Assembly: GCA_963816365.1 (NCBI GenBank)
Contig: CAWFKG010000017.1
Span: 28,415-92,414, forward strand
Source of the DNA: an uncultured Bacteroidales bacterium
GTDB taxonomy: Bacteria > Bacteroidota > Bacteroidia > Bacteroidales > VadinHA17
Direction of reading: 5' to 3'
DNA: 64,000 nucleotides
This document shows positions 1 to 64,000 of this stretch, piece after piece (the first letter of the stretch is position 1; each line of letters opens with the position of its first letter). The translations under genes were made by a program, and so were the position numbers. The notes below the pieces were generated by a model. It was given only the letters and a program-made list of their open reading frames with translations, made no database searches and was not told the origin of the DNA.

Positions 1-1041
1 TCATAATTGCTTTGCTTTCAGGATAATTCTCAACAAACCAAATTAAAAAAGCAGTAACATCAATTGTTTCTTCAAGCATTTTTTTGCGTCGTTGCAGAAA
101 TTCATCCTTTATACCGGGTGTTTTTAATAAACTAACGGCTTTTTCTAACAAGACCTGTCGAATTATGGAAACAATATAATAATCCATAAATTTGATGCTG
201 TTCCAAGATATCCAAGTGAAATGGTGTTTATATACAAAGCTGGTGTACCCAGAATGGCACATTCTGATGCAGTTGTCGCTCCTTCACCAATGTACAATGC
301 AGCATAAAACAAAGCATGATGAAGCCTGTCGGGAGAAATTTGCAGCGCATATTTCTCAAATTCCGTGAGGTAATGGTTCTTTCACTTGAGATAAACACAG
401 TTAGCATATTTTGATATCTCTTCTATTAATTCAGATTTCTGCTTTAATGATAAACCGGATTGTCTGAAATCATGTGTTGCATTCCAGGATACAAACCTCA
501 TAATTACAAATTTTTCCTTTTCTTTTACATTCAATTCATTAAGTACTGAAATGTCGGGATTGAACCTCTCGGGATGCAGGTATGCAAGCTCATGAAATCC
601 ATTATATCTGATATGTTTTTTGCCAAGATCTACCTGTAATGACTGTGGTGAAAGTATTACATCACTTACAGGTCTGCTAAAAAACAGTTGTTCCATATTT
701 CCGGTATCTTCCAGGGCAATATGCTTCTTACCTGTAAGAAATGCAGCATATCCGGCATACATCGAGCCATGACTTAGATAACAGATCAGGTTTAAAGTGC
801 CTGGCTATTCTCAATATTTCATATGTAAATCCGAAAATGCCCAGAAGCTTCCTGAGAGATCCGGTTTGCTTTTTCCCGATGACAGCATACGTAAATCCAT
901 TTTCTTCAAGCAGACTGAGCCTGGTGTTCGCTCTTCCCTGACAGTAAAAAAAAACTCATGACCTTTTTTAATCATTTCATGAGCCATATTTTTAAACAGG
1001 TGGACATGTGCAGGATGACCTATATCTACAAGAATTTTCAT
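1..1041 (-). CDS. DUF354-family protein (GT-B/epimerase-like fold), reading frame broken at least 3 times; 3' end lies at or just outside the window start
   Basis: ORF 811..1041 begins MKILVDIGHPAHVHLFKN, a typical DUF354 N-terminus. ORF 382..762 and three further frames of 1..381 (ALFYAALYIGEGATTASECAILGTPALYIN / EQHQIYGLLYCFHNS / LLKTPGIKDEFLQRRKKMLEE) continue one protein. Confidence 0.6.
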
Positions 1042-1068
1042 ACTAATCCAGTCAAATTGCTTATCAGA

Positions 1069-1737
1069 TTATTTCAGAAGCCTGGCAATAACTGTTTCTC
1101 CTGCATAAACCTGTTCTCCCTCCCTGACCATAATATCACAATTTCTTGGTATGATCAGATCAGCCTGCGATCCCCATCTTATTCTGCCAATAATGGCCCC
1201 ATGATCAACTGTCTCACCTTCCTTTACAGAAATTATACACCTGCGAACATAACGTGCTGCAATCTGAACAACTGCAGCTATTATTCCATCCTCCCTCTGA
1301 ATTACTATTGTATTACGCTCATTTTGAACGGTGGATTCCGGATTATTCAGGCCCAGGTATTCACCCGGTGTATGCTTAACCAGTACAACTCGTCCGTTTA
1401 TCGGAGCTCTGTTCATATGAACATCAAATAATGTCATGGCTATGCCAATAAGGTAACAGGGTTGCTCTGGAATATTTGTCTTTGTAATTTCATTAATATG
1501 TGCCAGACGGTATTTCTTTACAGAAACCGGTATTTGTCCCTTTTCAAGCTCTTTAATATAGATAATCCTTCCATCAGCAGGTGAAACAAATTCATCAGGA
1601 TCAGAGGTTATCTTCCTTTCTGGATTTCTAAAAAACCTGTAAAGGAAAAGTAGTATAAATAAACAAAATCCTATAAACGGACTAAATATCAATAACAAAA
1701 CGGTTAAGCGAAATATCGCTGTAATCATATAAAGCAA
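1069..1737 (-). CDS. phosphatidylserine decarboxylase-like pyruvoyl enzyme (small Psd/Asd type) with N-terminal membrane helices
   Basis: Intact 222-aa ORF. The C-terminal half (FDVHMNRAPINGRVV..GEYLG..RWGSQADL) resembles small PS decarboxylase proenzymes, including a G-S self-cleavage site. The N-terminus is hydrophobic. Confidence 0.6.
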   Translation of the reverse strand: MLYMITAIFRLTVLLLIFSPFIGFCLFILLFLYRFFRNPERKITSDPDEFVSPADGRIIYIKELEKGQIPVSVKKYRLAHINEITKTNIPEQPCYLIGIAMTLFDVHMNRAPINGRVVLVKHTPGEYLGLNNPESTVQNERNTIVIQREDGIIAAVVQIAARYVRRCIISVKEGETVDHGAIIGRIRWGSQADLIIPRNCDIMVREGEQVYAGETVIARLLK

Positions 1738-2134
1738 AACCGAAAATATACTGATGCATTATACCCAGCATTATATTATCGGTATAGAGGAATCGTTTGT
1801 TAAATCCTCCTTTTGATACCCAGAAAATAAATGCTGCGGTGCTGTAAAGAAAAGAGGCTAAAATAATTATGATTATTTCCATTTTTAAGTATATAAGATG
1901 ACCACGCTATCGTCTGAGCATAAGGAAAGGCAAAAGGGCAATTTCTGCAAAAGATGGCATAATATCAGTAATATCAAGTACTGCCGGGGACGGAAATTTT
2001 CTATATGATCTTAATAATTTCGCCAAAAGGATAATGTTACCCTTGACAATGCCAGCCAGACTATAAGGAATATCTGTAAGGTAGTGGATCCATTCAGAAC
2101 CAGCATTATCCTCTAAGCTGATAATCCATCTCAA
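1682..2134 (-). CDS. hypothetical membrane protein; two fragmentary ORFs that may be one frameshifted gene
   Basis: ORFs 1682..1882 and 1907..2134 are hydrophobic and show no motif I recognise. Confidence 0.2.
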
Positions 2135-3082
2135 TATTATTCAGGTAATTATAAATCATAAGAGGATAGTTGACCCCGCTCTTAATTGCCATATCAACCC
2201 AGAGCCAGGTCCTGGCATTTACTTCAATAAGCTTGTACTCATTGTCCCTTGAGTCGAGGAGAAACTCAATTTCACAGACACCTGTAAATGAAAGTCTTCT
2301 TAATAGTTTCTCTGCCAATTCGACTAATTCCGGAATATCTGTCCATCGGCTATATGTGGCTGTTCCAAACTGTAATGGATGTTCCCTCATCTTCACTCCC
2401 ATCCAGTATGATTTTATTTCACCATCAATTGAAAAAGAGGTGAAAGAGACGGCTTTGTTCTTTTCAACCGGCACTAAATTCTGAAGGTAAATATCTGAAA
2501 ACGGAACTTTGTCGAATATGGAATCCAAAATCTTTTTTAAATTTTCAGGAGCATTAACAAGCAATGCTTTCTTCCCAGTCTTTTTATAAAATGTAAGTCC
2601 GTTTTTCCCCTTAAGCAGCAAGGGGAATTTAAGTTCTGAAAGTCTGATGTCTTCAGGATTATCAGGGAACCATGAAAGAGGAACCGGAACATTTATAGAC
2701 TGGCATAGTTTTATAAGAAGCTCTTTATTGTAAATTGATTCGAGTATTTCAGGTTTCGGGGATATAATTTTATAATATTCCTGCAGCCTTTCAATATTTC
2801 CGGAAATATTATAAACAGCATGGTCATTCGAGGGCAAAAGGACCCAATCCTTTATCCCTTCATTTAATGCCAGCCTTGATCAAGAAAGTCTATAAATTCA
2901 CCCGATAAATAATCCGGACATTTAAAGAACTTTTTACAGTACCTCGAATAATGGGCCAGGCAATTATACTCACTGACTACAATTACCGGGATTCCGGCTT
3001 TCCCAAGTGCCCTGGCATTGGCCAGCCCCTGCACGTGTCCTTCGATTACTACTACTCCAGGCAAACCAGCTTCAGGTCTCAC
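2106..3082 (-). CDS. ATP-grasp domain carboxylate-amine ligase, one frameshift near 2868-2880
   Basis: ORFs 2864..3139 and 2106..2837. VVIEGHVQGLANARALGKAGIPVIVV is the N-domain and FTGVCEIEFLLD..YKLIEVNARTWLW is the ATP-grasp core. The probable GTG start at 3082 overlaps the upstream TGA (GTGA). Confidence 0.6.
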
Positions 3083-3798
3083 TGCACAAAAATTAATCTC
3101 TTGATGCCATTCTTTACTTTTTGTGTACCATATTCCCACATCCAGATAAACAAATCATCTGACCAGCGTTGAGGATGAACTGTGATCATCAATTGCTCAG
3201 GTAATTTATTGCCAGAAGCTGCTGCAAGTATATTGTCAGAATTTTTCAATCGATTCTTTTAGCCCAGAAAATTCTCCTGAAATACCTTATCGCGGACGCT
3301 TGATCTCTCTCCGTTCCATTTTCGTCCTGTATCGGTCAGATAGAGCACATTAGTAAAATCGAGATCAAAATACGGTTCAGCAATTATCCCGAAATCACGG
3401 TAAGAATAATTATTCCAAAGATCACGGTTATCCCATTTTGAAGCCGGACTGCCATGCATGCAAATTGTTTTTACCGGATAGAAAGTTCTGAAATAATCAA
3501 GATTTGATTCAAAAGTTTGAATCGCATTTTCAGGTACACCATTTGATAATGCAAGATCCTCATAATGATAGCCGATTTCATGTCCCAAGGCAGCTATTTC
3601 TTTCATTACCAATGGATTATTGCTCTCCTTAACAATCCTGAAATAATACGTCCCCCTGATCCCCTTTGAGTTTTCCAACTTTGCAGTATTCAATGAAAGC
3701 AAAGGGGACCGGTCAACATCATGTCTTAAAATCACAACTTTTTCAGCAGGATCATGCAAAAAATCTTCAAGGCTCTGAAATGAATATCCATTGCTCAA
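3079..3798 (-). CDS. polysaccharide deacetylase-like protein with an in-frame TAA at 3259-3261
   Basis: ORF 3259..3798 (ILRHDVDR..GYHYEDL..CMHGSP..DTGRKWNGERSSVRDKV) continues in the same frame after the TAA. It reads ..LMITVHPQRWSDD.. to a TGA at 3079-3081, about 240 codons in total. Confidence 0.55.
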
Positions 3799-3895
3799 CC
3801 AGACAATCCAGTATCTCTGTAAATTTCTGAATCGTAAAATCGAACTGTTTATTCATTTATAGGTATTTAACCACGGAGTTGGAGCTCATGATCAA

Positions 3896-4232
3896 CTCAC
3901 CGCCGTCCCATAGACGTCAACTTAAGGAGTTGAATATAGTAGAATGTAAAATATTGGATATAAGCCTGATACATTTCCCCTCCTTTTGAAGGAGGGGTGG
4001 CCGGACCACTTTATAATTATGTTACAAATACTGATACCGGCCGGGGTGGTTGATTGTTTATTCAATTTCCTGATCTTTTCTTTTGAAGGTTTTTCTTATC
4101 TCATTTTTTACAAATTCAGGTTCCTGGAATACTAACGCTCAGCCCCCTTCAAAAGGGAGGGGAAACTTTTTTATGCAGTATCTCATTCATCCCCCAAAGC
4201 TTAAGTTGACGACTATGGGGATGGGGGTGAGT
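3896..4232. mobile_element. gene-less deletion derivative of the DUF559 hairpin cassette found at 56730-57506
   Basis: 3942-4131 is nearly identical to 56828-57018. The outer inverted repeat is CCATAGACGTCAACTTAAG / CTTAAGTTGACGACTATGG and the inner one is TTTCCCCTCCTTTTGAAGG / CCTTCAAAAGGGAGGGGAAA. Only about the last 25 codons of the DUF559 gene remain. Confidence 0.7.
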
Positions 4233-4347
4233 ATGTAATTGGCAAAAGAAATTCACAATCTACAAGATGTGTAAAAAGGTTATTACCAGCAGGAAGGGCA
4301 ATCAAATAATTTAATTAGCCTCTGTGTTACTCCTGTGTTGAAAAAAG

Positions 4348-5730
4348 CTAAAAGGGAAGTTTTATGGATTCATCCCTTATAATGAATTTTCTTTTCCCGG
4401 AAGGAAGCAAAGGTATTTCAGCAACTATATTGATCTCAATATCAACATCTTTACCGATCAAATCATCAAGACCTTCAGCAATTGCAGCTTCAGTTACTTT
4501 ATTATACCTGTCATTTACAACCAGCAGTACTTTTACCTTATCAGGTTTGGGTTGAACAACCTGGAATTGAATAATTTCTGCAAAATATTCAAAGAAAATT
4601 GTGAACGTATGAACAATTAGGAATTTCCCTGAAGGTGTAACCAGTATGTCTGAATTTCTTCCTTTAATCTGCCTGAAAGATGCTAAATTCATTTCTGAAT
4701 TATGACTTTCTTCCGATTTTTCAATTATATCCTGTGTGTCATAACGGATAAAAGGCATAGCAAGGTTCCATAGATCAGTTGTTATATGTCTTCCGAGAGT
4801 TGCAGGCGAGTCATTGTTATCAAGCACCTCAGTAATTGCATATTCCATAGAGGCAAGGTATGCATTTGCGCTCAGGACCTTCAAAAAACTGGGCACTGGC
4901 TTCGCAGCTGTACGAATCGAAAACCGGGGCGCCAAATGCCTTTTCGATTTTTTTACGGGTATCTGGAGTAAGAATATTCCCGGTCGTATTTATTGCCTTT
5001 GGAGAATATTGTATACTATTCCCATCATTGATCAAACGTGAAAGAAAAAGCAGGGGATCAGGGTAACATCTTATAAATTCGGGTTGAGATTGATTCAGTC
5101 TTTGTATTACATCTTTCAGATTTTCCGGTGTCAGATCCCTGATAAATATGTATTGGCTACGTGTAACAAGGTCCTGGAGTTTCTTATAAAAACCTGTCCG
5201 TGGATTCTGGCTAAGCTTCGCATAGGTGTCACCAAGACTGTATCCCATCCAGTACCAGCCTCGGATAGCACAGGCATAATTCATACTATAAGCTTCAGGA
5301 GTTATGAAATAGGTAAAAGGCGCTCCGGTTGAACCGCTTGAATTAAGACGAATACGCTTTCTCGGTGAGATATTCCTTGCAATATAATAATCCTGCAGGA
5401 TGTTTACGCAGATCATTTTTTGAAATAACCGGAATTTTTTGGAGATCAGCAATTTCTTTATATCAGAAGGTACAAGATGATGTCTTCTGAAAAAGATCAT
5501 GATAGAATGGAACATTTTCATATGCATGTCTTACCAGAAATCCGTAATCGTTCTTCCTGATATGTCTTCAGCTCTTCAGCCTTCCAGTACTGGCTTTCAA
5601 GAAGGAAGTGAAGTGAATCCGGAAATGGATTGTCCGGAAAAAATATCATTTGCCGGAAGAATGATATTTTCCTGTAACCAGTTATAAGACTGCCATTATT
5701 CCCGTAAAGCTTCGAGATCATTTTGATCAA
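4348..5730 (-). CDS. phenylacetate-CoA ligase / CapK-like adenylate-forming enzyme, 2 frameshifts
   Basis: ORFs 5518..5730, 4829..5527 and 4348..4935 join into about 460 aa. The AMP-binding motif NSSGSTGAPF is present and the C-terminal domain ends PLLPSGKRKFI. Confidence 0.7.
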
Positions 5731-5759
5731 CTATTTTACTTTGCTGCGCAGCGGAGTAG

Positions 5760-6812
5760 TTATCTTTTACAGTCTGAATACCCTGCCTGAGCCATTCCGG
5801 CACGAAGGTTGTCATCACTAACACTAAGATGAATATATTTTGCGAATGATTTAATATCTCTGTAATTATTTATCAGAAAGGCATTTACTGAATGAGTGGC
5901 AGCATCGCTTACATTACCGACATTTGATATAACAGGAACACATCCGCAGGCCATGGCTTCAAGCATTGAAGTCGGAAGGCCCTCACTGCGTGAAGGCATA
6001 ACCAGAATTTTTGACCTTTGAAAATAGGATTCCGTATCATCTATGTGACCTGTAAAGACAACGTTTTCAGAAAGACCGAGCATCCTTGCCTGATCAATAC
6101 AGTATTTATAAAGATAGCCATCCCCTATAAAACAAGCCTTTAAAAGATGGGAAATCCTTTTTTAACAGAGTTAGCATCTGCAGTACTTTGTCGGGACCTT
6201 TAAGCTTGCGAAAGGTACCTACAAACAGAACATCAATATCTTTTAATGTGGATGAATTAAAATAAAACTTCGCCAGGTTTATGGCGCCGTTATAAACCAA
6301 TACTTTTGAAGATAAGAATGTTATGGTCAGTCAGATAGCTATTTACAATGCTCCCTTTTGTGGTTATCAGGTCGGTATTCCTTTAATGCCCATAAATTCA
6401 GCCGTTTCAGAAACCATCTGAAACGGCTGTATGTTTCAATTTCCACAATACCCCCAATAAGTGAAAGAATGCATTTTGAACCGGTTAACCTGGCAGCCAT
6501 CAGACTATTAATTCCTTTCGGTATCAGATGATAGCCGTTTATTATATCAGGTCGTATTTTATAGGCATGGTAAATCAGTTGAACAGGTTCCGCAATGAGT
6601 CTTACAAATCTGGACAGGAACCGTGGTTTTATATTCAATATCCAACCAGGCAGGGTAATGTATACTGTTTTTGGAAGCGGAAGTGCTTCCTTTTCCCTGA
6701 AAATGTAAATACGGCTTACTGAAGGATTAATTGTAAAAGGTTCAGCTTTTGAGTAAGTAAGAGATTTGCCCATCCTTCCGACAACCAGGAAACAGATTAA
6801 TTCTTTTTCCAC
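5760..6812 (-). CDS. glycosyltransferase family 4, two compensating frameshifts
   Basis: ORFs 6339..6812, 6106..6300 and 5760..6083. The C-terminal motif is SRSEGLPTSMLEAMACGCVPV (E-x7-E). Confidence 0.7.
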
Positions 6813-7890
6813 AAAGATCCGGATTTAATCTTTATGTTACTAAATAAATATTCTTTCGATTGAGGACTTAATTTGAATATATTCCTGAAAAGATATAACT
6901 TCATGTGGAGCCTTGCATACAGTCTTTGTTTTCTGCATTCATGCAAATATGTTTTCTGATAAAGCTCGCGCGGACCGGCCTGAATCAGGTTCCATTTTTT
7001 ATCCCTGCCTGCATTGTCAGATAATACTTCCTGAGTTATTGAATAATCTTGGGTGAAATCGGGTTGTATCCTGAACTTTTTTACCTGATAATCAATTGAT
7101 TTGTCTTCATTAAGAACCAGATCAACGTACATCCCATTTCTGACATTTTTTGACCAGAACATATCAAAAAGAAAATTCCCAAGGCTGTAAATAATAATTC
7201 CTCCATGATAGTTTTCAACCGGTTGAACAACATGCGGATGATGACCAATAATAATGTTTACTCCATTGTCAATAAGCTCATGGGCAAGATCGACCTGTGC
7301 TGGAGAGGGCCAGGTTACATATTCATTACCCCAGTGGAAACTGAATATAATAAAATCCGGTGATTGTGTTTTAATTTCGTCCAGGGTGTTAAAAAGTATG
7401 TCTCGATCCATGGGAGCGATCAAGTTGCATTCCGGATGATCATTGATCGCATTAAAAGCTGCAAATGCTATTTTCCTGTCTTTGCTTCTGATAATGGCTA
7501 TTTTGGAAATACTTTCCTGTCTCGAGCCTATATGTGATGAATCCATTATCTCTCCAAAGAGTTTATAGTTGAATCAGAACCCTCCCTGCCATGATCGGGC
7601 ATATGGTTATTTGCAATGGAAACAACTGAAATGTTAAGGATCTTCATTAGACGCAGAACTTCAGGATTTCCTTCAAATGGCTTTTTAACAATATTGGGCT
7701 TTATCAGGGGAGCTTCAAGATTACAGAAAACTATATCTGAATTACAAAACGGATTGTTCTTGTTATCGGAATAATATTCAATCAGCCTCGTCATATTACT
7801 TCCAATCCCATTCCCCATTGTATAAGCAGTATCAGCAGGCAATATATCACCTATACATGAAATTCTTATAGACCCCATATATCTAAGCAA
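6797..7890 (-). CDS. CapA/PgsA-type (PGA_cap) metallophosphatase-fold capsule synthesis protein, one frameshift at ~7546
   Basis: ORFs 7546..7890 (SIANNHMPDHGREG) and 6797..7546 (FSFHWGNEY..IIGHHPHVVQP..IIYSLGNF). Confidence 0.7.
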
Positions 7891-7925
7891 TTAACTTTGT
7901 CCTTCATACTGCTTTCTTCTCCCTT

Positions 7926-8045
7926 GACTTAGAGACTTAGAGACTCAGGGACTTAGAGATCGAAGTACTGAGCAATGTCCCTTTGTCCCTTAGTCTCTTA
8001 GTCTCTCAGTCTCTTAGTCTCTCAGTCTTCAGTCACTTAGTCTCC
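7926..8045. repeat. empty imperfect hairpin of the GACTTAG / CTTAGTCT 8-mer family
   Basis: The left arm at 7926-7959 and the right arm at 7986-8045 are complementary at about 29 of 34 aligned positions by eye. The loop is about 25 nt. The right arm ends on the stop codon of the 8045..9447 gene. Confidence 0.8.
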
Positions 8046-9447
8046 TAACCCCTGCCTTTAAGTCTGACATAATTCCACCCTACTATCAAAATAACAGCAG
8101 CAACCAGGTAAACCGGATACCATTTTTTACTTTTCATTTTATAGATCCCATATGCTGCCAGGATTAACAGAAATGGCTTTGCAGGATAGGAAAACCGGAC
8201 GGAAGTGAACATCATTGCCTTAAGCAAGACAAATTGATAACCAATAACAAATGCCAGTAATACAGCCATCTCCTTTCTTTTATACCGCAGGGAATAGTAT
8301 AAACCATAGAAGCTAAAAAAAGCCAATGCAATCCAGAAAATATTTCCTGCTATATGATAATAGTATTCGGAATGTGGCAGATCCCCGGCATTTGGGACAG
8401 TTACAACGCTTGGAAATGGGGAGATATATGACAGAACGGCAAATACAGGTGAGCCGACCAATGCCACAAATGGATTTATTCTTTCCATATATGATAACCG
8501 CTCCTGTGTGAATTCATCAACATTGGTATACTGGTTATAATATTCATCAAATCTGCCAGTTGATTTAAGAAAATATACAAAAGCAATAATAATAATACCT
8601 GCCAGTAAAATATTAAATATTAATGGCCTCCGTTTCAGCTGCATAAAGAATGAAAAACCCGATACCATTAATAGCAAGTATACTTACTGCTGGTCTGAAA
8701 GAAAAATAAGAGGATTATTAATAAAAGTTCCTTAAGCAAATAATGAAGTTTAAAAGATCTTTGTGTTTTAACCATTAGAATAAGGGCCTCGATCATTAAG
8801 AGAACCATAAGACTTTCCTTCAACATTATTTCTGAATAAAACCATGATATCGGATAGAGAACAAGCAATATTCCCGCAAGTCTGGCGGCGGGTCCTTCAA
8901 TCAGCAGACTAGCTAATTTATATCCCCTTACAACAACTATACTGCCTACAAAACAAAGGAAGATCTTTATTACTACCGGAGATAGTCCGAATATGAAAAT
9001 CGGGAACATCAGAAATGTTGAGAAACCTGTATTCGAAATATCATTCTTATAACTGGAAAAAATATGAAGATAAGCATCTCTTATTGTTTGATCTTTCCAA
9101 ATATCAACCGCCTCATTGGCAACACGATAATAAACCATTTCATCCCTTGCTCCTACTGTAAAAAACATATTCCAGGTTTTATAGGAAATTATGAGCAGAA
9201 TAAGCATAGCTACTATCCGGATTATAAATGCAATCCAGAACAACTTATAAACAAAACTTTTTTCATTGATCTGATTGCTGCTTTTAGACAGAATTCTTAT
9301 GCCTGAAATTGTCAGTATAATTATAAATGTTGCAGAAGCAATCCATTCAATACCATAGATTTTTCCAGGGAAAACCAGATATAGAACTATAAATAGAAGT
9401 AATATGAAAACAATAATTTTCCTCTCTATGTCAGAAGTCCAACCCAT
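8045..9447 (-). CDS. polytopic membrane protein, GT-C (ArnT/PMT_2-like) glycosyltransferase or polymerase, one frameshift at ~8670
   Basis: ORFs 8668..9447 and 8045..8677 carry at least 10 hydrophobic segments. The first-loop motif GARDEMVYYRVANEA resembles the DE..Y motif of ArnT-type enzymes. Confidence 0.45.
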
Positions 9448-9453
9448 CGGTTA

Positions 9454-10548
9454 TTATAAATTATTGGCGATTTCTAAAAATTGTTTTGCCCTGCATTCAG
9501 ATGATTGTCCGAATGCAATTTTTATTCCTCTGTCAATTATCCCTTTGCTTTTAGCTTTAATTACTGCCTCTTTGATTTTATTTACAAAATCAATCTTATC
9601 AGCTGCGATAAAAACAAAATCTTCAAAGACATTGTATTCCGCATCTAACCTATAACTCACAAAGGGTTTCCCAAGTGCCAGATATTGATACTGCTTATTA
9701 TTATTAAGATAATGAGCATATTCATGGTCAGGTTTTGCTGCAACCAGACCGATATCCCAGTTAATTACATATTTCCGGAAAATCATTGAATGGAATCAAA
9801 GCCAAGATATTTGACATTAGGATAAGTTAATAACTCATTCCACAAAAGCTGTTCTTCTTTATTTAAATCCAGTTTACCAGCAATTTCAAAATCGTATTCC
9901 GGAAGATTCTTTGCAATAAAAATCATTAATTCAATATCGATAACGTAGTCAATATTCCCAGCTAATCCGATTAACGGATTTCGTTTTTTCTGACAAAAGA
10001 TGCCCATTTATTATAATTCCACAAGTCAAGATCCACTGTATTTGGCCATAACTGTATATTGTCCGGAATAAATCATAATACTTTTTAAAATAATAACTGC
10101 AAAGGCTTTTGCTAATACCCAAAATCAGATTTGCCCGATTTATTATAGGAAATTCCTTTTTGAAATTGCCGGGATAAAGTAAAATACTCGGATCACGAAG
10201 CAGATAGATTAATTTTTGATCCCTTTTCAGGTATGGGAGAAGATAATACTGATTTGGATCAGTAAAAAAAATAAGTTCATAATGACGAAAAAACGAAATC
10301 CATTTAAAAGATCTCAGAAAATGTTCAAAAAATGTAAGAACTCTTATTTTTCTTAACTTTTCTACAGTCCAGAAATGATAAAAGTAAAATTTTATATCAA
10401 GAGATATATTTTTCTTTCTTCTGATATTCAAAACAGAGTTAAACAACAGAATATCAAGATCCGGGTTTAACTTATGAATAGATTCAATCGTTGCTCTGCG
10501 GGTATAGTTAATAAAATCAAGACTACTGCAGACTGTTAGAATTTTCAC
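9454..10548 (-). CDS. GT-B fold glycosyltransferase, 2 frameshifts
   Basis: ORFs 9949..10548, 9783..10007 and 9454..9786 read as one ~360-aa protein. The call rests on size, context and a C-terminal Rossmann-like segment only. Confidence 0.45.
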
Positions 10549-11766
10549 TTATACCAGCGATAAAAGTTCGAAAGCAAATGCATTATAATTCTCTTCAGCA
10601 TTGAAATTCTCTTCCCAATTTCTACGCGAATACAGACGTTTCTTTCCCCATTTCTCCTTTTCTAAATAAACTCCATAAATCGCCTCAGCAATTTCAAGTG
10701 GGGAAGGATTGGCTGAAAGAAGCAATCCGTTTATATTATTTACTATCTCAGGTATACCCCCTACAGCTGTAGCAATTACAGGAATACCAAATGATTGTGC
10801 TTCCATGATTGATACAGGTATTCCTTCATTCGCACTTACAGTCAAAAACAGGTCAACTGGCTTCGATTTATAAAAACTGAATATTTCGGAGTGTGTCAGC
10901 TGGCCTGGTAAAAAACACTGAACCGAAGAATCTTTTAATGAGCTATTCGCCTTTTCTACGTATTCAACCAAATCACTTCCACTTCCCAAATGATACCATC
11001 TTACATTAATTGATGGGAATATGGTACTGAATAATATCAATGAATCTAAAATAAGATTTATTCGTTTGTTTGGATTAATCGCTGAACATGACACCAGGGT
11101 AAGACCAGTATTCCCTTTGGAAAGATTGGTAAATTCCGGATCGGAGGTTCCAAGACGGGAAAGATAATATTTATCAGAAAATTCAGGATATTTATCAAAT
11201 ATATAATTCCGGCCATGATCGGAAATCAGAAACAGCCTGTCTAAATTTTTTATTGTTGCCGCTTTAATAAATGTCAGACTTTTTTCTCCCCTCTCTTCAT
11301 ATAAATCGAAACCATGTGCTCTGCTTATCAGAATTTTAATCCTTCCTTCCCTCTTTAATAAAGCCAACGAAAAGGCGCTGAAATTAAGCCAGTAAGAATA
11401 ATGAACTGATGACTCTTCGGGTATTATTTTTGATAACCTGTTCTTTGTTAAAGTTGCAAATCCCAGGTATTTTAATGCTTTGAAAATAGAAATCTTTTTC
11501 AGTTCATTTTTTATTTCAGGAATTTCTAATATCAAATACCACGATAAAAGTCCGACCAGGTACATTCTAAAAAGGTGCCATTTTTTATCCTGAACCGGAG
11601 AAAGTATCTGAATATTTCCCGGTACATTTCTAGGGGCTCCATCTGCCTTGAAAGGTACTATATAAACATTATTAAAGTGAAGAGAAAGAATTGGGATCTC
11701 AGTTTCCAGGAAGGTCTCTGCGTTCCCAAATGGAAAACTATTTGTATATATTGTCAGGACTGACAT
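10549..11766 (-). CDS. glycosyltransferase family 4
   Basis: Intact 405-aa ORF with the motif SANEGIPVSIMEAQSFGIPVIATAVGGIPEIV. Confidence 0.8.
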   Translation of the reverse strand: MSVLTIYTNSFPFGNAETFLETEIPILSLHFNNVYIVPFKADGAPRNVPGNIQILSPVQDKKWHLFRMYLVGLLSWYLILEIPEIKNELKKISIFKALKYLGFATLTKNRLSKIIPEESSVHYSYWLNFSAFSLALLKREGRIKILISRAHGFDLYEERGEKSLTFIKAATIKNLDRLFLISDHGRNYIFDKYPEFSDKYYLSRLGTSDPEFTNLSKGNTGLTLVSCSAINPNKRINLILDSLILFSTIFPSINVRWYHLGSGSDLVEYVEKANSSLKDSSVQCFLPGQLTHSEIFSFYKSKPVDLFLTVSANEGIPVSIMEAQSFGIPVIATAVGGIPEIVNNINGLLLSANPSPLEIAEAIYGVYLEKEKWGKKRLYSRRNWEENFNAEENYNAFAFELLSLV

Positions 11767-12760
11767 TGAGCAAAGATTTAAACCTTCTTTTTAATCCTAT
11801 TTCTGACCTGATAAAGTGATAATAATATGAGACATAATAAGTCATTACATTAAAAATCAGATTGATTTTTTTAAAGAACGAAAATTTCCTGTTAATTGAA
11901 ATTAAATGAAGAGCAGTTCTAACAAGACTATTGGTCGATGTGTTATAATTGGAGGTTTTTTGTCCTGTGTACCATCTGAACATCCCTATGTCAGAATTAA
12001 AGCGAACAACTCTTATATCAGCCATCAGTAGGCGGCCCCATAATTCATAATCCATAGAGTAATGGTTTTTTTCATTAAGATAGTCTGAATTTATTATTGC
12101 TTCAAGTGGGTAAAAACATGATTGCTGCATGATAGAGTCAACCTTTCTCCAGTAGTTTTTAATATTCAGTAGATCCGAAATGTTCTTTATCGCTGAAGGT
12201 TTGATCTCATCAATAATTTTGCTGTATTGATCAATTCTTAGCCCCTTTCCGATAAACAAAGCATGAATATCATTTTTAAACTGCTCTGCTAAACTTAAAA
12301 GCGCATTTTTACAAAGCATATCATCGCTGCAAATCCAATTGACCAGATCTCCGGTACATATTTTAATGCCTTTATTTATCGCATTACTCTGGCCGAGGTC
12401 AGGTTCACTTACCCAATAGGTTATCCATGGTTCGAATTTCCTTATTATGTCGATTGTATTATCGGTACTGCCGCCATCTATAATAATATATTCAAGGTTA
12501 GGGTAATTTTGTAAGAGGATAGATCTGATAGTTTCCTCAATAAATTGTCCCTGATTGAAACTCGGGGTAACAATGCTTATTCGTGGCCATGGACTGCCAT
12601 CGGACTGAAAAGGAGGAAGATAGTCGCTTTCTTCTGTCCACGGCCACCCCGTTTTCAACGGTACGGATGTTGGGAGATACTCTAACAAGCTTATCTTTCT
12701 ATAAAATATGTTATACCAATAATCAACTATAATTTGCCGGAATAGTTGCCCAGGATTCAC
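11738..12760 (-). CDS. glycosyltransferase family 2
   Basis: Intact 340-aa ORF with ISIVTPSFNQGQFIEETIRSILLQNYPNLEYIIIDGGSTD and a DxD-like CSDD. Confidence 0.85.
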   Translation of the reverse strand: MNPGQLFRQIIVDYWYNIFYRKISLLEYLPTSVPLKTGWPWTEESDYLPPFQSDGSPWPRISIVTPSFNQGQFIEETIRSILLQNYPNLEYIIIDGGSTDNTIDIIRKFEPWITYWVSEPDLGQSNAINKGIKICTGDLVNWICSDDMLCKNALLSLAEQFKNDIHALFIGKGLRIDQYSKIIDEIKPSAIKNISDLLNIKNYWRKVDSIMQQSCFYPLEAIINSDYLNEKNHYSMDYELWGRLLMADIRVVRFNSDIGMFRWYTGQKTSNYNTSTNSLVRTALHLISINRKFSFFKKINLIFNVMTYYVSYYYHFIRSEIGLKRRFKSLLNVSPDNIYK

Positions 12761-13550
12761 ATATGATATCGACCGGATACATTCTTCTCACCTTATACCC
12801 AAGCCAAAATTCAGGGGCAATAACCTTTAGATCCTCAGTAGTATTTAAAAATGCTCCCCACCAGGAATAAGAGGAATTCGAAATAATTAATCTATTGGCA
12901 TTTACCATTAACAAGAAATCAATAATAAAATGATTTTCTTCAATACTGAATGGAACTCTGAGCTTTAAATTCTGTTTAACATATGGAATATCATCACTTA
13001 TAACAAGGACTTTTGTGTTATCATCTATTTCAAGGTGATCAAGCGCATGCTGATAATATTCAAGTGGTAACTGAAGTCCTTTTCCCCCTAATTCTTCAGT
13101 ACCTATATTCAGATAATCCTTTAAACGTACATGGATAATTACAACTTTATATCTTTTAAACAGATCACCGTATTTCTCAGAAAAAATTCTTTGATATCTT
13201 TTTTTTATTCTAAAAAGTTTTTCCCTATCATCATTCTCCACAAAGAGTTCTGCCTGAAAAAATCCTTTATAAATGACTCCGGTTTTTAATGAATCTAATA
13301 TTATTTCTGGTTCCTGCCAGTTAGTGAATTCAACGATTTTTCTTGGAGTCAGAAAAAATATATGTTTCATGATCTTTCTAAAATACTTTCTTTCGTGAAA
13401 TCTGAGTTTAAAGTATTTTTCAACAAGACAACCATATGATTTATCATCAATTATTGCATAAATTTCATGAAGCATTTTTGAGGATCGTCTGATAAATGAA
13501 ATTTGAAAAAGCTGATTCCCTAACTGGCCTTGTAACTGTATTCCGATCAT
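12723..13550 (-). CDS. alpha-1,2-fucosyltransferase-like glycosyltransferase family 11
   Basis: The internal Met at 13550 gives MIGIQLQGQLGNQLFQ. Also present are HVRLKDY (GT11 motif HVRRGDY) and ISNSSYSWWGAFL. This start removes the overlap with the upstream gene. Confidence 0.8.
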   Translation of the reverse strand: MIGIQLQGQLGNQLFQISFIRRSSKMLHEIYAIIDDKSYGCLVEKYFKLRFHERKYFRKIMKHIFFLTPRKIVEFTNWQEPEIILDSLKTGVIYKGFFQAELFVENDDREKLFRIKKRYQRIFSEKYGDLFKRYKVVIIHVRLKDYLNIGTEELGGKGLQLPLEYYQHALDHLEIDDNTKVLVISDDIPYVKQNLKLRVPFSIEENHFIIDFLLMVNANRLIISNSSYSWWGAFLNTTEDLKVIAPEFWLGYKVRRMYPVDIICESWATIPANYS

Positions 13551-13570
13551 AGAATATTCTAGATAAAACT

Positions 13571-14602
13571 TCAGACGTGTCCCGCTGATTTTTGTTTTTT
13601 CCTCTTCATTACCAAAAAGCTGACACCGAATACAAGAGTAAGAGTTGCTATAAATAGAGATGATACCGCAAAGACTCCTATCCTGGTTGGTTTGCAAAAA
13701 AGTTCCACAAGGTAAGACGGTTCTTTATATCTCATCCATTTTTGTTTATAATCTTTAAAAATGTGATCGTGTGTTTCATTGTATAAAAAATCAAGTAATT
13801 CGATATGAAAGTTATGATACCAGGGTTTTGAGGGTTTTCCCAGAATATCATAGTTTGAATGACCATTGTTGTCATAGAAATGAAGGTTGTGTTTAACAGA
13901 ACTTACCCCTTTTCTGAAAAGAAACTGAGCATCCGGATCGTTTGTCATTTTTTGGAAATCATTTAGCGCCTGTAACACAACTATCATTCCGTTTAACACC
14001 CTTGATTGGGGAACATTGTCATCCGCATATTCCTCATACCAGTACCCGGTACTGTCTTTATAAGTCACACCACCATCTTTAACTTCAGTATACAAGACAT
14101 TCATTGATTTTTTTGCATATTCAAGATATATGGTATCATCTGTTTTTTCAAATGCTTGTAAGAATGCTTGCATAGCTCTGCCCTGATTCATTGCTGAACG
14201 CCATGGAGAGGTCATATTATAAACCGGCCAGTTATAGTAATCCAGAAATATAATTGAACTATCATTAAGTACAATGTTATTCTTTATCAACCAGCTTATG
14301 CAGTTAAAAAATTTCCTGTCATCAGTTGAATCTTTTTGGCCAGACAATTTTATTGCCTGTTCAGCCACAGTTACAGAATTATATTGCCTGCCAAGGCTCC
14401 CCTCATAAACTACCAGCGGTACACCAGTAGAATCATTTTGAAGATACTGAGACTTTTTCCCCGAAAGTTTCTGGTATATCCTGGTTTCAAAGCGTTCAAT
14501 GGAGCCTCCTACCTTATTAACAATAAAATAAGTCAGGAGAACTGAGCTTGCGATAAGTAATGAAATTCGATAAAATGCTTGCTTTTTGTTCATATATCTC
14601 AA
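13571..14602 (-). CDS. D-glucuronyl C5-epimerase C-terminal-domain-like protein with N- and C-terminal membrane anchors
   Basis: Intact 343-aa ORF. PWRSAMNQGRAMQAF, WYEEY, RVLNGMIVVLQAL, FYDNNGHSNYD and WYHNFHIELLDFL line up with the conserved blocks of the animal heparan sulfate C5-epimerase C-terminal domain (recalled as WYSAMAQGQAIS, WYEEY, VLNGFMYSL). Confidence 0.7.
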   Translation of the reverse strand: MRYMNKKQAFYRISLLIASSVLLTYFIVNKVGGSIERFETRIYQKLSGKKSQYLQNDSTGVPLVVYEGSLGRQYNSVTVAEQAIKLSGQKDSTDDRKFFNCISWLIKNNIVLNDSSIIFLDYYNWPVYNMTSPWRSAMNQGRAMQAFLQAFEKTDDTIYLEYAKKSMNVLYTEVKDGGVTYKDSTGYWYEEYADDNVPQSRVLNGMIVVLQALNDFQKMTNDPDAQFLFRKGVSSVKHNLHFYDNNGHSNYDILGKPSKPWYHNFHIELLDFLYNETHDHIFKDYKQKWMRYKEPSYLVELFCKPTRIGVFAVSSLFIATLTLVFGVSFLVMKRKKQKSAGHV

Positions 14603-14626
14603 CTCAATGAGCTGATTGTCTGAAAA

Positions 14627-15514
14627 TTATTGGATGAACTGTGAAATCTGTTCGATTTTTTCTTCCGGAATTAATATATAATCGCTTTCTGAAAGGTTTC
14701 CGTCAACAATAAATGAATCTAATCTGGTCAATTTCCAGAGGTGATTCGCTTTGTCCTTATTTATTCTGAAAATACTATAATTCAGATCTTTGAAAATTGC
14801 TTCTATTTGAATCTGTCTGTTTACCCTGTTAACATTGCTCTTAGTATATGCAGGCAGAATTTCAATTATCATTACAGGTCTCTCAGTTGAAATTATTCGT
14901 TTTGCACCAGAAATAACTTCCAGCTCAGCACCCTCAACATCAATCTTGATAATTCCGATCTCTTTTTCATAAAAAAGCTCCAGGTCATCCAGTCTTGAAG
15001 AAATCACATACTCACGTTTTACAACTTTGTCACCGGGACGATAATCAGATATAATCGATGCTGTAACATCAACATCATTATCATAGTAAAACTGTAATGT
15101 TGTTACACCGGTTTTATCACTCACACCAAATGGCATCAGGTTAATTCCAGGAAGATTATTGACCTTTATTAATTCTTTCAGATAGGCAATACATGATGGG
15201 TTCACTTCAAAACCAAAATACTCTCTTCCGCTCTCGATGCTCTTTAATTTCAGAAGTGTTTGACCGGTATTGGCACCGGCGTCAATAAAAATGCCTTTGT
15301 TAGCCGGCAGTAATACTTCAAGTAATTCTGTCATCCATGGCTCATTTTCAAAAATGTTGCTCCATCCGGTATTTTTTAATACAGGTATTTTGTATGTAGT
15401 ATTGCCAAATCTATGTCTCAGAGTGAAGTTAAACGCAGCAAGGCAGTTCCCTTGCAAAATTTTTAGTTTACGTAAAGATTTGGCTATTAATAATGATCTT
15501 TGCATGAGCAACAA
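14627..15514 (-). CDS. FkbM-family methyltransferase
   Basis: Intact 295-aa ORF with FIDAGANTGQT, PFGVSDKTG and IKIDVEGAELEVISGAKR. Confidence 0.8.
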   Translation of the reverse strand: MLLMQRSLLIAKSLRKLKILQGNCLAAFNFTLRHRFGNTTYKIPVLKNTGWSNIFENEPWMTELLEVLLPANKGIFIDAGANTGQTLLKLKSIESGREYFGFEVNPSCIAYLKELIKVNNLPGINLMPFGVSDKTGVTTLQFYYDNDVDVTASIISDYRPGDKVVKREYVISSRLDDLELFYEKEIGIIKIDVEGAELEVISGAKRIISTERPVMIIEILPAYTKSNVNRVNRQIQIEAIFKDLNYSIFRINKDKANHLWKLTRLDSFIVDGNLSESDYILIPEEKIEQISQFIQ

Positions 15515-16766
15515 TTACAATAAATTCTGATACAACTCAATATATTTATCAGCCTGATGGTTTATTGTGAATCCGGTCAGTACTTTATCGCGGCAATTAT
15601 CCGCCATCTTTTTATAATTTTTTTCATCTAACTTAAGTATCTGGTCTATAGCATATGAAAGACCGTGAATGTTGCCCGTATCTGCTAAATAACCTGTTAC
15701 CCCGTTTATGACCATATCAGGAATGCCTCCGGTATCAAAGCCTGCAACTGGTATTCCGCAAGACATTGCTTCCAGCGCGGTTTGCCCGAATGCTTCCTGA
15801 AGGGATGGTATGACAAAAACATCTGCACTGCTATAGATCAATGAGAGTAAATGATTACTACCAACATTCCCCAGATGTAAATTGGCTAAATCAATATTGG
15901 TTGGTAAAGTTCCTGATCCAAAGCTGAGTAAAAATAAGTTTGAATAAATTCTTCGAAGTTGAATTAATGCTGCCAAAAGTTCATGAAACCCTTTTCTTGG
16001 ATTATTAATTCCCGGTGCGCCAAATACAATTATCCGGCTATCGACAGGAATATTTAATGCCCGCCGGCAGGCAATTTTATCAAGAGGGGTGAATTCATCA
16101 GTTTCAATGCCATAATGAACAGTGCCAATATTCAGATCTTTAAGTAAACGGCTTCGTTTTGCTTCACCAGCCAGCCAATGGCTGTCAGCTCTTATTATTA
16201 TTCTTTTTTTAAATTGAGTGATAGCTCTGAATTTTCGTTCCCAGCTGAAATAGGAAAGATCTTTATCTGAGGTTGACCCCAATTGCGGACATTGTCTGCA
16301 GCGTGTTTTGAATTTTTCACAACCGCTGTTATAATGACAACCTCCTGTAAAAGGGAACATATCATGAAGTGTCCAGACTACAGGTTTATTCACTGTTTTA
16401 AAGAACGCCGGCAAATCAACGAAACCAGATGTCCAGTGTAAATGATAAATATCTGCATCGGGCAATTGACGACTGAATCCTGCTTTCAGAGCGCTTCGGT
16501 CGTCGCTGAAGAGTTCCTGATTTGTCTGGCGGGAATTGAGAATATTTAGCAAAATCAGAACTTATAAGGTTCTTACGGCTCCTGTATAGGAATTTTTCAA
16601 ACGACACGGGATATTTATAACTGATAACCGTCTCATCATCAGAGTATTTTGTACGAACGAACATATTAGAAGCAACAGATTTCTGAATCAGACCTTTGTG
16701 AAGTCTGTACGCAGCTCTTGAGGCACCGCCTGAATTGTCAAGAGTGCTGAGATGCAGAATGTGCAT
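15515..16766 (-). CDS. glycosyltransferase family 4, one frameshift at ~16420-16550
   Basis: ORFs 16416..16766 (MHILHLSTLDNSGGASRAAYRLHKGL) and 15515..16552 (IPSLQEAFGQTALEAMSCGIPVAGFDTGGIPDMV). Confidence 0.7.
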
Positions 16767-17791
16767 TACGTAATTTTTTAATTTTTCTCAAAAGAGACTT
16801 CTTATATCGTGTAAAAACATCTTCAAACGGATTTAGAATAATATAAAAGGACTTTTTCAAATTGTAAACTGGATTGTGAAGAAGTTTTTCGATATCATTT
16901 GTTTGTCTTTGCTTGACCGGTAATATTCCCTGATCAATGTCTCTGACCATAGATAAGATCTGTCCGGGATGTTTCCCTTTAAACCTTTTCAGCCATGATA
17001 CATCCCAATAAACACTGAATACACTGAACGGATCCTCGAGATTCATAAAAACTTCGTTGGCCCACCATTCAGCTTTTTTACGCTGTGACCATTCTGCATT
17101 TTTGTAATAGTCAGCCTTTTCGGCAACCTGTTTTGGAAAAACAAAAGAATAATGGTACAGGTAAATGCCCAGTTTTTGTGTCTGTTTTGCTCTTAACCAT
17201 TTTATTTTTCTTGTATCCAGTACCCTGAGCATCAACAACTGTTGGCGGACGATGTGAGGTATATTCAAAACCGGGACCCCATTTAAATAATCTGTGAAAT
17301 TCTTCAGCTCCCCGCTTTAGTAACCAGCTGTCAACGAGATAATCAAATCCTCCCCAAAACTGTAGTTGTTTGAAGGATATTGAGGTAATTTCAGGATCAT
17401 ATTCCAGGATTTGTTTGATTGATTCAATATCTTCATCCTTGTAAAATTCATCAATATCCACCTGCCAGAGATAATTTCCTGTTGCTCTTTTTGCATATGC
17501 CCGGCTTTGCTCATGTTTCTCTCCGGGCCAGAAGCCATTTGGATGACCTTCATCCTCGGCAGTTATAATAGTTATTTTATTTTCAGGATCGTTATGCCTT
17601 TTAATCTCTCTGAGTATTTCAAGAGTTCCATCCTTTGAATGACCATAAGGGTCTGCAACTGCACGGGCCCCTTCACATGCACCCTCGGATATAAGTATTT
17701 CGTGAGCATGAGGATATAGTGCATTGATGCAATAACGGGTAAATGGCTCACCATTAAGAACAATTATGCCGAAGCTTATTTTTGAAGACAT
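16738..17791 (-). CDS. GT-A fold (family 2-like) glycosyltransferase, one frameshift at ~17110-17270
   Basis: ORFs 17111..17791 (SFGIIVLNGEPF..QVDIDEFY) and 16738..17268. The assignment is weak. Confidence 0.45.
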
Positions 17792-18986
17792 GTTAAATAA
17801 ATCTTCTCAAGCCTTTTATTCAGCATATCAATATCATAGTTCTTTGCAATATGAGCTCGTCCTTTGTTACCTAATTTATTTCGCAATTCAGGATTTGAAA
17901 TCAGAGTTTTTAAATAGGTTGCCATAAGTTCTGTGTCTTTACTTTCGACCAGGAATCCGTTTTCTTCATGATGTACAAGCTCGGAAACGGCAGCTACATC
18001 TGGTAGCGATAACCGGCAATCCTGAAGCCAGGGCTTCCATGATAACAACAGGTGTCATTTCATCCAGGCTAGGGAGTAAAAAAATATCGGCATTCTTGTA
18101 TTCAATTAGGAGCTCATCCTTATTTTTAGGACCTGTAAATACGACATCTTTCTGAATATTAAGATCTGAAGCTATTTTCATAAGATTTTCCAGTTCCGGG
18201 CCATAGCCTACAATTCTGTAAGTAAATCCGAAAATCAGGAAGCTCTTTTTTAATTATATGAAAAGCCTCCAATCCATATTGATGACCCTTAATTGAATGC
18301 GAGTCTGCCTACGCTTAATATAACAATTTCATTTGTGCTTTTTGCCGTCTGGCTATTGTTTTGTACTTCTTTGTATCAACACCTACTGGATGAATGATTA
18401 TCTTTTCTTCCGGAACTCCAAACCTGTTTAAATTTTATAAGAATAATTGCTGATAGCCAAAATTTTATCAGCATATTTAAAGCTTTCGGAGTAGATACTT
18501 CCATTTGATTCAATCAGGTTTACGAAGATCATATCTATGCATCATCAGAACAATAGGTGCTTTGATCCCCAATTTCTTTAAGAAGGATAGCCCTGTCCAG
18601 TAATCAGTATAATGAACCTGGATGATATCAATATTTTTATTCAGGAAAGGAAGTACCTGGTAAAAGATCCTTAAAGAGAGAGCTTGTTTTCCGAATTTAA
18701 ATATGTTCAGGCTTTTGAATACCTGTTTATTATTGTCGCTAAAAAGTTTAAAAATAATTGGAATTGATTTAAAATACCGGTTAAGGATATTCTTATGAAA
18801 GGGTATTGGATATATTGCATAAGAATTCAGATCATAGCTCGAAATTTCACGATGAAAGATGCCTTTTTTTTCATATTTTGGGAAAATTAAAACCTCATGT
18901 CCCTGGTCAATCAGGCCTGTAATCTGATTCAGGATAAATGTTTCAGGAAGGCTTGGGAATGCTCCAATGATAAACGCAATTTTCAA
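17776..18986 (-). CDS. glycosyltransferase family 4, several frameshifts
   Basis: The N-terminal ORF 18510..18986 reads MKIAFIIGAFPSLPETF. The C-terminal pieces 17966..18181 and 17776..18048 read LPSLDEMTPVVIMEALASGLPVIAT..ENGFLVE. Confidence 0.6.
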
Positions 18987-19087
18987 GATTTATTTTTTTA
19001 AAATCCCTTGAAATGAATTTAATTAAGTTAGTTAATCCCAAAGCTCATTAAACAGCTTTAGTCTTTTTATAATAAGGATAATTATCT

Positions 19088-19920
19088 TTAACTCACCCAT
19101 CTCAATTCTTTGGGATACAAATCGGTAGATACTCCTTCTTTTATTGAATTTGCAACAAGTTTTAAATGATATTGAATCAGGGCGTTATTAGTTTCTTCAT
19201 TATAATTTCCTATCATATATAGATAGTGGTTCAACATGTATGAAAGTTGTCGTTTTTTTATCTGCTGAGGACCACAAACCTCCTTCATGTACACGCGTGG
19301 TTCCCATTACTTCAGGAAAATATTTAATCTTCCCAAGTTGAGCATACATTACAAATAATGGGAAATCATTCAATAATAATATTTTGATAAGAAATCAGGA
19401 TAATCTAATTGATAATTTCTAAGAACAACCGATAGTGTTGGGATAGAAATTTCTCCTGTAGCCAATTCTTTTACAGTATAAAAATCTTTAACATTCGTCA
19501 GATAGCTATCGTTGACGCCGATCACCAGAAACTGATACATTATGACAAGATATTGAGTAATCCGGATTAGCCTCTAAAAAATCTACCTGTCTTTGCAATT
19601 TATTGGAATCGGTCCAATAATCATCCCCCTCAAGAATTGCGAATATATTTTGCTCCACTGTTAATACAAGCTTGATACACTTGCCTTGCATTTAATGCTC
19701 CTCCCAAATTGGATTTATTTAATGTCAATTCAATGTTTTCAGGATATCTTGTTTTATAACTGAAACATATTTCCCGTGTTTTATCTGTTGAGAAATCATC
19801 TCCAATAAATAGCTTGATAGGAAAAGTTGTCTTTTGTGTTAAAACACTTTCAATTGCCTCTGATATGAATTTTTCATGATTATACGTAATCATTAAAATA
19901 CTCACAAATGGGATACTCAT
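19088..19920 (-). CDS. glycosyltransferase family 2, several frameshifts
   Basis: ORF 19630..19920 (VSILMITYNHEKFISEAIESVLTQ..GDDFSTD), ORF 19506..19691 (LEGDDYW) and ORF 19088..19294. Confidence 0.6.
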
Positions 19921-19967
19921 TTTATTTTTTTAGGATTATGTCAAACCTATAATGGGAATTTATCATA

Positions 19968-20611
19968 TTAGCAGGCTGGATCCAATACTTTGCATTCTTT
20001 AAAACCAATAAAGTTACCCAACTTTAGAAGAAATTCTTTTGTGTACCAAAAACCGATAATAGGCTTGCTATCTTTAATTGAATTGAAATATGCATTTTCA
20101 CGTTCTTCATTATTAAAATAATTCCATAGCCTGTCAGCATCAGGTATGTCTCCAATAAATAATAATCCCTCATATTCTAGCCAATTAAATATTTTTTCGA
20201 AAAGTCTAATTGTATCTTTTTCGTCAAAATGTTGAAGTGCAAAGTAGATTATAACTTTACTAAAGGATCTGTTTTTAAAGATTATTTTTCGGACATCATT
20301 TGTTATGGTGGTGACATTTTGACGTCCAAAACTGTTGATTCGATTAATAAGGGTTTTCGAGATATCAACCGCGGTTATATGTTTGCACTTTTCAGAATAA
20401 GGTATTGAAATTAAACCATTCCCAGCACAAAGATCGAGAAGGCGATCTTGGATGTTGAGATTAATATGTTTTTCAATATATTGAAGTGTAAATATCCAAT
20501 TATCCTCATTAATTGGTTTTTTGTTAATGCTTCGCCCAATCTGAAGTTGAGGATCAGAATTCTTATAATTTGAATTCCATTCCAAAATTTCACCCAGTAA
20601 TCTTTTCCCAT
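19968..20611 (-). CDS. class I SAM-dependent methyltransferase, probable frameshift near 20580
   Basis: ORF 19968..20585 carries LLDLCAGNGLISIPY..ITAVDIS. The overlapping ORF 20411..20611 (MGKDYWVKFWN) probably supplies the true start. Confidence 0.65.
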
Positions 20612-20698
20612 TTTAGTAAGATTAAATTACTACATATTTATCCTTCCAGGCTAGCCTATGAGAGTAGTACAAAAACAACAATTTCTGTAAAACGAAAT

Positions 20699-21541
20699 TT
20701 ACTTTTCTGTCTTTTCAAATAAGTAACCAACATATTCAACATCTTTTTTAAGCCCATTCGGATAAACAATTTCTCCAACTATTTGATAGTCGTGAAAGCA
20801 ACTAAGAAAATGGTTTTTATTAAATATCATCACTGGGATAGTAGCTTGGAATATATAAGGAGGTACTTTTTGAATACAAATAGTGTCATTAGTCAAATCA
20901 TCTTTAAAAACTGGATGAAGATCAAATAAGAGATAGTCAAACTTATATTGCAAAATGTGATTCAATAATTGATATGGATCTTCAATATATTGAAGTGTTC
21001 CAGACAGCATAACTATATTCACATCATTTTCACGGAGGGCTTCTTCGACAGAATAATAAAAAGAAAGTGAAGGATTTGAAAAGCTTTTTTTTCCCTCATC
21101 TACAATTTTTTCTTGTTCAATAATATTCCATTTAAATTTATTCAATCCATTTAAATATTTTCTATATTGATAAAATGAAGTACCGAGAGATCCACCCAAG
21201 TCAATAATATTCAATTCATTATTCTTTTTTATTGCAGCGTAGAGCAACCATGTCAATACATGCCATGAATATTTTATTTTATCATATTTATAATATAAAA
21301 CTGTGTCCCTCTCAAAAGCAGCTAAACCATCTCTGACTTTTGCCAATGAACCAATCGTTTTTGTTATTATGTTATCTTGATTATATCCACCAGATGCTTT
21401 TTGTGCTTCTGCCCAAGATTTATAAACACCCTTGTACCCATATTTTGATGGAAATCCATTAGTTAGAAACTTCGGCAATATTAATGTAACAATTTTTCTT
21501 AACATTATGGTTAAATCTTTTATTTGAAATATACAATTCAA
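20699..21541 (-). CDS. putative methyltransferase of the TIGR04325 (LIC12133-like) type
   Basis: Intact ORF with GYKGVYKSWAEAQKASGGYNQDNI..AAFERDTVLY..IIDLGGSLGTSFY. The true start may be the internal MLRKIV. Confidence 0.55.
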   Translation of the reverse strand: MNCIFQIKDLTIMLRKIVTLILPKFLTNGFPSKYGYKGVYKSWAEAQKASGGYNQDNIITKTIGSLAKVRDGLAAFERDTVLYYKYDKIKYSWHVLTWLLYAAIKKNNELNIIDLGGSLGTSFYQYRKYLNGLNKFKWNIIEQEKIVDEGKKSFSNPSLSFYYSVEEALRENDVNIVMLSGTLQYIEDPYQLLNHILQYKFDYLLFDLHPVFKDDLTNDTICIQKVPPYIFQATIPVMIFNKNHFLSCFHDYQIVGEIVYPNGLKKDVEYVGYLFEKTEK

Positions 21542-21731
21542 GAAGATTTTCTATAAAAACCTGCTGATTAAAATTTTAAAACATACCCTAGGTCACTTTT
21601 ATAACCTAAATTATTCTCTAAATTTATATTTATTAATTATAATGGTATTATTCTTAATTAGTTCCCATCAAATTAATTGAATAAGATTAATCGTCACTAA
21701 TATATTTTTGAAAGGAACGGTATGAAATACA

Positions 21732-22499
21732 TTAAACTAATGAATATTTATTTAAATAGCTGATCGATCCCTCCTTACCGCAATTCATTATTAAGTCTAT
21801 TATTGACAATCCAGGAATAAAAGTTTTAGAGAGTTGATTATATATCAGGTCAGAATTTGTGTTTACAAAATATAGAGAGATCCCGTTTTTTTTAAATTCT
21901 TGCTTACTGTACAAAGATCGACCACCTATTGAATTAATAAAAGTATCTGCATTTTCATTTTTGCAGATGCTCAACACTCTTAAGGTTTTCCGTTCCAAAT
22001 TTGTTATAGATATTCCAGGAAAATCATTTTTATCGAGGACATCTCTTTCAAGTTTACTTTCCAAGTCTACATATTTCTCTGAACCGATTTCAATTGCCGT
22101 AGTTACACGTAAATACTTACATACCTGAGTTATACTAAGATAATTTAATTCTGTTAATTTTGAAGTCGGATAATTTACGACGAATTCGATTAAAGGATAT
22201 ACTTCATCGAAATACTTAGCCTTTTTATAATTTAGGAATATACTATGTAGAATCTTTTTCCTCCAGTTATTACTTTCTATCAATTCTATTTCGTAGATTT
22301 TTTTATATGAACTCTTCTTTTTAAGGGTACGATAAAATAACAAGGATTGCCATTTTTTAAGAAGGTATCCGTTTCTATTCATCCATGCTTCCTTAATGAA
22401 ATTCAAATTATCGTATATAATATATTTATCTACCCCAATAATAGCCTGAAAATATCCAATATAAGGAAAGAAGTAGGGTTGCATTATGGCAATTTTCAT
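21732..22499 (-). CDS. WbqC-family protein
   Basis: MKIAIMQPYFFPYIGYFQ is the hallmark WbqC N-terminus. The protein is about 255 aa. Confidence 0.7.
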   Translation of the reverse strand: MKIAIMQPYFFPYIGYFQAIIGVDKYIIYDNLNFIKEAWMNRNGYLLKKWQSLLFYRTLKKKSSYKKIYEIELIESNNWRKKILHSIFLNYKKAKYFDEVYPLIEFVVNYPTSKLTELNYLSITQVCKYLRVTTAIEIGSEKYVDLESKLERDVLDKNDFPGISITNLERKTLRVLSICKNENADTFINSIGGRSLYSKQEFKKNGISLYFVNTNSDLIYNQLSKTFIPGLSIIDLIMNCGKEGSISYLNKYSLV

Positions 22500-23621
22500 T
22501 GCTTTCACAGATTTAATTATGCAGTCAGCAATATATTCAACATTCTCAGATCCCAGGTCAGGATATATTGGCAGACAAAGAATTTGTCCGGAAACAGAAC
22601 CTGCATTGATTAGATTTGATGAAGCGGAAGAAGGAAGAGCCTTATATGTCGGGAAGTCACTTATGAGAGGATAAAAATATCGTCGGGTAAATATATTATT
22701 CTTCTTAAGTCGTTCATAAATTCATCCCGAGAACAACCAAACTCTTTTGTCATTAACCAGTATCGGGATAATATGCATAGTTATACTGCAATCCGGAATT
22801 TACTATGCAGTAATGTAATTCCCATTTATGCCAGCCAAAAGATTATTATACTGTTCTGATAGTTTCTTTCTTTTGTTTATCGCATCATCAACATGATTTA
22901 AGCTGAAGTAATCCAAATGCTGCCTGAATTTCGTTCATCTTGCCATTTATCCCCGGGGTGACAACTGTTGTTTCACCTGTAAATCCAAAATTTTTTAGTT
23001 GGTCGATATGCATTTTTGTTTTTTTATCATGGCAGACTATTGCTCCTCCTTCGAATGTATTAAATACTTTGGTGGCATGAAAACTAAGAATAGATAAATC
23101 ACCAAAATTTACTATGGATTGTCCCGTTCAATTTTGCACCAAAAGTATGACAGGCATCATAAATAACTTTAAGTCCATAGGTTTTAGCAATTTTTTCTAT
23201 CTGCTGAACTTTACATGGATTACCATAAACATGTACTGGAAGGATTGCAGTAGTTTTTGGAGTAATTGCAGCTTCAATCTTATCAGGATCAAGATTAAAT
23301 GTTTCAGGTTCAATATCAACAAATACAGGTTTTATGCCATTCCACCATAAGAGCATGAGTTGTGGCAACAAAACTAAATGGAGTTGTAATAACCTCACCT
23401 GTGATCTGTAATGCTTGTAATGCAGTTATTAGTGCAAGTGTACCATTTGAGAACAGAGAAATGTATTTTACTCCCAGATATGAGGCAAGAGCTTCTTCAA
23501 GTTCTTGGTGAAAAGGGCCTCCATTTGTAAGGATATGACTTGCCCATATTTTTTCAAGGTAAGGCTGAAATTCCTCCAGAGGTGGAAGAAAGGGTTGAGT
23601 GACGTAAATTGGTTTGGTCAT
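22500..23621 (-). CDS. DegT/DnrJ/EryC1/StrS-type sugar aminotransferase, several frameshifts
   Basis: It starts MTKPIYVTQPFLPPLEEFQPYLEKIW inside ORF 23316..23858. It continues VFVDIEPETFNLD..AILPVHVYGNPC (ORF 23099..23398), then LSFHATKVFNTFEGGAI, then LPIYPDLGSENVEYIADCII in other frames. Confidence 0.7.
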
Positions 23622-24437
23622 TCTATGCTCCTTATTGTTTATAACCATTATCAAATCTTCTTTTTTATTTACCCCATATTTAAAACATTCTTCGTCGCTA
23701 AAAAAACTGTCATTTTTAATAACTTTGACAGTAAAATATTGGGATAATTCATCAAAAAACTGTCTTTTTGATACCATACGAACATGATCTTCCTGTCCAT
23801 AAAACAAAAGCCTTAATTCATCAGTATTAATATTAGGGTCCTCAAAATGGTTGTACAATAATTCTGAATATGGAGTTTGAAAAATCGCAACCCCGTCTTT
23901 TTTCAGGACTCTTGATGATTTCCTTCAATGCTTGTAAGTGGTCAGGAACATGTTCAATTACATGATTGCAGATTAAAATGTCAAAATGAATTTTCTTCAA
24001 AGTCTATTTTTGTTATATCAATTTTCCGCCAGTCTTCTTTTGGGATCAAGTCACATTTTATATATTCCGCTGGTTGAAGTTGTTTAATTTTCTGCGACAG
24101 ATGTTTTTCTGGTGCAAAATGTAGTATCCTTGCATTTCTGAATTTATCCCAGAAAGACAATTTATCAAAAAACATAAATAGATGTCTTTCCCTGTCGTTA
24201 CAATTGCAGTAATAACAACCAAAATTTTCCGTATCACTCCCGACTGGTTGAAAATAATTCACAATCCTTATATTGTCTTTATTTATATGATATTTGTAAA
24301 ATTTTTCAAATTGTTCACCACAGATATAACACTCTTTTATCTTTTTTTTCTTATTATCTGCATAAATATCAGTAGTCTTTCCTAATAGTCTTCAGCAATT
24401 TACGAATTACTTTTTTAATAAACTTTTTTAGATTCAT
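23622..24437 (-). CDS. class I SAM-dependent methyltransferase with an N-terminal Cys-rich segment, frameshifted
   Basis: The ATG is at 24437 (MNLKKFIKKVIRKL). The segments are ECYICGEQF..CYYCNCNDRERH (ORF 23981..24262), DILICNHVIEHVPD in another frame, and the C-terminus in ORF 23316..23858. Confidence 0.5.
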
Positions 24438-24493
24438 GCTTTTAATTATAAAAGAAATGAAGAAGATTCTTAACTATTCAATTTGTTAATCAT

Positions 24494-25765
24494 CTAGTAT
24501 CCAAGAATAACTGAATTAATTTCGGATTTAATAAAAACCGGACGAACAGCTCCAATCCACTTTCCATGCCAGCCGCTGCTTATTCTGTCTTCAAATATTT
24601 CAAATGAACAGGCATTATCATGAATAAATAAAGGAATTGAACTATCCTTAACAAAATAATTCTGAACCCTGTATATCCCATCATTCATCAGATTTCCAGG
24701 AATATGAAAGACAGCTTTGTTCAATCCTTTCTTTAAGTGGAATGCTTTCCGTAGAGATATTAAATACCGGATTTTGATTTATATCCCAGATGACCATGCT
24801 GACATTTATTTTAAGATTTTCATTTAAACTCCAAAACTCTGTTACTATATCAAAAGAACTTTTAACTGTAGATTTTATCTTTATCACATGTAATCAAAGC
24901 GCTCCTGATTTTTATAAAGTCATTCCCCGGAGCATCCTCAACCTCCCAAAAGTTATTCTTTATACTTTGATCACTTGAATCAGAAAGATAGAAGTCAACA
25001 ACTTTTTCAATTTCTCCAGTAAATTCAATGGTCCCTTTATTCAATAATATTCCCGATTTACAGAGACTTTTTACTGCAGTCATATTATGGCTAACAAATA
25101 AAACTGTTCTTCCATCATTACTGCTTACATCCTGCATTTTACCAATTGCTTTTTTCTGAAATTCAGCATCACCTACTGCAAGTACCTCATCAACAACCAG
25201 AATTTCAGGTTCAAGAAAGGCGGCAACTGCAAAACCAAGACGAACAGTACATTCCACTGCTATAACGTTTCACAGGAGTATCAATATATCTTTCACATCC
25301 CGAGAAATCCACAATTTCATCGAATTTGCTGTTTATTTCATTCTTACGCATTCCCAGAATTGCTCCATTCAGAAAAATATTTTCACGCCCGGTCAGTTCA
25401 GGATGAAATCCGGTTCCTACTTCAAGCAATGAAGCAATTCGCCCTTTTACTGTAATACTTCCTGTTGTAGGAGCTGTTACTTTGCTCAATAATTTTCAAC
25501 AGAGTGCTTTTCCCTGCTCCGTTTTTCCCGATTATACCAAGAACATCTCCCTGTTGTACTTCAAAGTTAATATCTTTCAACGCCCAGATATAATCACTTG
25601 TCCCCTTTGTACTTCGGTCATTAATATCTCCAATTTTCAGGTACGGATCTTCCCTCCCTCTGACCAGATGCCACCAGCGTCGAAGATCATGCGAAAGTGT
25701 TCCGGTACCAACAAGACCAAGACGGTATTGTTTGGAGACATTCTCTATTTTAATTGCAGGATCAT
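24494..25765 (-). CDS. wzt: polysaccharide ABC transporter ATP-binding protein (Wzt/TagH type) with an extra ~180-aa C-terminal domain, at least 4 frameshifts
   Basis: Walker [16 protein letters not shown], signature YSSGM and Walker [13 protein letters not shown] are spread over ORFs 25211..25489 and 24862..25257 and untracked frames. A non-NBD tail lies in ORFs 24681..24887 and 24494..24724. Confidence 0.75.
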
Positions 25766-25768
25766 GTT

Positions 25769-25844
25769 TGAGGTTGAGGTTGAGGCTAATGAGGCTAAGG
25801 TTGAGGCTAGTTCTTTTAATCTTAACCTTAACCTTAACCTTAAA
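25769..25844. repeat. empty hairpin, (GAGGTT)n arm against (AACCTT)n arm
   Basis: Left arm 25769-25809, ~9-nt loop, right arm 25819-25844. There is one G-T wobble per 6-mer on the plus strand. The wzm stop codon (25840-25842) lies in the right arm. Confidence 0.8.
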
Positions 25845-26688
25845 CAGTGTCCATAAAGGTTTTCTCAGTTCTGTTAAAAATTGCTACTCCGATAAAAAAG
25901 AGAACAATTGAAAAGATACCACTATAAATAATCCGTTCAGGTAAAATTCACCGGAACCTGTAAATCCATATTTAAATGCTTCAACTACTGAACTTACAGG
26001 ATTTGCCATAATCACCCACCTGTATTTTTCAGGGATCTGAGATATCGGATAAATTACCGGTGTAACATACATCCAGAGTTGAATACCAAACTGAATCAGG
26101 AATGTAAGATCACGGTATTTGGTGGTCATTGCTGAAATGATCAATCCAAAACCGAGTGCCAATATCGCCAGGATAATAATATAAACAGGCAAAAGCAACA
26201 GACTGATATTGGGATTTATCTGTTGATTAGTAAAATAGTAATAAAAGAAAACGCCCAGAAATAAAATGAACTGAATTGAGAATTTAACCAGGTTGGAAGC
26301 TACTATCGATAAAGGAGAAATAATCCTGGGGAAATAGACCTTTGCCAAACAAGCCTGCATTTTTCACAAATGTATCTGAGGTAAGACGAAGACATTCTGA
26401 AAAATAATTCCATACAGTAATTCCTCCAAGATAGAATAAGATCGGAGGAACTCCTCCAGTTGAGATTTTTGCAATTCTGCCAAAGACCAGCAGGAACATA
26501 AGTGTAGTCAGAAGAGGTTGAATGAAAAACCACAAAGGACCTAAAATTGTTTGCTTATATGTATACGGTAATATCTCGTTTAATGAACAGAACAAACAGA
26601 TCACGATAATGCCAGATCTCATCCAGCTTAAGATCAAGAAGATGCTTTTACGTGGAGTGATTGTCGAAATTTTATCCGGTGAATCCAT
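25840..26688 (-). CDS. wzm: ABC-2 type polysaccharide transporter permease (Wzm), 2 frameshifts
   Basis: ORFs 26284..26688 and 25884..26360, plus a terminal frame reading [11 protein letters not shown]. There are six hydrophobic segments. Confidence 0.75.
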
Positions 26689-26689
26689 T

Positions 26690-26788
26690 GTTGAGGTTTA
26701 GTGTTTAAGGTGAGGCTGAGGTTGACAGTTGAGGATGAGGTTGAGGCTTAGTCTTCTTAGCTTTGGACCTTAACCTTAATCTTAGCCT
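26690..26788. repeat. hairpin of the same GAGGTT / AACCTT family with unequal arms
   Basis: Purine-rich arm 26690-26749 is followed directly by pyrimidine-rich arm 26750-26788. It spans the gap between the wzm start (26688) and the wzc-like stop (26782-26784). Confidence 0.75.
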
Positions 26789-29219
26789 TTATTCTTCACA
26801 TAATACTCCTTCGTCTTATCCGTCTTGCCATACTTACCATAATATTTACTGCCATAATAAGAAGTACCATACGAGTATCCATATCCGCTCATATAGCCAT
26901 ATCTGATACCGTATCCATAATATCCCGAAACACTTATATCGTTTAATATAATAGCCATATTCTTAAGTTCACCATGATTATTAAGCTGCTCTATCAGGTC
27001 GATAGTATTAAGTGAGGTATATCTCTGACGAACAATAAAGAGGTTAATATCTGCATATTCGGCAAGCAAAAGAGCATCTGTTACAATTGCTACAGGCGGA
27101 GTGTCAAAAATAATATAGTCATATTCTTTCTTTGCTCTCTGCATGAATTTTTTCATCAGATCAGTTTCAATAAGCTCAGCCGGGTTTGGAGGAACCGGTC
27201 CTGATGGAGCATAGAAAAGATTTTCCACCTGTGTCTTCTTTATTATTTCTTCATATTCACAGTTACCGCTGAGGTAGGTGCTCATACCCGGACTATTTTC
27301 AAATTCAAATATCTTGTTGATACGCGGTTTTCTGAGATCAAGTCCGATCAGTAAAACTTTCTTGCCAAGCATTGCTATTATAGCAGCCAGATTAATGGAA
27401 ATAAATGTTTTCCCTTCTGAGCTTATTGTAGATGATACAGCAATAACTGCAACTTTATTTTCCTTTACATAATATTTTAAAGCTGTGCGTACCGATCTGA
27501 AAGATTCGGATAAGGAAGATGCCGGTTTTTCGACAACAGGTATCTCATTTTTACTGTCACTGTGACTGATATATCCGATTACCGGAACTTTTGTCTTCCT
27601 GATCACATCTTTTTTATCAATTACCTTGTTGTTTAAAAAGTCAATCAGGGCTAATGCAGCAGCAGGCAACAAAAGTCCCAGAACAAGGGCTATCATCAGA
27701 TTTTTTCTTGTTTTTGGTTTTACAAGACCTCTTAATTGTGCATAGTCGATAGTACGGTTATCAGGCAATGTTGATGCCTGGGCAATACCTGATTCTGCAC
27801 GTTTTTCAAGAAGGTAGGTATAGATTGAATTGTTAAGATCGAACTGCCTTTGTATGTTAACAAATCTTTTTTCAATGGAAGGTAATTTGCTCATCTCTGT
27901 TTCATTTATTGATATTTTTTTCTCTGTTTCGGCTTTTGAAAGATTCAGACTTGGCAATGCAGTTTCTTATATTTTCCTTGAGAGCTTCACGTAGTTACTT
28001 CAGATTGTTTATCAATATGATTAAGTGCAGGCTGATTTCCTTCAATATTAAATCTAAGTTTTTCTTTTTCCTGCTTGAGATTGGAAAGATCATTAACAAG
28101 TCCAAGAAGCACCTGATCGGTTATTCCAATAACTGAAGGAGAGATAATTGTTCCTCTGGCATTCTTATCATTTACATATTCCAGCAAGGTAATTGTAATA
28201 TTGCAGCTGCAGTTCAACCTCCGCTTTATCATTATCAGCTTTTTTCAAGACTGTTCTGAATAATTGTATTCTCGTCCTTAAGATCAATAAAATTGTTTTC
28301 CATTCCTGAAATTCTCAAGATTTTTTGCAGCAACCTCAAGTGAATCGGATATTATATCAAGTTGTTCGTTAATAAATTTTATAGTTTGTTCGGCAATCTG
28401 TTTTTTAAAATCGAGACCATAATTGATATATACCTCCATAAGCATATTCAGATAATCGGCTTCCTGCTCAGGTACAAAACCTGAAACTGACAGGGTTACC
28501 AGTGAGGCATCTTTATCTCTAGGTGCCACAGATAAGTTTTGCCCGGTACTGGTTTGCAAGAGTTCCCGGATCTGTAAAATAAAAATAGTAACTATTTGAA
28601 TTCCCTTTGAATAAACAGGTTTAACCGGATTCCTTTTTTCAATAATAAAGTCAAATCCAAATTTAGAAAACCTTTCTCCAAAGTTCTTTTCCGTTTCAAA
28701 ATTCAACTTCCCATCAAGTTCAATCCTGTATTTTTGTTCACTTAATATTGTGATACTCACTTTAACTCCTTTTGGTTCAAGTTCAAGAGAATCATATACT
28801 ACTATGAAAGGACAGGTTTTATACATCATTGATTCAACAATTCCTCTTCTTCCCACACCAAAGTAAACAACATGAAAATCTTCAAGCTTCTTCATTACCA
28901 TATAATTCAGTCTGTATGACTTGAGGATCTCCATTTCATTTTTCAGGTTCTGCTGGCTCTTGAAAATATCTCCACCCGGGATGACACTTGTGGCAATACT
29001 GCCCATTCCCCCGTTCTGATCATCTTTTATAAGAAGTGTAGATGATACTGAATATATTCTTTGAGAATACCTGTTTATACCATAAGCCATCGACAATGAA
29101 ATAAACAATGCAACGGCAAACCAGTACCAGTTGCTCATAAAAAGAGACAGATACCGTTTTATGTCGATGCTCTCTTCTTCGGGAAAATTTGATTGAGGTG
29201 GGTAATTAGTTGGTTCCAT
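26782..29219 (-). CDS. polysaccharide co-polymerase / tyrosine autokinase (Wzc-like), several frameshifts
   Basis: Wzz-type N-terminus in ORF 28284..29219. P-loop SSTISSEGKTFISINLA, Walker B IFDTPPV and a Tyr-rich tail GYYGYGIRYGYMSGYGYSYGTSYYGSKYYGKY lie in ORF 26782..27957. Confidence 0.8.
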
Positions 29220-29351
29220 TTTGATAAATGTTATAGTGTTATGATATTAATGGATGAATCAGTTGCAATGTTTCTAATTTATACGTTTCATTGATTCAAC
29301 TCTGAAACCTGAAACGATAAACACAATAATCTGACTATTTAGCAGAAATAA

Positions 29352-30129
29352 TTAATTAAGTAATAATGTCATGCTGATTGTACCTGTGACTGATGAAATA
29401 ATAAATGAAATTGTCGGCAGGTTCAGATTAAAGATTTTCTGACTGAGTGGTTGAACTATCACAACATCATTCGGAAGAAGAAAATATCCCTCTGAAGAGA
29501 GTATTTGTTTATCCTGCAAATTTAAGTGTAAAGGTTTTGGTCCCTTTATCAACCGGCCGAACAACAAGTATTTTATTCCGGTTTCCGAAATCACCAACTC
29601 CTCCTGCACGTCCGATTGCCTCAAGAACAGTCAGATAATTATTGTAATTCATATATGTTCCCGGGGCATGTCACTTCTCCAATAACAGTAAATTTAAAGC
29701 TTAGCAGTTTACATACAACGGTTGAATTATTTAAATACTTTATCAACAGAAGTCTGGACCAGTTTTCTTGCTTCCTCCAAGTGTTAGTCCGGTAACTTTT
29801 ATTGTCCCAACTAGCAGGCATTATAATATTCCCTTCAGGATTAACATCATAACCATTAAAGAAACCTGCCTGATTCTCCCTGTATGCTACTGCTGCCTGA
29901 AGTACCTGAGGAAAGTAAATCCGTTATTTTACCATCAGCAGTCATTGCCTTGGCAGTAATATACAGGATATCACGAGGCTGGATCTTGTAATCGGGGATA
30001 TCCATCGGGAAAGTTGTCTTCGCCACCTGGTTTCAGGAAGGTTATTCAGGTAGGCGAGTTTCTTTCTGGCTGGTACAACCTGAGGCCAGTAAGAGGGCCA
30101 GTGGTCAGAACGAGGGGAATTTGTTTCAT
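29352..30129 (-). CDS. polysaccharide export outer-membrane protein (Wza-like, Poly_export + SLBB), many frameshifts
   Basis: ATG at 30129 (MKQIP..). The frames contain IPDYKIQPRDILYITAKAM, GYDVNPEGNIIMPA and the ORF 29352..29624 tail. Confidence 0.6.
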
Positions 30130-30156
30130 TTTAGTAATTATAAAGCAAAGTATGTG

Positions 30157-30328
30157 GAAAGATAAAAGGAAAAAGGGTAAAGTATGGTTAAAGATAAAAG
30201 ATAAAAGTCACAAGACAAAAGTAAGAGAGGTTGCTAATTAAGGTCTTCCTCATTTTACTTGTTTTTAACCAGATATTTTGTTAGTTCTTCAAACTTTTAT
30301 CTTTTTACTTTTGTCTTTTGTCTTGTTG
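30157..30328. repeat. purine-rich tract followed by a complementary pyrimidine-rich tract (AAAGATA / TTTTGTC repeats), forming a loose hairpin
   Basis: 30157-30230 (GAAAGATAAAAGG..AAGATAAAAGATAAAAGTCACAAGACAAAAGTAAGAGAGG) against 30247-30328 (CCTCATTTTACTTG..CTTTTATCTTTTTACTTTTGTCTTTTGTCTTG). The motif order is partly permuted. Confidence 0.55.
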
Positions 30329-30441
30329 TTCGGCAAGCTTCCGCCCCGTCAGTCACATCCTTAGAAGTGCCCGACTAGCCCTGAGAATCTATGTCTGCAG
30401 CGTTTCCAGCCTATATCTGAAACACGTCGCTCAATTCGTAA

Positions 30442-31023
30442 TTATCTTCTGCCGGCTGACCCGGTATTCTGTAAAATCAACTTATTGTCTTCATTATTCC
30501 ACAATGGCAGAAGGTCAGATTTTTTCAATTTCATAAGATGACAATCTGCCTCATCGGGATGAAGCACAACATAACTTACCTTTCTCCCTACCAGTTCTTC
30601 TGCCTGCATGACTTTCCTTGCCAGATATTCGCGGTCAATATTCTTCCCTACAAGTATCAGATCAATAACCGGACTATCTTTTCCACGGGCAAAATCTCCG
30701 GTGAGATAAACACAAATAAGATTCCCTATCCGGTGAATTACTTTTTCAATCACCCGGTCAATACCCGCTTCTTTCATTATAATACTATGAATATCACCGA
30801 ATAAAGGATGCTTGAGATTGGCCTGATATACTTTTTTATTGCCATCACGCAGGGAATGTAAAAGACCCGCTTCTTCAAACCGGTTCAATTCGAGACGGAT
30901 TGCATTTGAGGATTCACCAAATTCAGACTCAAGCCCCCGGAGATGAGCTTTAGTGCTGCTGTTAAGGAAAAACTTCCTGAGGAGCTTTATCCTTGTTTCA
31001 GAAGTGATCAGGGCATTAATCAT
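30442..31023 (-). CDS. winged-helix (ArsR-like) domain fused to a minimal nucleotidyltransferase (MNT-like) domain
   Basis: Intact 193-aa ORF. The N-terminus RIKLLRKFFLNSSTKAHLRGLESEFGESSNAIRLELNRFEEAGLL is wHTH-like. LTGDFARGKDSPVIDLILVG matches the G-x-x-x-R-G..D-x-D pol-beta NTase motif. Confidence 0.55.
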   Translation of the reverse strand: MINALITSETRIKLLRKFFLNSSTKAHLRGLESEFGESSNAIRLELNRFEEAGLLHSLRDGNKKVYQANLKHPLFGDIHSIIMKEAGIDRVIEKVIHRIGNLICVYLTGDFARGKDSPVIDLILVGKNIDREYLARKVMQAEELVGRKVSYVVLHPDEADCHLMKLKKSDLLPLWNNEDNKLILQNTGSAGRR

Positions 31024-31123
31024 CAGGTTAAGGTCAGGTTATTGAGTAGCAAATTTACTCGATTTCTTTAATAATGCAATACCCTACTTGTTTTTATTAT
31101 CAAAATCTGCAATTTCTGAAAAC

Positions 31124-31670
31124 GGGCGCGAGGTATGCGGTTTGCGGTGTGCGGCAGAAGGTACGCAGAAGATTATTTGCTGTATGAGGTTTAATATAAA
31201 ATCATTATCTTTAGGCTCAGTGCTAATTTAAATTATTAATCTAAAACGCTGCATCATGGGAAATTTTCAAAAACTTCGTGTTTGGCAAATTGCCAAAGAA
31301 CTTGCCGTTCAAATTTACAAAATGACTCAAAATCTTCAGTTTAGAAAAGATCTGGGATTCAAAGATCAGATTCAAAGATCTGCAGTCAGTATTCCTTCTA
31401 ATATAGCTGAAGGAGATGAATCAGGTACTGATAAATTATCAGTCAGATATTTTTATATAGCTAAAGGATCTATAGCGGAACTTATGACACAATTAATAAT
31501 TGCCAACGAGATTGGTTATATTGATTCTGAAATTAAAAGTCAATTAGTTGATACCTGTGATAAATTATCTTCAATGTTGACTAGACTTATAAATGTAAGG
31601 CGTCAGATGAAATAAAATCGTCTATCCGAAAAACAAATACCGCATACCGCACGCCGCGTACCGCAAGCCC
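31124..31670. mobile_element. hairpin-bounded cassette a (four-helix-bundle cargo), arms (TGCGGTN)n / (ACCGCAN)n
   Basis: Left arm 31124-31169 and right arm 31637-31670 match at about 25 of 34 Watson-Crick positions by eye. Most of the remainder are G-T pairs. Confidence 0.65.
31256..31615 (+). CDS. four-helix-bundle protein (23S rRNA intervening-sequence protein family, PF05635/TIGR02436-like)
   Basis: Intact 119-aa ORF. KDQIQRSAVSIPSNIAEG and YIAKGSIAEL are the family hallmarks. Confidence 0.85.
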   Translation: MGNFQKLRVWQIAKELAVQIYKMTQNLQFRKDLGFKDQIQRSAVSIPSNIAEGDESGTDKLSVRYFYIAKGSIAELMTQLIIANEIGYIDSEIKSQLVDTCDKLSSMLTRLINVRRQMK

Positions 31671-31710
31671 TTTCAATAAGTAGAAAGAAATAACCTAACT
31701 TTACCGCAAT

Positions 31711-32699
31711 ATGAAAGACTTGTTGTTATTATTATGTCAATATCCATTTAAGGAACACAATCTTGACTTATTATCAAAGCTTCTCGATAAAGTTGAGGAT
31801 TGGCATAAGCTTGTTGAGCTGATAAACGCCCACGGCATAATTGCACTCGCTGCATATAATATTAAAGAATCAGGACTGGAAAGGAATGTTCCGAAGGACT
31901 CGATGGCAATTCTGGAAAACGGACTTATGAAGAGCATTGTCCGGAACACCTGGCTGACAGAACGCTGGAAAGAGGTAAATGATTTACTTTGTGAAGCGAA
32001 CATTAAACATATTCTGCTGAAAGGCATGGCACTTGAACATACCCTTTACGGATCAAGAGGTTTGCGTCAGATGAACGACAATGATATTCTGATAAAACCC
32101 GGAGAATCTGTCAGAGCCTGGGAACTGCTTCAAAGGAATGGCTTTATGCCAGAACCTGTTAAATCTCCCCTATTCAAAAAAATAATACTTAATTTCGGAC
32201 AGCACCTTCCGGCATTATATAAAAACGGTTATGCTCTTGAGATTCATTCTACTTTATTTGATCGACAGTAATCCGGATCGTAGAAAATTATGAAGATCCC
32301 TTTTCGGATGCTGTTGAAATAACCATAAAGAATAAAAAGGTTTTAATACTCTCAAAGGAGATGCAAAGTAAATATCTTTTGCACCATTTTGAACACCATA
32401 CTTTTTCAGGTGATTGTCAGTTACGTTTGTATACTGATATTAAACTGCTCGATGATTCAAGTCTTCTTAAGTTCCCTGACCGGTTTATATCAGAACCGTT
32501 GCAGGGTACTAAGAAAGAATATCGAAAACCCACGTACAAAGCCAGAATTCGTACTATCGAACCAAAATACCGCTTAAGATTCCTGATAGGTGATACCTTC
32601 CCTACAATGAAGTGGATGAAAGAACGTTATAAGTGCAGTATGATTAGGGTATTGCTGATGTATCCACTTAGAATCGGGAAACTCAGGTGGTTATTTTAA
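31711..32699 (+). CDS. uncharacterised nucleotidyltransferase family protein (PF14907-like), one frameshift at ~32270-32360
   Basis: ORFs 31711..32271 (ILLKGMALEHTLYGSRGLRQMNDNDILIKPGE..WELLQRNGF) and 32361..32699. Confidence 0.65.
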
Positions 32700-32762
32700 G
32701 GTCGAAGTTGAAGTTAAGATTGAGTCATAAAACCGCATACAGCAAACCACAAGCCCCATACC
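32699..32762. repeat. solo arms: a GAAGTT-type purine arm followed by a second (ACCGCA)-type arm
   Basis: GGTCGAAGTTGAAGTTAAGATTGAG (32699-32724) resembles 31024-31046. AAACCGCATACAGCAAACCACAAGCCCC (32729-32762) resembles the right arm of cassette a. Confidence 0.55.
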
Positions 32763-32906
32763 AGATTTCCATTCGTCAATATTCAATCAATTCTCATAAC
32801 CTAAATCCCAAAAAATACTATATTTGTAGGTTAACACCTAAATGATTACAATGCAACCTAAATAAATTGTTGCGGGTCTAAAAAGAAAATTGCAATACCA
32901 GGCGAC

Positions 32907-35676
32907 ATGAAAAAGACATTACTTTTTTTAATTTCTATTTTATTTGGAGTTTCTGCAGCCGGTCAACTGGTGGGGGATGGGTTAACCCCGGCTACCGCCT
33001 ATTGTGGAACTATTACTAATGCTCAATCATGGATGTTTGCTTACAATGGTGGCACAATCTATGTTGGACAAACCGGCAATGAGGATTTAACAGTTACCAC
33101 CGGAGGTTCCCTGACAATTGAGGCTGGAGTGACTATAAAATTTTGCACCACAGCCTCGGACCTGAAAATTACAAATACAGGACGGCTGACAGCAAATGGT
33201 TCTGGTTCTTCCTATATTACATTTACAAAAGATACCCAGGCAACCTGGGGTCATATAACCATTACTGGCACAGGATCTTGTCAATTATCTTATTGTACAA
33301 TAGAGTGGGGAATGAAAACTGGTGGAGGTATCGATGGATATGGCGGAGGTTTGCATATTAAGAATTCAAATGTCAATGTTTCAAATTGTACAATTAGTAA
33401 ATAACTATGCATTATGGGGCGGTGGAATTATGGTTGATGCATCTGCCAGTCCGGTGATTAGTAATTGTTTAATTTATTCAAACATAAGTACAAATGGAGG
33501 TGGAGGAGTTGAGAGTGATATCGGATCCGGTCCTGCTTTTATTAATTGCCTAATAAGAAATAATAGTAATACCGGTTCCACTTATGGAGGAGGGGGGATT
33601 TTGTTGTGGCAAACAGGTTTGGCAAAGTTAGTAAACTGTACTATTGTCAATAATTCTTCATCCGGCAATAAAGGTGTTAATGTTTACTTTTATGGAACGA
33701 CCGGTGGAAGCTTGATTAATACAATTGCCTGGAGTACTGAGAATTGCGTATTTTTTAACGGATCATATCAATCTTCAAGTCTTATTAATTCTGCAATACA
33801 AAGAGCTTATAACAGAACCGGAACAATTGCAATGACAGCTTTTACTAATTGTATAGATTTAGGTACCACAAATACAGGAATCGACGGTCCGAATTTTGTA
33901 GATCCAAATAATCTGAATTACGAAATTACTTCTATTTCACCCTGTCACAATGCCGGAACTTCAGTTGGAGCTCCAACTACAGATATTTTAGGCAATCCCA
34001 GAACTTTGCCTTATGACATCGGTGCGTATGAATTTATTTCCAACTCCTGGAAATTAACTGCTGCAACAACTGACTGGACAAATGCAGCCAATTGGAACGG
34101 CGGTGTTCCGACAAGTACTAGTGATGTTGTTATCCCTTCCGGAGCCACAAATTATCCGATAAGCACACCTGCTCCTGATTTTACCCTGGGCTCCGGGAAT
34201 AATATGACTCTTGGCCCGGGAGCTAAAGCAACACTGGGTGCTTTCACAAACCATGGCACATTAATTCTTCAGTCCGATGCAGCCTCCGGCTCTGCGTCCT
34301 TAATTGTAAGTTCCTATTCAGGTAATGATGCAACTGTTGAAATATATCTTACCGGAGGAAATCCTGGTGCTCCGACACTGAAATTAAACAAGTGGCATTT
34401 TATTTCCACACCAGTTGCTTTATTGCCCGTAAGTACATTTGCTCCGACCTATACAACAAATGTTGTCGGCTGGTATGACAACCAGGTTTCAGGTACCCTG
34501 GCCTCCGGCTGGATTGCTTATGACGGTTACAGATACTCGACAGGTGGTTTAGGGGGACCAACATTTACAAATCTTACACCCGGAAACGGTTATGACTTTT
34601 TTGCAACCACAGACAGGAATTACTCTTTCTCTGGTCAGCTTAACACAGGAACCTTCGTAATGAATCTGAATTTTACCACTCCCCCGGGCAGCTCATCTCT
34701 TAACGGGTTTAATCTTCTAGGCAACCCCTTCTCTTCGGGTCTCGACTGGGATTATATATTAACCAATACCCCTTACCCCGCAAGTACAAGCAAAGCCCTG
34801 TACTTTACAAGAGACAATGCTCAGTGTTCCTACATAAACGGAGTTGGCATACCCTCAGATGTAACTGGTATTATGCCACCAATGCAAGGGTTCTTTATTA
34901 AGACGTACAGCACAGGAAACTCCATTACCCTTCCTGCAGAAGCACGTGTCCAGGGCGGTATCCATGCCAGGTATAAAGGGCTTGAAATAATACCTCTTGT
35001 TCGTTTAAAATTAGCACAGGACACATTATCTGATGAGACTGTGGTGCGTTTTGATGCAGCAGCAAAATCAGGACTTGATTATGATTTTGATGCACCTAAA
35101 ATGTTTCTCTCATCCGATGTTCTTTCTATCTACACTGTCTCGGAGGGTTCAGATTTTGCTATAGATGGTCTGCCATTTCCTGACACATTCATTGAAATAC
35201 CTGTTGTTGTTAATCTTACCACATCAGGTAACCATTCTATTACCACAACTCAATTACAGGGACTCGACAACTATGATGTCACTCTGATTGATAATACTAC
35301 AGGCATTAGTACCAATCTTAAGACTACCCCTGTTATTAACTTTTCAGCCTCAACCGGAACAATTGCTGACAGGTTTGTCATGAAGGTTGGTACAATAACA
35401 ACCGGAATTGATAATCCGGTCATATCGAACAATACTTTTAATATCTATCCTGTAAACAATATGATCAACATCAGGACTGTCGCTGATGAATGGGATGGAA
35501 AATCAGGTTCTGTAAGAGTTATTGATCTTACCGGTCGAACTGCAGGCTATATCGATAATGCTGAGTTCAGCAAAAACTCACTGATCCAGGTCGCAGCTCC
35601 GGTTACAAAAGGAATCTATTTTGTTGAAATACGGTCAGGGGTGATGAGGTATGTGGGGAAGGTGGTGATAAGATAG
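32907..35676 (+). CDS. T9SS-secreted protein with right-handed parallel beta-helix repeats, one frameshift at ~33392
   Basis: Signal peptide MKKTLLFLISILFGVSAAGQ. Repeats of the type NCTI.NN....GGGI follow, and the C-terminus KGIYFVEIRSGVMRYVGKVVIR is a T9SS sorting domain. The frame is restored by shortening AAA at 33392-33394. Confidence 0.8.
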
Positions 35677-35783
35677 GCGTCAGGTGACGGGCGTCTGGTT
35701 GAGGCGACGGGCGGGAGGCAACACCCGATGCCTATTGCATGATGCTAAAGCCCGATGCCGTTGCCCGATGCCTGAAGCCGACT
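35677..35783. repeat. empty hairpin, (CGTCAGG/GACGGGC)n against (CCCGATG/CCTGAAG)n heptamers
   Basis: Left arm 35677-35722 starts at the base after the T9SS gene stop. The right arm is 35723-35783. Complementarity is imperfect. Confidence 0.7.
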
Positions 35784-35977
35784 TTAAACATGCTCCTTAA
35801 TTAAAGTTCGGAGAACAATGAATTTGTGAATTATTTTAAATAAAGTATTTTTGTAGCACATCTTGAAATTATCTGATTGCATTTGAAGAGCAAGTCGCCA
35901 AAATATATCATCTAAAAAACCATATAGCAAACCCGAGGTTTCCAGAATAGCGCTGGATAATATCAATTTCTCTGGTT

Positions 35978-36088
35978 ATGATGACTGATATACCTCCCAA
36001 CCCTGACCCAAGAGGTTTGAAGGGTGGCGGGAAAAAGGGTAATGATACTCCGTTTCAGAGCCCGTTCGGGGATAAGCCCTTCTCTTAA
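35978..36088 (+). CDS. possible 36-aa small ORF (MMTDIPPNPDPRGLKGGGKKGNDTPFQSPFGDKPFS)
   Basis: It lies between a TATTTTTG box (35846-35853) and an intrinsic terminator (36105-36137). I recognise no homology, and it is below the ORF-track cutoff. Confidence 0.2.
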   Translation: MMTDIPPNPDPRGLKGGGKKGNDTPFQSPFGDKPFS

Positions 36089-36104
36089 AACGAAATTCTA
36101 TAGA

Positions 36105-36137
36105 ATAAGAGCCTGAGATTTGGCTCTTATTTGTTTC
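36105..36137 (+). terminator. intrinsic terminator-like hairpin, possibly bidirectional
   Basis: ATAAGAGCC - TGAGATTT - GGCTCTTAT followed by TTGTTTC. The complementary strand also runs into a T-rich tract. Confidence 0.55.
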
Positions 36138-36140
36138 TAA

Positions 36141-36657
36141 GTGTTGCTGGTTGCTGGTTGCTGGTTACTTCTTACGATAATTAGCAATTAGCAACTAGCA
36201 ACTCGTAACTAGCAACTGGCTAAGTTTTCCAATCAGATTCTACATATTTGATGAAATTGTTAATCATTTTTCCTAAAGTGTCAAGATCCTTAAGAATTTC
36301 TACAAATTCTGAAATCTTTGGGTACAGTTCAATAACAGTAACTGCCTGATTAGTTGCTTCATCGCAGGAAGCTTGAGAATAAACTAAATAACGAATAAAC
36401 TCGGCTTTATACCTTCTTCTGCCGTATCCTTCGACAATATTATCCTTTACGCTTTTTGTCGATCTTCGGATTTGACTTCCTTGTTCATATAGTTCAAACT
36501 GAGGTAACTTAAGTGATGCCTTGTGTACCCTTATAGCTATAACATACGCCAGCTTATAAATTTCCAAATCTTTATAACTCTTCATAATTATTCCTTTCTA
36601 CTTTAGCACGAGCAACAAGCAACAAGCAACAAGCAACTAGAAACTAGAAACCAGAAC
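36141..36657. mobile_element. hairpin-bounded cassette b, arms (TTGCTGG)n / (AGCAACN)n with two alternative right-hand partners
   Basis: 36141-36167 can pair with 36178-36218 (local) or with 36605-36657 (across the gene). Confidence 0.65.
36220..36585 (-). CDS. four-helix-bundle protein (PF05635-like, second subfamily)
   Basis: Intact 121-aa ORF with GSQIRRSTKSVKDNIVEGYGRRRYKAEFIRYL. Confidence 0.8.
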   Translation of the reverse strand: MKSYKDLEIYKLAYVIAIRVHKASLKLPQFELYEQGSQIRRSTKSVKDNIVEGYGRRRYKAEFIRYLVYSQASCDEATNQAVTVIELYPKISEFVEILKDLDTLGKMINNFIKYVESDWKT

Positions 36658-36784
36658 TAATTTACGTGTTATTTTGAAATAATTCGCCTTATTTCCAAAC
36701 CTTTATGATTTTTTTTCGTTAAATTTATGCCTGATTAGCCTTTTCTGCTGGTTGAAGCACAGATTTATAACTTAATCCTGACCA

Positions 36785-39158
36785 ATGAAAAACCGGGTAA
36801 TTTCAATTTTAATTCTATTTATTATCGGCATAAGAATAAGCGCCCAGTCTTCGGAAACTATATACCAGGGTTCGGTTATCAAGGCCGGGCCTGTCGATGA
36901 TGCCGCATATGGGCCATTTAACATAGGATTTAATTTTACCTATTTTGGAAACTCTTATAGTCAGTTTTATGTCAGTACAAATGGTCTGGTATTATTCTCA
37001 GCTGATCCTGCAAATATTTCCTTCATTTCAAATGCAATTCCTGATCCTGCAGCACCGAATAACTTCATAGCTGCTTTCTGGGATGATCTTACTATTGACG
37101 GTACCGGATCAATTTTGTATTCAACTATAGGTGCAGCTCCGAACAGAAAACTGATAATCCAGTTCAGGAATATGGGATTTCATCGTTTTCCTGCCTTCAT
37201 GGGAACTTTTGCAGTCATTCTTCATGAAACATCGAACATAATACAGGTCCAGTACCGAATAATAGTTGATAACACCTCATCAATAGCCCATGGTAAAAAT
37301 GCTGCAATAGGAATTGAGAACGCAGACGGGACAGCAGGAGTTCAGTATGCTTATCATGACTCTACTGCCGTTGCAACCGGCAAGGCTTTATCATATACTC
37401 CTTCAGGTGCATCCTATACCTTAAACACAGATGCTATCTATGATGGTATATATCTCACAACTAATGTAACACTGCCTGAACCAGGAATTCCAATACTCTT
37501 AAGTCCGCCTCAGGATGCTATTATTGGCACTGATTATACTTTTTCATGGGCAGATGCAGGGAATGCTGCTTCATATGCATTACTGATCTCCAATTCACCC
37601 GACCTGGCCGGAGCATCATTTTATTCTGCAGGGACAGCCACATCATTTGAAGTTACAGGTCTCACTCTTGACACAACTTTATATTGGGGCGTTTTTGCCA
37701 CTAATGCCACCGGAACTACCTGGTGTGAGATAAAAAGGTTTACGACAAGTGCCACTCCTCCACTCGCTGCAGTTCCTCAGATAATCTGGGTAGGACAGAA
37801 CCAGGATAAGAAGATCAAACTGGAGTATACTGGAGGAGACGCCTCTGCTAAAAGTGCAATTATCACATCTCTGCCTGCCGAGGGACAACTTTATCAGTAT
37901 TATGGGGGTACAAGAGGCAGCCTAATAACCTCTGTTCCAACAAATGTCTCTGATATAAATAGAAATATCATATATGCTGCAACCGGTAACACTGGTAACT
38001 CTGCTGGCAATTTTAATTTTAAAATCAGCGACAACGGTGGAAGTTCTCCTGAAGCAACAGTTACAATTAATGTCAGTTCTCCTGAAAGTCCCAATGTATT
38101 GTACACTTCAAAAAGTACAAATGTGGAAATTCAGTTCGATATACAAATGGCTGACCCGACAGGTAAACAGAATCAGTTTATTGTGACTGTGGATGGAAAT
38201 CGTGCAGCAATAAGCTCAGCTGGCCTGAAAGACGGAGATCCTCGCACCTTTGTGCTTACTCTGGCAACACCTCTTACCGGAACAGAAACTGTGCTTGTAT
38301 CATATACACAAGGAGATATAACCGGATCAACCGGAGGAATTCTGGTCTCATTTACAGATCAGGCAGTTACACTAAAGTCACAGACTATCAATTTCCCGGT
38401 TATCCCTGATAAACTAATTGGGGACCCACCATTCAATCCGGGGGCGACAGCATCCAGTCTGCTTGGAATAACATATTCAAGCTCAAATCTTTCTGTTGCA
38501 ACTTCCCTGGGAAGTAATATTACTATTCTGTCAGTTGGAACCTCTGATATTACTGCGCTTCAGGCAGGAAATGGAACCTATGCTCCGGCCAGATATACCA
38601 GGACATTAACAGTGAATCCGTTAACCAAGTTAAATCAGACAATAACCTTTGGAGCCCTTCCCAGTAAAATTACCGGAGATGCAGACTTCTTTCTTACGGC
38701 AACAGCCAGCTCAGGCTTAAGCATAGCTTATACAAGTGATAATCCATCTGTTGCAACTGTAACAGGAAACATGGTTCATATTGTTGGCACCGGATCGAGC
38801 AGTAATTACCGCATCCCAGGCAGGAGATATTATTTATAATGCAGCTGCAGATGTACCACAAACTCTTGTTGTCAATCTGTCGACAGGTTTAGAGGATAAC
38901 ACATTATCCCGAAGTAATTTCAATATTTATTCAGCAGGTGGGCTGATTAATATACAGCCACTTACTGATGATTGGAATGGGAAAAAAGGTACTGTAAAAA
39001 TCTTCAATACTACCGGACAAACAGTAAGCATTTTACAGGGAATGGAGTTTCAAAAGAATTCATTAATACAGGTTGATGCTCCCGCGCAGCAGGGGATTTA
39101 TATTATTGAACTAAAGTCCGGAGTAAGACGATATGTTGCAAAGGTGATAATTCGTTAA
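36785..39158 (+). CDS. T9SS-secreted large surface protein (Ig-like/FN3-like repeats), one frameshift at ~38800
   Basis: Signal peptide MKNRVISILILFIIGIRISAQ. ORFs 36785..38839 and 38781..39158. The C-terminus QGIYIIELKSGVRRYVAKVIIR is a T9SS sorting domain. Confidence 0.8.
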
Positions 39159-39210
39159 CCCCGAAGCCTGATACCTGATGCCTGATGCCTGATGCCTGAT
39201 GCCTGATACC
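39159..39210. repeat. tandem heptamer array (CCTGATG/CCTGATA) x7, a single arm without an adjacent partner
   Basis: CCCCGAAGCCTGATACCTGATGCCTGATGCCTGATGCCTGATGCCTGATACC fills the whole gap between the convergent stops at 39158 and 39215. Confidence 0.85.
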
Positions 39211-39214
39211 TTTA

Positions 39215-39766
39215 TTAAACCTTCTTCAGAAAGCTCATCGGTATCTTCAGTATAAGATTCTGATCAAGCTTGTCAATCCTGACCACAACACGGTTTTTGC
39301 TGCCAATTTTAATTAGTTCGCCTGTCAGGCCGATGAGAGAGCCATTTATTACCTCAACATTATCACCCTGCTCGAATTTTTCGGACGAGACTTCTATTTC
39401 AGCATCACTGTTTATAAGAAGACGAAGGTTATCGATTTGGTTCTGCGGAATTGAGACAGGTTGCCCCTCGAAGGAGACAAATTTTACCACACCGATGATC
39501 TTATAGACCCGGGGAAAATGCTTCTTTTTGGTTTTTACAAATATGTATGACGAGAGCAGTGGTTTTTCAACAAGCTTCTTACGGTCGCTCCACATCCTGT
39601 AGGTCTTCTGAAGCGGGAGAAAGGTTTCAATACCTTCCTCAACGAGTCGTTGAAATACCTGCTTCTCAGCTCTTGGACGTGTATATAGGGCATACCATTT
39701 TTCTTCAGAGATACCGGGAGTAATAATTATTTCTTCCTCCGAGAATATGTTGTTGTGGCCGTTCAT
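39215..39766 (-). CDS. UpxY-family (NusG-like, KOW) transcription antiterminator
   Basis: Intact 183-aa ORF with WYALYTRPRAEKQVFQRLVEEGIETFLPL..SSYIFVK and a C-terminal KOW-like GDNVEVINGSLIGLTGELI. Confidence 0.8.
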   Translation of the reverse strand: MNGHNNIFSEEEIIITPGISEEKWYALYTRPRAEKQVFQRLVEEGIETFLPLQKTYRMWSDRKKLVEKPLLSSYIFVKTKKKHFPRVYKIIGVVKFVSFEGQPVSIPQNQIDNLRLLINSDAEIEVSSEKFEQGDNVEVINGSLIGLTGELIKIGSKNRVVVRIDKLDQNLILKIPMSFLKKV

Positions 39767-39788
39767 TATTGTCTATTGAAAACGGTTT

Positions 39789-39796
39789 CAAAGATA
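39789..39796 (-). promoter_or_regulatory. candidate Bacteroidota -7 box TATCTTTG for the UpxY gene
   Basis: It matches the TAnnTTTG consensus and lies 22 nt upstream of the ATG at 39766. Confidence 0.4.
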
Positions 39797-39819
39797 ATTT
39801 TTTTTAAGTTAAATGTTCA

Positions 39820-40366
39820 TTTCTTTTGCTTGCCCAAAAGAACCTAGCAGAAAGTAAAGGCCCGGATTGCAAATCCGCGCCAGCGTCTGCGAGTCAATTG
39901 CCCACGCATTACCTACGTCCGACGAAGTCGGCGAGTTCTCCGCCTGTCGGCGGATCGGTGTCTTCTTATCTAAATCCATGTCACTTTCTTTTTCTTGATA
40001 AAAAGAAAGTAACCAAAGAAAAATCAAGGCTGCAGATAATTTTGGGGCTCCCGTTTTGAGGTTTGCCCACGCAATACAACTCGTCGTCCTGCGTCCTCCT
40101 CAAACAGTATTGCTTACTAAAAGCCACCGCAACAAACCTCAAAACTGTCGCTTTCCCTACAGGCTTGCTCCTTCGCTAAAATTGCCTGCCGGCAATTTCT
40201 TAACGCTCAGCCCTCCCAAAATTCTCTGAGGCCGTCTAAATTCCAATTAACACTCAATATCTCAGTAAATATTCTAAGTTATGGCGCGAGGGAAAGGCGG
40301 AAATGGTGCGAACTTCAGACAAAAGGGTAGCGCCAATAAGGCCAGTGTAGCGGGCGCCCGTTTTGA
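39820..40366 (+). ncRNA. candidate structured RNA or cluster of stem-loops in a GC-enriched intergenic tract; class unknown
   Basis: At least 8 short perfect stem-loops, nested 13-bp (40053-40065 / 40133-40145) and 7-bp (40071-40077 / 40107-40113) helices, and a terminator-like CGGGCGCCCG+TTTT at 40351-40364. The strand assignment is tentative. Confidence 0.3.
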
Positions 40367-40476
40367 AATGAACAAATTAATCAAAATTTAGATTTGAACC
40401 TCTCCATCAATCAAATTAAAATAGATTGCAACCCTGTTAGAAACACCAAATGATCATTTAAAGAACAAATAATTTT

Positions 40477-40484
40477 ATATTTGT
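40477..40484 (+). promoter_or_regulatory. candidate -7 box TATATTTG for the wzi-like gene
   Basis: It matches TAnnTTTG and lies 16 nt upstream of the ATG at 40501. Confidence 0.4.
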
Positions 40485-40500
40485 CAATAAATGACCTGAG

Positions 40501-42173
40501 ATGTCTGACCTGAGAAAAAAACTCTTCCTGTTTTGTATTGTAAGTATAATTGTACTGAATACAAATCTGCTTAGCCAGGAGGTTCCGCAATCAGTGAGCA
40601 ATACCGGGATCTACGAATTCCTTGATGAACTGGCAAACAACCATATAATATCAATCAATTCAGCTGTAAAACCTTACTCGCGGTTATTCATATCAAAGCG
40701 CCTTAAAGAGGCAGAAGAGAAAAAAGATCAGCTTAATGCCAGACAGCAGAAAGAGCTCGATTTCTATCTGATGGATTTCGGGAAAGAGATTAATAATGAA
40801 TGGCTTAATGGCGCAAAGGCACAAACCACCGCAAGGCCGGGGTATGGCTCAATGGCACAAAGGAACAACGAGAGAATGGCCCTCGGAAACGGATTGATCT
40901 GTTCTATTATCAGGATTCAGTTTTCTCTTTGACAATAAATCCTGTGCTCGGAGGAGAGATATTTGGCAACTCCTCAGGCATTGCATATTATGCACGCAAC
41001 GGCGCAGAAGCACGCGGATATATTCAGAAATGGGGATTCTATGCTTCACTTGGTGATAACCATGAGAAACCACTTCTTGGATTGCCTCAATATCTCACTC
41101 CCAGGGTTAACGGTCATATAAAAGGTACTTCTGACTGGAGCGAGATGAAAGGCGGGATTACTTATTCGTGGAAATGGGGAAATGCAGGACTGGTAAAAGA
41201 TAATCAGCAATGGGGAAACAATTACAACGGAGCAAATATATTCGGAGGAAATAATCCGACATTTGTCCAGTTAAGGCTTCATATCTCTCCGGTAAAATGG
41301 TTTGATTTCAATTATTTCCATGGCTGGCTAAATTCTATGGTCGTTGACAGTGCCCATTCCTTCTGGGTTACAAATAGTTATGGTACCAGTTACCGGAGGG
41401 TATATCATAAAAAGTTCATAGCTGCCAATATGTTCACATTCACCCCTTTTAAATATCTTAACATATCGGCGGGAAACAGTATTGTTTATGATAATGATAA
41501 TGCCAATCCGGCCTATCTGATACCACTTTTCTTTTACAAGTCGGTCGATCATTCCTTAACTTACGGCATTACCAACATGAACTCACAGATGTTTTTTGAC
41601 ATCAGCTCACGACAGATAAAAAACACTCATATTTATGCCACTTTGTTCGTTGATGAACTGTCAGTGAGCCGTTTCACTGAAAAAGATCAATGGAACTTCT
41701 TAAGCTACAAAGCCGGATTCAGATTAGATGATCTTCCATTTCCCAACCTTTCATTCACAACTGAGTTCACATATACTTATCCTTTGACATATCAACATAA
41801 TGTGCCTACTCTTACATTTGAGAATGCAGGATATAACCTGGGATATTATCTGAAGGATAACTCCAGGGAATGGTACGTTGCATTTGATTACCGTCCTTTC
41901 AGAACTCTGGATCTAAATCTCTGCTTTATTGATGCAATACGTGGTCCGGATTATACGGAACTTGGTGTATACCGAATTGGTAATCCGCCGTTGGTTTCAG
42001 TTCAATGGCATAATACATCATACGGAATTAAAGCTTCTTACCAGGTTATAAATGATCTTTATACCTGGTTCTCATTTACAGCAGGCAATATAACAGGCGA
42101 TGCAAGATGGAGTCCGGAATATTTTTTCGGAAAAAAGAATACTGTGAATCTGGGTGTTACTTTTGGGTTTTAA
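40501..42173 (+). CDS. capsule assembly Wzi-family outer-membrane protein, one frameshift at ~40887
   Basis: ORFs 40501..40932 and 40929..42173. The frame is restored by lengthening AAA at 40887-40889 (..RMALGKRIDLFYYQDSVFSLTINPVLGG..). The C-terminal region is beta-barrel-like. Confidence 0.65.
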
Positions 42174-42190
42174 TGGCCTCACTGCAGCTT

Positions 42191-42890
42191 TCTTTTCTTT
42201 GCCCCCCTGCCCGAGAAGTTAAATCTCTGTTTATCCTTTTGCCCCCCTGCCCCCCTAAAGGGGGGTTCGTACTCGTTATTTAAGTGAGTTTTGTATATTT
42301 GAAATATTGCTGCATTATTAATGAAAACAGTAATATCTAAAATTACTATGTATTATGGAGCGGATTCCGCGACATTAAGACACCCATATACTTAGAAGGA
42401 GTATGACTAAAGATGAAGGGGTACTATGGAAAAAGTTAAAGGACAGAAATGTATTTAGCAGTAAAATTTAGAAGACAACATCCTGTTTATAATTTCATTG
42501 TTGATTTTTATTGTCATGAATATAAGCTTGTCATAGAAGTTGATGGAGATATTCATAATGATGAAATTGCATACCAGTATGATTTGGGCAGAACTAAAGT
42601 GCTTAACAATTTTGGATTGAAAGTAATCCGATTTACAAATGATCAGATACTTTATAGTTTAGATTCTGTAATAGAGGAAATCCAAAGAGAAGTTGCGAAT
42701 CGAACTCCCCTTAGGGGGGCAGGGGGGCAAAAAAGAGATGAGCATAATAAAATTGGGCAGGGGGGCAAAAAAGAGATGAGTATAATAGAGTTGGGCAGGG
42801 GCAGAGATGAGCATAATAAAATTGGGCAGGAGGGCAAAAAGAGATGGCATTAGGATAATAATGCTGGGCAGGGACAAAAATAACAGAATG
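42191..42890. mobile_element. hairpin-bounded cassette with DUF559 cargo; arms are inverted arrays of a ~38-bp unit
   Basis: The left side has 2 units ending TTTTGCCCCCCTGCCCCCCTAAAGGGGGG (42191-42266). The right side has 5 units, GGGCAGGGGGGCAAAAAAGAGATGAGCATAATAAAATT and variants, starting at 42717, 42755, 42793, 42824 and 42866. Confidence 0.7.
42348..42853 (+). CDS. DUF559 (Vsr-like endonuclease fold) protein, 2 N-terminal frameshifts, C-terminus reads into the repeat arm
   Basis: ORF 42449..42853 (FRRQHPVYNFIVDFYCHEYKLVIEVDGDIH..LKVIRFTNDQI) parallels the intact copy at 56944..57327. Upstream frames give MYYGADSATLR.. and ..MTKDEGVLWKKLKDR. Confidence 0.65.
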
Positions 42891-43057
42891 ACAATTTAAA
42901 GCAAAATGTCTGATGGGTGCAGTCGGGGAAAAAACAAGGAGCATCTTCCGAATACATAATTGTCCGGATAGGAAGATGATAATTACTTTTTAACTGAACA
43001 ATCTTCCTAAATTTTTATTTACTTCGCTATCTCTAACCTGTTGTTTGCAGTTGACTG

Positions 43058-44605
43058 ATGGAAAAGCGTAAATTCAGGACAATAACACTCCTTGCAGATA
43101 TTGTCATTCTTACAGTATCCTTTCTTGCTATGGTATGGACCAAGCCTGCAAGCCTCAGGTTTTACCTGCCATCGCATACACCATTCTTCCTTGGTCTGGC
43201 AGTAATGTGGATCATAGTTTCCTTAATTAACGGGAAAATGCACCGTGGCAGGATCATCAACTTTTCATCACTCTTTACCAGGGTTCTTACAAGTAATATT
43301 ATTGCGGTTTCTATTACTGCCCTTGCAATGTACGCTATCAGAGAGATCCAATATTCAAGAACCATTGTCCTGGGAACAGCTTTGCTCGCCACATTTCTTG
43401 AACTGGTATTCGGCTCTGTCTATATGGCTTACAAAAAGGCAGTTGTACAGGATTTTGATGCTTATGATAAATTCAAGCCGGAAAGGAGGCCAAGTGAATA
43501 TGAGCTTGTAAAGAAAACAAACGGGAATGGACATCAAAAGATAGAACATACTGAGGTAAATCCCCGAATTGCCCTGGCGATCGAAAATGAGTGCGGATCG
43601 GAAATGGCTCTGGCAATCCTGAATATGACTTGTAGCAATTTTACCGATCACACTGCAGTGTTATCGACCACCACTATTTTTAATATTACTAGTCTGGTGA
43701 AAGAAAAGTATGATTATATAATCAATCTTCATAAGATCAATGACATAAAAAAACTCGACAGCTTTCTCGATGCCGTAAACACTAAGCTTGCAGAGAAAGG
43801 TTTTTTCTTCTGCTGTGTCGAGACCAAGGACCAGAGGAAACGCAGACTATTAAATAAGTATCCGTTCCTATTGAATTATATTTATTATTTTTTTGATTTT
43901 ATAATAAAACGGATCCTTCCGAAACTCAGTTTCACAAGGGGATTCTACCTCTTCCTTACACATGGCGATAATGCGGTCATCTCTCGTGCCGAAGCGCTGG
44001 GCCGACTCTCAAGGGCAGGATTCAGGATCAAGCAGGAGTCATTCATAGGAAACCTGTTGTGCATTGAAGCAAGAAAGATCAAAGATCCTTTTCCGATTAA
44101 TGGTAATGTTTATGGCCCATTGATTGCTTTATCAAGAGTGGGCAAGGACGGTAAGATGATTAAAGTATATAAGCTCAGGACCATGCATCCTTATTCTGAG
44201 TATATCCAGAAATATGTCTATGAGATACACAATCTTAAGAATGGTGGAAAGTTTAAAAATGATTTCCGTATAACCTCCTGGGGTGCCATCTGCAGAAGAA
44301 CCTTTTTAGATGAGCTGCCAATGCTCATGAACTTCTTTCGTGGAGATATGAAGATTGTTGGAGTGCGGCCTTTAAGCAAACATTATTTTGAATTATACAG
44401 TAAAGAGCTTCAGGAGCGGAGAATTAAATATAAACCCGGACTTATTCCGCCATTCTATGCAGATATGCCCTGCGATCTGGAGTCGATACAGGCTTCCGAA
44501 CTCAAATACCTTGATGCCTTCGACAAACACCCTGTCTATACTGATTTCCGTTATTTCTGGAAATCGAGCTGGAATATACTGTTCAGGAAGGCAAGAAGCA
44601 ACTAA
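43058..44605 (+). CDS. polyprenyl-phosphate glycosylphosphotransferase (WbaP-like bacterial sugar transferase)
   Basis: Intact 515-aa ORF. The N-terminus has TM helices. The C-terminal domain reads VGKDGKMIKVYKLRTM..DELPMLMNFFRGDMKIVGVRP. Confidence 0.8.
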   Translation: MEKRKFRTITLLADIVILTVSFLAMVWTKPASLRFYLPSHTPFFLGLAVMWIIVSLINGKMHRGRIINFSSLFTRVLTSNIIAVSITALAMYAIREIQYSRTIVLGTALLATFLELVFGSVYMAYKKAVVQDFDAYDKFKPERRPSEYELVKKTNGNGHQKIEHTEVNPRIALAIENECGSEMALAILNMTCSNFTDHTAVLSTTTIFNITSLVKEKYDYIINLHKINDIKKLDSFLDAVNTKLAEKGFFFCCVETKDQRKRRLLNKYPFLLNYIYYFFDFIIKRILPKLSFTRGFYLFLTHGDNAVISRAEALGRLSRAGFRIKQESFIGNLLCIEARKIKDPFPINGNVYGPLIALSRVGKDGKMIKVYKLRTMHPYSEYIQKYVYEIHNLKNGGKFKNDFRITSWGAICRRTFLDELPMLMNFFRGDMKIVGVRPLSKHYFELYSKELQERRIKYKPGLIPPFYADMPCDLESIQASELKYLDAFDKHPVYTDFRYFWKSSWNILFRKARSN

Positions 44606-44608
44606 CGC

Positions 44609-44920
44609 TTACAGACTTAACGGCGCAAAGGCGCAACGGCGCAAAGGCGTGAAGAAATATCCAATTTCCTCCGCAATGATAAGTTGTGTTAACAACTCTG
44701 CACTTGAACCTTTTGCAATATAAAAATGACGGATAGATTGTTTATCTGTTTCAAGTTCATCACCTTCAGCAATATTTGAAGGTACGCTAACGGCAGATCT
44801 CTGAATCTGATCTTTCAATCCAAAGTCTTTTGAAAATGACAGCGTTTGAGTTAGTTTATAAATTCTCACAGCTAATTCCTTAGCCAGTTGCCACACACGA
44901 AGCTCTTGAAAATTTCCCAT
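44609..44920 (-). pseudogene. 3'-truncated four-helix-bundle gene; the last 16 codons are read from the repeat arm
   Basis: The first 88 aa are about 80% identical (70 of 88 by hand count) to the protein of 31256..31615. Helix 4 is missing and is replaced by FFTPLRRCAFAPLSL, encoded by the (GGCGCAAA)n arm. Confidence 0.75.
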
Positions 44921-45098
44921 AATACAGCGATATTAGATTTATAAATAAAAGTTAGCACGTAGGATAAAGATATAACTTTTCTCTGAGATTAACTGGATGT
45001 TAGTTGTTTCCTAAAATTGCATATCGTAATCCCAATAATTATTAATAAACTTTCTCAGCAAGGCCGTTGCGCCGTTGTGCCGTTGTGCCGTTGTGCCA
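44617..45098. mobile_element. hairpin-bounded cassette c, arms (GGCGCAAN)n / (GCCGTTGN)n 8-mers
   Basis: 44617-44650 TTAACGGCGCAAAGGCGCAACGGCGCAAAGGCGT against 45062-45098 GGCCGTTGCGCCGTTGTGCCGTTGTGCCGTTGTGCCA. Confidence 0.7.
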
Positions 45099-45186
45099 TT
45101 TCTTTATAAAAAGTGATTAGTTAATTCCCTTGATTTTTAATTTAATAAAAATTAAATACCTTTGCGGCATAATTAAAATTTTAGCC

Positions 45187-45564
45187 ATGGCTGAAAAGAC
45201 AAGATATTCTGATGATGAGCTTGAGGAATTCAGACAAATTATCCTCATGAAGCTGGATAAAGCCAGGAAAGATTATGAAATACTAAAGTCCAGCATTACT
45301 CATGAAGAGAGCAATGATACAATGGATACCTCCCCGACTTTCAAGGTATTGGAGGAGGGTGCGACAACTTTGTCTAAAGAGGAAGCAGGACGACTAGCTC
45401 AACGTCAGGAGAAATTTATTCAACATCTTCAGGCTGCCCTGATCAGAATTGAAAATAAGACCTACGGCATATGTCGTGAGACAGGAAAACTAATATCCAA
45501 GGAACGACTCAGAGCTGTACCTCATGCTACATTGAGCATGGATGCAAAGATGAAACAGAAATAA
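45187..45564 (+). CDS. DksA/TraR-family regulator (degenerate zinc finger)
   Basis: The internal Met gives MAEKTRYSDDELEEFRQIIL. The C-terminus reads YGICRETGKLISKERLRAVPHATLSMDAK. Confidence 0.7.
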   Translation: MAEKTRYSDDELEEFRQIILMKLDKARKDYEILKSSITHEESNDTMDTSPTFKVLEEGATTLSKEEAGRLAQRQEKFIQHLQAALIRIENKTYGICRETGKLISKERLRAVPHATLSMDAKMKQK

Positions 45565-45648
45565 TGGCTCAAACCACCTTCGCCACCACCTACGCTAAAG
45601 CTTCGGTGGTCAAAGAAGGCTACGGTGGTCAAAGGGCGTAAAGGCAAT

Positions 45649-45679
45649 AAGCTGCTCAGGAAATGGAGCAGCTTTTTTA
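45649..45679 (+). terminator. intrinsic terminator
   Basis: AAGCTGCTC - AGGAAATG - GAGCAGCTT followed by TTTTTT. Confidence 0.75.
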
Positions 45680-45688
45680 TCTTCAGAT

Positions 45689-46105
45689 ATGAAAACTTAC
45701 TTATCAGCAATATTATTTACTCTGATCCTCTGCGGAATATCGACAGGACAGGCTAATGATTCCCTGAAATTCAAATCTTTGCCTCCCGCTGAATTCCTCG
45801 CTGTATATCAAAAGGCGCAAAAGGCAGTACTGATTGATGTCAGGGAGTTTTTTGAGTACCGGAAATCAAGAATTAAAGATGCGATCAATATCCCTTCTTC
45901 GGGAAACCTGGAAGTATCAGCTGACACTTTAGATAAGGAAAGTAACCTTTTTCTATATTGTACTTCCGGATTCAGAAGCAAGAGGGTTGCGAAATTCTTT
46001 TCAGAAGAGGGCTTTACTAAAGTATATTCTCTGGATGGAGGAATAATGGCATGGAGAAAAGAGGGGATGCCGGTAGTGAAGAAGAAACTCAGGAGAAAGG
46101 CCTGA
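45689..46105 (+). CDS. rhodanese-domain protein with signal peptide
   Basis: Intact 138-aa ORF with LIDVREFFEYRKSRIKDAINIP and the active-site loop CTSGFRS. Confidence 0.8.
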   Translation: MKTYLSAILFTLILCGISTGQANDSLKFKSLPPAEFLAVYQKAQKAVLIDVREFFEYRKSRIKDAINIPSSGNLEVSADTLDKESNLFLYCTSGFRSKRVAKFFSEEGFTKVYSLDGGIMAWRKEGMPVVKKKLRRKA

Positions 46106-46127
46106 ATTGTGAGGGGTGGATTGCTTC

Positions 46128-46730
46128 CTATCTCCCCAGCTGCTGTTTAACTATCTTTGCGATATACTTCCCCAGAATATCGAACTCGAGATTAACAACT
46201 GTTCCTTTCCTGATCTGATGAAAATTAGTGACTTCATGGGTAAAAGGAATAATTGCAACTTCAAATGATGCAGCTTTTGAGTTTACTACTGTAAGACTTA
46301 CTCCATTGACCGATATTGATCCTTTTTCGACAGTTATATAATCGTCCTGAGCAGGCTCATATTCGAAAGTGTAATACCAGCTGCCTCCTGCTTCCTTAAC
46401 CAAAGAGCAGACTGCGGTCTGATCAACATGTCCCTGAACCATATGTCCGTCAAGGCGTCCATCCAATCGGGTACTGCGCTCCAGATTTACCTTATCTCCT
46501 GGCTTTAAGGAGATCCCAGATTAGTTTTTTCAAGCGTCTCTTTTATGGCAGTCACAGTATATGTATCCTCCGTCTTTTCTGACGACTGTCAGACAGACCC
46601 CGTTATGCGAAATGCTCTGATCGATCTTAAGTTCATTGACAAATGAACATTTCATGGTTATGTGAAGGTTGTCCTTTTCTTTTTCAAGTTTTACAACCTG
46701 AGCAGCTTCTTCAATAATTCCGGAAAACAT
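46128..46730 (-). CDS. ribE: riboflavin synthase, frameshifted at ~46470-46560
   Basis: ORF 46530..46730 (MFSGIIEEAAQV..SISHNGVCLTV) and ORF 46128..46466 (RLDGHMVQGHVD..SISVNGVSLTV..NLEFDILGKY). Confidence 0.85.
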
Positions 46731-46855
46731 TTTATTATCAGAATTAAATTAATGGGTGTAAAGTTAGAGAAAATTAGTAAAAGGACACACGACACACGAC
46801 TCACGACACACGACTCAAATACGAAGAATTGTTTTGACTTTTTAAAAATGATCTT

Positions 46856-46863
46856 TAAATTTG
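46856..46863 (+). promoter_or_regulatory. candidate -7 box TAAATTTG inside cassette d
   Basis: It matches TAnnTTTG and lies 38 nt upstream of the ATG at 46902, internal to the left arm. Confidence 0.4.
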
Positions 46864-46901
46864 ATTTGGAATAAAAAGTAATCACTTAATCTCGCTGTGC
46901 T

Positions 46902-47261
46902 ATGAGCAATTATGAAAATTTGAAGGTTTGGCATAGAGCCGTTGAACTTGCAGTTTCAATCTATAAGTTAACAGGAACGAACAAATCATTTGTTAAAGAT
47001 TTTGGATTAAAAGATCAAATACAGAGATCATCTGTGAGTATTTCCAGTAATATTTCCGAAGGTGATGAACTCGGAACTGATAAGCAAGCTATCAGGCAAT
47101 TCTTTATCGCAAAAGGATCGGCAGCAGAACTTTATACTCAGCTTACTATTTCCTCTAAAATAGGATACCTGAATGAGGAAGAAGCCAAGTATTATTTGAA
47201 TGAATGCAAAGGCATTTCATCCATGCTGACTAATCTCATTAAATCGAGATCATCAGAATAA
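46902..47261 (+). CDS. four-helix-bundle protein (PF05635-like)
   Basis: Intact 119-aa ORF with KDQIQRSSVSISSNISEG and FIAKGSAAEL. Confidence 0.85.
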   Translation: MSNYENLKVWHRAVELAVSIYKLTGTNKSFVKDFGLKDQIQRSSVSISSNISEGDELGTDKQAIRQFFIAKGSAAELYTQLTISSKIGYLNEEEAKYYLNECKGISSMLTNLIKSRSSE

Positions 47262-47312
47262 ATTATAATAGATTCTATTTAGTTCTTTAAATTCTCTATT
47301 CTGCACGGTGAT

Positions 47313-47760
47313 TTATTCACCGTGTGTCGTGAGCCGTGCGTCGTGTGTCCAAATCATCTTCTTCCCAAACCCCAATCTGTTATCCGTCATCTTAATATGA
47401 GTAAGTTTTACGACCCAGAGATGAGTATCCATGAGCGCTGCCGGAGGAAATTTTTTGAGATACGCCCATTTTGCTTTTGATAACAATTCTGCCTTCAGGT
47501 TCTGAGATTATTCCCTGAAATTGTATTCCGCGGATCTTTCCTATTACCATAGTCTCAAGAACAACCGATCCTGCAACCAACGGATTTTTGACGAATTCTT
47601 TCCCGTGACGGGTATCAGCATCAGTAGTGAAGACCAGCATATTTTCTTCTTCAAGATAAACATAAAAACAATTAGCACACCAGGGTTCATTTTCAACTGT
47701 CGTGGCAATTGTAAGAACATGATGCTTCCTGAAGAACTTTATGATCGTGATGTCAACCAT
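47313..47760 (-). CDS. YhbP-like (UPF0306, pyridoxamine 5'-phosphate oxidase fold) protein, one frameshift; the last 13 codons come from the cassette arm
   Basis: ORF 47392..47760 (HHVLTIATTVENEPWCANCFYVY..IRGIQFQG) plus a second frame reading KAKWAYLKKFPPAALMDTHLWVVKLTHIKMTDNRLGFGKKMIW, then THDARLTTHGE*. Confidence 0.7.
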
Positions 47761-47786
47761 TATTCATCCATCTGAAACCATTACTG

Positions 47787-48341
47787 TCAAATCCTGGCAA
47801 GATCGATGATCCGGTCAACCACCGTCATCACAAGATCATCAATGGTCTTTGGGTTACTGTAAAATGAAGGTGTTGCCGGACAGATAATTGCTCCTGCCAG
47901 GGTAAGTGTCTTCATATTATTAATATGTATAAGGTTGTAGGGAGTCTCACGGGGAACAATTATCAGTCTTCTTCTTTCCTTAAGCATTACATCGGCAGTA
48001 CGGGCTATCAGATCATCGGAGGTTCCATTGGCGATCCGTCCCACAGTACCCATCGATGCAGGACATATTATCATTGTATCATACCTGGAGGATCCGGATG
48101 CGAACGGAGCATAAAACGATGTTATTGTTGTATTCCTTCGCTGCTCCTTCGGCGTGAAATTCTGACCCTATTTCTGATTTCCAGATCTCTCTGCCGGTAT
48201 CTGAAAAAATTACTGCAATCTCCTTCAGCGGCGCCTGTATCTCGTGAAGCTTCTCCAGGAGCTTATATGCATAAATGGAACCGCTGGCTCCGGTTATGGC
48301 GAGGATTATCTTTCGGCGTTTTGATTTGATAAATTGGCCAT
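47787..48341 (-). CDS. ubiX: flavin prenyltransferase UbiX, frameshifted
   Basis: RRKIILAITGASGSIYAYKLLEKL (ORF 48079..48363) and MIICPASMGTVGRIANG..RRLIIVPRETP (ORF 47787..48074). The likely ATG at 48341 needs one extra A in a CAAAAC run. Confidence 0.8.
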
Positions 48342-48501
48342 TGTAAATTGAAAAGTGGTACAAAGATAATTATATTTGCACTATGCACTCGCCCTAGCGA
48401 TTCACTTCGGGACAGTCTAACTCTTTGCTAACGGCCGCCGGCTGTTCGTAAGCTCGGTGCTCCTAAAGGGAGCTAAATTGTGAGCCACGAGAATTGCAAC
48501 A

Positions 48502-49246
48502 TCACGCCGCTGAGCCAGAGGGGACCACAGAGGCGAAGAACAGTTGACAAGACCATTTTTGCATCAGCAGTCTCTCCGTCAGAACTCCAACCCCTGTCGA
48601 AGCCATCTCCCTTATCACCTCCACCTTCCTGTTAACCGGAATCACAACTTCTTTCGGATCAATGAGCCAGAGAGATGCTCTGGCCGGCGCATAGCTGATC
48701 AGTCCTGCTGCCGGATAGACATTCAAAGACGATCCTACCACAACAAAAATATCTGCATTCCGCCGTAAGATTCACCGCCTCATCCATCATCGGAACCTGC
48801 TTCACCAAACCAGACAATATGAGGACGAAGCTGGCTTCCTTTTTCACATTTGTCACCCGGATTAATATCCTTATAACCAATGTCATATATCAGCGATTCA
48901 TCCATACTGCTTCGTGCTTTTGTGAGTTCCCCGTGAAGATGGACGATTTTTGTGCTGCCGGCTCTTTCATGCAGATCATCAATATTTTGCGTAATGATCT
49001 GTACATCAAAATATTTTTCAAGCTTTGCCAACCCGAAATGACCTTCATTTGGCTTGCTGGAGGCCAGCTGTCGTCTTCTTTCATTATAGAATCTCAGAAC
49101 AAGGTCCCTGTTCTTCATCCAGGCCATCAGGTGTTGCAACTTCAGTTACATCGTACTCTTCCCAGAGTCCGCCGGAATCCCTGAAGGTCTTTATGCCGCT
49201 TTCGGAGCTCATGCCGGCACCGGTTAAGACTGACTAGTTTCTTCAT
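48502..49246 (-). CDS. cobB: NAD-dependent protein deacylase (Sir2/CobB family), several frameshifts
   Basis: ATG at 49246. The frames give [47 protein letters not shown] and [12 protein letters not shown]. Confidence 0.8.
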
Positions 49247-49315
49247 ATTGATTCAAGTTAAATCAAGACAAAGTTAGACAATTACCAGGTTCTAAGATTC
49301 TGTAACCACTTTGTT

Positions 49316-49571
49316 GACTCAGAGACTCTAGGGACTAAGGGACTGAGGGACTGCACACCTAAATAGTCTAGGATTGAGTGACATATCGACAGTCTTCCAT
49401 TATTTTCTCATACAGATCCATCAGGGAAAGCTCTTCGTCATTATTGCAACTTAAGAGAATCAGAGGTTTTGTAGGGAAGATATACTAAAGAGTAGTCTAA
49501 CCAGTATGCTTCATTACAGACTCTTCGTCTCTAGTCCCTATAGTCCCTAAGTCTCTTAGTCTCTTAGTCTG
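49316..49571. mobile_element. decayed cassette: arms of the GACTAAG / CTTAGTCT family around a ~40-codon remnant of a four-helix-bundle gene
   Basis: Arms at 49316-49352 and 49518-49571. The minus-strand remnant 49368-49457 reads ..LLSCNNDEELSLMDLYEKIMEDCRYVTQS*, which resembles the C-terminus LSCDYMTEQEHFDLNETYDKILGKL of 54156..54527. Confidence 0.6.
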
Positions 49572-49642
49572 TTAATTATTCGGGATTTTACTATCTTTGT
49601 CCGAATTTTTTATAATAACAAGTTTTATTAATCGCAGATCCA

Positions 49643-52600
49643 ATGGGGAAACGGTTTCCTGAATATAAAGGTCTTGATCTTTCGAAGGTAAATAAGGAGA
49701 TTCTCAGAATATGGGATGAGAATGATACTTTCAACAGAAGTGTACGTGAACTGAACGGAAAAGGTGAGTTTGTATTCTATGAAGGACCGCCTTCAGCAAA
49801 CGGAATACCTGGAATTCATCACGTGATGGCACGTACGATCAAGGATGCAATCTGCCGTTTCAAAACCCAGTGCGGTTATGAAGTGAAACGCAAGGCAGGA
49901 TGGGATACCCATGGACTGCCGGTTGAGCTTGGCGTCGAAACAGCTCTTGGCATCACAAAGGAAGATATCGGAAATAAAGCTTCTCCTAAATATATTTCTG
50001 TTGAAGATTACAACAAGGAATGCCGTAAGGCTGTAATGAAATACACCGATCTCTGGGAAGACCTTACCAGGAAAATGGGATACTGGGTTAATATGGATCA
50101 TCCGTATGTGACTTACGATAACCGTTATATCGAAACACTCTGGTGGCTGCTCCAGCAACTCTATAAAAATGGTCATCTCTACAAGGGTTATACAATACAA
50201 CCATATTCCCCGGCAGCAGGCACCGGACTTAAGCTCCCATGAACTTAACCTGCCCGGCTGCTACCGCGATGTAAAGGATACCACCTGCATAGCACTGTTT
50301 AAGCTTACCAGAGATAAAAAATCGGAATTCCTTTATAATAAGATAGATACTGCCGATGTACATATGATGGCCTGGACAACAACTCCATGGACACTTCCAT
50401 CAAATACTGCACTGGCAGTAGGAAAAGAGATAATTTATATAAAAGTCCGGAGCTTCAATCCTTATTCCGGTGAACCAATCACAGTAATAATAGCTAAAGA
50501 TCTTCTCAATTCATTGTTTCCTGCATCGAATGCAGGTCTTGACTTCACCGAATATAAACCCGGTGATAAAAAGATCCCGTTCAGAGTTTCAGGGGAATTC
50601 ACCGGAGCGGAGCTTGAAGGCATAAATTATGAACAGCTTATCGACTGGATGAATCCGGGGGAAGGTGCATTCAGGGTACTGACCGGTGATTTTGTCACAA
50701 CTGAAGACGGTACCGGGATTGTTCATATTGCTCCTACCTTTGGTGCAGACGACTACAAGGTAGCAAACGAAAATGGGGTACCTCCTCTTCTTGTTAAAAG
50801 AAAGGACGGCTCCTTTGGACCTATGGTTGATAAAAGAGGCTACATGGTCCCGATTGCAGATCTTGATGAGACTTTTGTTAAGAATAATGTCAACAAAAAA
50901 ACTTATGCTGCGTTCGAAGCTCATCCGGTAAAAAATGAATATGATGATAATATTCCTGCCGATGCAGATACGATCGATGTTGAAATAGCAGTGATGCTTA
51001 AGCAACAGGGTAAGGTTTTCAGGATCGAGAAGCAGATACACAGCTACCCTCATTGCTGGAGAACAGATAAACCTGTTCTCTACTATCCTCTCGATGCATG
51101 GTTCATACGTACAACAGCATTCCGCGACCGTATGATTGAACTTAATAATACCATAAACTGGAAACCACAATCCACAGGTTCCGGAAGGTTTGGTAAGTGG
51201 CTTGAAAATCTTGTTGACTGGAACCTTTCACGTTCACGTTACTGGGGAACTCCTCTTCCGATATGGATCACTGAAGACAAAAAAGAGGAAAAATGCATTG
51301 GCTCCGCTTCTGAACTAAAAGCTGAGATTGAAAAATCGATCAAAGCAGGATTCATGAAGCAAGAATCCTCTTGCAGAATTTACAGCAGGAGATAATTCAC
51401 CTGAAAATTACGAACATTTCGATCTGCACCGTCCGTTCGTTGATGAAATTATCCTTGTCAGTGATACGGGAAAGAAAATGTTCCGCGAAGCAGATCTGAT
51501 TGATGGCTGGTTCGATTCAGGAGCGATGCCCTATGCCCAGGTTCATTATCCTTTTGAGAATAAGGACAATTTCAGTGAAATGTTCCCGGCTGATTATGTT
51601 GCAGAAGGTGTCGACCAGACAAGAGGCTGGTTTTTCACTCTTCATGCCATAGCAACCATGATCTCAGACTCAGTTGCTTTCAGAAACATTATTTCAAACG
51701 GACTCGTTCTTGATAAGAACGGAAATAAAATGTCGAAAAGACTTGGTAACGCCGTCGATGCATATTCTGCAATTGAGGAAAATGGTCAGTGATCCTTTGC
51801 GCTGGTACATGATTACCAACTCCCAGCCCTGGGATAATCTTAAGTTCGACATTACAGGAGTGGATGAAGTAAAACGTAAATTTTTCGGTACTTTATACAA
51901 TACCTATTCCTTCTTTTCTCTCTACGCAAATGTTGATAATTTCAGATATGCAGAAAAGGAGATCCCGGTCAATGAGAGACCCGAAATAGACCGCTGGATA
52001 ATCTCGCTTCTTAACTCACTTGTTAAAGAGGTTAGCGGTTGTTATAATGATTATGATCTGACCCGGGCCGGACGTGCAATACAGGATTTTGTAACCGAGA
52101 ACCTGAGCAACTGGTATGTACGCCTCAACAGGAAACGGTACTGGGGCGGCGATTATGACAAGGATAAACTTGCTGCTTACCAGACCCTTTATGTATGTCT
52201 TGAGACAGTCAGCCAGCTTGCAGCTCCAATCGCTCCGTTTTATATGGATCGTCTTTTCTGCTGATCTTAATGATGTGACCGGCAGACATAAGGATAATTC
52301 TGTTCACCTGGTTCTTGTTTCCCGAATATGATGAATCACTTATCGATAAGGCTCTTGAGGAAAGAATGGAGATTGCCCAGAAAATATCTTCAATGATACT
52401 TGGATTGAGGAGGAAAGTAAGCATTAAAGTCCGCCAGCCGCTGGCCAGGATAATGGTCCCGGTTCCTGATAACAACTTCAGGGAGAAATTTGAAGCAGTA
52501 AAAGATCTGATACTTGCTGAAGTCAATGTCAAAGAAGTCGAATATATCGATGACACTTCCTCAATTCTTGTCAAGAAAATAAAACCTAATTTCAAAACGC

Positions 52601-53113
52601 TCGGTCCGCAGATATGGCAAGCTTATGAAGGATATAAGCAACTCGATTGCAGCATTCACACCTCAGGAAATTGTTGCATTCGAAAACTCCGGAACTCATG
52701 CTGTTACTATTAACGGACAGGAGATTATTCTGACCACCGGAGATGTTGAAATAATTTCAGAGGATATACCAGGCTGGCAGGTTGCAAATGACGGTAAGCT
52801 GACTGTCGCTCTTGATATAACTGTATCTGACGATTTGCGTTATGAAGGTATTGCGAGGGAGTTTGTAAACCGGATCCAGAATATCCGTAAGGAAAACGGG
52901 TTTGATGTTACTGATAAAATCACAGTCTTATCGAAGATCATGATTTTGTGCATGAAGCAGTAACCAGACATTCATCCTATATCGCTTCACAGACGCTTGC
53001 TACTTCTGTCGAGTTAGCAGAAACGTTTCGACGGAACCAATATACGTGAAGTAGATATTGATGAGTGGGTGGTGAAGGTGCAGGTGAAGAAGCAAACTTG
53101 TAGAACCTTCTGA
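49643..53113 (+). CDS. ileS: isoleucine--tRNA ligase (long Bacteroidota type), at least 6 frameshifts
   Basis: PSANGIPGIHHVMARTIKD (HIGH region), the editing domain in ORF 50169..51395, KMSKRLGNAV (KMSKS), and C-terminal frames to ..EVDIDEWVVKVQVKK. Confidence 0.9.
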
Positions 53114-53158
53114 TTTAAGCTTGAATAGGTTTATCCATTTTTGTATTATTATACTTAA

Positions 53159-54098
<940 letters not shown>

Positions 54099-54101
<3 letters not shown>

Positions 54102-54710
54102 CTGACGGACTTAGTGACTAAGGGACTTAGTGACTAAGGGACTCAGAGACGAGGGTTACCAACTCCAATTCTCTGGATGGAGGGACATGTTGACAAGCTT
54201 TCCTAATATTTTGTCATAGGTTTCATTAAGGTCAAAATGTTCTTGTTCGGTCATATAGTCACAACTTAACGAGAAATCCAACCAGGTTTGAGTTTCTGCT
54301 GCTTCGCCCTCCGAATCCGTGAGTTTTGCAATAAATGATTTTGGATATCTTCTTTTTCTGAAGGCTTCTGCTAGATTTGAGCATACTGACCTGGAAGATC
54401 TTCTTATTTGATCTGTTAAAGAATAAATCTCTTCTTTGGGAAATCTCTTGGTTAGTTCAAAAATCTTCATTGCTACATCGAACAAAAGACAATACACGTC
54501 TAATTCCTTGTGAGATCTGATTTTCATTTTTCAGCGATTTAAGTAAGACAATTATTATTCCAATCTAAAATTAGAACAAATACTTGAATCCTATTCATAA
54601 TTTGTTTTATATTCTCATCATCCCTATAGTCTCTTAGTCTCTTAGTCTCTTAGTCTCTTAGTCTCCTTAGTCTCTTAGTCTCTTAGTCTCTTAGTCTCTT
54701 AGTCTCTCTT
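54099..54710. mobile_element. hairpin-bounded cassette e, arms GACTTAGTGACTAAGG.. / (CTTAGTCT)n
   Basis: The left arm 54099-54155 begins with the uxs TGA. The right arm 54621-54710 is about 10-11 tandem 8-mers. Confidence 0.7.
54156..54527 (-). CDS. four-helix-bundle protein (PF05635-like, second subfamily)
   Basis: Intact 123-aa ORF with TDQIRRSSRSVCSNLAEAFRKRRYPKSFIAKL. Confidence 0.8.
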   Translation of the reverse strand: MKIRSHKELDVYCLLFDVAMKIFELTKRFPKEEIYSLTDQIRRSSRSVCSNLAEAFRKRRYPKSFIAKLTDSEGEAAETQTWLDFSLSCDYMTEQEHFDLNETYDKILGKLVNMSLHPENWSW

Positions 54711-54758
54711 CTTTTATTTAAATCCCTGGTCGGTCATCGCATTTAGTTAATTTCCTGA

Positions 54759-54766
54759 TATCTTTG
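54759..54766 (+). promoter_or_regulatory. candidate -7 box TATCTTTG just upstream of dnaG (would give a near-leaderless mRNA)
   Basis: It matches TAnnTTTG and lies 4 nt before the ATG at 54771. Confidence 0.3.
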
Positions 54767-54770
54767 AACC

Positions 54771-56717
54771 ATGATAGACCGCTCAACCATAGAACGAATT
54801 CTGGATGCCGCTCAGATTGTTGATGTGGTACAGGAGTTTGTTCCACTGAAGAAACGGGGAGTGAACTACCTGGGGTTATGTCCATTTCATAATGAAAAAA
54901 CACCTTCATTCACAGTATCTCCATCGAAAGAGATTTTCAAATGTTTTGGATGCGGAAAAGTGGGAAACTCGGTCAATTTTGTAATGGAACATGAGCATCT
55001 GACCTACCCCGAAGCGCTTAAATACCTTGCAAAGAAATATCACATTGAGGTCATTGAAAAAGAGCTTTCACAGGAAGAGCTGGAAAAACAGAATGAGAGG
55101 GAGAGCCTCCTTGTGGTTTCATCATATGCTGCCAGGCAGTTCTCTGAAAACCTGTTTCATAATGACGAGGGAATATCTATCGGACTTACCTATTTCAGGG
55201 AACGGGGCTTCCGTCAGGATACATTGAAAAAATTTGAGGTAGGTTACTGCTTTGAGAAACGGGACGCATTCTCGAAAAAGGCTCTTGAAGATGGATACAA
55301 ACAGGATTTTCTTGTAAAGACCGGTCTTTCAGTTCAGCATGAAGACCACATCTTCGACAGGTTCAGCAGCAGGGTGATGTTCCCTATACATTCTCTTTCC
55401 GGACAGGTACTCGGTTTCGGAGGCAGAATACTTAAAACTGATGTCAAAACAGCTAAATATCTGAATTCTCCCGAATCAGAGATATATCATAAAAGCAGAA
55501 TATTATACGGAATATACCAGGCGCGGAAATCGATAACACAGGAGGACAAATGTTATCTGGTTGAAGGTTATACCGATGTTATGTCGTTACATGAAGCAGA
55601 TATTGAAAATGTTGTGGCATCATCGGGAACCTCTCTGACGCAGGAACAGGTAAGGCTTATAAAAAGATTTACCCAGAATATTACAATTCTTTATGATGGT
55701 GACCCTGCCGGGATTAAAGCCTCCATAAGGGGTATTGACCTGGTGCTTGAAGAGGGGATGAATGTCAAGATTGTCCTTATCCCCGATAATGAGGACCCTG
55801 ATTCTTATTCAAAAAAATTAAGCAATGAGGAATTCCGGAAATTCCTTAAGGAGAATGAAACTGATTTCATACGTTTTAAGACGCAGCTTCTTCTCTCTGA
55901 AGCAAGTAATGATCCGGTCAAAAGAGCTGATCTTATACGCGATGTTGTAAAGTCAATTGCTGTTATCCCCGAAGCTATAACAAGGACAGTATATATAAAG
56001 GAATGCAGCACCGTACTTGAGGTCAGTGAGCCCATCCTATATCATGAAGTCAATAAGCTCCGGCAGCATAAAAGTTTTCAGGACAGGAATAAATATCCGG
56101 GTCCCGAGGATCTTCCTGTTCCTCCGCCGGTTATAGTCAAACCTGTTCAACGCGAGACTGTTACGTATTATTCTGAAAAGGAGATAATCAGACTGCTTTT
56201 AAAATTCGGAAATGTAGAATTTGAAAGGACCCTGAATAAAGAAGATGGCAAAGAGGAGATGCTATCTGTAGCTGATTATATTGTCAGGGAGATAACATCT
56301 GACGATCTTTTGTTTGACGACAGCGTATGCTCAAAGATTTTTGCCGATTTCAGATTTCATGTCGAGCATGGTCTGATCACAGGTGACAAACAATTCGTAA
56401 AACATGGAGATCCTGAGATCTCAAGTCTTTCAGCCGATCTGCTTGCCGACTCGCATGAGCTGAGCAGGATCTGGAAGGATAAGCAAACTTTCGTTGAGAC
56501 GGAAGATATGAAGCTGAAAGAGATTGTAGGCGATGCCGTCCTCAAATTCAAGAGTGATAAAATAATGATTAAGAGAAAAGAGATAATGTCACTTCTTGAA
56601 GAAGCCGTAAAAGCCAACGATACTGAGAAGATACTACAGCTGCAAAAAAGATATGCAAATCTTAGTGTTGTCCTGGGATTAATTTCAAGGAAACTGGGGA
56701 ACAGGATATTGCTGTAA
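54771..56717 (+). CDS. dnaG: DNA primase
   Basis: Intact 648-aa ORF. The zinc ribbon is CPFHNEKTPSFTVSPSKEIFKCFGCGKVG and the TOPRIM motifs are EGYTDV..YDGDPAG. Confidence 0.9.
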   Translation: MIDRSTIERILDAAQIVDVVQEFVPLKKRGVNYLGLCPFHNEKTPSFTVSPSKEIFKCFGCGKVGNSVNFVMEHEHLTYPEALKYLAKKYHIEVIEKELSQEELEKQNERESLLVVSSYAARQFSENLFHNDEGISIGLTYFRERGFRQDTLKKFEVGYCFEKRDAFSKKALEDGYKQDFLVKTGLSVQHEDHIFDRFSSRVMFPIHSLSGQVLGFGGRILKTDVKTAKYLNSPESEIYHKSRILYGIYQARKSITQEDKCYLVEGYTDVMSLHEADIENVVASSGTSLTQEQVRLIKRFTQNITILYDGDPAGIKASIRGIDLVLEEGMNVKIVLIPDNEDPDSYSKKLSNEEFRKFLKENETDFIRFKTQLLLSEASNDPVKRADLIRDVVKSIAVIPEAITRTVYIKECSTVLEVSEPILYHEVNKLRQHKSFQDRNKYPGPEDLPVPPPVIVKPVQRETVTYYSEKEIIRLLLKFGNVEFERTLNKEDGKEEMLSVADYIVREITSDDLLFDDSVCSKIFADFRFHVEHGLITGDKQFVKHGDPEISSLSADLLADSHELSRIWKDKQTFVETEDMKLKEIVGDAVLKFKSDKIMIKRKEIMSLLEEAVKANDTEKILQLQKRYANLSVVLGLISRKLGNRILL

Positions 56718-56729
56718 GACATACAGTAC

Positions 56730-57506
56730 TCACCCCCTTCATCCTCCATAGAGAGTGGCGGGGAGGCAAAACCGTCAACTTAAGAAGTTGAATATAGTAA
56801 AATATGGAGAGAGTTTAGTACAAAACAGAATGTAAAATATTGGATATAAGCCTGATACATTTCCCCTCCTTTTGAAGGAGGGGTGGCCGGACCACTTTAT
56901 AATTATGATACAAATACTGATACCGGCCGGGGTGGTTGATTGTTTATTCAAATTCCGGATCTTTCATTTTGAAGATTTTTCTTATCTCATTTTTTACGAA
57001 TTCAGGTTCCTGGAATACCAGCCTGTTTTCAAACCTTAGTACTGAGAATCCAAGGCCTTCAAGATATTGATCTCTTTTTTTATCTTTTTCTATTTTATGA
57101 TATTCACCATGCGGATTTCCATCAAGCTCAATTACCAGTTTTTCTGAAGTACAACAAAAGTCAACTATGTAATTACCTATACTATGTTGTCTTCTGAATT
57201 TTCTTTCATTAAGCTTTTTTGATTTTAAAATGTTCCATAACTCAGCCTCAGCAGAAGTGGACTTGTTCCTAAGAGATGATCTAAAAAACTTAAGGCTTTT
57301 TTTGTTAAAGAGGATTTTGTTTTTCATGCCAATAAAGGTAAGAAAGAAATCAATGAATCAACCACCCCGATCGGGAAATAAAACACTGTATATATCAGAT
57401 AATCAATCGTCCCGACCACCCCTCCTTCAAAAGGAGGGGAAACTTTTTTATGCAATATCTCGTTCATCAATAGAGATTAAGTAGACGGCATGGGGTGGGG
57501 AGGTGA
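56730..57506. mobile_element. hairpin-bounded cassette with intact DUF559 cargo and three nested inverted repeats
   Basis: The outer pair is 56730-56786 / 57467-57506. The middle pair is 56858-56896 / 57409-57444, and each member contains its own CCCCTCC..GGAGGGG hairpin. The inner pair is 56919-56941 / 57354-57376. Confidence 0.75.
56944..57327 (-). CDS. DUF559 (Vsr-like endonuclease fold) protein
   Basis: Intact 127-aa ORF with AEAELWNILKSKKLNERKFRRQHSIGNYIVDFCCTSEKLVIELDGNPH..LRFEN. Confidence 0.8.
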   Translation of the reverse strand: MKNKILFNKKSLKFFRSSLRNKSTSAEAELWNILKSKKLNERKFRRQHSIGNYIVDFCCTSEKLVIELDGNPHGEYHKIEKDKKRDQYLEGLGFSVLRFENRLVFQEPEFVKNEIRKIFKMKDPEFE

Positions 57507-57662
57507 TTACATTAAATATTTAGGGGAATACGGAGGCTAAAAATGCTGCTGTACATCAGGTACCGAAGATCCGGAGCTATAAAATCAAGGAAATCTAATT
57601 TATCATCTCTATTCAAACCGATTAATATTAATTGCTATTTTTGAATTATTAACTCTGACAGT

Positions 57663-58566
57663 ATGAGAAGGCCAATTATCATCCTTATTTTATTTATTTT
57701 ATTTCTTTCAGTCTCCTGCAGACAAGGTATAAAAGAAAAGGATTCATTTAAGCCGGTCTTTTCAACCTATAAATCAGACACCTCAAAAAAGCCATCTACC
57801 TCTACAAAAAAATGAGATCTTTTATGGAATACTTACTCCTGTTGAAATGTGCACAATATTTAACAGGCTGGGGATCACTTACAATAATGCAGCTCTGAAT
57901 CCTGTTTCGAACAGGGATCTCTATTTAAGCATCTCTAAAGCGTCCATAAACACCGGGGTCTATGGAGTTGATTTCGGATATCTTAAGGTTTTTGGAATAG
58001 GACAGCAGATGATCGATTATATGGTCACTATCCGTGATATGAGCAACAAACTCGGCATTCCCGACAGTTACCTCACCGGACCTATAAAGAAGGTGGAAAA
58101 TGATATATCAGATCCTGATACAATTCTGTACCTCATGAACGATGCTTATACTAAAATGGAAGCACACCTTCGTGAAAGCGGAAGAGAAAGCACTGCTGGT
58201 CTTATGATTATGGGTGGCTGGGTCGAAGCTATGTTTATTGCCACCCAGCTTGTTTATAATCCTGACAGGCCCGATTCTGAAGTCGTACAGAAGATCGCAC
58301 AGCAGAAATACACTCTTACCACTCTTCTGAGCTTCCTGAAAAATTATTATGATGACCCTGTTGTAGTTTATTATTCCAAGAAACTTAAATACCTGAAAAA
58401 CTATTTCGACTCTTTTGATATCTATTTCAAAAAGGGCGATCTTGAAATTGATACTGCAAAGCAAGTCTTCCGTTCCACCGGAAGTCAGATGACTGTAACA
58501 GTTGAAACATTGAATAAGATACGCGACTATGTCGCAAAACTAAGGACGGAGATGGTAACGCCCTAG
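57663..58566 (+). CDS. lipoprotein of unknown function, one frameshift in the A7 run at 57806-57812
   Basis: MRRPIIILILFILFLSVSC is a lipobox. ORF 57847..58566 continues it, and the frame is restored by shortening the A run by one. Confidence 0.55.
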
Positions 58567-58733
58567 GAATGTATTATGTATAACAGGCGATTGGCGATGT
58601 GCTTTATTTAATTGTCATTGCGCGCGCGTAGAAGGAACTGCAATCTTAAACTCCAGCCCTCTGAATTTACTCCTGATTTATTTGTATATTAGATTCACCA
58701 ATCTGATCAACTGTTGAACCTAACCACCGCAAA

Positions 58734-61700
58734 ATGAAATCTGCAAAACTCATTCCAATCCTTATTGTATTTCTTATCCTAACATCTTGTGGTTCAAAGA
58801 ATAATAAGTTATTACAGCAAATAAAAAATCAGGGAACTGAAGCCGTCACTGTGAATATTCCTCTTGATAAAGGCTTCAGTGAGTATATTTCAGGATATAC
58901 TTCAGGCGTTATTCCGGCCAATTCAGTTATTGAAGTACACTTTACACCCGAATTTGCTGCTAAGGCTGACAAGTCGGCTTCAGGATTATTTGTGTTTGAA
59001 CCATTTGTTAAAGGGAAAACGGAATGGAAAGATGAAACAACTCTTGTCTTTACACCTTCAAAACATCTCGATCCTGAGACCACTTACTCGATTAATCTTA
59101 ACCTGGACAAACTCTCCGAAGTGAATGACAGGCTGAAAGTATTTCCATTAAAGGTCCAGACTGTCAAAAAAGACTTCCATGTGACTATAGGATCCCTTGA
59201 CTGTTCAGGTGCTGCAGGAAACGGCTATCTGCTTCATGGCCAGATAACAGCTTCCGATTTCATAGAACCTGCTGAAATCGAAAATTATCTGAATGCCAGA
59301 CTGGGAAGAAAAAAGCTGGAAATAACTTGGGACCATTCTGCCAGTCTCATTCATAAATTCACTGTAACAGGAATTGACCGCACTGACAAGGTTCAGGGAC
59401 TTCTTATTACATGGGATGGTTCTTCAGGCCGGGTAAAACAAGAAGGATCTGCTTCAATAAATATACCTCCTGCCGGGGAATTCAATGTTCTGGATGTAAT
59501 TTCAAGCTCGGATGGCAGTCAGAAAATAGATATTATATTTTCAGATGCCATTGATCCTGCCCAGGAAACTGAAGGACTCATTCATTTAGATCCATTTTCA
59601 GAAAATACGTTGAGTATTGCTTCGAATATTGTAAGCATCCTGCCGGCAAAAAGGTTACAGGGAATTGTCATGCTTCATGTGGAGCCGACAATTAAAAACA
59701 ATAAAGGAGCTAACCTCACTCAGTCCTTTTCAAAACAGCTTGACTTCACCTCCCTATACCCTTCAATAGCGGCTGTTGGAAAAGGTGTGATACTGCCTTC
59801 TTCAAAAAATCTTATATTTCCATTCAGGGCTGTAAACCTTAAAGCTGTTGACCTTAGAATAATCAAGATATTTGATAACAACCTTCCTTATTTTCTTCAG
59901 GAAAATGATATCACCGGCAGCAATTCGATAAAACGGTTCGGACGTCCGGTATATTCAGGAAAAGTTGATCTCGTCACTGGCTCAGCAATGAATGATGGTC
60001 AGTGGAGCCTGTATACTATTGATCTTGCTGACTACATAAATATTGAACCGGGTATACTATATAAGGTAGAGCTGGGTATGAGAAGGTCTTACTCTCTTTA
60101 TCCCTGTATAGCCACAGGTGAAGTAAGTAAATATGAAGAAGCCCTTCAGATGGCTGCTGAGCAAAACAAGGAATCATGGGACGATCCCGACAATTATTAT
60201 AGCGAAGATGAGTATGACGTTTATTACAGATACGGTCTTGACTGGAATCAGCGCGATAATCCTTGTAATGACGCTTACTACAGTCCCGATAGAATGATTT
60301 CAAAAAACGTCCTGGCGTCAAATTTAGGACTGATGGCAAAAAAAGGGGAAGACAATATTCTGCATGTTATGGTCAACGATCTTATTACCGCTATGCCATT
60401 AAATGAAGTATCAGTTGAAGTATTTGATTTACAGATGCAGCAGGTTTCTTCGGGAACGACCAATCAGGATGGGTCAGTGGCTATTCATTGTGAAAGAAAA
60501 CCGTTCCTGGTCATTGCAAAAAAAGATAAAGACAGGAACTGGCTTAAAATAAATGATGGAGCTTCTCTTTCTCTGAGTTCATTCGACGTGGCGGGAAACA
60601 AACCCGAAAACGGAATTAAGGCTTTTATATATGGCGAAAGAGATGTCTGGAGACCCGGTGATTCAATTTTCCTTTCAATAATCATAAAAGATATGAAAGG
60701 AAATCTTCCTGAAGGACATCCTGTCCAGTTTGAACTTATTAATCCTCTCGAACAGAAAGTTGATAATCAGGTTCAGAAATTAGAAGGAAAGAACCTTCTT
60801 GTCTTCACATCAAAAACCCCTTCTGATGCAGTCACTGGTGATTATAGAGCCATATTCAGAATCGGGGGTGCCACCTTTACAAAACGGGTAAGAATTGAAA
60901 CTGTAAAACCGAACAGGCTGAAGATAAATCTGAATTTCCAGGGTGAGATCCTTGGCGGGTCCAATCCTGTTGCAAAAGGAACTCTCAATGTGAAATGGCT
61001 TAATGGAAACGTGGCAAAGAACCTAAAGGCATCTGTTGATTATATCCTGAAGCAGACAAAAACACAATTTGACAAATATGGACAATATGAATTTGATGAT
61101 CCAATAAGTGAATTCCATACAGAAACGGTAAACATTTTTAAAGATGCAGTAGATGATAAAGGAAATGCTACTGTTGTTTTTGATCCGGGGAAAGCGACAA
61201 ATGCGCCCGGAATGCTGAATGCTGTGTTTACAGCTAAAGCCTCAGAGCCCGGAGGTGATGAAAGTATTACCCAGACAAGCTATAAATATGCACCATATCC
61301 GGTATTCGTCGGGATAAACCTTCCAGGACTTAAAGGTAAAAGCAGAATGCTTTTTACTGATGCAGTCAATGAAGTCAGATTTGTCACGGTCGACGAGAAA
61401 GGAAAGCCAGTCCGATCAGAAGTTGAAATAACAATTTATAAAATCTCGTACAGATGGTGGTGGGAATCAGATGAAGAAAATCTTGCTTCATTTATTTCCA
61501 ACCAGAATTATAAACCCGTAATTAAAAAAACTATTACCACTTCAGGCGGAGAGGGTTCTTTCACATTTAACATTGATAAAAAAGAATGGGGTCGTTACCT
61601 GATAAGAGCTACCTCTCCCGGTGGCCATACGACCGGCAAAATACTTCTTGTAGACTGGCCCTGGGAATATGGTTCAAAAGGCAATACTGAGGGGGCCACT

Positions 61701-64000
61701 CTGCTCGCAATCAACACCGATAAAGACAAGTATAACACCGGAGATGAAATAAAACTCACCTTCCCTGCTCCCGAAAATGCAAGAGCTATTGTGACTCTTG
61801 AAAACGCTGAAGGTGTTCTGGATGAAATGCGGGTAGGTACTGAGAAAGGCAGCACCGTAGTCTCATTCAAGGCAAGACCTGAGATGGCACCTAATGTCTA
61901 TGCATACGTTACAGTGATCCAGCCTCATGCTCAGACTGTCAACGATATGCCAATGAGGTTGTACGGAGTAGTGCCTGTTATGGTCGAAGATCCTCAGACC
62001 CGGCTTGTACCGAAAATTGAAATGCCTGATGAGATCCGTTCACAAAAACCAGTGGTGATCAAAGTCAGTGAAGCAAACGGGAATTCCATGAGCTATACCC
62101 TGGCGGTCGTTGATGAGGGACTGCTTGATATAACAGGTTTCAAGACTCCCGATCCATGGAACTATTTCTATGCCCGCGAAGCTCTTGGCGTCCAGACCTG
62201 GGATCTTTATGATTTTGTTCTTGGAGCCTTCGGCGGAACTCTCGACAGAGTATTTGCTACAGGTGGAGATGAAACCGTTATTGATAAATCTGCCAATAAA
62301 GCAAAGAGGTTTGTACCGGTAGTAAAATTCCTTGGTCCTTTTAGTCTGACCTCAGGAAAAATCAAATACTCATACTATTACATTGCCTCAGTATACCGGG
62401 TCCGTACGGACAATGATCATAGCCGGAAGCGACAGGGCTTTTGGCATTGCGGAGAAATCCGTACTTGTTAATGACCCTCTGATGATACTTGTAACCGCTC
62501 CCAGGGTTGTCAGCCCGGGCGAAAAAGTCGCCCTCCCGGTCTCCCTCTTCATTCAGAAAAACGGTATCAGCGATATTACAATTAAAGCCGAAGGAAATGA
62601 TCTTATCAGCTTTCAGGAGAAAACAAAAAGTATATCCGTGTCAGGTACAGGCGAGAAAGAATCGGAATTTTCATTTACTGCGGGAGGAAAAACCGGTGTG
62701 GCAAAAATAAGTGTTACTGCAACCGGTGGCGGAGAGAGCGCTACCTATAATATGGAGATTGAAGTGAGAAGTCCTAATCCGCCTGAGTTACGGACTGAAC
62801 TTAAGGTAATAAGAAAGGGTGAAAAGTTTGAAACATCCTTCAAGCCTTTTGGAATTGAGGGATCTAATTCTGCCACAATTGAGGTCTCGTCACTTCCATC
62901 AATAAACCTTGAGAAAAGAATGGAATATCTTCTTGATTATCCGCATGGATGTTCCGAGCAAGTAACATCACAGGCATTTCCACAGTTATGGCTCAAAGAT
63001 CTCACAAGCAATGATGCGAGCTCAAAATCTGTTTCGGATAATATCTCAAAAGCCATTAACATACTTATTTCCAGACAGATGGTCAATGGTGGTATAGCTT
63101 TGTGGCCGGGCTCAGGCCAACCAGATAACTGGGTGACATCATATGCAGGCCATTTCATGAGTGAAGCTGAAAGGAAAGGATACAATATCCCTTCAGGATT
63201 TAGACAGAGATGGCTTGGTTACCAGAGAAAAGCAGCACAGGACTGGCGTTATGATGCTATGTTCAAACAGACAGCCAATGATCAGGCATACAGGTTGTTT
63301 ACGCTGGCTCTTGCCGGTCAGCCCGAAAAAGGGGCTATGAACAGGCTCAGGGAATCACCGAACATTCCTCAATTATCCCGATGGCTGCTGGCAGCTACAT
63401 TTGCCACAACCGGAAGGCCTGAAATCGCTGCAGGACTGCTCGATGTAAGGAATACCGGAACTGAGGCTGAGTTCTGTAATTATTATTATGGCAGTGAGAT
63501 GCGCGATAAAGCTATTATATTATATACCCTTACTCTTTTGAAAAATGAAGAACAGGTGCTTCCTGTGCTTAAGACGATCTGTGATAATTTCAATAATGAG
63601 GACTGGTACAGCACACAGTCAATAGCATGGTGCTTGTATTCATATATGAAATGGACAGAAACAGTACCAGGTGACAAAAGTGGTCCCTCAAAAATAACAT
63701 TCACTTTCAACGGTAACAAATCTGAACAGACAGTGCCTTCGAAACAAGTCTGGTTAAAAGATCTGAAGCAGAATAGCGATAATAACTCACTTATCATTGA
63801 GAACAAATATGAGCAGCCACTGTATGTAACCCTAACAAGGAAAGGGATCCCTCTTGTCTCCGATATGGCACGTGAAGATAAAGGAGTAAGCATGAAAATT
63901 GATTATATGGATATGAACCTGAAACCCCTTGATCAGAAAAATCTTAAACAAGGTTCTGATTTCTTGATGGTTGTAAAGGTCACCAACAATACATTCTCAT
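58734..64000 (+). CDS. bacterial alpha-2-macroglobulin family lipoprotein with thioester motif, one frameshift at the A5 run 62357-62361; 3' end lies outside the window
   Basis: Lipobox LILTSCGS. ORF 58734..62471 carries MG-type domains. An untracked open frame then runs from ~62360 to 64000 and contains YPHGCSEQVTSQ (CxEQ at 62950-62961). Confidence 0.85.

Follow-up and report, generated by a model that had tools for sequence, protein, structure and literature searches.

The window (the whole stretch of DNA that was analysed, 64,000 nt) carries an insert of 568 nt at 46783-47350, a ~570-bp unit which we refer to as cassette d, between two host genes, ribE and a yhbP-like gene. Both neighbours lie on the minus strand and the single gene of the insert on the plus strand, as a reading made without database searches (hereafter the sequence-only reading) had proposed and the ORF strands confirm. 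The anatomy of the locus and the family of its cargo gene were observed directly, and the features are as follows:

46128-46730, minus strand: ribE (riboflavin synthase, two lumazine-binding domains), the downstream host gene; intact (199 aa) in a sister genome, split here by 1-nt insertions
46783-46816, no strand: left (cargo-upstream) arm, tandem 7-mers GACACAC/GACTCAC x4.4; 46783-46812 pairs with the right arm
46833-46863, plus strand: internal Bacteroidetes-type promoter; -33 TTTG at 46833-46836, 19-nt spacer, -7 TAAATTTG at 46856-46863
46902-47261, plus strand: cargo gene, 119 aa, PF05635 23S_rRNA_IVP / TIGR02436 four-helix-bundle protein (Avd-like)
47304-47324, plus strand: small 7-bp hairpin CACGGTG-ATTTATT-CACCGTG at the inner end of the right arm, without a T-tract
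47321-47350, no strand: right (cargo-downstream) arm, tandem 7-mers CGTGTGT x4.1; codes the YhbP tail on the minus strand
47313-47348, minus strand: arm-encoded C-terminal extension of the yhbP-like protein, THDARLTTHGE plus stop
47313-47760, minus strand: yhbP-like gene (UPF0306 / PNPOx-like); intact (148 aa) in the sister genome, split here by a 1-nt insertion at 47489

In a repeat search the two arms (46783-46812 and 47321-47350) are 30 nt long, complementary at 28 of 30 positions (93%), and enclose 508 nt. The long stem of the sequence-only reading thus stands, at 28/30 over 30 nt rather than the ~29/32 first estimated, and the pairing of the arms had been recognised without their build from tandem 7-mers, (GACACAC)n. 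The ungapped inverted-repeat score was 24, compared to 7.65±1.06 and a maximum of 12 in 1000 dinucleotide shuffles, and among 1500 random 700-nt windows of the same sequence scores above 15 were confined to those containing cassette d or another cassette. Folding was far better than in shuffles on both strands (z -7.2 on the plus strand, -8.2 on the minus strand). The two mismatches are A·C on the plus strand and G·U on the minus strand, so the stem is unbroken in host-sense RNA. No direct repeats (target-site duplication) were evident at the ends of the five cassettes of the window, the arm boundaries of which are fuzzy.

The promoter lies 38 nt upstream of the cargo ATG and is followed by a conserved leader. 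A promoter box had been proposed at 46856-46863, inside the loop; TAAATTTG is found there with TTTG exactly 19 nt upstream, and the d family conserves the position: of 57 unique upstream regions, 43 contain TAnnTTTG, and 42 of its 45 occurrences are placed 38-40 nt from the ATG, with the conserved leader after it. One relative, L086, has the matching pattern TTTG-N19-TAACTTTG. As a general feature of cassettes the internal promoter was rejected, with exact TAnnTTTG in the upstream loop at 7 of 50 arm-bearing loci (3 expected), and the full -33/-7 pattern occurs four times in the window against 1.75 expected. Judged by sequence, promoter conservation is convincing only inside the d family, and its use in cassette d is inferred, there being no RNA data.

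The intact 119-aa gene seen previously is confirmed as an ORF at 46902-47261 on the plus strand; what had been missed is its identity as a member of the 23S-rRNA-IVS protein family. The cargo protein of cassette d matches Pfam PF05635 over its full length (E 3.4e-31), NCBIfam TIGR02436 (E 7e-31) and PDB 2GSC (E 4.7e-12), whilst the PF05635 proteins of the window had no match in PADLOC. We know of no catalytic function for PF05635. The small hairpin downstream (CACGGTG 47304-47310, CACCGTG 47318-47324, 7-nt loop) had been placed approximately, at 47303-47326, and contains in its loop the yhbP-like stop codon of the opposite strand. No intrinsic terminator was scored at this hairpin and its sequence shows no conservation in relatives, which have other small hairpins at the same position; it may serve as the 3' end or a stabiliser of the cargo mRNA.

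The right arm also alters the host protein. The yhbP-like frame reads ...GFGKKMIW-THDARLTTHGE* with its stop at 47313-47315, and the conserved Trp codon (47349-47351) provides the outermost two base pairs of the stem. An arm-encoded tail had been inferred correctly, though as 13 codons; it comprises 11 codons plus the stop. The six most similar tail-less YhbP homologues (P0001, P0002, P0003 and P0005 at 96-97% identity, P0013 and P0015 at 92-93%) end one codon past the conserved W (...IWP*), in agreement with the proposal that the insert replaced the native yhbP 3' end. A shared tail in relatives without cassette d would have refuted that proposal, and their C-terminus is different (IWP*). Cassette-bearing alleles have tails of differing length, each a translated stretch of the heptamer arm (THDARLTTHGE, THDTRHTTQGEL and more, the longest 169 aa). 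The yhbP-like, ribE and ubiX frames are broken in the window by 1-nt insertions (46501, 46514, 46566, 47489 and elsewhere) when compared with the sister genome, which is 95% identical and has all three intact; these insertions are probably long-read errors not linked to cassette d.

Related cassettes in the window and in other genomes

Cassette d was correctly seen as an inserted cassette by the sequence-only reading, which missed its membership of a large family. In total the window holds five PF05635 cassettes and two of DUF559, besides five or more foldback hairpins without a gene. The other four PF05635 cassettes, each with a different arm unit, are:

31125-31669: cassette a, arm unit GGTATGC
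36143-36656: cassette e, arm unit GTTGCTG
44619-45100: cassette b, arm unit GGCGCAAC
54095-54707: cassette c, arm unit TAGTCTCT

The cassettes occur singly between housekeeping genes, 2-10 kb apart. Units of the c type are found at three window loci (7926-8028, 49316-49569 and 54095-54707), gene-less foldbacks among them. Cassette c additionally matches bAvd and is the only one with a PHROGs match ('Avd protein of DGR'); Rfam at gathering thresholds gave no match anywhere in the window. Cassettes b, c, d and e are antisense to their hosts, as are most close Bacteroidales loci. Antisense orientation as a rule was tried and rejected across 80 genome loci (19 sense, 10 antisense, 10 convergent; the ORF calls are crude).

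With the cassette d protein as query, 9,914 clusters (50% identity) are matched; the 80 nearest homologues all lie outside rRNA genes, and none of their loci is near one. Flanking inverted arms well above shuffles were present in about 50 of 78 testable homologues (for example 55 vs. 13, 43 vs. 9 and 42 vs. 13), with a unit period of 7 at 30 loci, 8 at 16 and 9 at three; about a third of homologues (Vibrio, Clostridia, some Bacteroidota) lacked detectable arms. We observed family-specific arms distributed over multiple sites: each protein clade has its own unit, which follows the clade across non-orthologous sites, and inverted arm sequence is common to copies at different loci in the d family and among c-type units. 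For example, the ATGCGGY unit is common to Wa (site a) and to L005/L003, which sit beside a Bac_transf gene, whilst CACGACN-type arms flank members of the d family (68-93% protein identity) both at yhbP-ribE and at junctions of several other types. Among viral contigs there was one weak match in 2.9 million, so the element is not phage-borne. The cassettes form a dense, genome-wide family which was previously undescribed; full-text literature searches turned up no account of S23p cassettes outside rRNA that have repeat arms.

The family ORFs are full or near-full length (117-124 codons) in 75 of 79 cases, and a dN/dS of 0.08 (dS ~1.1) indicates, on sequence evidence, strong purifying selection on the cargo protein. 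The arms yielded no signal of RNA-level constraint. All six transition mismatches in cassettes b, c and d (the three tested) are G·U on the host-sense strand. Wobble pairs as a guide to the strand of action were rejected, with 56 sense vs. 46 antisense G·U over 50 loci, and allowing G·U at antisense-oriented d-site loci gave score gains of 314 vs. 322, without a strand difference; the arm mismatches overall show no strand bias of this kind. Compensatory co-evolution of the two arms was likewise discarded: an excess of 18.1 vs. 13.4 arose from defining arms by their own best pairing, and with fixed windows in the d family own arms and other members' arms scored alike (15.57 vs. 15.57, p = 0.06). 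The arm unit is conserved at family level, without element-specific compensatory change.

The yhbP-ribE site in relatives

That the unit is an insert was supported by close relatives, which have other content at the yhbP-ribE junction: contigs of the metagenome that yielded the sister genome carry a 138-aa YhbP (IWP*) followed by a gene-less hairpin of another family or a DUF559-type remnant. Four states of this polymorphic site were observed in relatives, with both cassette orientations and decay products among them: a cassette in antisense; a cassette in sense (L086, a pseudogene, and also L091, L104, L151 and L152); unrelated gene-less foldbacks or DUF559 remnants (L082-L085); and an 81-nt scar retaining arm ends (L087-L089). 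The antisense relation of cargo to hosts, true of cassette d as first described, is therefore not fixed. The two orientations belong to separate strains, with cargo identities of 88% vs. 92%; the yhbP-side arm is orthologous in both, and no recombinase gene lies next to cassette d. At site b, the gene-less foldback of L084 retains the cassette promoter/leader block TATCTTTAT..ACGTGCTAA.

Cargo identity at yhbP-ribE declines roughly alongside host-gene identity over long distances, which argues that much of the cassette history at this site is vertical. Between the window and the sister genome, the interiors of cassettes a, b, d and e together differ by four substitutions in ~2030 nt, their flanks differ by 4-6%, and the zero-substitution tracts stop within 4-80 nt of the arms. 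Cassette c was left out of this comparison, its exact protein being absent from the records.

Probable mobility, rival explanations and known systems

The explanation we favour, as rather likely, treats cassette d as a foldback element of the IVS type, a single copy of a small one-gene unit: a tandem 7-nt arm, its own promoter, a PF05635 (S23p / Avd-like) gene followed by a small hairpin, and an inverted copy of the arm. The entire unit, arms included, would be the heritable entity. It is probably mobile; the means of transposition is inferred, and no transposase, integrase or reverse transcriptase lies within the cassette unit. Insertion would have taken place one codon ahead of the yhbP-like stop, and as a result the arm encodes the protein tail. 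Transcription of the cargo would start at the internal promoter, so that its mRNA would have the 3' arm only and could not form the stem; that the long stem is possible only in read-through RNA or single-stranded DNA, as the sequence-only reading had argued, is a direct consequence of the anatomy. Host read-through from ubiX-yhbP would put both arms in one RNA, giving a 30-bp duplex including two G·U pairs, which by analogy with the 23S rRNA architecture may be a substrate of RNase III; cleavage would then cut the insert out and separate the host messages on either side. Both the cleavage and the insulation of host read-through RNA are inferred from this analogy, without RNA data. Weighing against the account are the lack of strand bias and of element-specific compensatory change in the arms, the missing target-site duplication and transposition genes, the largely vertical history at yhbP-ribE, and the third of homologues without arms. 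At the DNA level the inverted arms may recombine and slip, which would produce inversion of the loop, changes of arm length, internal deletions that leave hairpins without a gene, and swapping of cassette alleles among strains.

It is possible, though we think it unlikely, that the arms act purely at the DNA level as TIRs or recombination handles of a foldback-type mobile element, with the RNA stem incidental: duplex or cruciform arms would matter for insertion, inversion and allele exchange, and the tandem units would offer register-tolerant homology through which cassettes are swapped into same-family foldbacks by ordinary recombination. In its favour, arms differ from family to family as transposon TIRs do and accompany the gene, one site is found in both orientations with the yhbP-side arm still orthologous, the zero-substitution tracts end 4-80 nt from the arms, same-unit gene-less foldbacks lie at several loci (c-type units), and there is neither G·U strand bias nor element-specific covariation. 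However, the identical architecture in 23S rRNA is demonstrably RNA-processed (PMC4990558), no recombinase is known and 30-nt arms are marginal for RecA. This account is compatible with the IVS-type foldback element and does not exclude it.

Three further accounts fare worse. Strong purifying selection (dN/dS 0.08), persistence at yhbP-ribE with cargo identity tracking host identity, and a conserved promoter of its own would suit a domesticated host module, in which a vertically inherited four-helix-bundle protein has a cellular role (e.g. nucleic acid binding or neighbour regulation) and the stem is an insulator or terminator for yhbP/ribE; we regard this as improbable, given presence/absence and replacement polymorphism among near-identical hosts, with scars, the same family at several unrelated junctions, and the presence of five diverged paralogues within 64 kb, together with pseudogenised and truncated copies (Wb, L086); nor does a 500-nt loop make an intrinsic terminator, and no terminator was scored. 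The occurrence of both loop orientations at the same site in different metagenomic contigs, arms in place, recalls a phase-variable segment whose arms are the sites of a site-specific invertase flipping promoter and gene. We give this very little weight, as promoter and gene flip jointly and the cargo would not be switched, the two orientations have been seen in separate strains, not inside a single population, arm sequence varies so much between cassettes that no single invertase would recognise all, and there is no adjacent recombinase gene. Still harder to sustain is an integron-type gene cassette, which a single small gene between imperfect inverted repeats foldable in single-stranded DNA might suggest, since the unit has two symmetric tandem-repeat arms and not a single attC with R''/L''-L'/R' cores, is, in the window, scattered singly among housekeeping genes and not arrayed beside intI/attI, and has its own promoter.

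In a further reading, to which we attach little confidence in the absence of binding data, prokaryotic foldback elements of this class would do without a transposase, and the PF05635 pentamer would be what moves or maintains them. It would bind the family-specific tandem 7-9-nt units of its own arms, one unit per subunit (an arm typically has 3-5), either in RNA or in single-stranded DNA, and binding would promote copying or exchange of cassettes into hairpin-forming sites near gene 3' ends. If this were true, the classical 23S rRNA IVSs would be just the rRNA-inserted minority of the class, and the 30-year-old question of IVS origin and S23p role would be answered.

The closest known system is the S23p 23S rRNA IVS of Leptospira, Coxiella burnetii and Brucella, which carries the same PF05635 cargo family, is of similar size (428-760 nt vs. 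568 nt) and has a terminal stem of ~28-30 bp around the ORF as in cassette d. In Coxiella the element measures 428-444 nt; its loop holds an S23p ORF and its terminal stem spans 28 bp. The arm contains 2-3 tandem GACAGAT heptamers in strain-variable copy number, and RNase III cuts within the stem in vitro (PMC4990558). Tandem heptamers of strain-variable copy number are shared with the cassette d family. In contrast, cassette d lies outside an rRNA gene, between ribE and yhbP and not in helix 9, 25 or 45 of 23S rRNA, and has its own promoter and leader, whereas in Coxiella the ORF is decaying and no ribosome-binding site is available to it that could work. The cassettes further differ in being usually antisense to host genes in the clade of the window, and in the many diverged families side by side in each genome.

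Eukaryotic foldback transposons (Drosophila FB, Galileo, Tetris) share TIRs of short tandem subrepeats of variable length, many non-coding copies and an association with inversions, but they are kilobase-scale and moved by identifiable transposases, whereas the cassettes are ~0.1-0.6 kb, bacterial, and encode no known transposase; the likeness is architectural, not homologous. Correia/NEMIS and ERIC-type MITEs are likewise small inverted-repeat elements of intergenic or 3' regions, co-transcribed with host genes, and the stems of Neisseria Correia/NEMIS are cut by RNase III, altering flanking mRNA stability. Those elements are non-coding, with one conserved TIR sequence per species and target duplications, whereas the cassettes have a selected gene, family-specific tandem-repeat arms and no recognisable duplication. 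Avd of diversity-generating retroelements has a homologous fold and belongs to the same superfamily (pentameric four-helix bundle), but the loop of cassette d holds one 119-aa gene, without a reverse transcriptase or a template/variable repeat pair. Cyanobacterial STRR are intergenic tandem heptanucleotide arrays in genomes rich in 'four helix bundle protein' genes; that such arrays might flank PF05635 genes as inverted pairs is a lead only, without data from cyanobacterial loci.

To our knowledge, S23p-bearing rRNA intervening sequences have been termed possible mobile elements since 1993 without evidence, and PF05635 'four helix bundle proteins', in thousands of clusters, are scattered through bacterial annotations without an assigned function. 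The yhbP-ribE locus and its relatives supply evidence of mobility: the gene is packaged between family-specific inverted tandem-repeat arms, and the package is found at different sites in both orientations, is gained, lost and eroded to gene-less hairpins, and has alleles common to genomes with ~5% core-gene divergence, whilst the protein is strongly conserved. This turns an annotation curiosity into a system in which RNase III processing, pentamer-arm binding and insertion or exchange can be tested. Annotators should be aware that a C-terminal tail like THDARLTTHGE on a host protein is a repeat arm in translation.

The foldback unit between yhbP and ribE

The arms of cassette d, the foldback unit of ~570 bp at 46783-47350 between the minus-strand yhbP-like gene and ribE, were confirmed where the sequence-only reading had placed them: of the 30 positions in 46783-46812, 28 are complementary to 47321-47350, and the two arms enclose 508 nt. 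The pair scores 24 (ungapped, +1/-2) vs. 7.65±1.06 (maximum 12) in 1000 dinucleotide-preserving shuffles of 46720-47420, and a score >15 was reached by none of 1500 random 700-nt windows of this sequence unless they held cassette d or another cassette. The long stem is present in the minimum-energy RNA fold of both strands (46770-47365; z -7.2 and -8.2), and since both of its mismatches, A·C when read from the plus strand, become G·U pairs on the minus strand, it is unbroken in the yhbP read-through strand. Both arms consist of tandem heptamers, GACACAC x4.4 and CGTGTGT x4.1.

The promoter box that had been read inside the loop is present as a -7 box (TAAATTTG, 46856-63) with TTTG exactly 19 nt 5' of it, the 119-codon open-reading frame (46902-47261) is indeed intact, and the small hairpin CACGGTG/CACCGTG was located at 47304-47324. 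The yhbP-like frame does carry the arm-encoded tail attributed to it (...GFGKKMIW-THDARLTTHGE-stop), but with 11 arm codons, not 13.

The plus-strand cargo matches NCBIfam TIGR02436 "four helix bundle protein" (E 7e-31), its solved relatives being the pentameric Xcc0516 (2GSC, E 4.7e-12) and 2RLD; its family, without demonstrated function, is homologous to Avd of diversity-generating retroelements (PMC10053308). The flanking genes encode a YhbP-family protein and riboflavin synthase. A single-sequence search of 1.84 billion representatives returned 9,914 clusters matching the cargo at E ≤ 1e-3, and a metagenome scan queried with the d protein identified 80 loci at 68-93% identity (the d family). 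Open-reading frames of 117-124 codons occur in 75 of 79 d-family loci, and 39 unique full-length genes give dN/dS = 0.08 with a median dS of ~1.1, values indicating a protein under strong purifying selection with synonymous sites free to change. Of 57 unique upstream regions, 43 contain TAnnTTTG, and 42 of its 45 occurrences are spaced 38-40 nt from the ATG, ahead of a leader conserved at ≥80%; the stretch from the arm to the -33 region is variable. In the absence of RNA evidence, this conservation supports an internal promoter.

Related cassettes and foldbacks

Four further PF05635 (S23p / Avd-like) cassettes of the same build were found in the window by tblastn, Pfam and repeat scans. The window also holds two DUF559 cassettes and at least five gene-less foldback hairpins with related arms.

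Cassettes and foldbacks in the window other than cassette d
31125-31669: cassette a, gene 31256-31615 (+), arms 31125-66 and 31626-69, unit GGTATGC
36143-36656: cassette e, gene 36220-36585 (-), arrays 36143-66, 36179-217 and 36611-37, unit GTTGCTG
44619-45100: cassette b, gene 44920-44609 (-), 3'-truncated, arms 44619-49 and 45063-100, unit GGCGCAAC
54095-54707: cassette c, gene 54527-54156 (-), arms 54095-162 and 54627-707, unit TAGTCTCT
42237-62 and 42707-32: arms of a DUF559 cassette (26 nt, 96% complementary), gene 42449-42853 (+)
56860-903 and 57399-442: arms of a DUF559 cassette (44 nt, 84% complementary), gene 56944-57327 (-)
3974-4165: gene-less foldback, relative of the DUF559 cassettes
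7926-8028, 25768-25843, 30158-30324, 49316-49569: gene-less foldbacks of tandem 6-8-mers

The five PF05635 proteins of the window are 29-69% identical and the repeat unit differs for each. The cassette b gene is missing its final ~30 codons, and an extra array gives the left arm of cassette e two pairing options, a local one and one across the gene. Both DUF559 genes are endonuclease-like (Vsr/restriction-endonuclease-like) and their arms are G6/C6-rich or internally palindromic. The foldbacks at 7926-8028 and 49316-49569 share the cassette c unit family, and those gene-less foldbacks that were tested fold as single strands with z -3.9 to -5.1. A tandem array, (GCCTGAT) x6.6 at 39166-39211, lies directly downstream of a NusG/UpxY-like gene (39215-39766, minus strand); it has no inverted partner within 140 nt and is possibly a solo arm. 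The 3' end of the first DUF559 open-reading frame runs into a 38-nt tandem repeat (x3.8, 42717-42850) that contains GGGCAGGGGGGCAAAAAGAGATGAGCATAATAAAATT.

A scan of one genome per species found 80 loci with cargo relatives, mostly in Bacteroidota, the remainder in some Desulfobacterota, Nitrospirota, Vibrionaceae and Clostridia, and none of the 80 has an rRNA gene nearby. Inverted arms surround the gene in 50 of the 78 loci with enough flank (scores 14-55 vs. shuffle maxima of 9-13), the repeat period being 7 at 30 loci, 8 at 16 and 9 at three. No flanking arms above chance were found at the Vibrionaceae loci L037, L043, L044, L046 and L048 or the Clostridia loci L030, L035 and L036, so not every member of the PF05635 family has the repeat-arm package. 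Nearest-neighbour proteins tend to have a common arm unit, and this persists at non-orthologous loci: cassette a lies between two divergent genes, L005 and L003 adjoin a Bac_transf gene.

Common arm units (Wa, Wb: window cassettes a, b; L numbers: homologous loci elsewhere)
AACGGCGC: Wb/L002/L011/L012
ATGCGGY: Wa/L003/L005
AGGCGTC: L014/15/17
AGAGGGT: L029/33
AAAGTTGT: Polaribacter

Turnover and possible exchange of cassettes

YhbP homologues fall into two classes, tail-less and with an arm-translated tail. Among the tail-less proteins, the six most similar (P0001, P0002, P0003 and P0005 at 96-97%, P0013 and P0015 at 92-93%) have 138 aa and end in ...GFGKKLIWP*, other tail-less C-termini being IWTE, IWSK or IWTK; the remainder carry variable-length tails translated from the heptamer arm (THDARLTTHGE, THDTRHTTQGEL, and up to 169 aa with NQDARLRTHDSGRTTHGEEHGTHDARHTTQRE). 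The yhbP-ribE site itself is occupied differently in each group of relatives. L082/L083, from the metagenome that also yielded the sister genome, have a gene-less hairpin built from (CTCTGTG)-type units (fold z -5.3). In L084/L085 the spacer is 276 nt long and contains a DUF559-type cassette's 5' end, whose pattern is identical to window 42233-42300. L086 has GACACAC arms and the promoter TTTG-N19-TAACTTTG, both as in cassette d, around a cargo with a premature stop and the opposite orientation to yhbP, and its ribE-side arm has expanded to ~80 nt. L087-L089 retain an 81-nt spacer with arm ends only (TGG/ACGCACGAC...GAGTCTTGTTTCC/) and a YhbP ending in THDI*. The site has thus been filled, flipped, eroded and refilled, and the tail classes and site contexts together bear out the proposal that the insert replaced the native yhbP 3' end.

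Site b, between Bac_transf and dksA, varies likewise: the window has a truncated gene with b-type arms, L084 has a-type arms around a gene-less loop retaining the cassette leader (TATCTTTATGCAACGTGCTAAGT; compare TATCTTTATCCTACGTGCTAACT in cassette b), L083 and L086 have G6/C6 remnants (5' end of the first DUF559 cassette type), and L087-89 have a short scar. Another small nuclease-type insert of the yhbP-ribE neighbourhood, absent from the window, is a GIY-YIG gene (91-111 aa) between SIR2 and ubiX in L086 (1104-1379) and the JGI contig of P0047.

About 32 of the 80 d-family loci are at yhbP-ribE, with the cargo antisense to both host genes at 20 loci having both flanks and sense at four (L091, L104, L151, L152); the sense orientation may extend to two partial loci, L120 and possibly L099. 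Cargo identity here falls roughly with host-gene identity, which argues for long vertical runs interrupted by loss, inversion and replacement. The d family also occurs with CACGACN-type arms at dksA/ribE, nusG-like/dksA, Bac_transf/253-aa gene and dksA/gene at 52 kb, so the arms travel with the gene; further flank clusters show no similarity to the window. The element is essentially absent from viral contigs, encodes no recognisable recombinase, and no target duplication was seen. Some d cassettes (L109/L121/L124/L125/L127, L103/L105/L108/L118, L119/L128/L156/L158) sit at junctions with non-window gene order, for example where Bac_transf adjoins the 253-aa gene (window 53.3-54.1 kb), and mark synteny breakpoints around a polysaccharide-locus-like region.

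An identical cargo protein is encoded on the 99.6-kb contig CAWBQN010000002.1 of the sister genome, uncultured Bacteroidales MAG MFD01872.bin.1.230. In the 12 kb surrounding cassette d, this contig and the window share ~93-96% identity; two other regions share 87-93%. Its ribE (199 aa), yhbP (148 aa) and ubiX are all intact; the single-base insertions that break these frames in the window (46501, 46514, 46566, 47489, 47792, 48120 and others) are probably long-read homopolymer assembly errors, not pseudogenes. Inside cassettes a, b, d and e, the window differs from the sister by only 4 substitutions in ~2030 nt (0.2%), against 4-6% in the adjoining genes. Tracts 44582-45140, 46702-47354, 36150-36600 and 31250-31620 are 99.2-100% identical to the sister loci (L001/L020/L170) and stop 4-80 nt from the arms, that of cassette d 4 nt past its right arm. 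As family dS is normal, the low divergence reflects recent common ancestry of the alleles, not constraint. Cassettes may have been exchanged laterally with breakpoints near the arms, or they may be young insertion alleles sheltered from the recombination that diversified their flanks. In cassette a, 31065-31250 (upstream arm and spacer) has been replaced outright and is unalignable with L020; the two genomes have identical outer flanks, 99% identity in the gene and a difference of one repeat block in the right arm.

RNA stem, DNA repeats and known systems

When examined for selection acting on an RNA stem, the arms showed no sign of it. Transition mismatches as G·U number 56 sense vs. 46 antisense, without strand preference, the d-family G·U score gain is alike on both strands (314 vs. 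322), and in unbiased windows the pairing within an element is no stronger than pairing with the arms of other d-family members. The conserved feature is the family unit, on both sides. The loop inverted with its yhbP-side arm in place shows that arms recombine as DNA, and such recombination alone could keep them alike.

We lean towards cassette d being an IVS-type foldback element (IVS, intervening sequence of 23S rRNA genes), with RNase III cleavage and promoter use inferred. The cargo mRNA would start at its own promoter and lack the 5' arm; in host read-through RNA both arms would be present and would pair as a 30-bp duplex, which RNase III, by analogy with rRNA IVSs, would cut, so that the insert is excised and yhbP and ribE are uncoupled. 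As DNA repeats, the arms would invert, slip, delete and exchange.

The Coxiella burnetii IVS shares this architecture: 428-444 nt with a 28-bp terminal stem, 2 or 3 tandem GACAGAT heptamers at the 5' end (the count varying by strain) and a loop encoding S23p, its stem being cleaved in vitro by Coxiella and E. coli RNase III (PMC4990558). Cassette d meets three defining features of S23p-type IVSs but not the location in a 23S rRNA helix; lying outside one, it is not an IVS, and would merely work like one if the inferred RNase III processing holds. Identity as an integron cassette or a DGR was rejected, and an invertible switch was not demonstrated. In the searchable open-access literature, non-rRNA PF05635 genes are mentioned only as uncharacterised ORFs, e.g. 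inside cas operons (PMC3936711), and no description of the repeat-arm package around them was found. Cassette d resembles eukaryotic foldback transposons in arm structure, and Correia-type MITEs in position and presumed RNA fate.

Follow-up and report, generated by a model that had tools for sequence, protein, structure and literature searches.

A PF05635 gene between inverted tandem 8-mer arrays in the uxs-dnaG spacer of a Bacteroidales bacterium: a probable intervening-sequence-like cassette with decayed and cargo-less counterparts

The window analysed here is the whole stretch of 64,000 nucleotides from an uncultured Bacteroidales bacterium. Its uxs (UDP-glucuronate decarboxylase type, 53340-54101, plus strand) and dnaG (54771-56717, plus strand) genes are separated by a spacer of 669 nt. 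Cassette e, a unit of about 635 nt at this place, consists of a PF05635 gene, preceded by an AT-rich leader of modest length, and of a long inverted repeat, imperfect and built from tandem 8-nt units. Its arms, one of about 50 nt and GACTNAG type and one of 87 nt and the composition (CTTAGTCT)x10, enclose the minus-strand gene at 54097-54707. Outward, the inverted repeat is prolonged by AT-rich segments (about 54088-54098, TTAAATAAG, and 54711-54722, CTTTTATTTAA), and the interior between the arms measures 474 nt. The following parts can be distinguished:

54088-54146, no strand: left (uxs-side) arm; AT-rich outer stem, then about 6 GACTNAGN units in the form of the 16-mer GACTTAGTGACTAAGG x3
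54156-54527, minus strand: cargo gene; intact, 123 aa, PF05635 / TIGR02436, antisense to uxs and dnaG
54528-54620, minus strand: AT-rich spacer (93 nt) from the cargo start codon to the dnaG-side arm, including the block TTTTAGATTGGAATAATAATTGTCTTAC.TAAATCGCTGAAA
54621-54722, no strand: right (dnaG-side) arm; about 10 tandem CTTAGTCT (54627-54707) and the AT-rich outer stem CTTTTATTTAAA

Direct reading and Tandem Repeats Finder place the left array at 54095-54143 (16-mer AGTGACTAAGGGACTT, 2.9 copies) and the right array at 54627-54707 (TAGTCTCT, 10.0 copies, 97% matches); exact repeat counts in this assembly need caution because many of its genes are split by frameshifts, ileS across at least 6 ORFs and uxs across 2. 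The outline drawn in the sequence-only reading was reproduced: the uxs stop codon (TGA, 54099-54101) lies at the start of the left array, the right arm, described there as 10-11 tandem 8-mers, counts 10.0, and the cargo is an intact ORF antisense to both neighbours, now assigned to PF05635. In minimum-energy folds arm pairs with arm on both strands, and the plus-strand RNA forms a long stem (z = -3.8 versus shuffles). The block within the 54528-54620 spacer is kept in close Bacteroidales relatives, with the spacer as a whole being 93.5% identical to that of the relative L222. This segment may represent the cargo's own promoter.

To the same 8-mer family belong two further sites. The 15-mer CTTAGTCTCTTAGTC, searched with up to 2 mismatches, gave 22 matches in the window, all confined to three sites (shuffles: mean 0.16, maximum 3), in agreement with the earlier proposal of one arm family at three places. 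Besides cassette e, these comprise:

7926-7973, no strand: left arm of a cargo-less hairpin; about 6 units of GACTTAGA type
7977-8044, no strand: right arm of the cargo-less hairpin; about 8.5 units of CTTAGTCT/CTCAGTCT type, ending where the minus-strand gene 8045-8677 has its stop codon
49316-49353, no strand: left arm of a decayed cassette; GACTCAGAGACTCTAGGGACTAAGGGACTGAGGGACTG
49367-49459, minus strand: remnant of a PF05635 gene 3' end, reading ...LSCNNDEELSLMDLYEKIMEDCRYVTQS and stop; N-terminal two-thirds missing
49521-49574, no strand: right arm of the decayed cassette; inner part CTCTTCGTC, the complement of GACGAAGAG, and outer end CTTAGTCTGTTA, common to relatives

The first site had been read as arms without cargo at 7926-8045. 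A hairpin without cargo is present, its extent being corrected to the two arms listed, with a loop of only about 3-4 nt and a long RNA stem (z = -4.6). The second had been given as a cargo remnant at 49316-49571; the PF05635 3' remnant between arms was found, and the site extends to 49574. Within its interior (49354-49520, 167 nt), about 95 nt from the 3' end of the gene survive in minus-strand orientation, and the RNA of the site again folds into a long stem (z = -3.7). This remnant was missed by tblastn and misaligned by MAFFT, and was found by local nucleotide alignment with shuffles (score 39; shuffles 18.9 +/- 2.4, maximum 30). It is 71-72% identical in nucleotides, with indels, to cassette e and to the cassette of the relative L011.

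Related contigs show what this site looks like when filled. At the orthologous SIR2-ileS site 10 of them carry an intact 123-aa gene (P0003), 89% identical to the cargo of cassette e, with 81-86% nucleotide identity between window and relatives in the flanking genes. Since relatives hold an intact cassette at this place, the decayed state is real, and cassettes decay by internal deletion to a remnant. The remnant is oriented opposite to the intact gene of the relatives. Its inner arm motifs go with the gene (GACGAAGAG adjoins the 5' end of the intact gene in the relatives) and its outer arm ends go with the flank, which fits an arm-mediated flip by recombination between the inverted arms. With no more than about 71% identity to the gene of the relatives, the remnant may instead stem from an independent insertion in opposite orientation. 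Where the window has the cargo-less hairpin (7926-8044), the same stop codon is followed in the relative L099 by an array of GACTAAG type on one side only, about 40 nt long; two other relatives have none. The full, decayed and empty states that had been claimed for the family are therefore upheld by the intact cassette e, by the remnant opposite intact relatives and by the hairpin opposite the L099 array. Bare hairpin and single array, both of the same 8-mer family, are consistent with further steps of decay.

At the uxs-dnaG site, four assemblies of closer relatives (L222-L225) share cassette e with the window, identically placed and oriented and with a cargo 97% identical. Relatives that are filled at the SIR2-ileS site lack cassette e here. 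In L012-L015 the spacer measures 155-179 nt and contains small G/C hairpins and no GACTNAG array, and in L011 it is taken up by an unrelated 617-nt element of nested inverted repeats. All alleles diverge immediately behind ...TATTTCAGG in uxs and come together again at ATATCTTTGA, ahead of dnaG. The final five codons of uxs and its stop codon therefore belong to the cassette, and the C-terminus reads ...RVLLNK in the window and ...RKSL(G) in relatives. Neither a target-site duplication nor exact insertion ends could be defined at uxs-dnaG, the alleles differing along the whole spacer. In summary of these sites, related strains either have or lack the cassette as a whole, together with its arms, at orthologous positions.

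At least four further PF05635 genes in the window sit in cassettes with different arm units; there are also two or three cassettes with DUF559 cargo and a number of arrays with other units:

31256-31615: PF05635 ORF; inverted short-period arms, GGTATGC type
36220-36585: PF05635 ORF; inverted short-period arms, GTTGCTG / AGCAACA
44609-44920: PF05635 ORF, truncated and running into an arm; arms of GGCGCAAA type
46902-47261: PF05635 ORF; inverted short-period arms, GACACAC
42449-42853: DUF559 (nuclease-fold) ORF; G/C-run arms 42237-42262/42707-42732
56944-57327: DUF559 (nuclease-fold) ORF; G/C-run arms 56860-56903/57399-57442
3974-4165: decayed copy of the 56944-57327 DUF559 cassette
25768-25843, 26690-26789, 30147-30329, 39166-39211: cargo-less hairpins or single arrays

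Beyond the window, 80 genome loci and 120 metagenome loci were surveyed. The genome loci come from Bacteroidales, Ignavibacteria, Cloacimonadota, Chloroflexota, Desulfobacterota and other phyla at 60-85% protein identity. Significant inverted arms (z >= 5) occurred at 39 genome loci, most of them with a period of 8 or 16; in all 39 the upstream arm is rich in purines and keeps a G-N-G-A core. The higher the cargo identity, the more the arm unit resembles GAGACTAA (rho 0.60, p 5e-5). A separate arm type, C6/G6, goes with DUF559 cargo and was found at two different loci and genomes. In the window and in L017, the ribE-side spacer is occupied by a PF05635 cassette whose arms are of GACACAC type; L012 has a DUF559 cassette there, and L011 a decayed cassette of DUF559 type. 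Because arm type tracks cargo across loci, DUF559 brings its own arms and different cassettes occupy the ribE spacer, we conclude that the arms belong to the cargo, not to the site. From the same spacer alleles and arm data it follows that certain spacers are repeatedly occupied, each cassette bringing its own arms. A fixed handedness of the arms (purine-rich first) was considered as a mechanistic clue and dropped: it holds for 39 of 39 loci in the cargo subfamily and fails for other cassettes of the window (c36220, c46902 and DUF559), so that this handedness is probably inherited within the cargo subfamily.

Arrays of this type also occur alone. The 120 metagenome loci were returned by a scan for exact (CTTAGTCT)3, the exact 24-mer query favouring long homogenised arrays. 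About 10 of the 120 have a partner arm 387-540 nt away, and PF05635 lies near the array at about 10 loci, partly the same ones, on the purine-arm side in 10 of 10. Tight hairpins with a loop of at most 41 nt account for about 8 of the 120, intermediates are few, and about 80% of the loci are lone arrays with no partner arm. Single arrays are preferentially placed behind a stop codon, the purine-rich strand being the sense strand (31 versus 12, p 0.005). Many metagenome contigs end inside such arrays.

These observations bear on the main alternative, according to which hairpins and arrays are host elements (3'-end stabilisers, insulators or terminators after stops) and the PF05635 gene is a passenger in or next to them. 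It would account for the majority of (CTTAGTCT)3 arrays having neither partner arm nor PF05635, for the position after stop codons, for the cargo-less hairpins and arrays with other units in the window, and for the GACTNAG unit itself, which contains stop codons that a period of 8 brings into all three frames. We nevertheless consider it unlikely, since arm type tracks cargo type over loci, genomes and phyla, and relatives without cargo at uxs-dnaG are also without arms. The preponderance of lone arrays, moreover, comes from a search biased to long homogenised arrays, and a single array is also expected at the last step of cassette decay, with L099 as an example at the hairpin site. Single arrays may be this last stage, as the one-sided array of L099 suggests, or they may be elements in their own right.

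The cargo protein of cassette e scores above the curated cut-offs of PF05635 (E 2.2e-29, 102.2 bits, cut-off 33.8, residues 7-111 of 123) and TIGR02436 (E 6e-27, 94 bits, cut-off 24), which establishes its membership. By sequence, it further matches solved four-helix-bundle pentamers of the XCC0516-like type (PDB 2gsc_A, E 1.3e-9; 2rld_A, E 4.8e-7). Weaker matches lead to accessory proteins of retroelements: the PHROG family 'Avd protein of DGR' (1.4e-7), PF22296 bAvd (E 7.5e-6, under that model's cut-off) and the NCBIfam Avd model (20 bits, cut-off 80). Beyond this distant kinship to Avd of retroelements, we know of no role for PF05635 proteins. Searches with PADLOC anti-phage defence models gave no family at E <= 0.01, and the viral contigs searched contained no close relatives of the cargo. 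PF05635 proteins are very common; for this cargo alone, relatives above 76% identity number thousands in metagenomes, mostly in Bacteroidales metagenome bins. With a dN/dS of 0.07 towards the L011 copy and 0.16 towards L222, the intact cargo is kept by purifying selection.

A second alternative regards the cassette as a non-autonomous miniature inverted-repeat transposon, the arms serving as terminal inverted repeats for a transposase encoded elsewhere and the small gene being carried along. The cassette is small, has inverted ends, recurs in many copies per genome and is polymorphic for presence and absence, all of which is in line with this view, as is the occurrence of the same cargo subfamily in several phyla at 60-85% identity. 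For such an element, however, the ends should be conserved, whereas arm units here differ by cassette and strain and their lengths change freely. No target-site duplication is definable, no transposase or recombinase was noticed in an unsystematic look at the ORFs of the window, and profile searches with the cargo gave no transposase family match. In addition, the cargo is under strong purifying selection and forms the constant part of the family. An assignment to miniature inverted-repeat elements was therefore rejected, and we hold the transposon reading to be improbable to a marked degree.

The sequence-only reading had taken the unequal arms of cassette e to suggest slippage, and the comparison of strains points the same way. 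At the ileS site the 16-mer GACGAAGAGACTGAGG is present in 2.5 copies (three contigs), 5.5, 7.5 and about 10.5 copies (L012 and L004, with the same upstream sequence), to be read with the caveat that short-read assemblies can miscount repeats and that the window has indel problems. The partner arm is constant there (39 nt), and the cargo protein is identical across contigs. At uxs-dnaG the uxs-side arm is about 50 nt long in the window and about 125 nt in L222-L225, the dnaG-side arm about 87 nt and about 34 nt, so that the longer arm lies on opposite sides; the cargo is nearly the same. This variation in copy number supports a separate expansion and contraction of each arm by slippage. That arrays and unequal lengths are assembly artefacts of low-complexity sequence, the outcome named earlier as fatal to the proposal and one to which the frameshift-split genes (indel errors) and the contigs stopping inside arrays would lend some colour, is very hard to maintain against four independent, mutually agreeing assemblies from four samples (L222-L225; two ENA, two Logan) with the same cassette and arm structure, ileS arm lengths that recur across samples (2.5 copies in three contigs, about 10.5 in L012 and L004) and such arrays flanking the cargo family in dozens of genomes.

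Hints of movement come from the comparison of the window with L222. Synonymous differences amount to 139 of 421 sites in dnaG (dS 0.44) and 6 of 73 in the cargo (dS 0.09; Fisher p 5e-6). In a sliding comparison identity reaches 95-99% between the arms and 78-94% in most flanking 100-nt windows; dnaG itself has local identity peaks of 96-98%, and the arms align worst of all. Two readings are open to this pattern: an exchange of the interior between the lineages once they had split, with the arms as tract edges, or constraint on the interior at the nucleotide level. The low synonymous divergence of the cargo could reflect such constraint and does not necessarily indicate recent transfer.

Regarding expression, cargo and upstream neighbour have the same direction at 57 of 66 genome loci (p 1e-9), and at many non-Bacteroidales loci the purine-rich arm reaches within 10-30 nt of the start codon. 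Both observations fit expression by read-through, in which the transcript would include both arms and carry the ORF in the loop between them. The Bacteroidales branch that includes cassette e has a conserved AT-rich leader, and cassette e itself is placed antisense. Where the two arms mismatch, G-U pairs are not favoured in one transcript over the other (90 versus 85). The complementarity of the arms may therefore reflect a common origin at the DNA level, not selection for an RNA stem.

Taken together, we regard cassette e as probably, with some room for doubt, an intervening-sequence-like selfish cassette that resides between protein-coding genes, outside 23S rRNA. In a transcript crossing such a cassette, the arms would pair into a stem of about 50 bp. 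By analogy with rRNA intervening sequences, RNase III would cut this stem, so that the insert would be freed from the host message and harm to the neighbours limited. In most family members the cargo would be expressed by read-through from an upstream gene of the same direction, whereas members of the Bacteroidales branch, cassette e among them, would rely on a leader of their own and could sit antisense. Arm length would change by replication slippage, and recombination between the inverted arms would flip the cargo. New sites may be reached by homologous recombination or gene conversion, arm to arm, into hairpins of the same arm family. Recombination of this kind would explain the exchange of the interior and would make empty hairpins of the same family possible recipients.

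A wider reading joins these points, and we put it forward as a speculation that is unlikely to hold. Here, the cassettes would form an undescribed class of mobile elements, of which rRNA intervening sequences would be the rRNA-resident minority. The GNGA-type 8-mer arms would be its working ends, recognised by or maintained with the Avd-like PF05635 protein, and matching arrays at other places in the genome, such as empty hairpins and single arrays, would act as landing pads for copying of cargo by arm-to-arm recombination. If true, it would provide a function for the PF05635 family, which has been without one since intervening sequences were found around 1990, and would explain the origin of rRNA intervening sequences.

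Independent of this wider reading, PF05635 genes can be followed as repeat-armed hairpin cassettes outside rRNA, with gain, loss, resizing and decay visible between related strains. Filled, decayed and empty sites occur naturally and are usable for experiments, for which cleavage of the stem by RNase III is a concrete prediction. The cassettes also suggest a possible source of the sporadic rRNA intervening sequences. In practice, they break assemblies, change the last codons of neighbour genes and can be mistaken for other repeat loci.

Several known systems share single traits with cassette e. A CRISPR array, with repeats of about 23-50 nt and unique spacers, does not fit contiguous 8-nt units without cas context. 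PF05635 genes wedged between cas genes have been reported and left unexplained (PMC3936711). With diversity-generating retroelements, cassette e has in common that Avd is distant sequence kin of its cargo and of the same fold family. An assignment to these elements was rejected, as neither reverse transcriptase, template nor variable repeat was seen near the cassette in a weak YxDD motif scan and the Avd models stayed below their cut-offs; the motif itself occurs in two stop-to-stop ORFs of at least 200 aa, namely uxs and a 351-aa ORF at 13574-14626.

The STRR heptamer arrays of heterocystous cyanobacteria, reportedly described by Mazel et al. in 1990 in J Bacteriol, resemble the arrays found here in being tandem, of 7-8-nt period, scattered between genes and present in many copies. 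They differ in phylum and in units, and no description of a link between STRR arrays and a flanked PF05635 gene or inverted pairing was found. Similar to REP/REPIN-RAYT systems, a small gene is bracketed by inverted repeat units, and the repeat also occurs many times between genes without it. RAYT, however, is an HUH Y1 transposase, whereas the cargo of cassette e is a four-helix-bundle protein with no known catalytic motif. Furthermore, REP palindromes are conserved within a genome, in contrast to the present cassettes, nearly every one of which has its own tandem unit. With a PF05635 gene and no transposase family match, an identity with REPIN-RAYT was discarded.

The closest counterpart are the S23p / PF05635 intervening sequences in the 23S rRNA of Leptospira, Coxiella, Xanthomonas and Brucella, to which insertions in CPR rRNA can be added. 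In Coxiella, the intervening sequence is 428-444 nt long; its terminal inverted repeats pair into a stem of 28 bp, it contains an S23p (PF05635) ORF, and RNase III excises it (PMC4990558). For rRNA intervening sequences in general, ORF-containing, degenerate and ORF-less versions at the same sites are documented (bioRxiv 10.1101/2024.02.27.582315). Cassette e shares the cargo family, a size of a few hundred nucleotides (about 635 nt compared with the 428-444 nt of Coxiella) and the PF05635 ORF inside a long terminal inverted-repeat stem, here in the minimum-energy fold. A sporadic distribution suggesting horizontal transfer and the coexistence of ORF-bearing and ORF-less versions are common to both as well. 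By this analogy, cassette e most likely works like an rRNA intervening sequence.

It could nevertheless not be filed as one, since the defining location in rRNA is lacking: cassette e lies between uxs and dnaG and not in 23S helix 25 or 45, and Rfam at the gathering threshold found no rRNA or other family in the window. Its cargo is antisense to the neighbours, and its arms are tandem 8-nt arrays of strain-variable copy number instead of unique ends. In the literature covered, which leaves subscription journals aside, PF05635 genes flanked by inverted arms of tandem repeats are not described. Location between protein genes, tandem 8-mer arms and an arm copy number that varies between strains set this cassette apart from the known intervening sequences.

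Four additional PF05635 ORFs in the window are enclosed by inverted short-period arms, with a different arm unit in each case. A second cargo family, the nuclease-fold DUF559 ORFs, is found between inverted arms of G/C runs. The elements, together with a gene-less copy and the arrays and hairpins of other short units, are:

31125-31669, PF05635 ORF of 119 aa, arm unit of the GGTATGC type
36143-36656, PF05635 ORF of 121 aa, arm unit GTTGCTG/AGCAACA
44619-45097, PF05635 ORF of 103 aa, arm unit of the GGCGCAAA type
46783-47350, PF05635 ORF of 119 aa, arm unit GACACAC
42237-42732, DUF559 ORF at 42449-42853 on the plus strand
56860-57442, DUF559 ORF at 56944-57327 on the minus strand
3974-4165, decayed copy of the 56860-57442 cassette
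25768-25843, 26690-26789, 30147-30329 and 39166-39211, cargo-less hairpins or arrays

The decayed DUF559 copy has kept the same arms and the first ~100 nt, while the gene is absent; full and decayed states therefore recur in a second cargo family. Among the PF05635 genes, the ORF at 44609-44920 is truncated and runs into its own arm. Directly after the right arm of the 42237-42732 DUF559 cassette, a 38-nt unit, GGGCAGGGGGGCAAAAAGAGATGAGCATAATAAAATT, is present in 3.8 copies (42717-42850) and repeats the end of that arm itself.

In the 36143-36656 element, a small hairpin of GTTGCTGG x3 / TAGCAAC x5 immediately adjoins the cargo on the left and a second AGCAACA array follows on the right, which places the cargo between direct copies of one arm. 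Judged by this arrangement, it looks as if the cargo had been inserted within the right arm, or as if the right arm had been duplicated.

In related contigs the spacers around uxs differ as well. The uxs-dnaG spacer of L011 (10957-11573) holds a 617-nt non-coding element built of nested inverted repeats, in which no gene was called and no Rfam match was found; it is thus a third kind of occupant for that spacer. The ileS-uxs spacer (53098-53162) also varies in length, with 64 nt in the window vs ~174 nt in L222, a closer relative carrying cassette e. Three contigs (L014, L018, L010) contain a cargo identical to that of the SIR2-ileS spacer, but the left arm and the SIR2 side are absent. Their first ~110-140 nt differ from 13 nt upstream of the cargo start codon, and all three end in this divergent stretch. 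Either the allele is rearranged in these contigs, or their assembly broke at the arm.

Frameshifts break essential and housekeeping genes in the window: ileS (49643-53100) is spread over at least six ORFs and uxs (53162-54101) over two, and SIR2, a flavoprotein gene and ribE (46128-49139) are shorter than in relatives. The pattern resembles what indel errors in a long-read assembly would produce; alternatively, the genes may be pseudogenes. Whichever the cause, repeat counts in the window call for caution.

The cargo-less elements are built of TTGAGG/CCTTAA, AAAGATA/CTTTTAT and GCCTGAT units and lie within and around a polysaccharide gene cluster; GCCTGAT x6.6 is a single array flanked by convergent genes. 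In the metagenome loci L102-L221, ~80% of the (CTTAGTCT)3 arrays stand alone. These tend to come directly after a stop codon, oriented so that the sense strand is the purine-rich one (31 vs 12). The CTTAGTCT unit contains TAA/TAG/TGA and, owing to its 8-nt period, places stop codons in each of the three frames of both strands.

What the first reader, a model, noticed from the sequence alone, without database searches (positions are those of the whole stretch)
56730..57506. An intact DUF559 endonuclease-like gene is enclosed by three nested inverted repeats
There are three inverted-repeat pairs: outer (56730-56786 / 57467-57506), middle (56858-56896 / 57409-57444) and inner (56919-56941 / 57354-57376). 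They surround a 127-aa gene antisense to dnaG and the downstream lipoprotein gene. Each middle arm also contains its own perfect mini-hairpin (CCCCTCC TTTTGAA GGAGGGG). DUF559 belongs to the restriction-endonuclease-like (Vsr-like) fold. A nuclease inside a structured, repeated element is the kind of arrangement expected for a homing-type or self-maintaining element.
Basis: partly seen in the sequence, partly recalled or inferred. Interest (0 to 1): 0.65.

Follow-up and report, generated by a model that had tools for sequence, protein, structure and literature searches.

The report
Nuclease gene cassette with transposon ends
The small nuclease gene downstream of dnaG is a repeated, transposon-ended cassette, and its inner hairpin repeats match in layout (not in sequence consensus) the orphan "BoxC/triplex" repeats that I found beside this gene family in many bacterial phyla, a link I did not find in the literature searched.

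Summary
An intact 127-aa DUF559 gene (56944-57327, minus strand) lies inside inverted repeats. However, the three "nested" pairs are different kinds of feature.

**Outer layer.** This is an IS4-family, IS231-type terminal inverted repeat (consensus CATAGnCGTCAACTTAAG) plus a roughly 10-bp target duplication.
- The 727-bp unit (56767-57493) recurs at about 92% identity in many genomic contexts in uncultured peat and soil Bacteroidales, with several copies per genome.
- A 309-bp gene-less derivative lies at 3909-4217 in this window.
- A relative whose DnaG is 93% identical has an empty site.
- The same ends flank 1.4-1.7-kb elements that encode IS4 transposases.
- It is therefore a transposase-less "mobile insertion cassette", not a homing element.

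**Middle and inner pairs.** Together they form one structured arm on each side: C-rich strand, loop, G-rich strand, a covarying stem-loop, then a mirror G-rich strand. This is the layout of BoxC/PIT intrastrand-triplex repeats.
- Such motifs flank 33 of 36 distantly related DUF559 genes from many phyla, a 45-fold local enrichment.
- They also flank 9 of 9 DUF559 genes from named isolates.
- They travel with DUF559, not with the IS ends.

The gene is under purifying selection (dN/dS about 0.15). The biochemical role of the nuclease and its arms is unknown.

The parts
56757..56766 (.). Left copy of the target-site duplication (GGCGGGGAGG)
   Evidence: Direct repeat with 57494-57503, 9 of 10 identical (family D1; row WINf). 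Other copies show perfect 9-11-bp duplications.
56767..56784 (+). Left terminal inverted repeat, IS4/IS231 type. It is decayed in this copy: CAAAACCGTCAACTTAAG against the consensus CATAGnCGTCAACTTAAG.
   Evidence: Similarity to copies elsewhere starts at 56765-56773. The consensus fits the IS231-subgroup end signature CAT-------AA--TAA--- (PMC2266710 Table 1).
56785..56859 (.). Subterminal non-coding spacer, shared only with the closest (85-94% identical) copies
   Evidence: Copies at 75-80% identity align only across 56860-57448 by blastn.
56863..56941 (+). Left structured arm: mini-hairpin 56863-56883 (CCCCTCC/GGAGGGG); stem-loop 2 at 56885-56891/56922-56928; mirror G-strand GGGGTGG at 56929-56935; invariant box GGGGTGGTTGATT at 56929-56941
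   Evidence: Predicted DNA fold has z = -3.3. Stem 2 has three pairs with compensatory changes. The hairpin and the 13-nt box are invariant across 30 copies. A strict detector for the triplex-type layout finds it.
56944..57327 (-). DUF559 (Vsr-like PD-(D/E)XK) gene, 127 aa, intact
   Evidence: Pfam PF04480 E=5e-34. PDB 3HRL E=4e-22. All family-invariant residues are present: E27, W31, R46, Q47, D56, C59, E67, D69, G70, H73, D82, R98. dN/dS is 0.10-0.20 against 17 other copies.
57356..57439 (-). Right structured arm, a mirror image of the left arm: box AATCAACCACCCC at 57356-57368; stem-loop 2' at 57369-57375/57411-57417; mini-hairpin at 57419-57439
   Evidence: In helix 4, pair 537/585 is UA in 18 copies and CG in 11. 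There is a sub-threshold Rfam wcaG match at 57356-57447 on the minus strand, 22.1 bits against a gathering score of 42.
57419..57450 (+). Terminator-like hairpin plus T-run on the plus strand (the dnaG sense)
   Evidence: Consensus scan: 2 terminator-like sites found against 0.8 expected. This is a pattern match only.
57476..57493 (-). Right terminal inverted repeat. It is decayed: ATTAAGTAGACGGCATG(G) against the consensus CTTAAGTTGACGnCTATG.
   Evidence: Similarity to other copies ends at 57494-57506.
57494..57503 (.). Right copy of the target-site duplication (GGTGGGGAGG)
3909..4217 (+). Second, internally deleted copy of the same cassette (309 bp). It has intact termini, CATAGACGTCAACTTAAG / CTTAAGTTGACGACTATG. 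It keeps the left arm and the last 25 codons of the gene.
   Evidence: (families D3, D6, D11 and I19). tblastn matches residues 103-127 at 4061-4135.
42237..42732 (+). Second, unrelated DUF559 unit (39% aa identity, reading frame broken). It is flanked by a different arm, TTTTGCCCCCCTGCCCCCCTAAAGGG and its complement, and has no IS-type ends.
   Evidence: (I8). The same arm type flanks a 131-aa DUF559 at a different site in relative L101.

Best explanation
The region is a composite of two layers.

**Layer 1 (shown).** A 727-bp transposase-less cassette (56767-57493) carries IS4-family, IS231-type terminal inverted repeats.
- It inserted into the dnaG-downstream spacer at a G/C-triplet-bounded site and duplicated about 10 bp.
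- Cassettes of this kind, their gene-less miniatures, and 1.4-1.7-kb elements that carry an IS4 transposase between the same ends form one family.
- The cassette is therefore most likely moved in trans by such a transposase, as a mobile insertion cassette. This step is inferred.
- This particular copy has mutated termini and an imperfect duplication. It is probably an old insertion that can no longer move (inferred).

**Layer 2 (association shown, function inferred).** The passenger is not a bare gene. It is a DUF559 Vsr-like nuclease gene bracketed by two mirror-image structured arms. Each arm reads: pyrimidine strand, loop, purine strand, covarying stem-loop, mirror G-strand. This is the layout of BoxC/PIT/TM intrastrand-triplex repeats.
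- This gene-plus-arms module accompanies DUF559 genes across many phyla and is much older than the IS ends.
- The IS family prefers targets of the form SSS-N3-5-SSS (S = G or C). Such sequences abound in these arms. That preference plausibly explains why DUF559 modules were captured as passengers at least twice (inferred).
- Strong purifying selection on the gene, and on the arms, in every copy indicates that the nuclease and its arms are functional.
- My best guess is that the nuclease binds or nicks the folded arms. This guess is untested.
For: **A discrete repeated unit.**
- Window 56765-57494/57506 is about 92% identical to copies on other contigs.
- One identical protein (P0009) sits on 12 contigs in at least 4 contexts.
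- Several copies occur per MAG: at least 5 in CAWGJX01, at least 7 in CAWEYU01, at least 5 in JANYIW01.

**Termini and target duplications.**
- Ends are CATAGnCGTCAACTTAAG, with perfect 9-11-bp direct repeats. Examples: L003 CCCTAAATCC, L034 GGGCGTGACC, L043 CCCCAAGGGG, L046 CCCTTGTCCC.
- 14 of 31 distinct insertions have at most 1 mismatch in the duplication.
- The end signature and direct-repeat length match the IS231 subgroup (PMC2266710 Table 1).

**Elements with the same ends that encode a transposase (metagenome scan).**
- 14 terminal-repeat pairs of 1.44-1.68 kb enclose an IS4 transposase.
- Example L126: NCBIfam NF033592 at 201 bits against a cutoff of 115. The Y-2-R-3-E-6-K motif is readable in the sequence.
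- The same scan found 23 miniatures and 6 mid-sized cassettes. Five of the six carry DUF559; the sixth (L202) is an internally deleted IS.
- 21 of 45 pairs have good duplications.
- Viral and Logan copies give left and right ends beside IS4 transposases.

**Site occupancy.**
- Empty site: L101 (DnaG 93% identical) has 55 nt between dnaG and the next gene.
- Occupied at the same site in relatives whose DnaG is 99% identical.

**Arms.**
- Alignment of 30 copies shows compensatory pairs in stem 2 of both arms. 0 of 500 shuffles reach the observed covariation score.
- Triplex-type motifs lie within 250 nt of 33 of 36 distant DUF559 genes, and on both sides of 28 of them. Density is 4.61 per kb near the gene against 0.10 per kb elsewhere.
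- All 9 of 9 named-isolate loci have them.
- A flanking inverted repeat is present at 61% of genes against 1.1% of control positions.
- The motifs are inside 5 of 5 DUF559 cassettes and in 1 of 14 autonomous IS copies.

**Selection.**
- Median dN/dS is 0.18.
- Non-coding flanks inside the element diverge 2-3 times more slowly than synonymous sites.
Against: - No IS4 transposase was found in the 64-kb window or in the ±2.5-kb genome loci. None of the transposase-bearing elements was shown to come from the same genomes or samples as the cassettes.
- Cassette and IS copies share nothing beyond the roughly 18-nt ends.
- About half of the insertions lack a clean duplication. Some have inverted rather than direct flanks, including the short copy at 3909-4217 and L031.
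- The triplex-motif detector is my own heuristic. Triplex formation in cells was not supported even for E. coli BoxC (PMC4666352).
- Arm orientation is not uniform. Arms are direct in L067 and L080, and the G-box faces outward at the 42.2-kb unit.
- Nothing here shows that the protein touches the arms.
Confidence: 0.75

Rival explanations
1. Homing-type element. The DUF559 nuclease cuts empty sites, or gene-less pairs of arms, and the gene is copied in by recombinational repair that uses the arms as homology.
For: - The nuclease is intact and under purifying selection.
- There are weak matches to homing-endonuclease profiles (PADLOC HEase E=0.002). Vsr-like homing endonucleases are grouped with DUF559 in PMC3424549.
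- DUF559 units that lack IS ends show no target duplication. They sit at different sites in related genomes, for example window 42.2 kb against L101:6556-7126.
- Gene-less inverted arm pairs exist: L197 and L199, and E. coli BoxC pairs (PMC4666352 Table 1).
Against: - For the unit in question, IS-type ends, 9-11-bp duplications, diverse unrelated target sites and transposase-bearing relatives explain movement without homing.
- No filled/empty pair with identical arm flanks was found for any unit that lacks IS ends.
Confidence: 0.2
2. A repeat-and-enzyme system like REP/RAYT. DUF559 would be the protein partner of the dispersed BoxC/PIT/TM repeats. The gene flanked by inverted arms would be the source, and the singletons and pairs scattered in genomes would be its products or substrates.
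For: - The hallmark architecture, a gene bracketed by inverted copies of a repeat that also occurs elsewhere, is seen in many phyla.
- E. coli ycjD has BoxC no. 9 168 bp downstream, and a second hairpin at its 3' end.
- A Photobacterium DUF559 lies next to an array of at least 17 such units.
- TM singletons occur in the same spacers in relatives (L102).
- The BoxC/TM paper reports no known function or protein partner and never mentions DUF559.
Against: - E. coli strains without ycjD (38% of 5426 complete genomes) still belong to a species known to carry BoxC repeats.
- In the 64-kb window the motif occurs only at DUF559 units. It is not dispersed here.
- There is no biochemical link.
- The association could instead arise because repeats and small selfish genes accumulate in the same permissive spacers.
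Confidence: 0.25
3. The arms act in RNA, not DNA. They would be 5' and 3' UTR stem-loops that stabilise, insulate or process the nuclease mRNA wherever the cassette lands, in the way that stems flank genes inside rRNA intervening sequences.
For: - Stem 2 covaries in both arms, which fits any single-stranded form.
- A plus-strand hairpin plus T-run at 57419-57450 would stop read-through from dnaG.
- The upstream G-box often sits just before the start codon in other phyla, for example L068 and L081.
- There is a sub-threshold match to a cis-regulatory RNA family, wcaG.
Against: - The mirror-strand rule (third strand equals the reversed purine strand, with A changed to T) and the invariant 13-nt box on both arms are not needed for simple UTR hairpins.
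- E. coli PIT/BoxC elements showed no promoter or terminator activity (PMC4666352).
- Bacteroidota generally do not use Shine-Dalgarno pairing (from my own knowledge).
Confidence: 0.2
4. An ordinary chromosomal repair gene (Vsr-type T:G mismatch endonuclease) with incidental flanking hairpins, and not mobile.
For: - Source annotations call close homologues "very-short-patch-repair endonuclease".
- A DUF559-domain protein in Caulobacter (VsrA) is functionally tied to a cytosine methyltransferase (PMC12907096).
Against: - There are many near-identical copies per genome in unrelated spacers, an empty site in a relative, deletion derivatives, IS ends and target duplications.
- There is no methyltransferase gene next to it.
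- The Pfam scan at E<=0.01 reported only DUF559 and MTES_1575, so the Vsr family model was not matched.
Confidence: 0.03
5. DUF559 is itself the enzyme that moves the unit bounded by the terminal inverted repeats.
For: Both DUF559 subfamilies found between these ends are intact and conserved.
Against: - The same ends bound elements whose only gene is an IS4 DDE transposase.
- Many miniatures have no DUF559 remnants.
- Duplications of 9-11 bp and the end signature are the IS4-family hallmarks.
Confidence: 0.03

Closest known systems
MIC231-type mobile insertion cassettes of the IS231 subgroup (IS4 family) in the Bacillus cereus group (Chen et al. 1999; De Palmenaer et al. 2004; described in PMC6199540 and PMC2266710)
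   Same: - Two IS-type terminal inverted repeats, no transposase, one passenger gene, and a size of about 0.7 kb.
- The ends fit CAT-------AA--TAA---.
- Target duplication is about one helix turn.
- The cassettes coexist with miniature and full-length relatives that share the same ends.
   Different: - The host is uncultured Bacteroidales, whereas the subgroup was described as almost exclusive to the B. cereus group.
- The passenger is always DUF559 in the sample examined, whereas MIC231 passengers are varied.
- The passenger brings its own conserved inverted arms.
- Trans-mobilisation has not been demonstrated.
- The "CA region" next to the left repeat was not examined.
BoxC / PIT / TM_ECO intrastrand-triplex repeats (Hoyne et al. 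2000; Holder et al. 2015, PMC4666352)
   Same: - The order of blocks is the same: pyrimidine strand, short loop, complementary purine strand, then a second G-rich strand that mirrors the purine strand.
- They occur as singletons and as inverted pairs in intergenic DNA.
- No function is known.
   Different: - Blocks are 7 nt (CCCCTCC / GGAGGGG / GGGGTGG) rather than 9 nt.
- The 3-nt second spacer is replaced by a 43-50-nt covarying stem-loop.
- The TM_ECO sequence consensus is not matched.
- Here the motif is tied to a gene.
REP/REPIN repeats and their RAYT transposases
   Same: A single small enzyme gene is bracketed by inverted copies of a hairpin repeat that also occurs without the gene.
   Different: - The enzyme has a different fold: a PD-(D/E)XK nuclease rather than an HUH Y1 transposase.
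- No evidence shows that DUF559 makes or moves the repeats.
- This comparison rests on my own knowledge of the RAYT literature.
Vsr-like homing endonucleases (I-Bth0305I type) and Vsr repair endonuclease
   Same: They belong to the same fold group as DUF559 (PMC3424549 row 58).
   Different: - The gene is not inside an intron or intein, and not next to a methyltransferase.
- The insertions are intergenic and carry transposon-type duplications.

Membership tests
DUF559 (PF04480), Vsr-like PD-(D/E)XK nucleases | Match to the family profile above the curated cutoff | tested here: met
   116.8 bits against a cutoff of 20.6, E=5e-34, covering profile positions 7-107 of 109.
DUF559 (PF04480), Vsr-like PD-(D/E)XK nucleases | Conserved core residues (D...ExD...H and partners) | tested here: met
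   D56, E67, D69 and H73, plus E27, W31, R46, Q47, C59, G70, D82 and R98, are all present. Each is conserved in at least 98% of 44 aligned sequences.
DUF559 (PF04480), Vsr-like PD-(D/E)XK nucleases | Restriction-endonuclease-like fold | tested here: met
   Sequence match to the solved structure 3HRL, E=4e-22 over residues 21-120. I did not predict a 3-D model.
DUF559 (PF04480), Vsr-like PD-(D/E)XK nucleases | Nuclease activity | not testable with these tools
   The only evidence is indirect: the DUF559-domain protein VsrA of Caulobacter causes an SOS response in vivo (PMC12907096).
Vsr very-short-patch repair endonuclease | Genetic linkage to a cytosine-5 methyltransferase gene | tested here: not met
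   The neighbours are dnaG and a lipoprotein-like gene.
Vsr very-short-patch repair endonuclease | Match to the Vsr family profile | tested here: not met
   The Pfam scan at E<=0.01 lists only DUF559 and MTES_1575.
Mobile insertion cassette (MIC) of an IS4/IS231-type IS | Two terminal inverted repeats of IS type | tested here: met
   The consensus ends CATAGnCGTCAACTTAAG occur at both ends of dozens of copies. In the window copy the ends are decayed, with 15 of 18 positions retained on the left.
Mobile insertion cassette (MIC) of an IS4/IS231-type IS | No transposase gene; at least one other coding sequence between the ends; size about 0.7-3 kb | tested here: met
   727 bp with a single 127-aa DUF559 ORF. 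The definition is taken from PMC6199540.
Mobile insertion cassette (MIC) of an IS4/IS231-type IS | Target-site duplication of the length the IS family makes (10-12 bp for IS231; about 10 bp for IS4) | tested here: met
   Duplications are 9-11 bp. 14 of 31 insertions and 21 of 45 have at most 1 mismatch. The window copy has 9 of 10 identical.
Mobile insertion cassette (MIC) of an IS4/IS231-type IS | An autonomous IS with the same ends exists | tested here: met
   14 terminal-repeat pairs of 1.44-1.68 kb enclose IS4 transposases in the metagenome sample.
Mobile insertion cassette (MIC) of an IS4/IS231-type IS | Such an IS is present in the same genome, and trans-mobilisation has been shown | tested here: inconclusive
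   None was found in the window or in the ±2.5-kb loci of the cassette-bearing MAGs. Whole genomes could not be scanned. A mobilisation assay is not possible with these tools.
IS231 subgroup of the IS4 family | End signature CAT-------AA--TAA--- | tested here: met
   The consensus CATAGCCGTCAACTTAAGGA has CAT at positions 1-3, AA at 11-12 and TAA at 15-17.
IS231 subgroup of the IS4 family | Transposase clusters with IS231 transposases | not tested
   Only IS4-family membership (NF033592) and the YREK motif were checked.
BoxC / PIT / TM_ECO intrastrand-triplex repeat | Three consecutive blocks: pyrimidine strand, complementary purine strand, mirror purine strand | tested here: met
   CCCCTCC / GGAGGGG / GGGGTGG on both arms.
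BoxC / PIT / TM_ECO intrastrand-triplex repeat | TM_ECO consensus CCCTCNCCC N3-6 GGGNGAGGG N3 GGGNGAGGG | tested here: not met
   The blocks are 7 nt with a different sequence, and the second spacer is 43-50 nt.
BoxC / PIT / TM_ECO intrastrand-triplex repeat | Forms a triplex | not testable with these tools
   The folding tools model hairpins only.
Homing endonuclease gene | One conserved recognition site, usually inside a gene, intron or intein, with no target duplication | tested here: not met
   The insertions are intergenic, at many unrelated sites, and carry 9-11-bp duplications.

The most novel reading that the evidence does not exclude
DUF559 nucleases are the missing protein partners of the BoxC/PIT/TM "intrastrand triplex" repeats.
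- The ancestral unit would be a DUF559 gene bracketed by two inverted triplex-type arms.
- The nuclease would recognise or nick the folded arms.
- The thousands of orphan BoxC/TM singletons and inverted pairs in bacterial genomes would be gene-less derivatives or substrates of such units, in the way that REP sequences relate to RAYT.
- The genome instability reported around these repeats would be a consequence of this nuclease.

The statistical association is shown here. The functional partnership is not.
Probability: 0.3. Interest if true: 0.85.

Novelty: new variant of a known kind. Interest (0 to 1): 0.66.

Why it matters
**1. An extension of a known class of mobile element.** IS231-type mobile insertion cassettes were described essentially in the Bacillus cereus group. 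Here they appear in uncultured peat and soil Bacteroidales, with full-length, cassette and miniature forms. This is useful for annotation, because these units break short-read assemblies.

**2. A candidate link between a domain of unknown function and an orphan repeat family.** The cassette's inner repeats led to a general observation. DUF559 genes in many phyla are bracketed by BoxC/PIT-type motifs. This gives a testable substrate for a widespread, uncharacterised nuclease family. It also gives a candidate protein partner for a repeat family that has had no known function since the 1990s. Both can be tested directly in E. coli, using ycjD and the BoxC repeats.

Tried and rejected
- **Exact-protein look-ups.** Look-ups of the DUF559 and DnaG proteins found nothing, so the source genome is not in the collection.
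- **Viral-contig scan with a 29-nt cassette pattern.** No hits.
- **Viral-contig scan with the terminal-repeat pattern.** This gave 6 single hits. Five look like chance matches. One (L095) turned out to be a real IS end.
- **Homologue search with that transposase fragment.** It returned only 11 proteins, none from the cassette hosts.
- **Search for the direct parent IS.** blastn of cassette subterminal sequence against the transposase-bearing loci found nothing beyond the 18-nt ends.
- **E. coli as a clean filled/empty test for units without IS ends.**
  - ycjD is absent from 38% of complete genomes.
  - Strains lacking it carry a different segment after fabI (TetR/RND genes), with no BoxC at the junction.
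  - There is therefore no simple empty site.
- **Target duplications at the outer edge of arms in units lacking IS ends.** None were seen.
- **Within-genome paralogue comparison (L082/L087).** The copies are too diverged (78%) to define unit ends.
- **Rfam.** No family reaches threshold. The wcaG hit is sub-threshold and may be chance.
- **PADLOC and PHROGs.** Only weak matches, giving no evidence for a defence system.
- **Literature.** None of the 25 papers that mention DUF559, and none of the triplex-repeat papers found, links the two. This covers only the held library.
Full report
**What is at the coordinates**

- The window has an intact 127-aa ORF at 56944..57327 on the minus strand. It lies between dnaG (54771..56717, plus strand) and a plus-strand gene that is split in this window (57663..57815 and 57847..58566).
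- The ORF matches Pfam DUF559 (E=5e-34) and nothing else of note.
- It aligns to the solved DUF559 protein 3HRL at E=4e-22.
- It keeps every residue that is invariant in 44 aligned family members: E27, W31, R46, Q47, D56, C59, E67, D69, G70, H73, D82 and R98.
- The middle and inner inverted repeats and the two mini-hairpins are present as described and are far beyond chance.
- The outer pair is weak as an inverted repeat in this copy. It has a 12-nt core, and 60 of 2000 shuffles score as well.

**The unit is repeated and has sharp ends**

- A second, shorter copy lies at 3909-4217 in the same window.
  - It shares 192 nt at 96% identity with 56827-57018, plus the right-hand end.
  - It lacks most of the gene.
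  - It has a clean 18-20-nt terminal inverted repeat, CATAGACGTCAACTTAAG.
- A protein search found 2302 homologues, many on very short contigs. That is what repeats do to short-read assemblies.
- One protein, 91% identical to ours, is encoded on 12 contigs in at least four different neighbourhoods: RNase R|metK, ABC transporter|metK, beside another DUF559, and others. Two paralogues sit on one 95-kb contig, between pyrH and tsf and between a SusC-like locus and an MFS gene.
- DNA similarity to these copies starts at 56765-56773 and stops at 57494-57506, at about 92% identity.
- A scan of species-representative genomes found close relatives only in uncultured Bacteroidales MAGs from fen, peat and soil. 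At least 5-7 copies occur in single MAGs, and there are many internally deleted copies.

**The outer layer is an IS4/IS231-type transposon end with a target duplication**

- Aligned ends give CATAGnCGTCAACTTAAG ... CTTAAGTTGACGnCTATG.
- Immediately outside the ends, many independent insertions have perfect direct repeats of 9-11 bp. Examples are CCCTAAATCC, GGGCGTGACC, CCCCAAGGGG, CCCTTGTCCC, GGGGTAGGGGG and CCCGGAGGG. 14 of 31 distinct insertions have at most one mismatch.
- The published table of IS4-family subgroups gives CAT-------AA--TAA--- and 10-12-bp direct repeats for the IS231 subgroup. The consensus end fits that signature at every specified position.
Among them:
  - 14 terminal-repeat pairs, 1.44-1.68 kb apart, enclose an IS4-family transposase;
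  - 23 pairs of 126-454 bp have no intact gene;
  - 6 are mid-sized cassettes, of which five carry DUF559 and one (L202) is an internally deleted IS.
- One transposase scores 201 bits against NCBIfam "IS4 family transposase", whose cutoff is 115. It shows DLGYYS and the Y-2-R-3-E-6-K motif.
- Independent copies from Firmicutes-like contigs give the left end (CATAGGCGTTAACTTAAG, 93 nt before the transposase start) and the right end (CATAGCCGTCAACTTAAA).
- Duplicated targets are bounded by G/C triplets: GGGTACAGCCC, CCCGTAGGG, GTGTCTCAC, CGACAAGTCG. From memory, IS231A prefers GGG(N)5CCC (Hallet et al. 1994). That paper is cited by title in PMC2266710, but I could not read it.
- By the published definition, two IS-type repeats with no transposase and one or more coding sequences, 0.7-3 kb in size, make a mobile insertion cassette. 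The unit fits.
- I did not find a matching transposase in the window or in the short genome loci. The helper in these genomes is therefore inferred, not shown.

**The insertion is polymorphic**

- Relatives whose DnaG is 99% identical carry the element at the same site, and their contigs break inside it.
- A relative at 93% has only 55 nt between dnaG and the next gene.
- Relatives at 92% have a 554-nt spacer with other small repeats and no DUF559.
- In the window copy both termini are mutated (CAAAAC... and ...GCATG) and the duplication has one mismatch. This copy is probably old and immobile (inference).

**The middle and inner repeats are one structured arm on each side, and they belong to the gene**

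- I aligned 30 distinct copies at 75-94% identity and counted base pairs.
  - The mini-hairpins and the 13-nt box GGGGTGGTTGATT / AATCAACCACCCC never vary.
  - A second stem in each arm (56885-56891 with 56922-56928; 57369-57375 with 57411-57417) has three pairs with compensatory changes. One pair, for example, is UA in 18 copies and CG in 11.
  - No shuffle reaches the observed covariation score.
- Two copies replace the left hairpin with a different one that still pairs: CCTCCCGC...GCGGGAGG.
- Each arm therefore reads CCCCTCC-loop-GGAGGGG-[stem-loop]-GGGGTGG. The last block is the reversed purine strand with A changed to T.
- A literature search on the corresponding sequences from other phyla led to Holder et al. 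2015.
  - That paper describes exactly this block order as the BoxC/PIT/TM_ECO "intrastrand triplex" repeat.
  - The repeat is abundant in more than 260 genomes and has no known function, promoter or terminator activity.
  - It is associated with local genome instability.
  - The paper does not mention DUF559.

**The gene-arm association is general**

- Among distantly related DUF559 genes (38-55% identity), 61% have a flanking inverted repeat scoring at least 12, against 1.1% of 620 shifted control positions in the same loci. These genes come from Patescibacteria, Chloroflexi, Alpha-, Gamma- and Deltaproteobacteria, Firmicutes, Armatimonadota, Elusimicrobia, Nitrospirota and other Bacteroidota.
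- A detector for the three-block layout finds a motif within 250 nt of 33 of 36 such genes, and on both sides of 28. Density is 4.61 per kb near the gene against 0.10 per kb elsewhere in the loci.
- An independent set of nine named isolates gave 9 of 9. The set comprised S. meliloti, Azospirillum, Sphingomonas, Methylobacterium, Photobacterium, N. gonorrhoeae, Pseudanabaena, Picosynechococcus PCC 7002 and Synechocystis. The S. meliloti arms are a textbook CCCTCTCCCC...GGGGAGAGGG-CTA-GGGTGAGGGG.
- In E. coli K-12, BoxC no. 9 of the published list lies 168 bp downstream of ycjD, the DUF559 gene. A further hairpin overlaps the 3' end of the gene.
- Within the IS-ended family, the motifs occur inside all five DUF559 cassettes and their deletion derivatives. 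This includes a second cassette type whose 134-aa DUF559 is only 35% identical and has different arms. They occur in only 1 of 14 transposase-bearing copies and in none of the other miniatures.
- The arms therefore travel with DUF559, not with the IS ends.
- Several duplicated targets are themselves G-box sequences (GGGTGAGGGG, GGGGTTAGGG). This suggests why an IS with this target preference repeatedly landed beside, and captured, DUF559 modules (inference).

**Selection**

- Eighteen intact copies give a median dN/dS of 0.18, with dS about 0.27-0.4.
- The non-coding flanks inside the element differ by only 0.12-0.13 substitutions per site, which is 2-3 times slower than synonymous sites.
- Both the protein and the arms are therefore maintained.
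- For a multi-copy element, this pattern suggests that the protein matters for the persistence or spread of the unit. What it does is not known.
- A DUF559-domain protein in Caulobacter causes DNA damage when a specific cytosine methylation is missing. So at least one family member is an active nuclease in cells.

**Verdict**

The finding is a real mobile element, but of a known mechanistic class: an IS4/IS231-type mobile insertion cassette. It occurs in a new host group and has a recurrent nuclease passenger. The unexpected part is the passenger's own architecture. This led to a broad association between DUF559 genes and BoxC/PIT-type repeats. I did not find this association in the literature I could search. 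Whether the nuclease acts on those repeats is the key open question.

Noticed in passing
window 31256-31615 (+), 36220-36585 (-), 44609-44920 (-), 46902-47261 (+), 54156-54527 (-): There are five '23S rRNA intervening-sequence protein' (four-helix-bundle, Avd-like) genes in 64 kb. Four of them are flanked by inverted repeats built from 7-8-bp tandem repeats, for example 46783-46812/47321-47350 and 54097-54139/54665-54707. The copy upstream of dnaG is present in L101. It is absent in the relatives whose DnaG is 99% and 92% identical.
   Followed up: partly
window 7930-8039 and 49316-49597: Inverted arrays of the same 8-bp repeat (GGGACTTA / TTAGTCTC type) occur with no gene between them. They look like gene-less versions of the repeats that flank the 54156-54527 gene.
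   Followed up: no
window 42237-42882: A second DUF559 sequence (39% identity) has a broken reading frame near 42470. It is flanked by GCCCCCCTGCCCCCCTAAAGGGGGG arms and followed by four copies of a 38-nt repeat at 42734-42882. The same arm type flanks an intact 131-aa DUF559 at a different site in relative L101:6556-7126.
   Followed up: partly
window 49643-52963, 53340-54101, 57663-58566, 58734-62471: Several housekeeping genes are split or truncated compared with relatives. ileS is in pieces against 1149 aa. The epimerase is 253 aa against 311. The gene after the cassette is 50+239 aa against 299-302. The alpha-2-macroglobulin gene is 1245 aa against about 1850. This suggests indel errors in the assembly or real pseudogenes.
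   Followed up: no
window 57356-57447 (-): There is a sub-threshold but full-length match of the right arm to Rfam wcaG RNA: 22.1 bits, gathering score 42, E about 0.1. It shares AGUUUC-hairpin-GUGGU. This may be chance.
   Followed up: partly
L015:2347-3058 and 3183-3892; L017:1971-2138 and 2337-3058: L015 has two cassette copies in tandem. In L017, a 168-bp miniature and a full cassette have near-identical flanks 366 bp apart, so the flank is itself duplicated.
   Followed up: no
L102:5590-5700 and 5860-5915; L102:6960-7080; window 58620-58650: The spacers around the lipoprotein-like gene in relatives hold other small palindromic elements and a lone triplex-type motif. The palindromic elements are GTCATTCCGAGCGGAG... 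and GTCATTGCGAGG... inverted repeats. The lone motif is CCCTCTTCCC...GGGAAGGGGG-AAA-GGGGAAAGGG. These spacers are hot spots for different insertions.
   Followed up: no
L097 (E. coli K-12 1349500-1352500) and L107: ycjD (DUF559) is present in 3378 of 5426 complete E. coli genomes. Strains without it have a different segment (TetR/RND genes) after fabI. A remnant of a second DUF559 3' end lies between BoxC no. 9 and ycjD, at L097:1822-1860.
   Followed up: partly
L231:2392-3971 (Photobacterium sp. GJ3 pGJ3-1): An array of at least 17 triplex-type units lies directly downstream of a DUF559 gene.
   Followed up: no
L238 (Sphingomonas), L237 (S. meliloti pSymB), L235 and L236 (cyanobacterial plasmids): In Sphingomonas, a DUF559 gene with arms sits immediately upstream of dnaG. 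In S. meliloti, it sits next to an IS4-like ISRm16 transposase. In the cyanobacterial plasmids, DUF559 genes sit beside BREX PglX or DUF499/DUF1156 genes.
   Followed up: no
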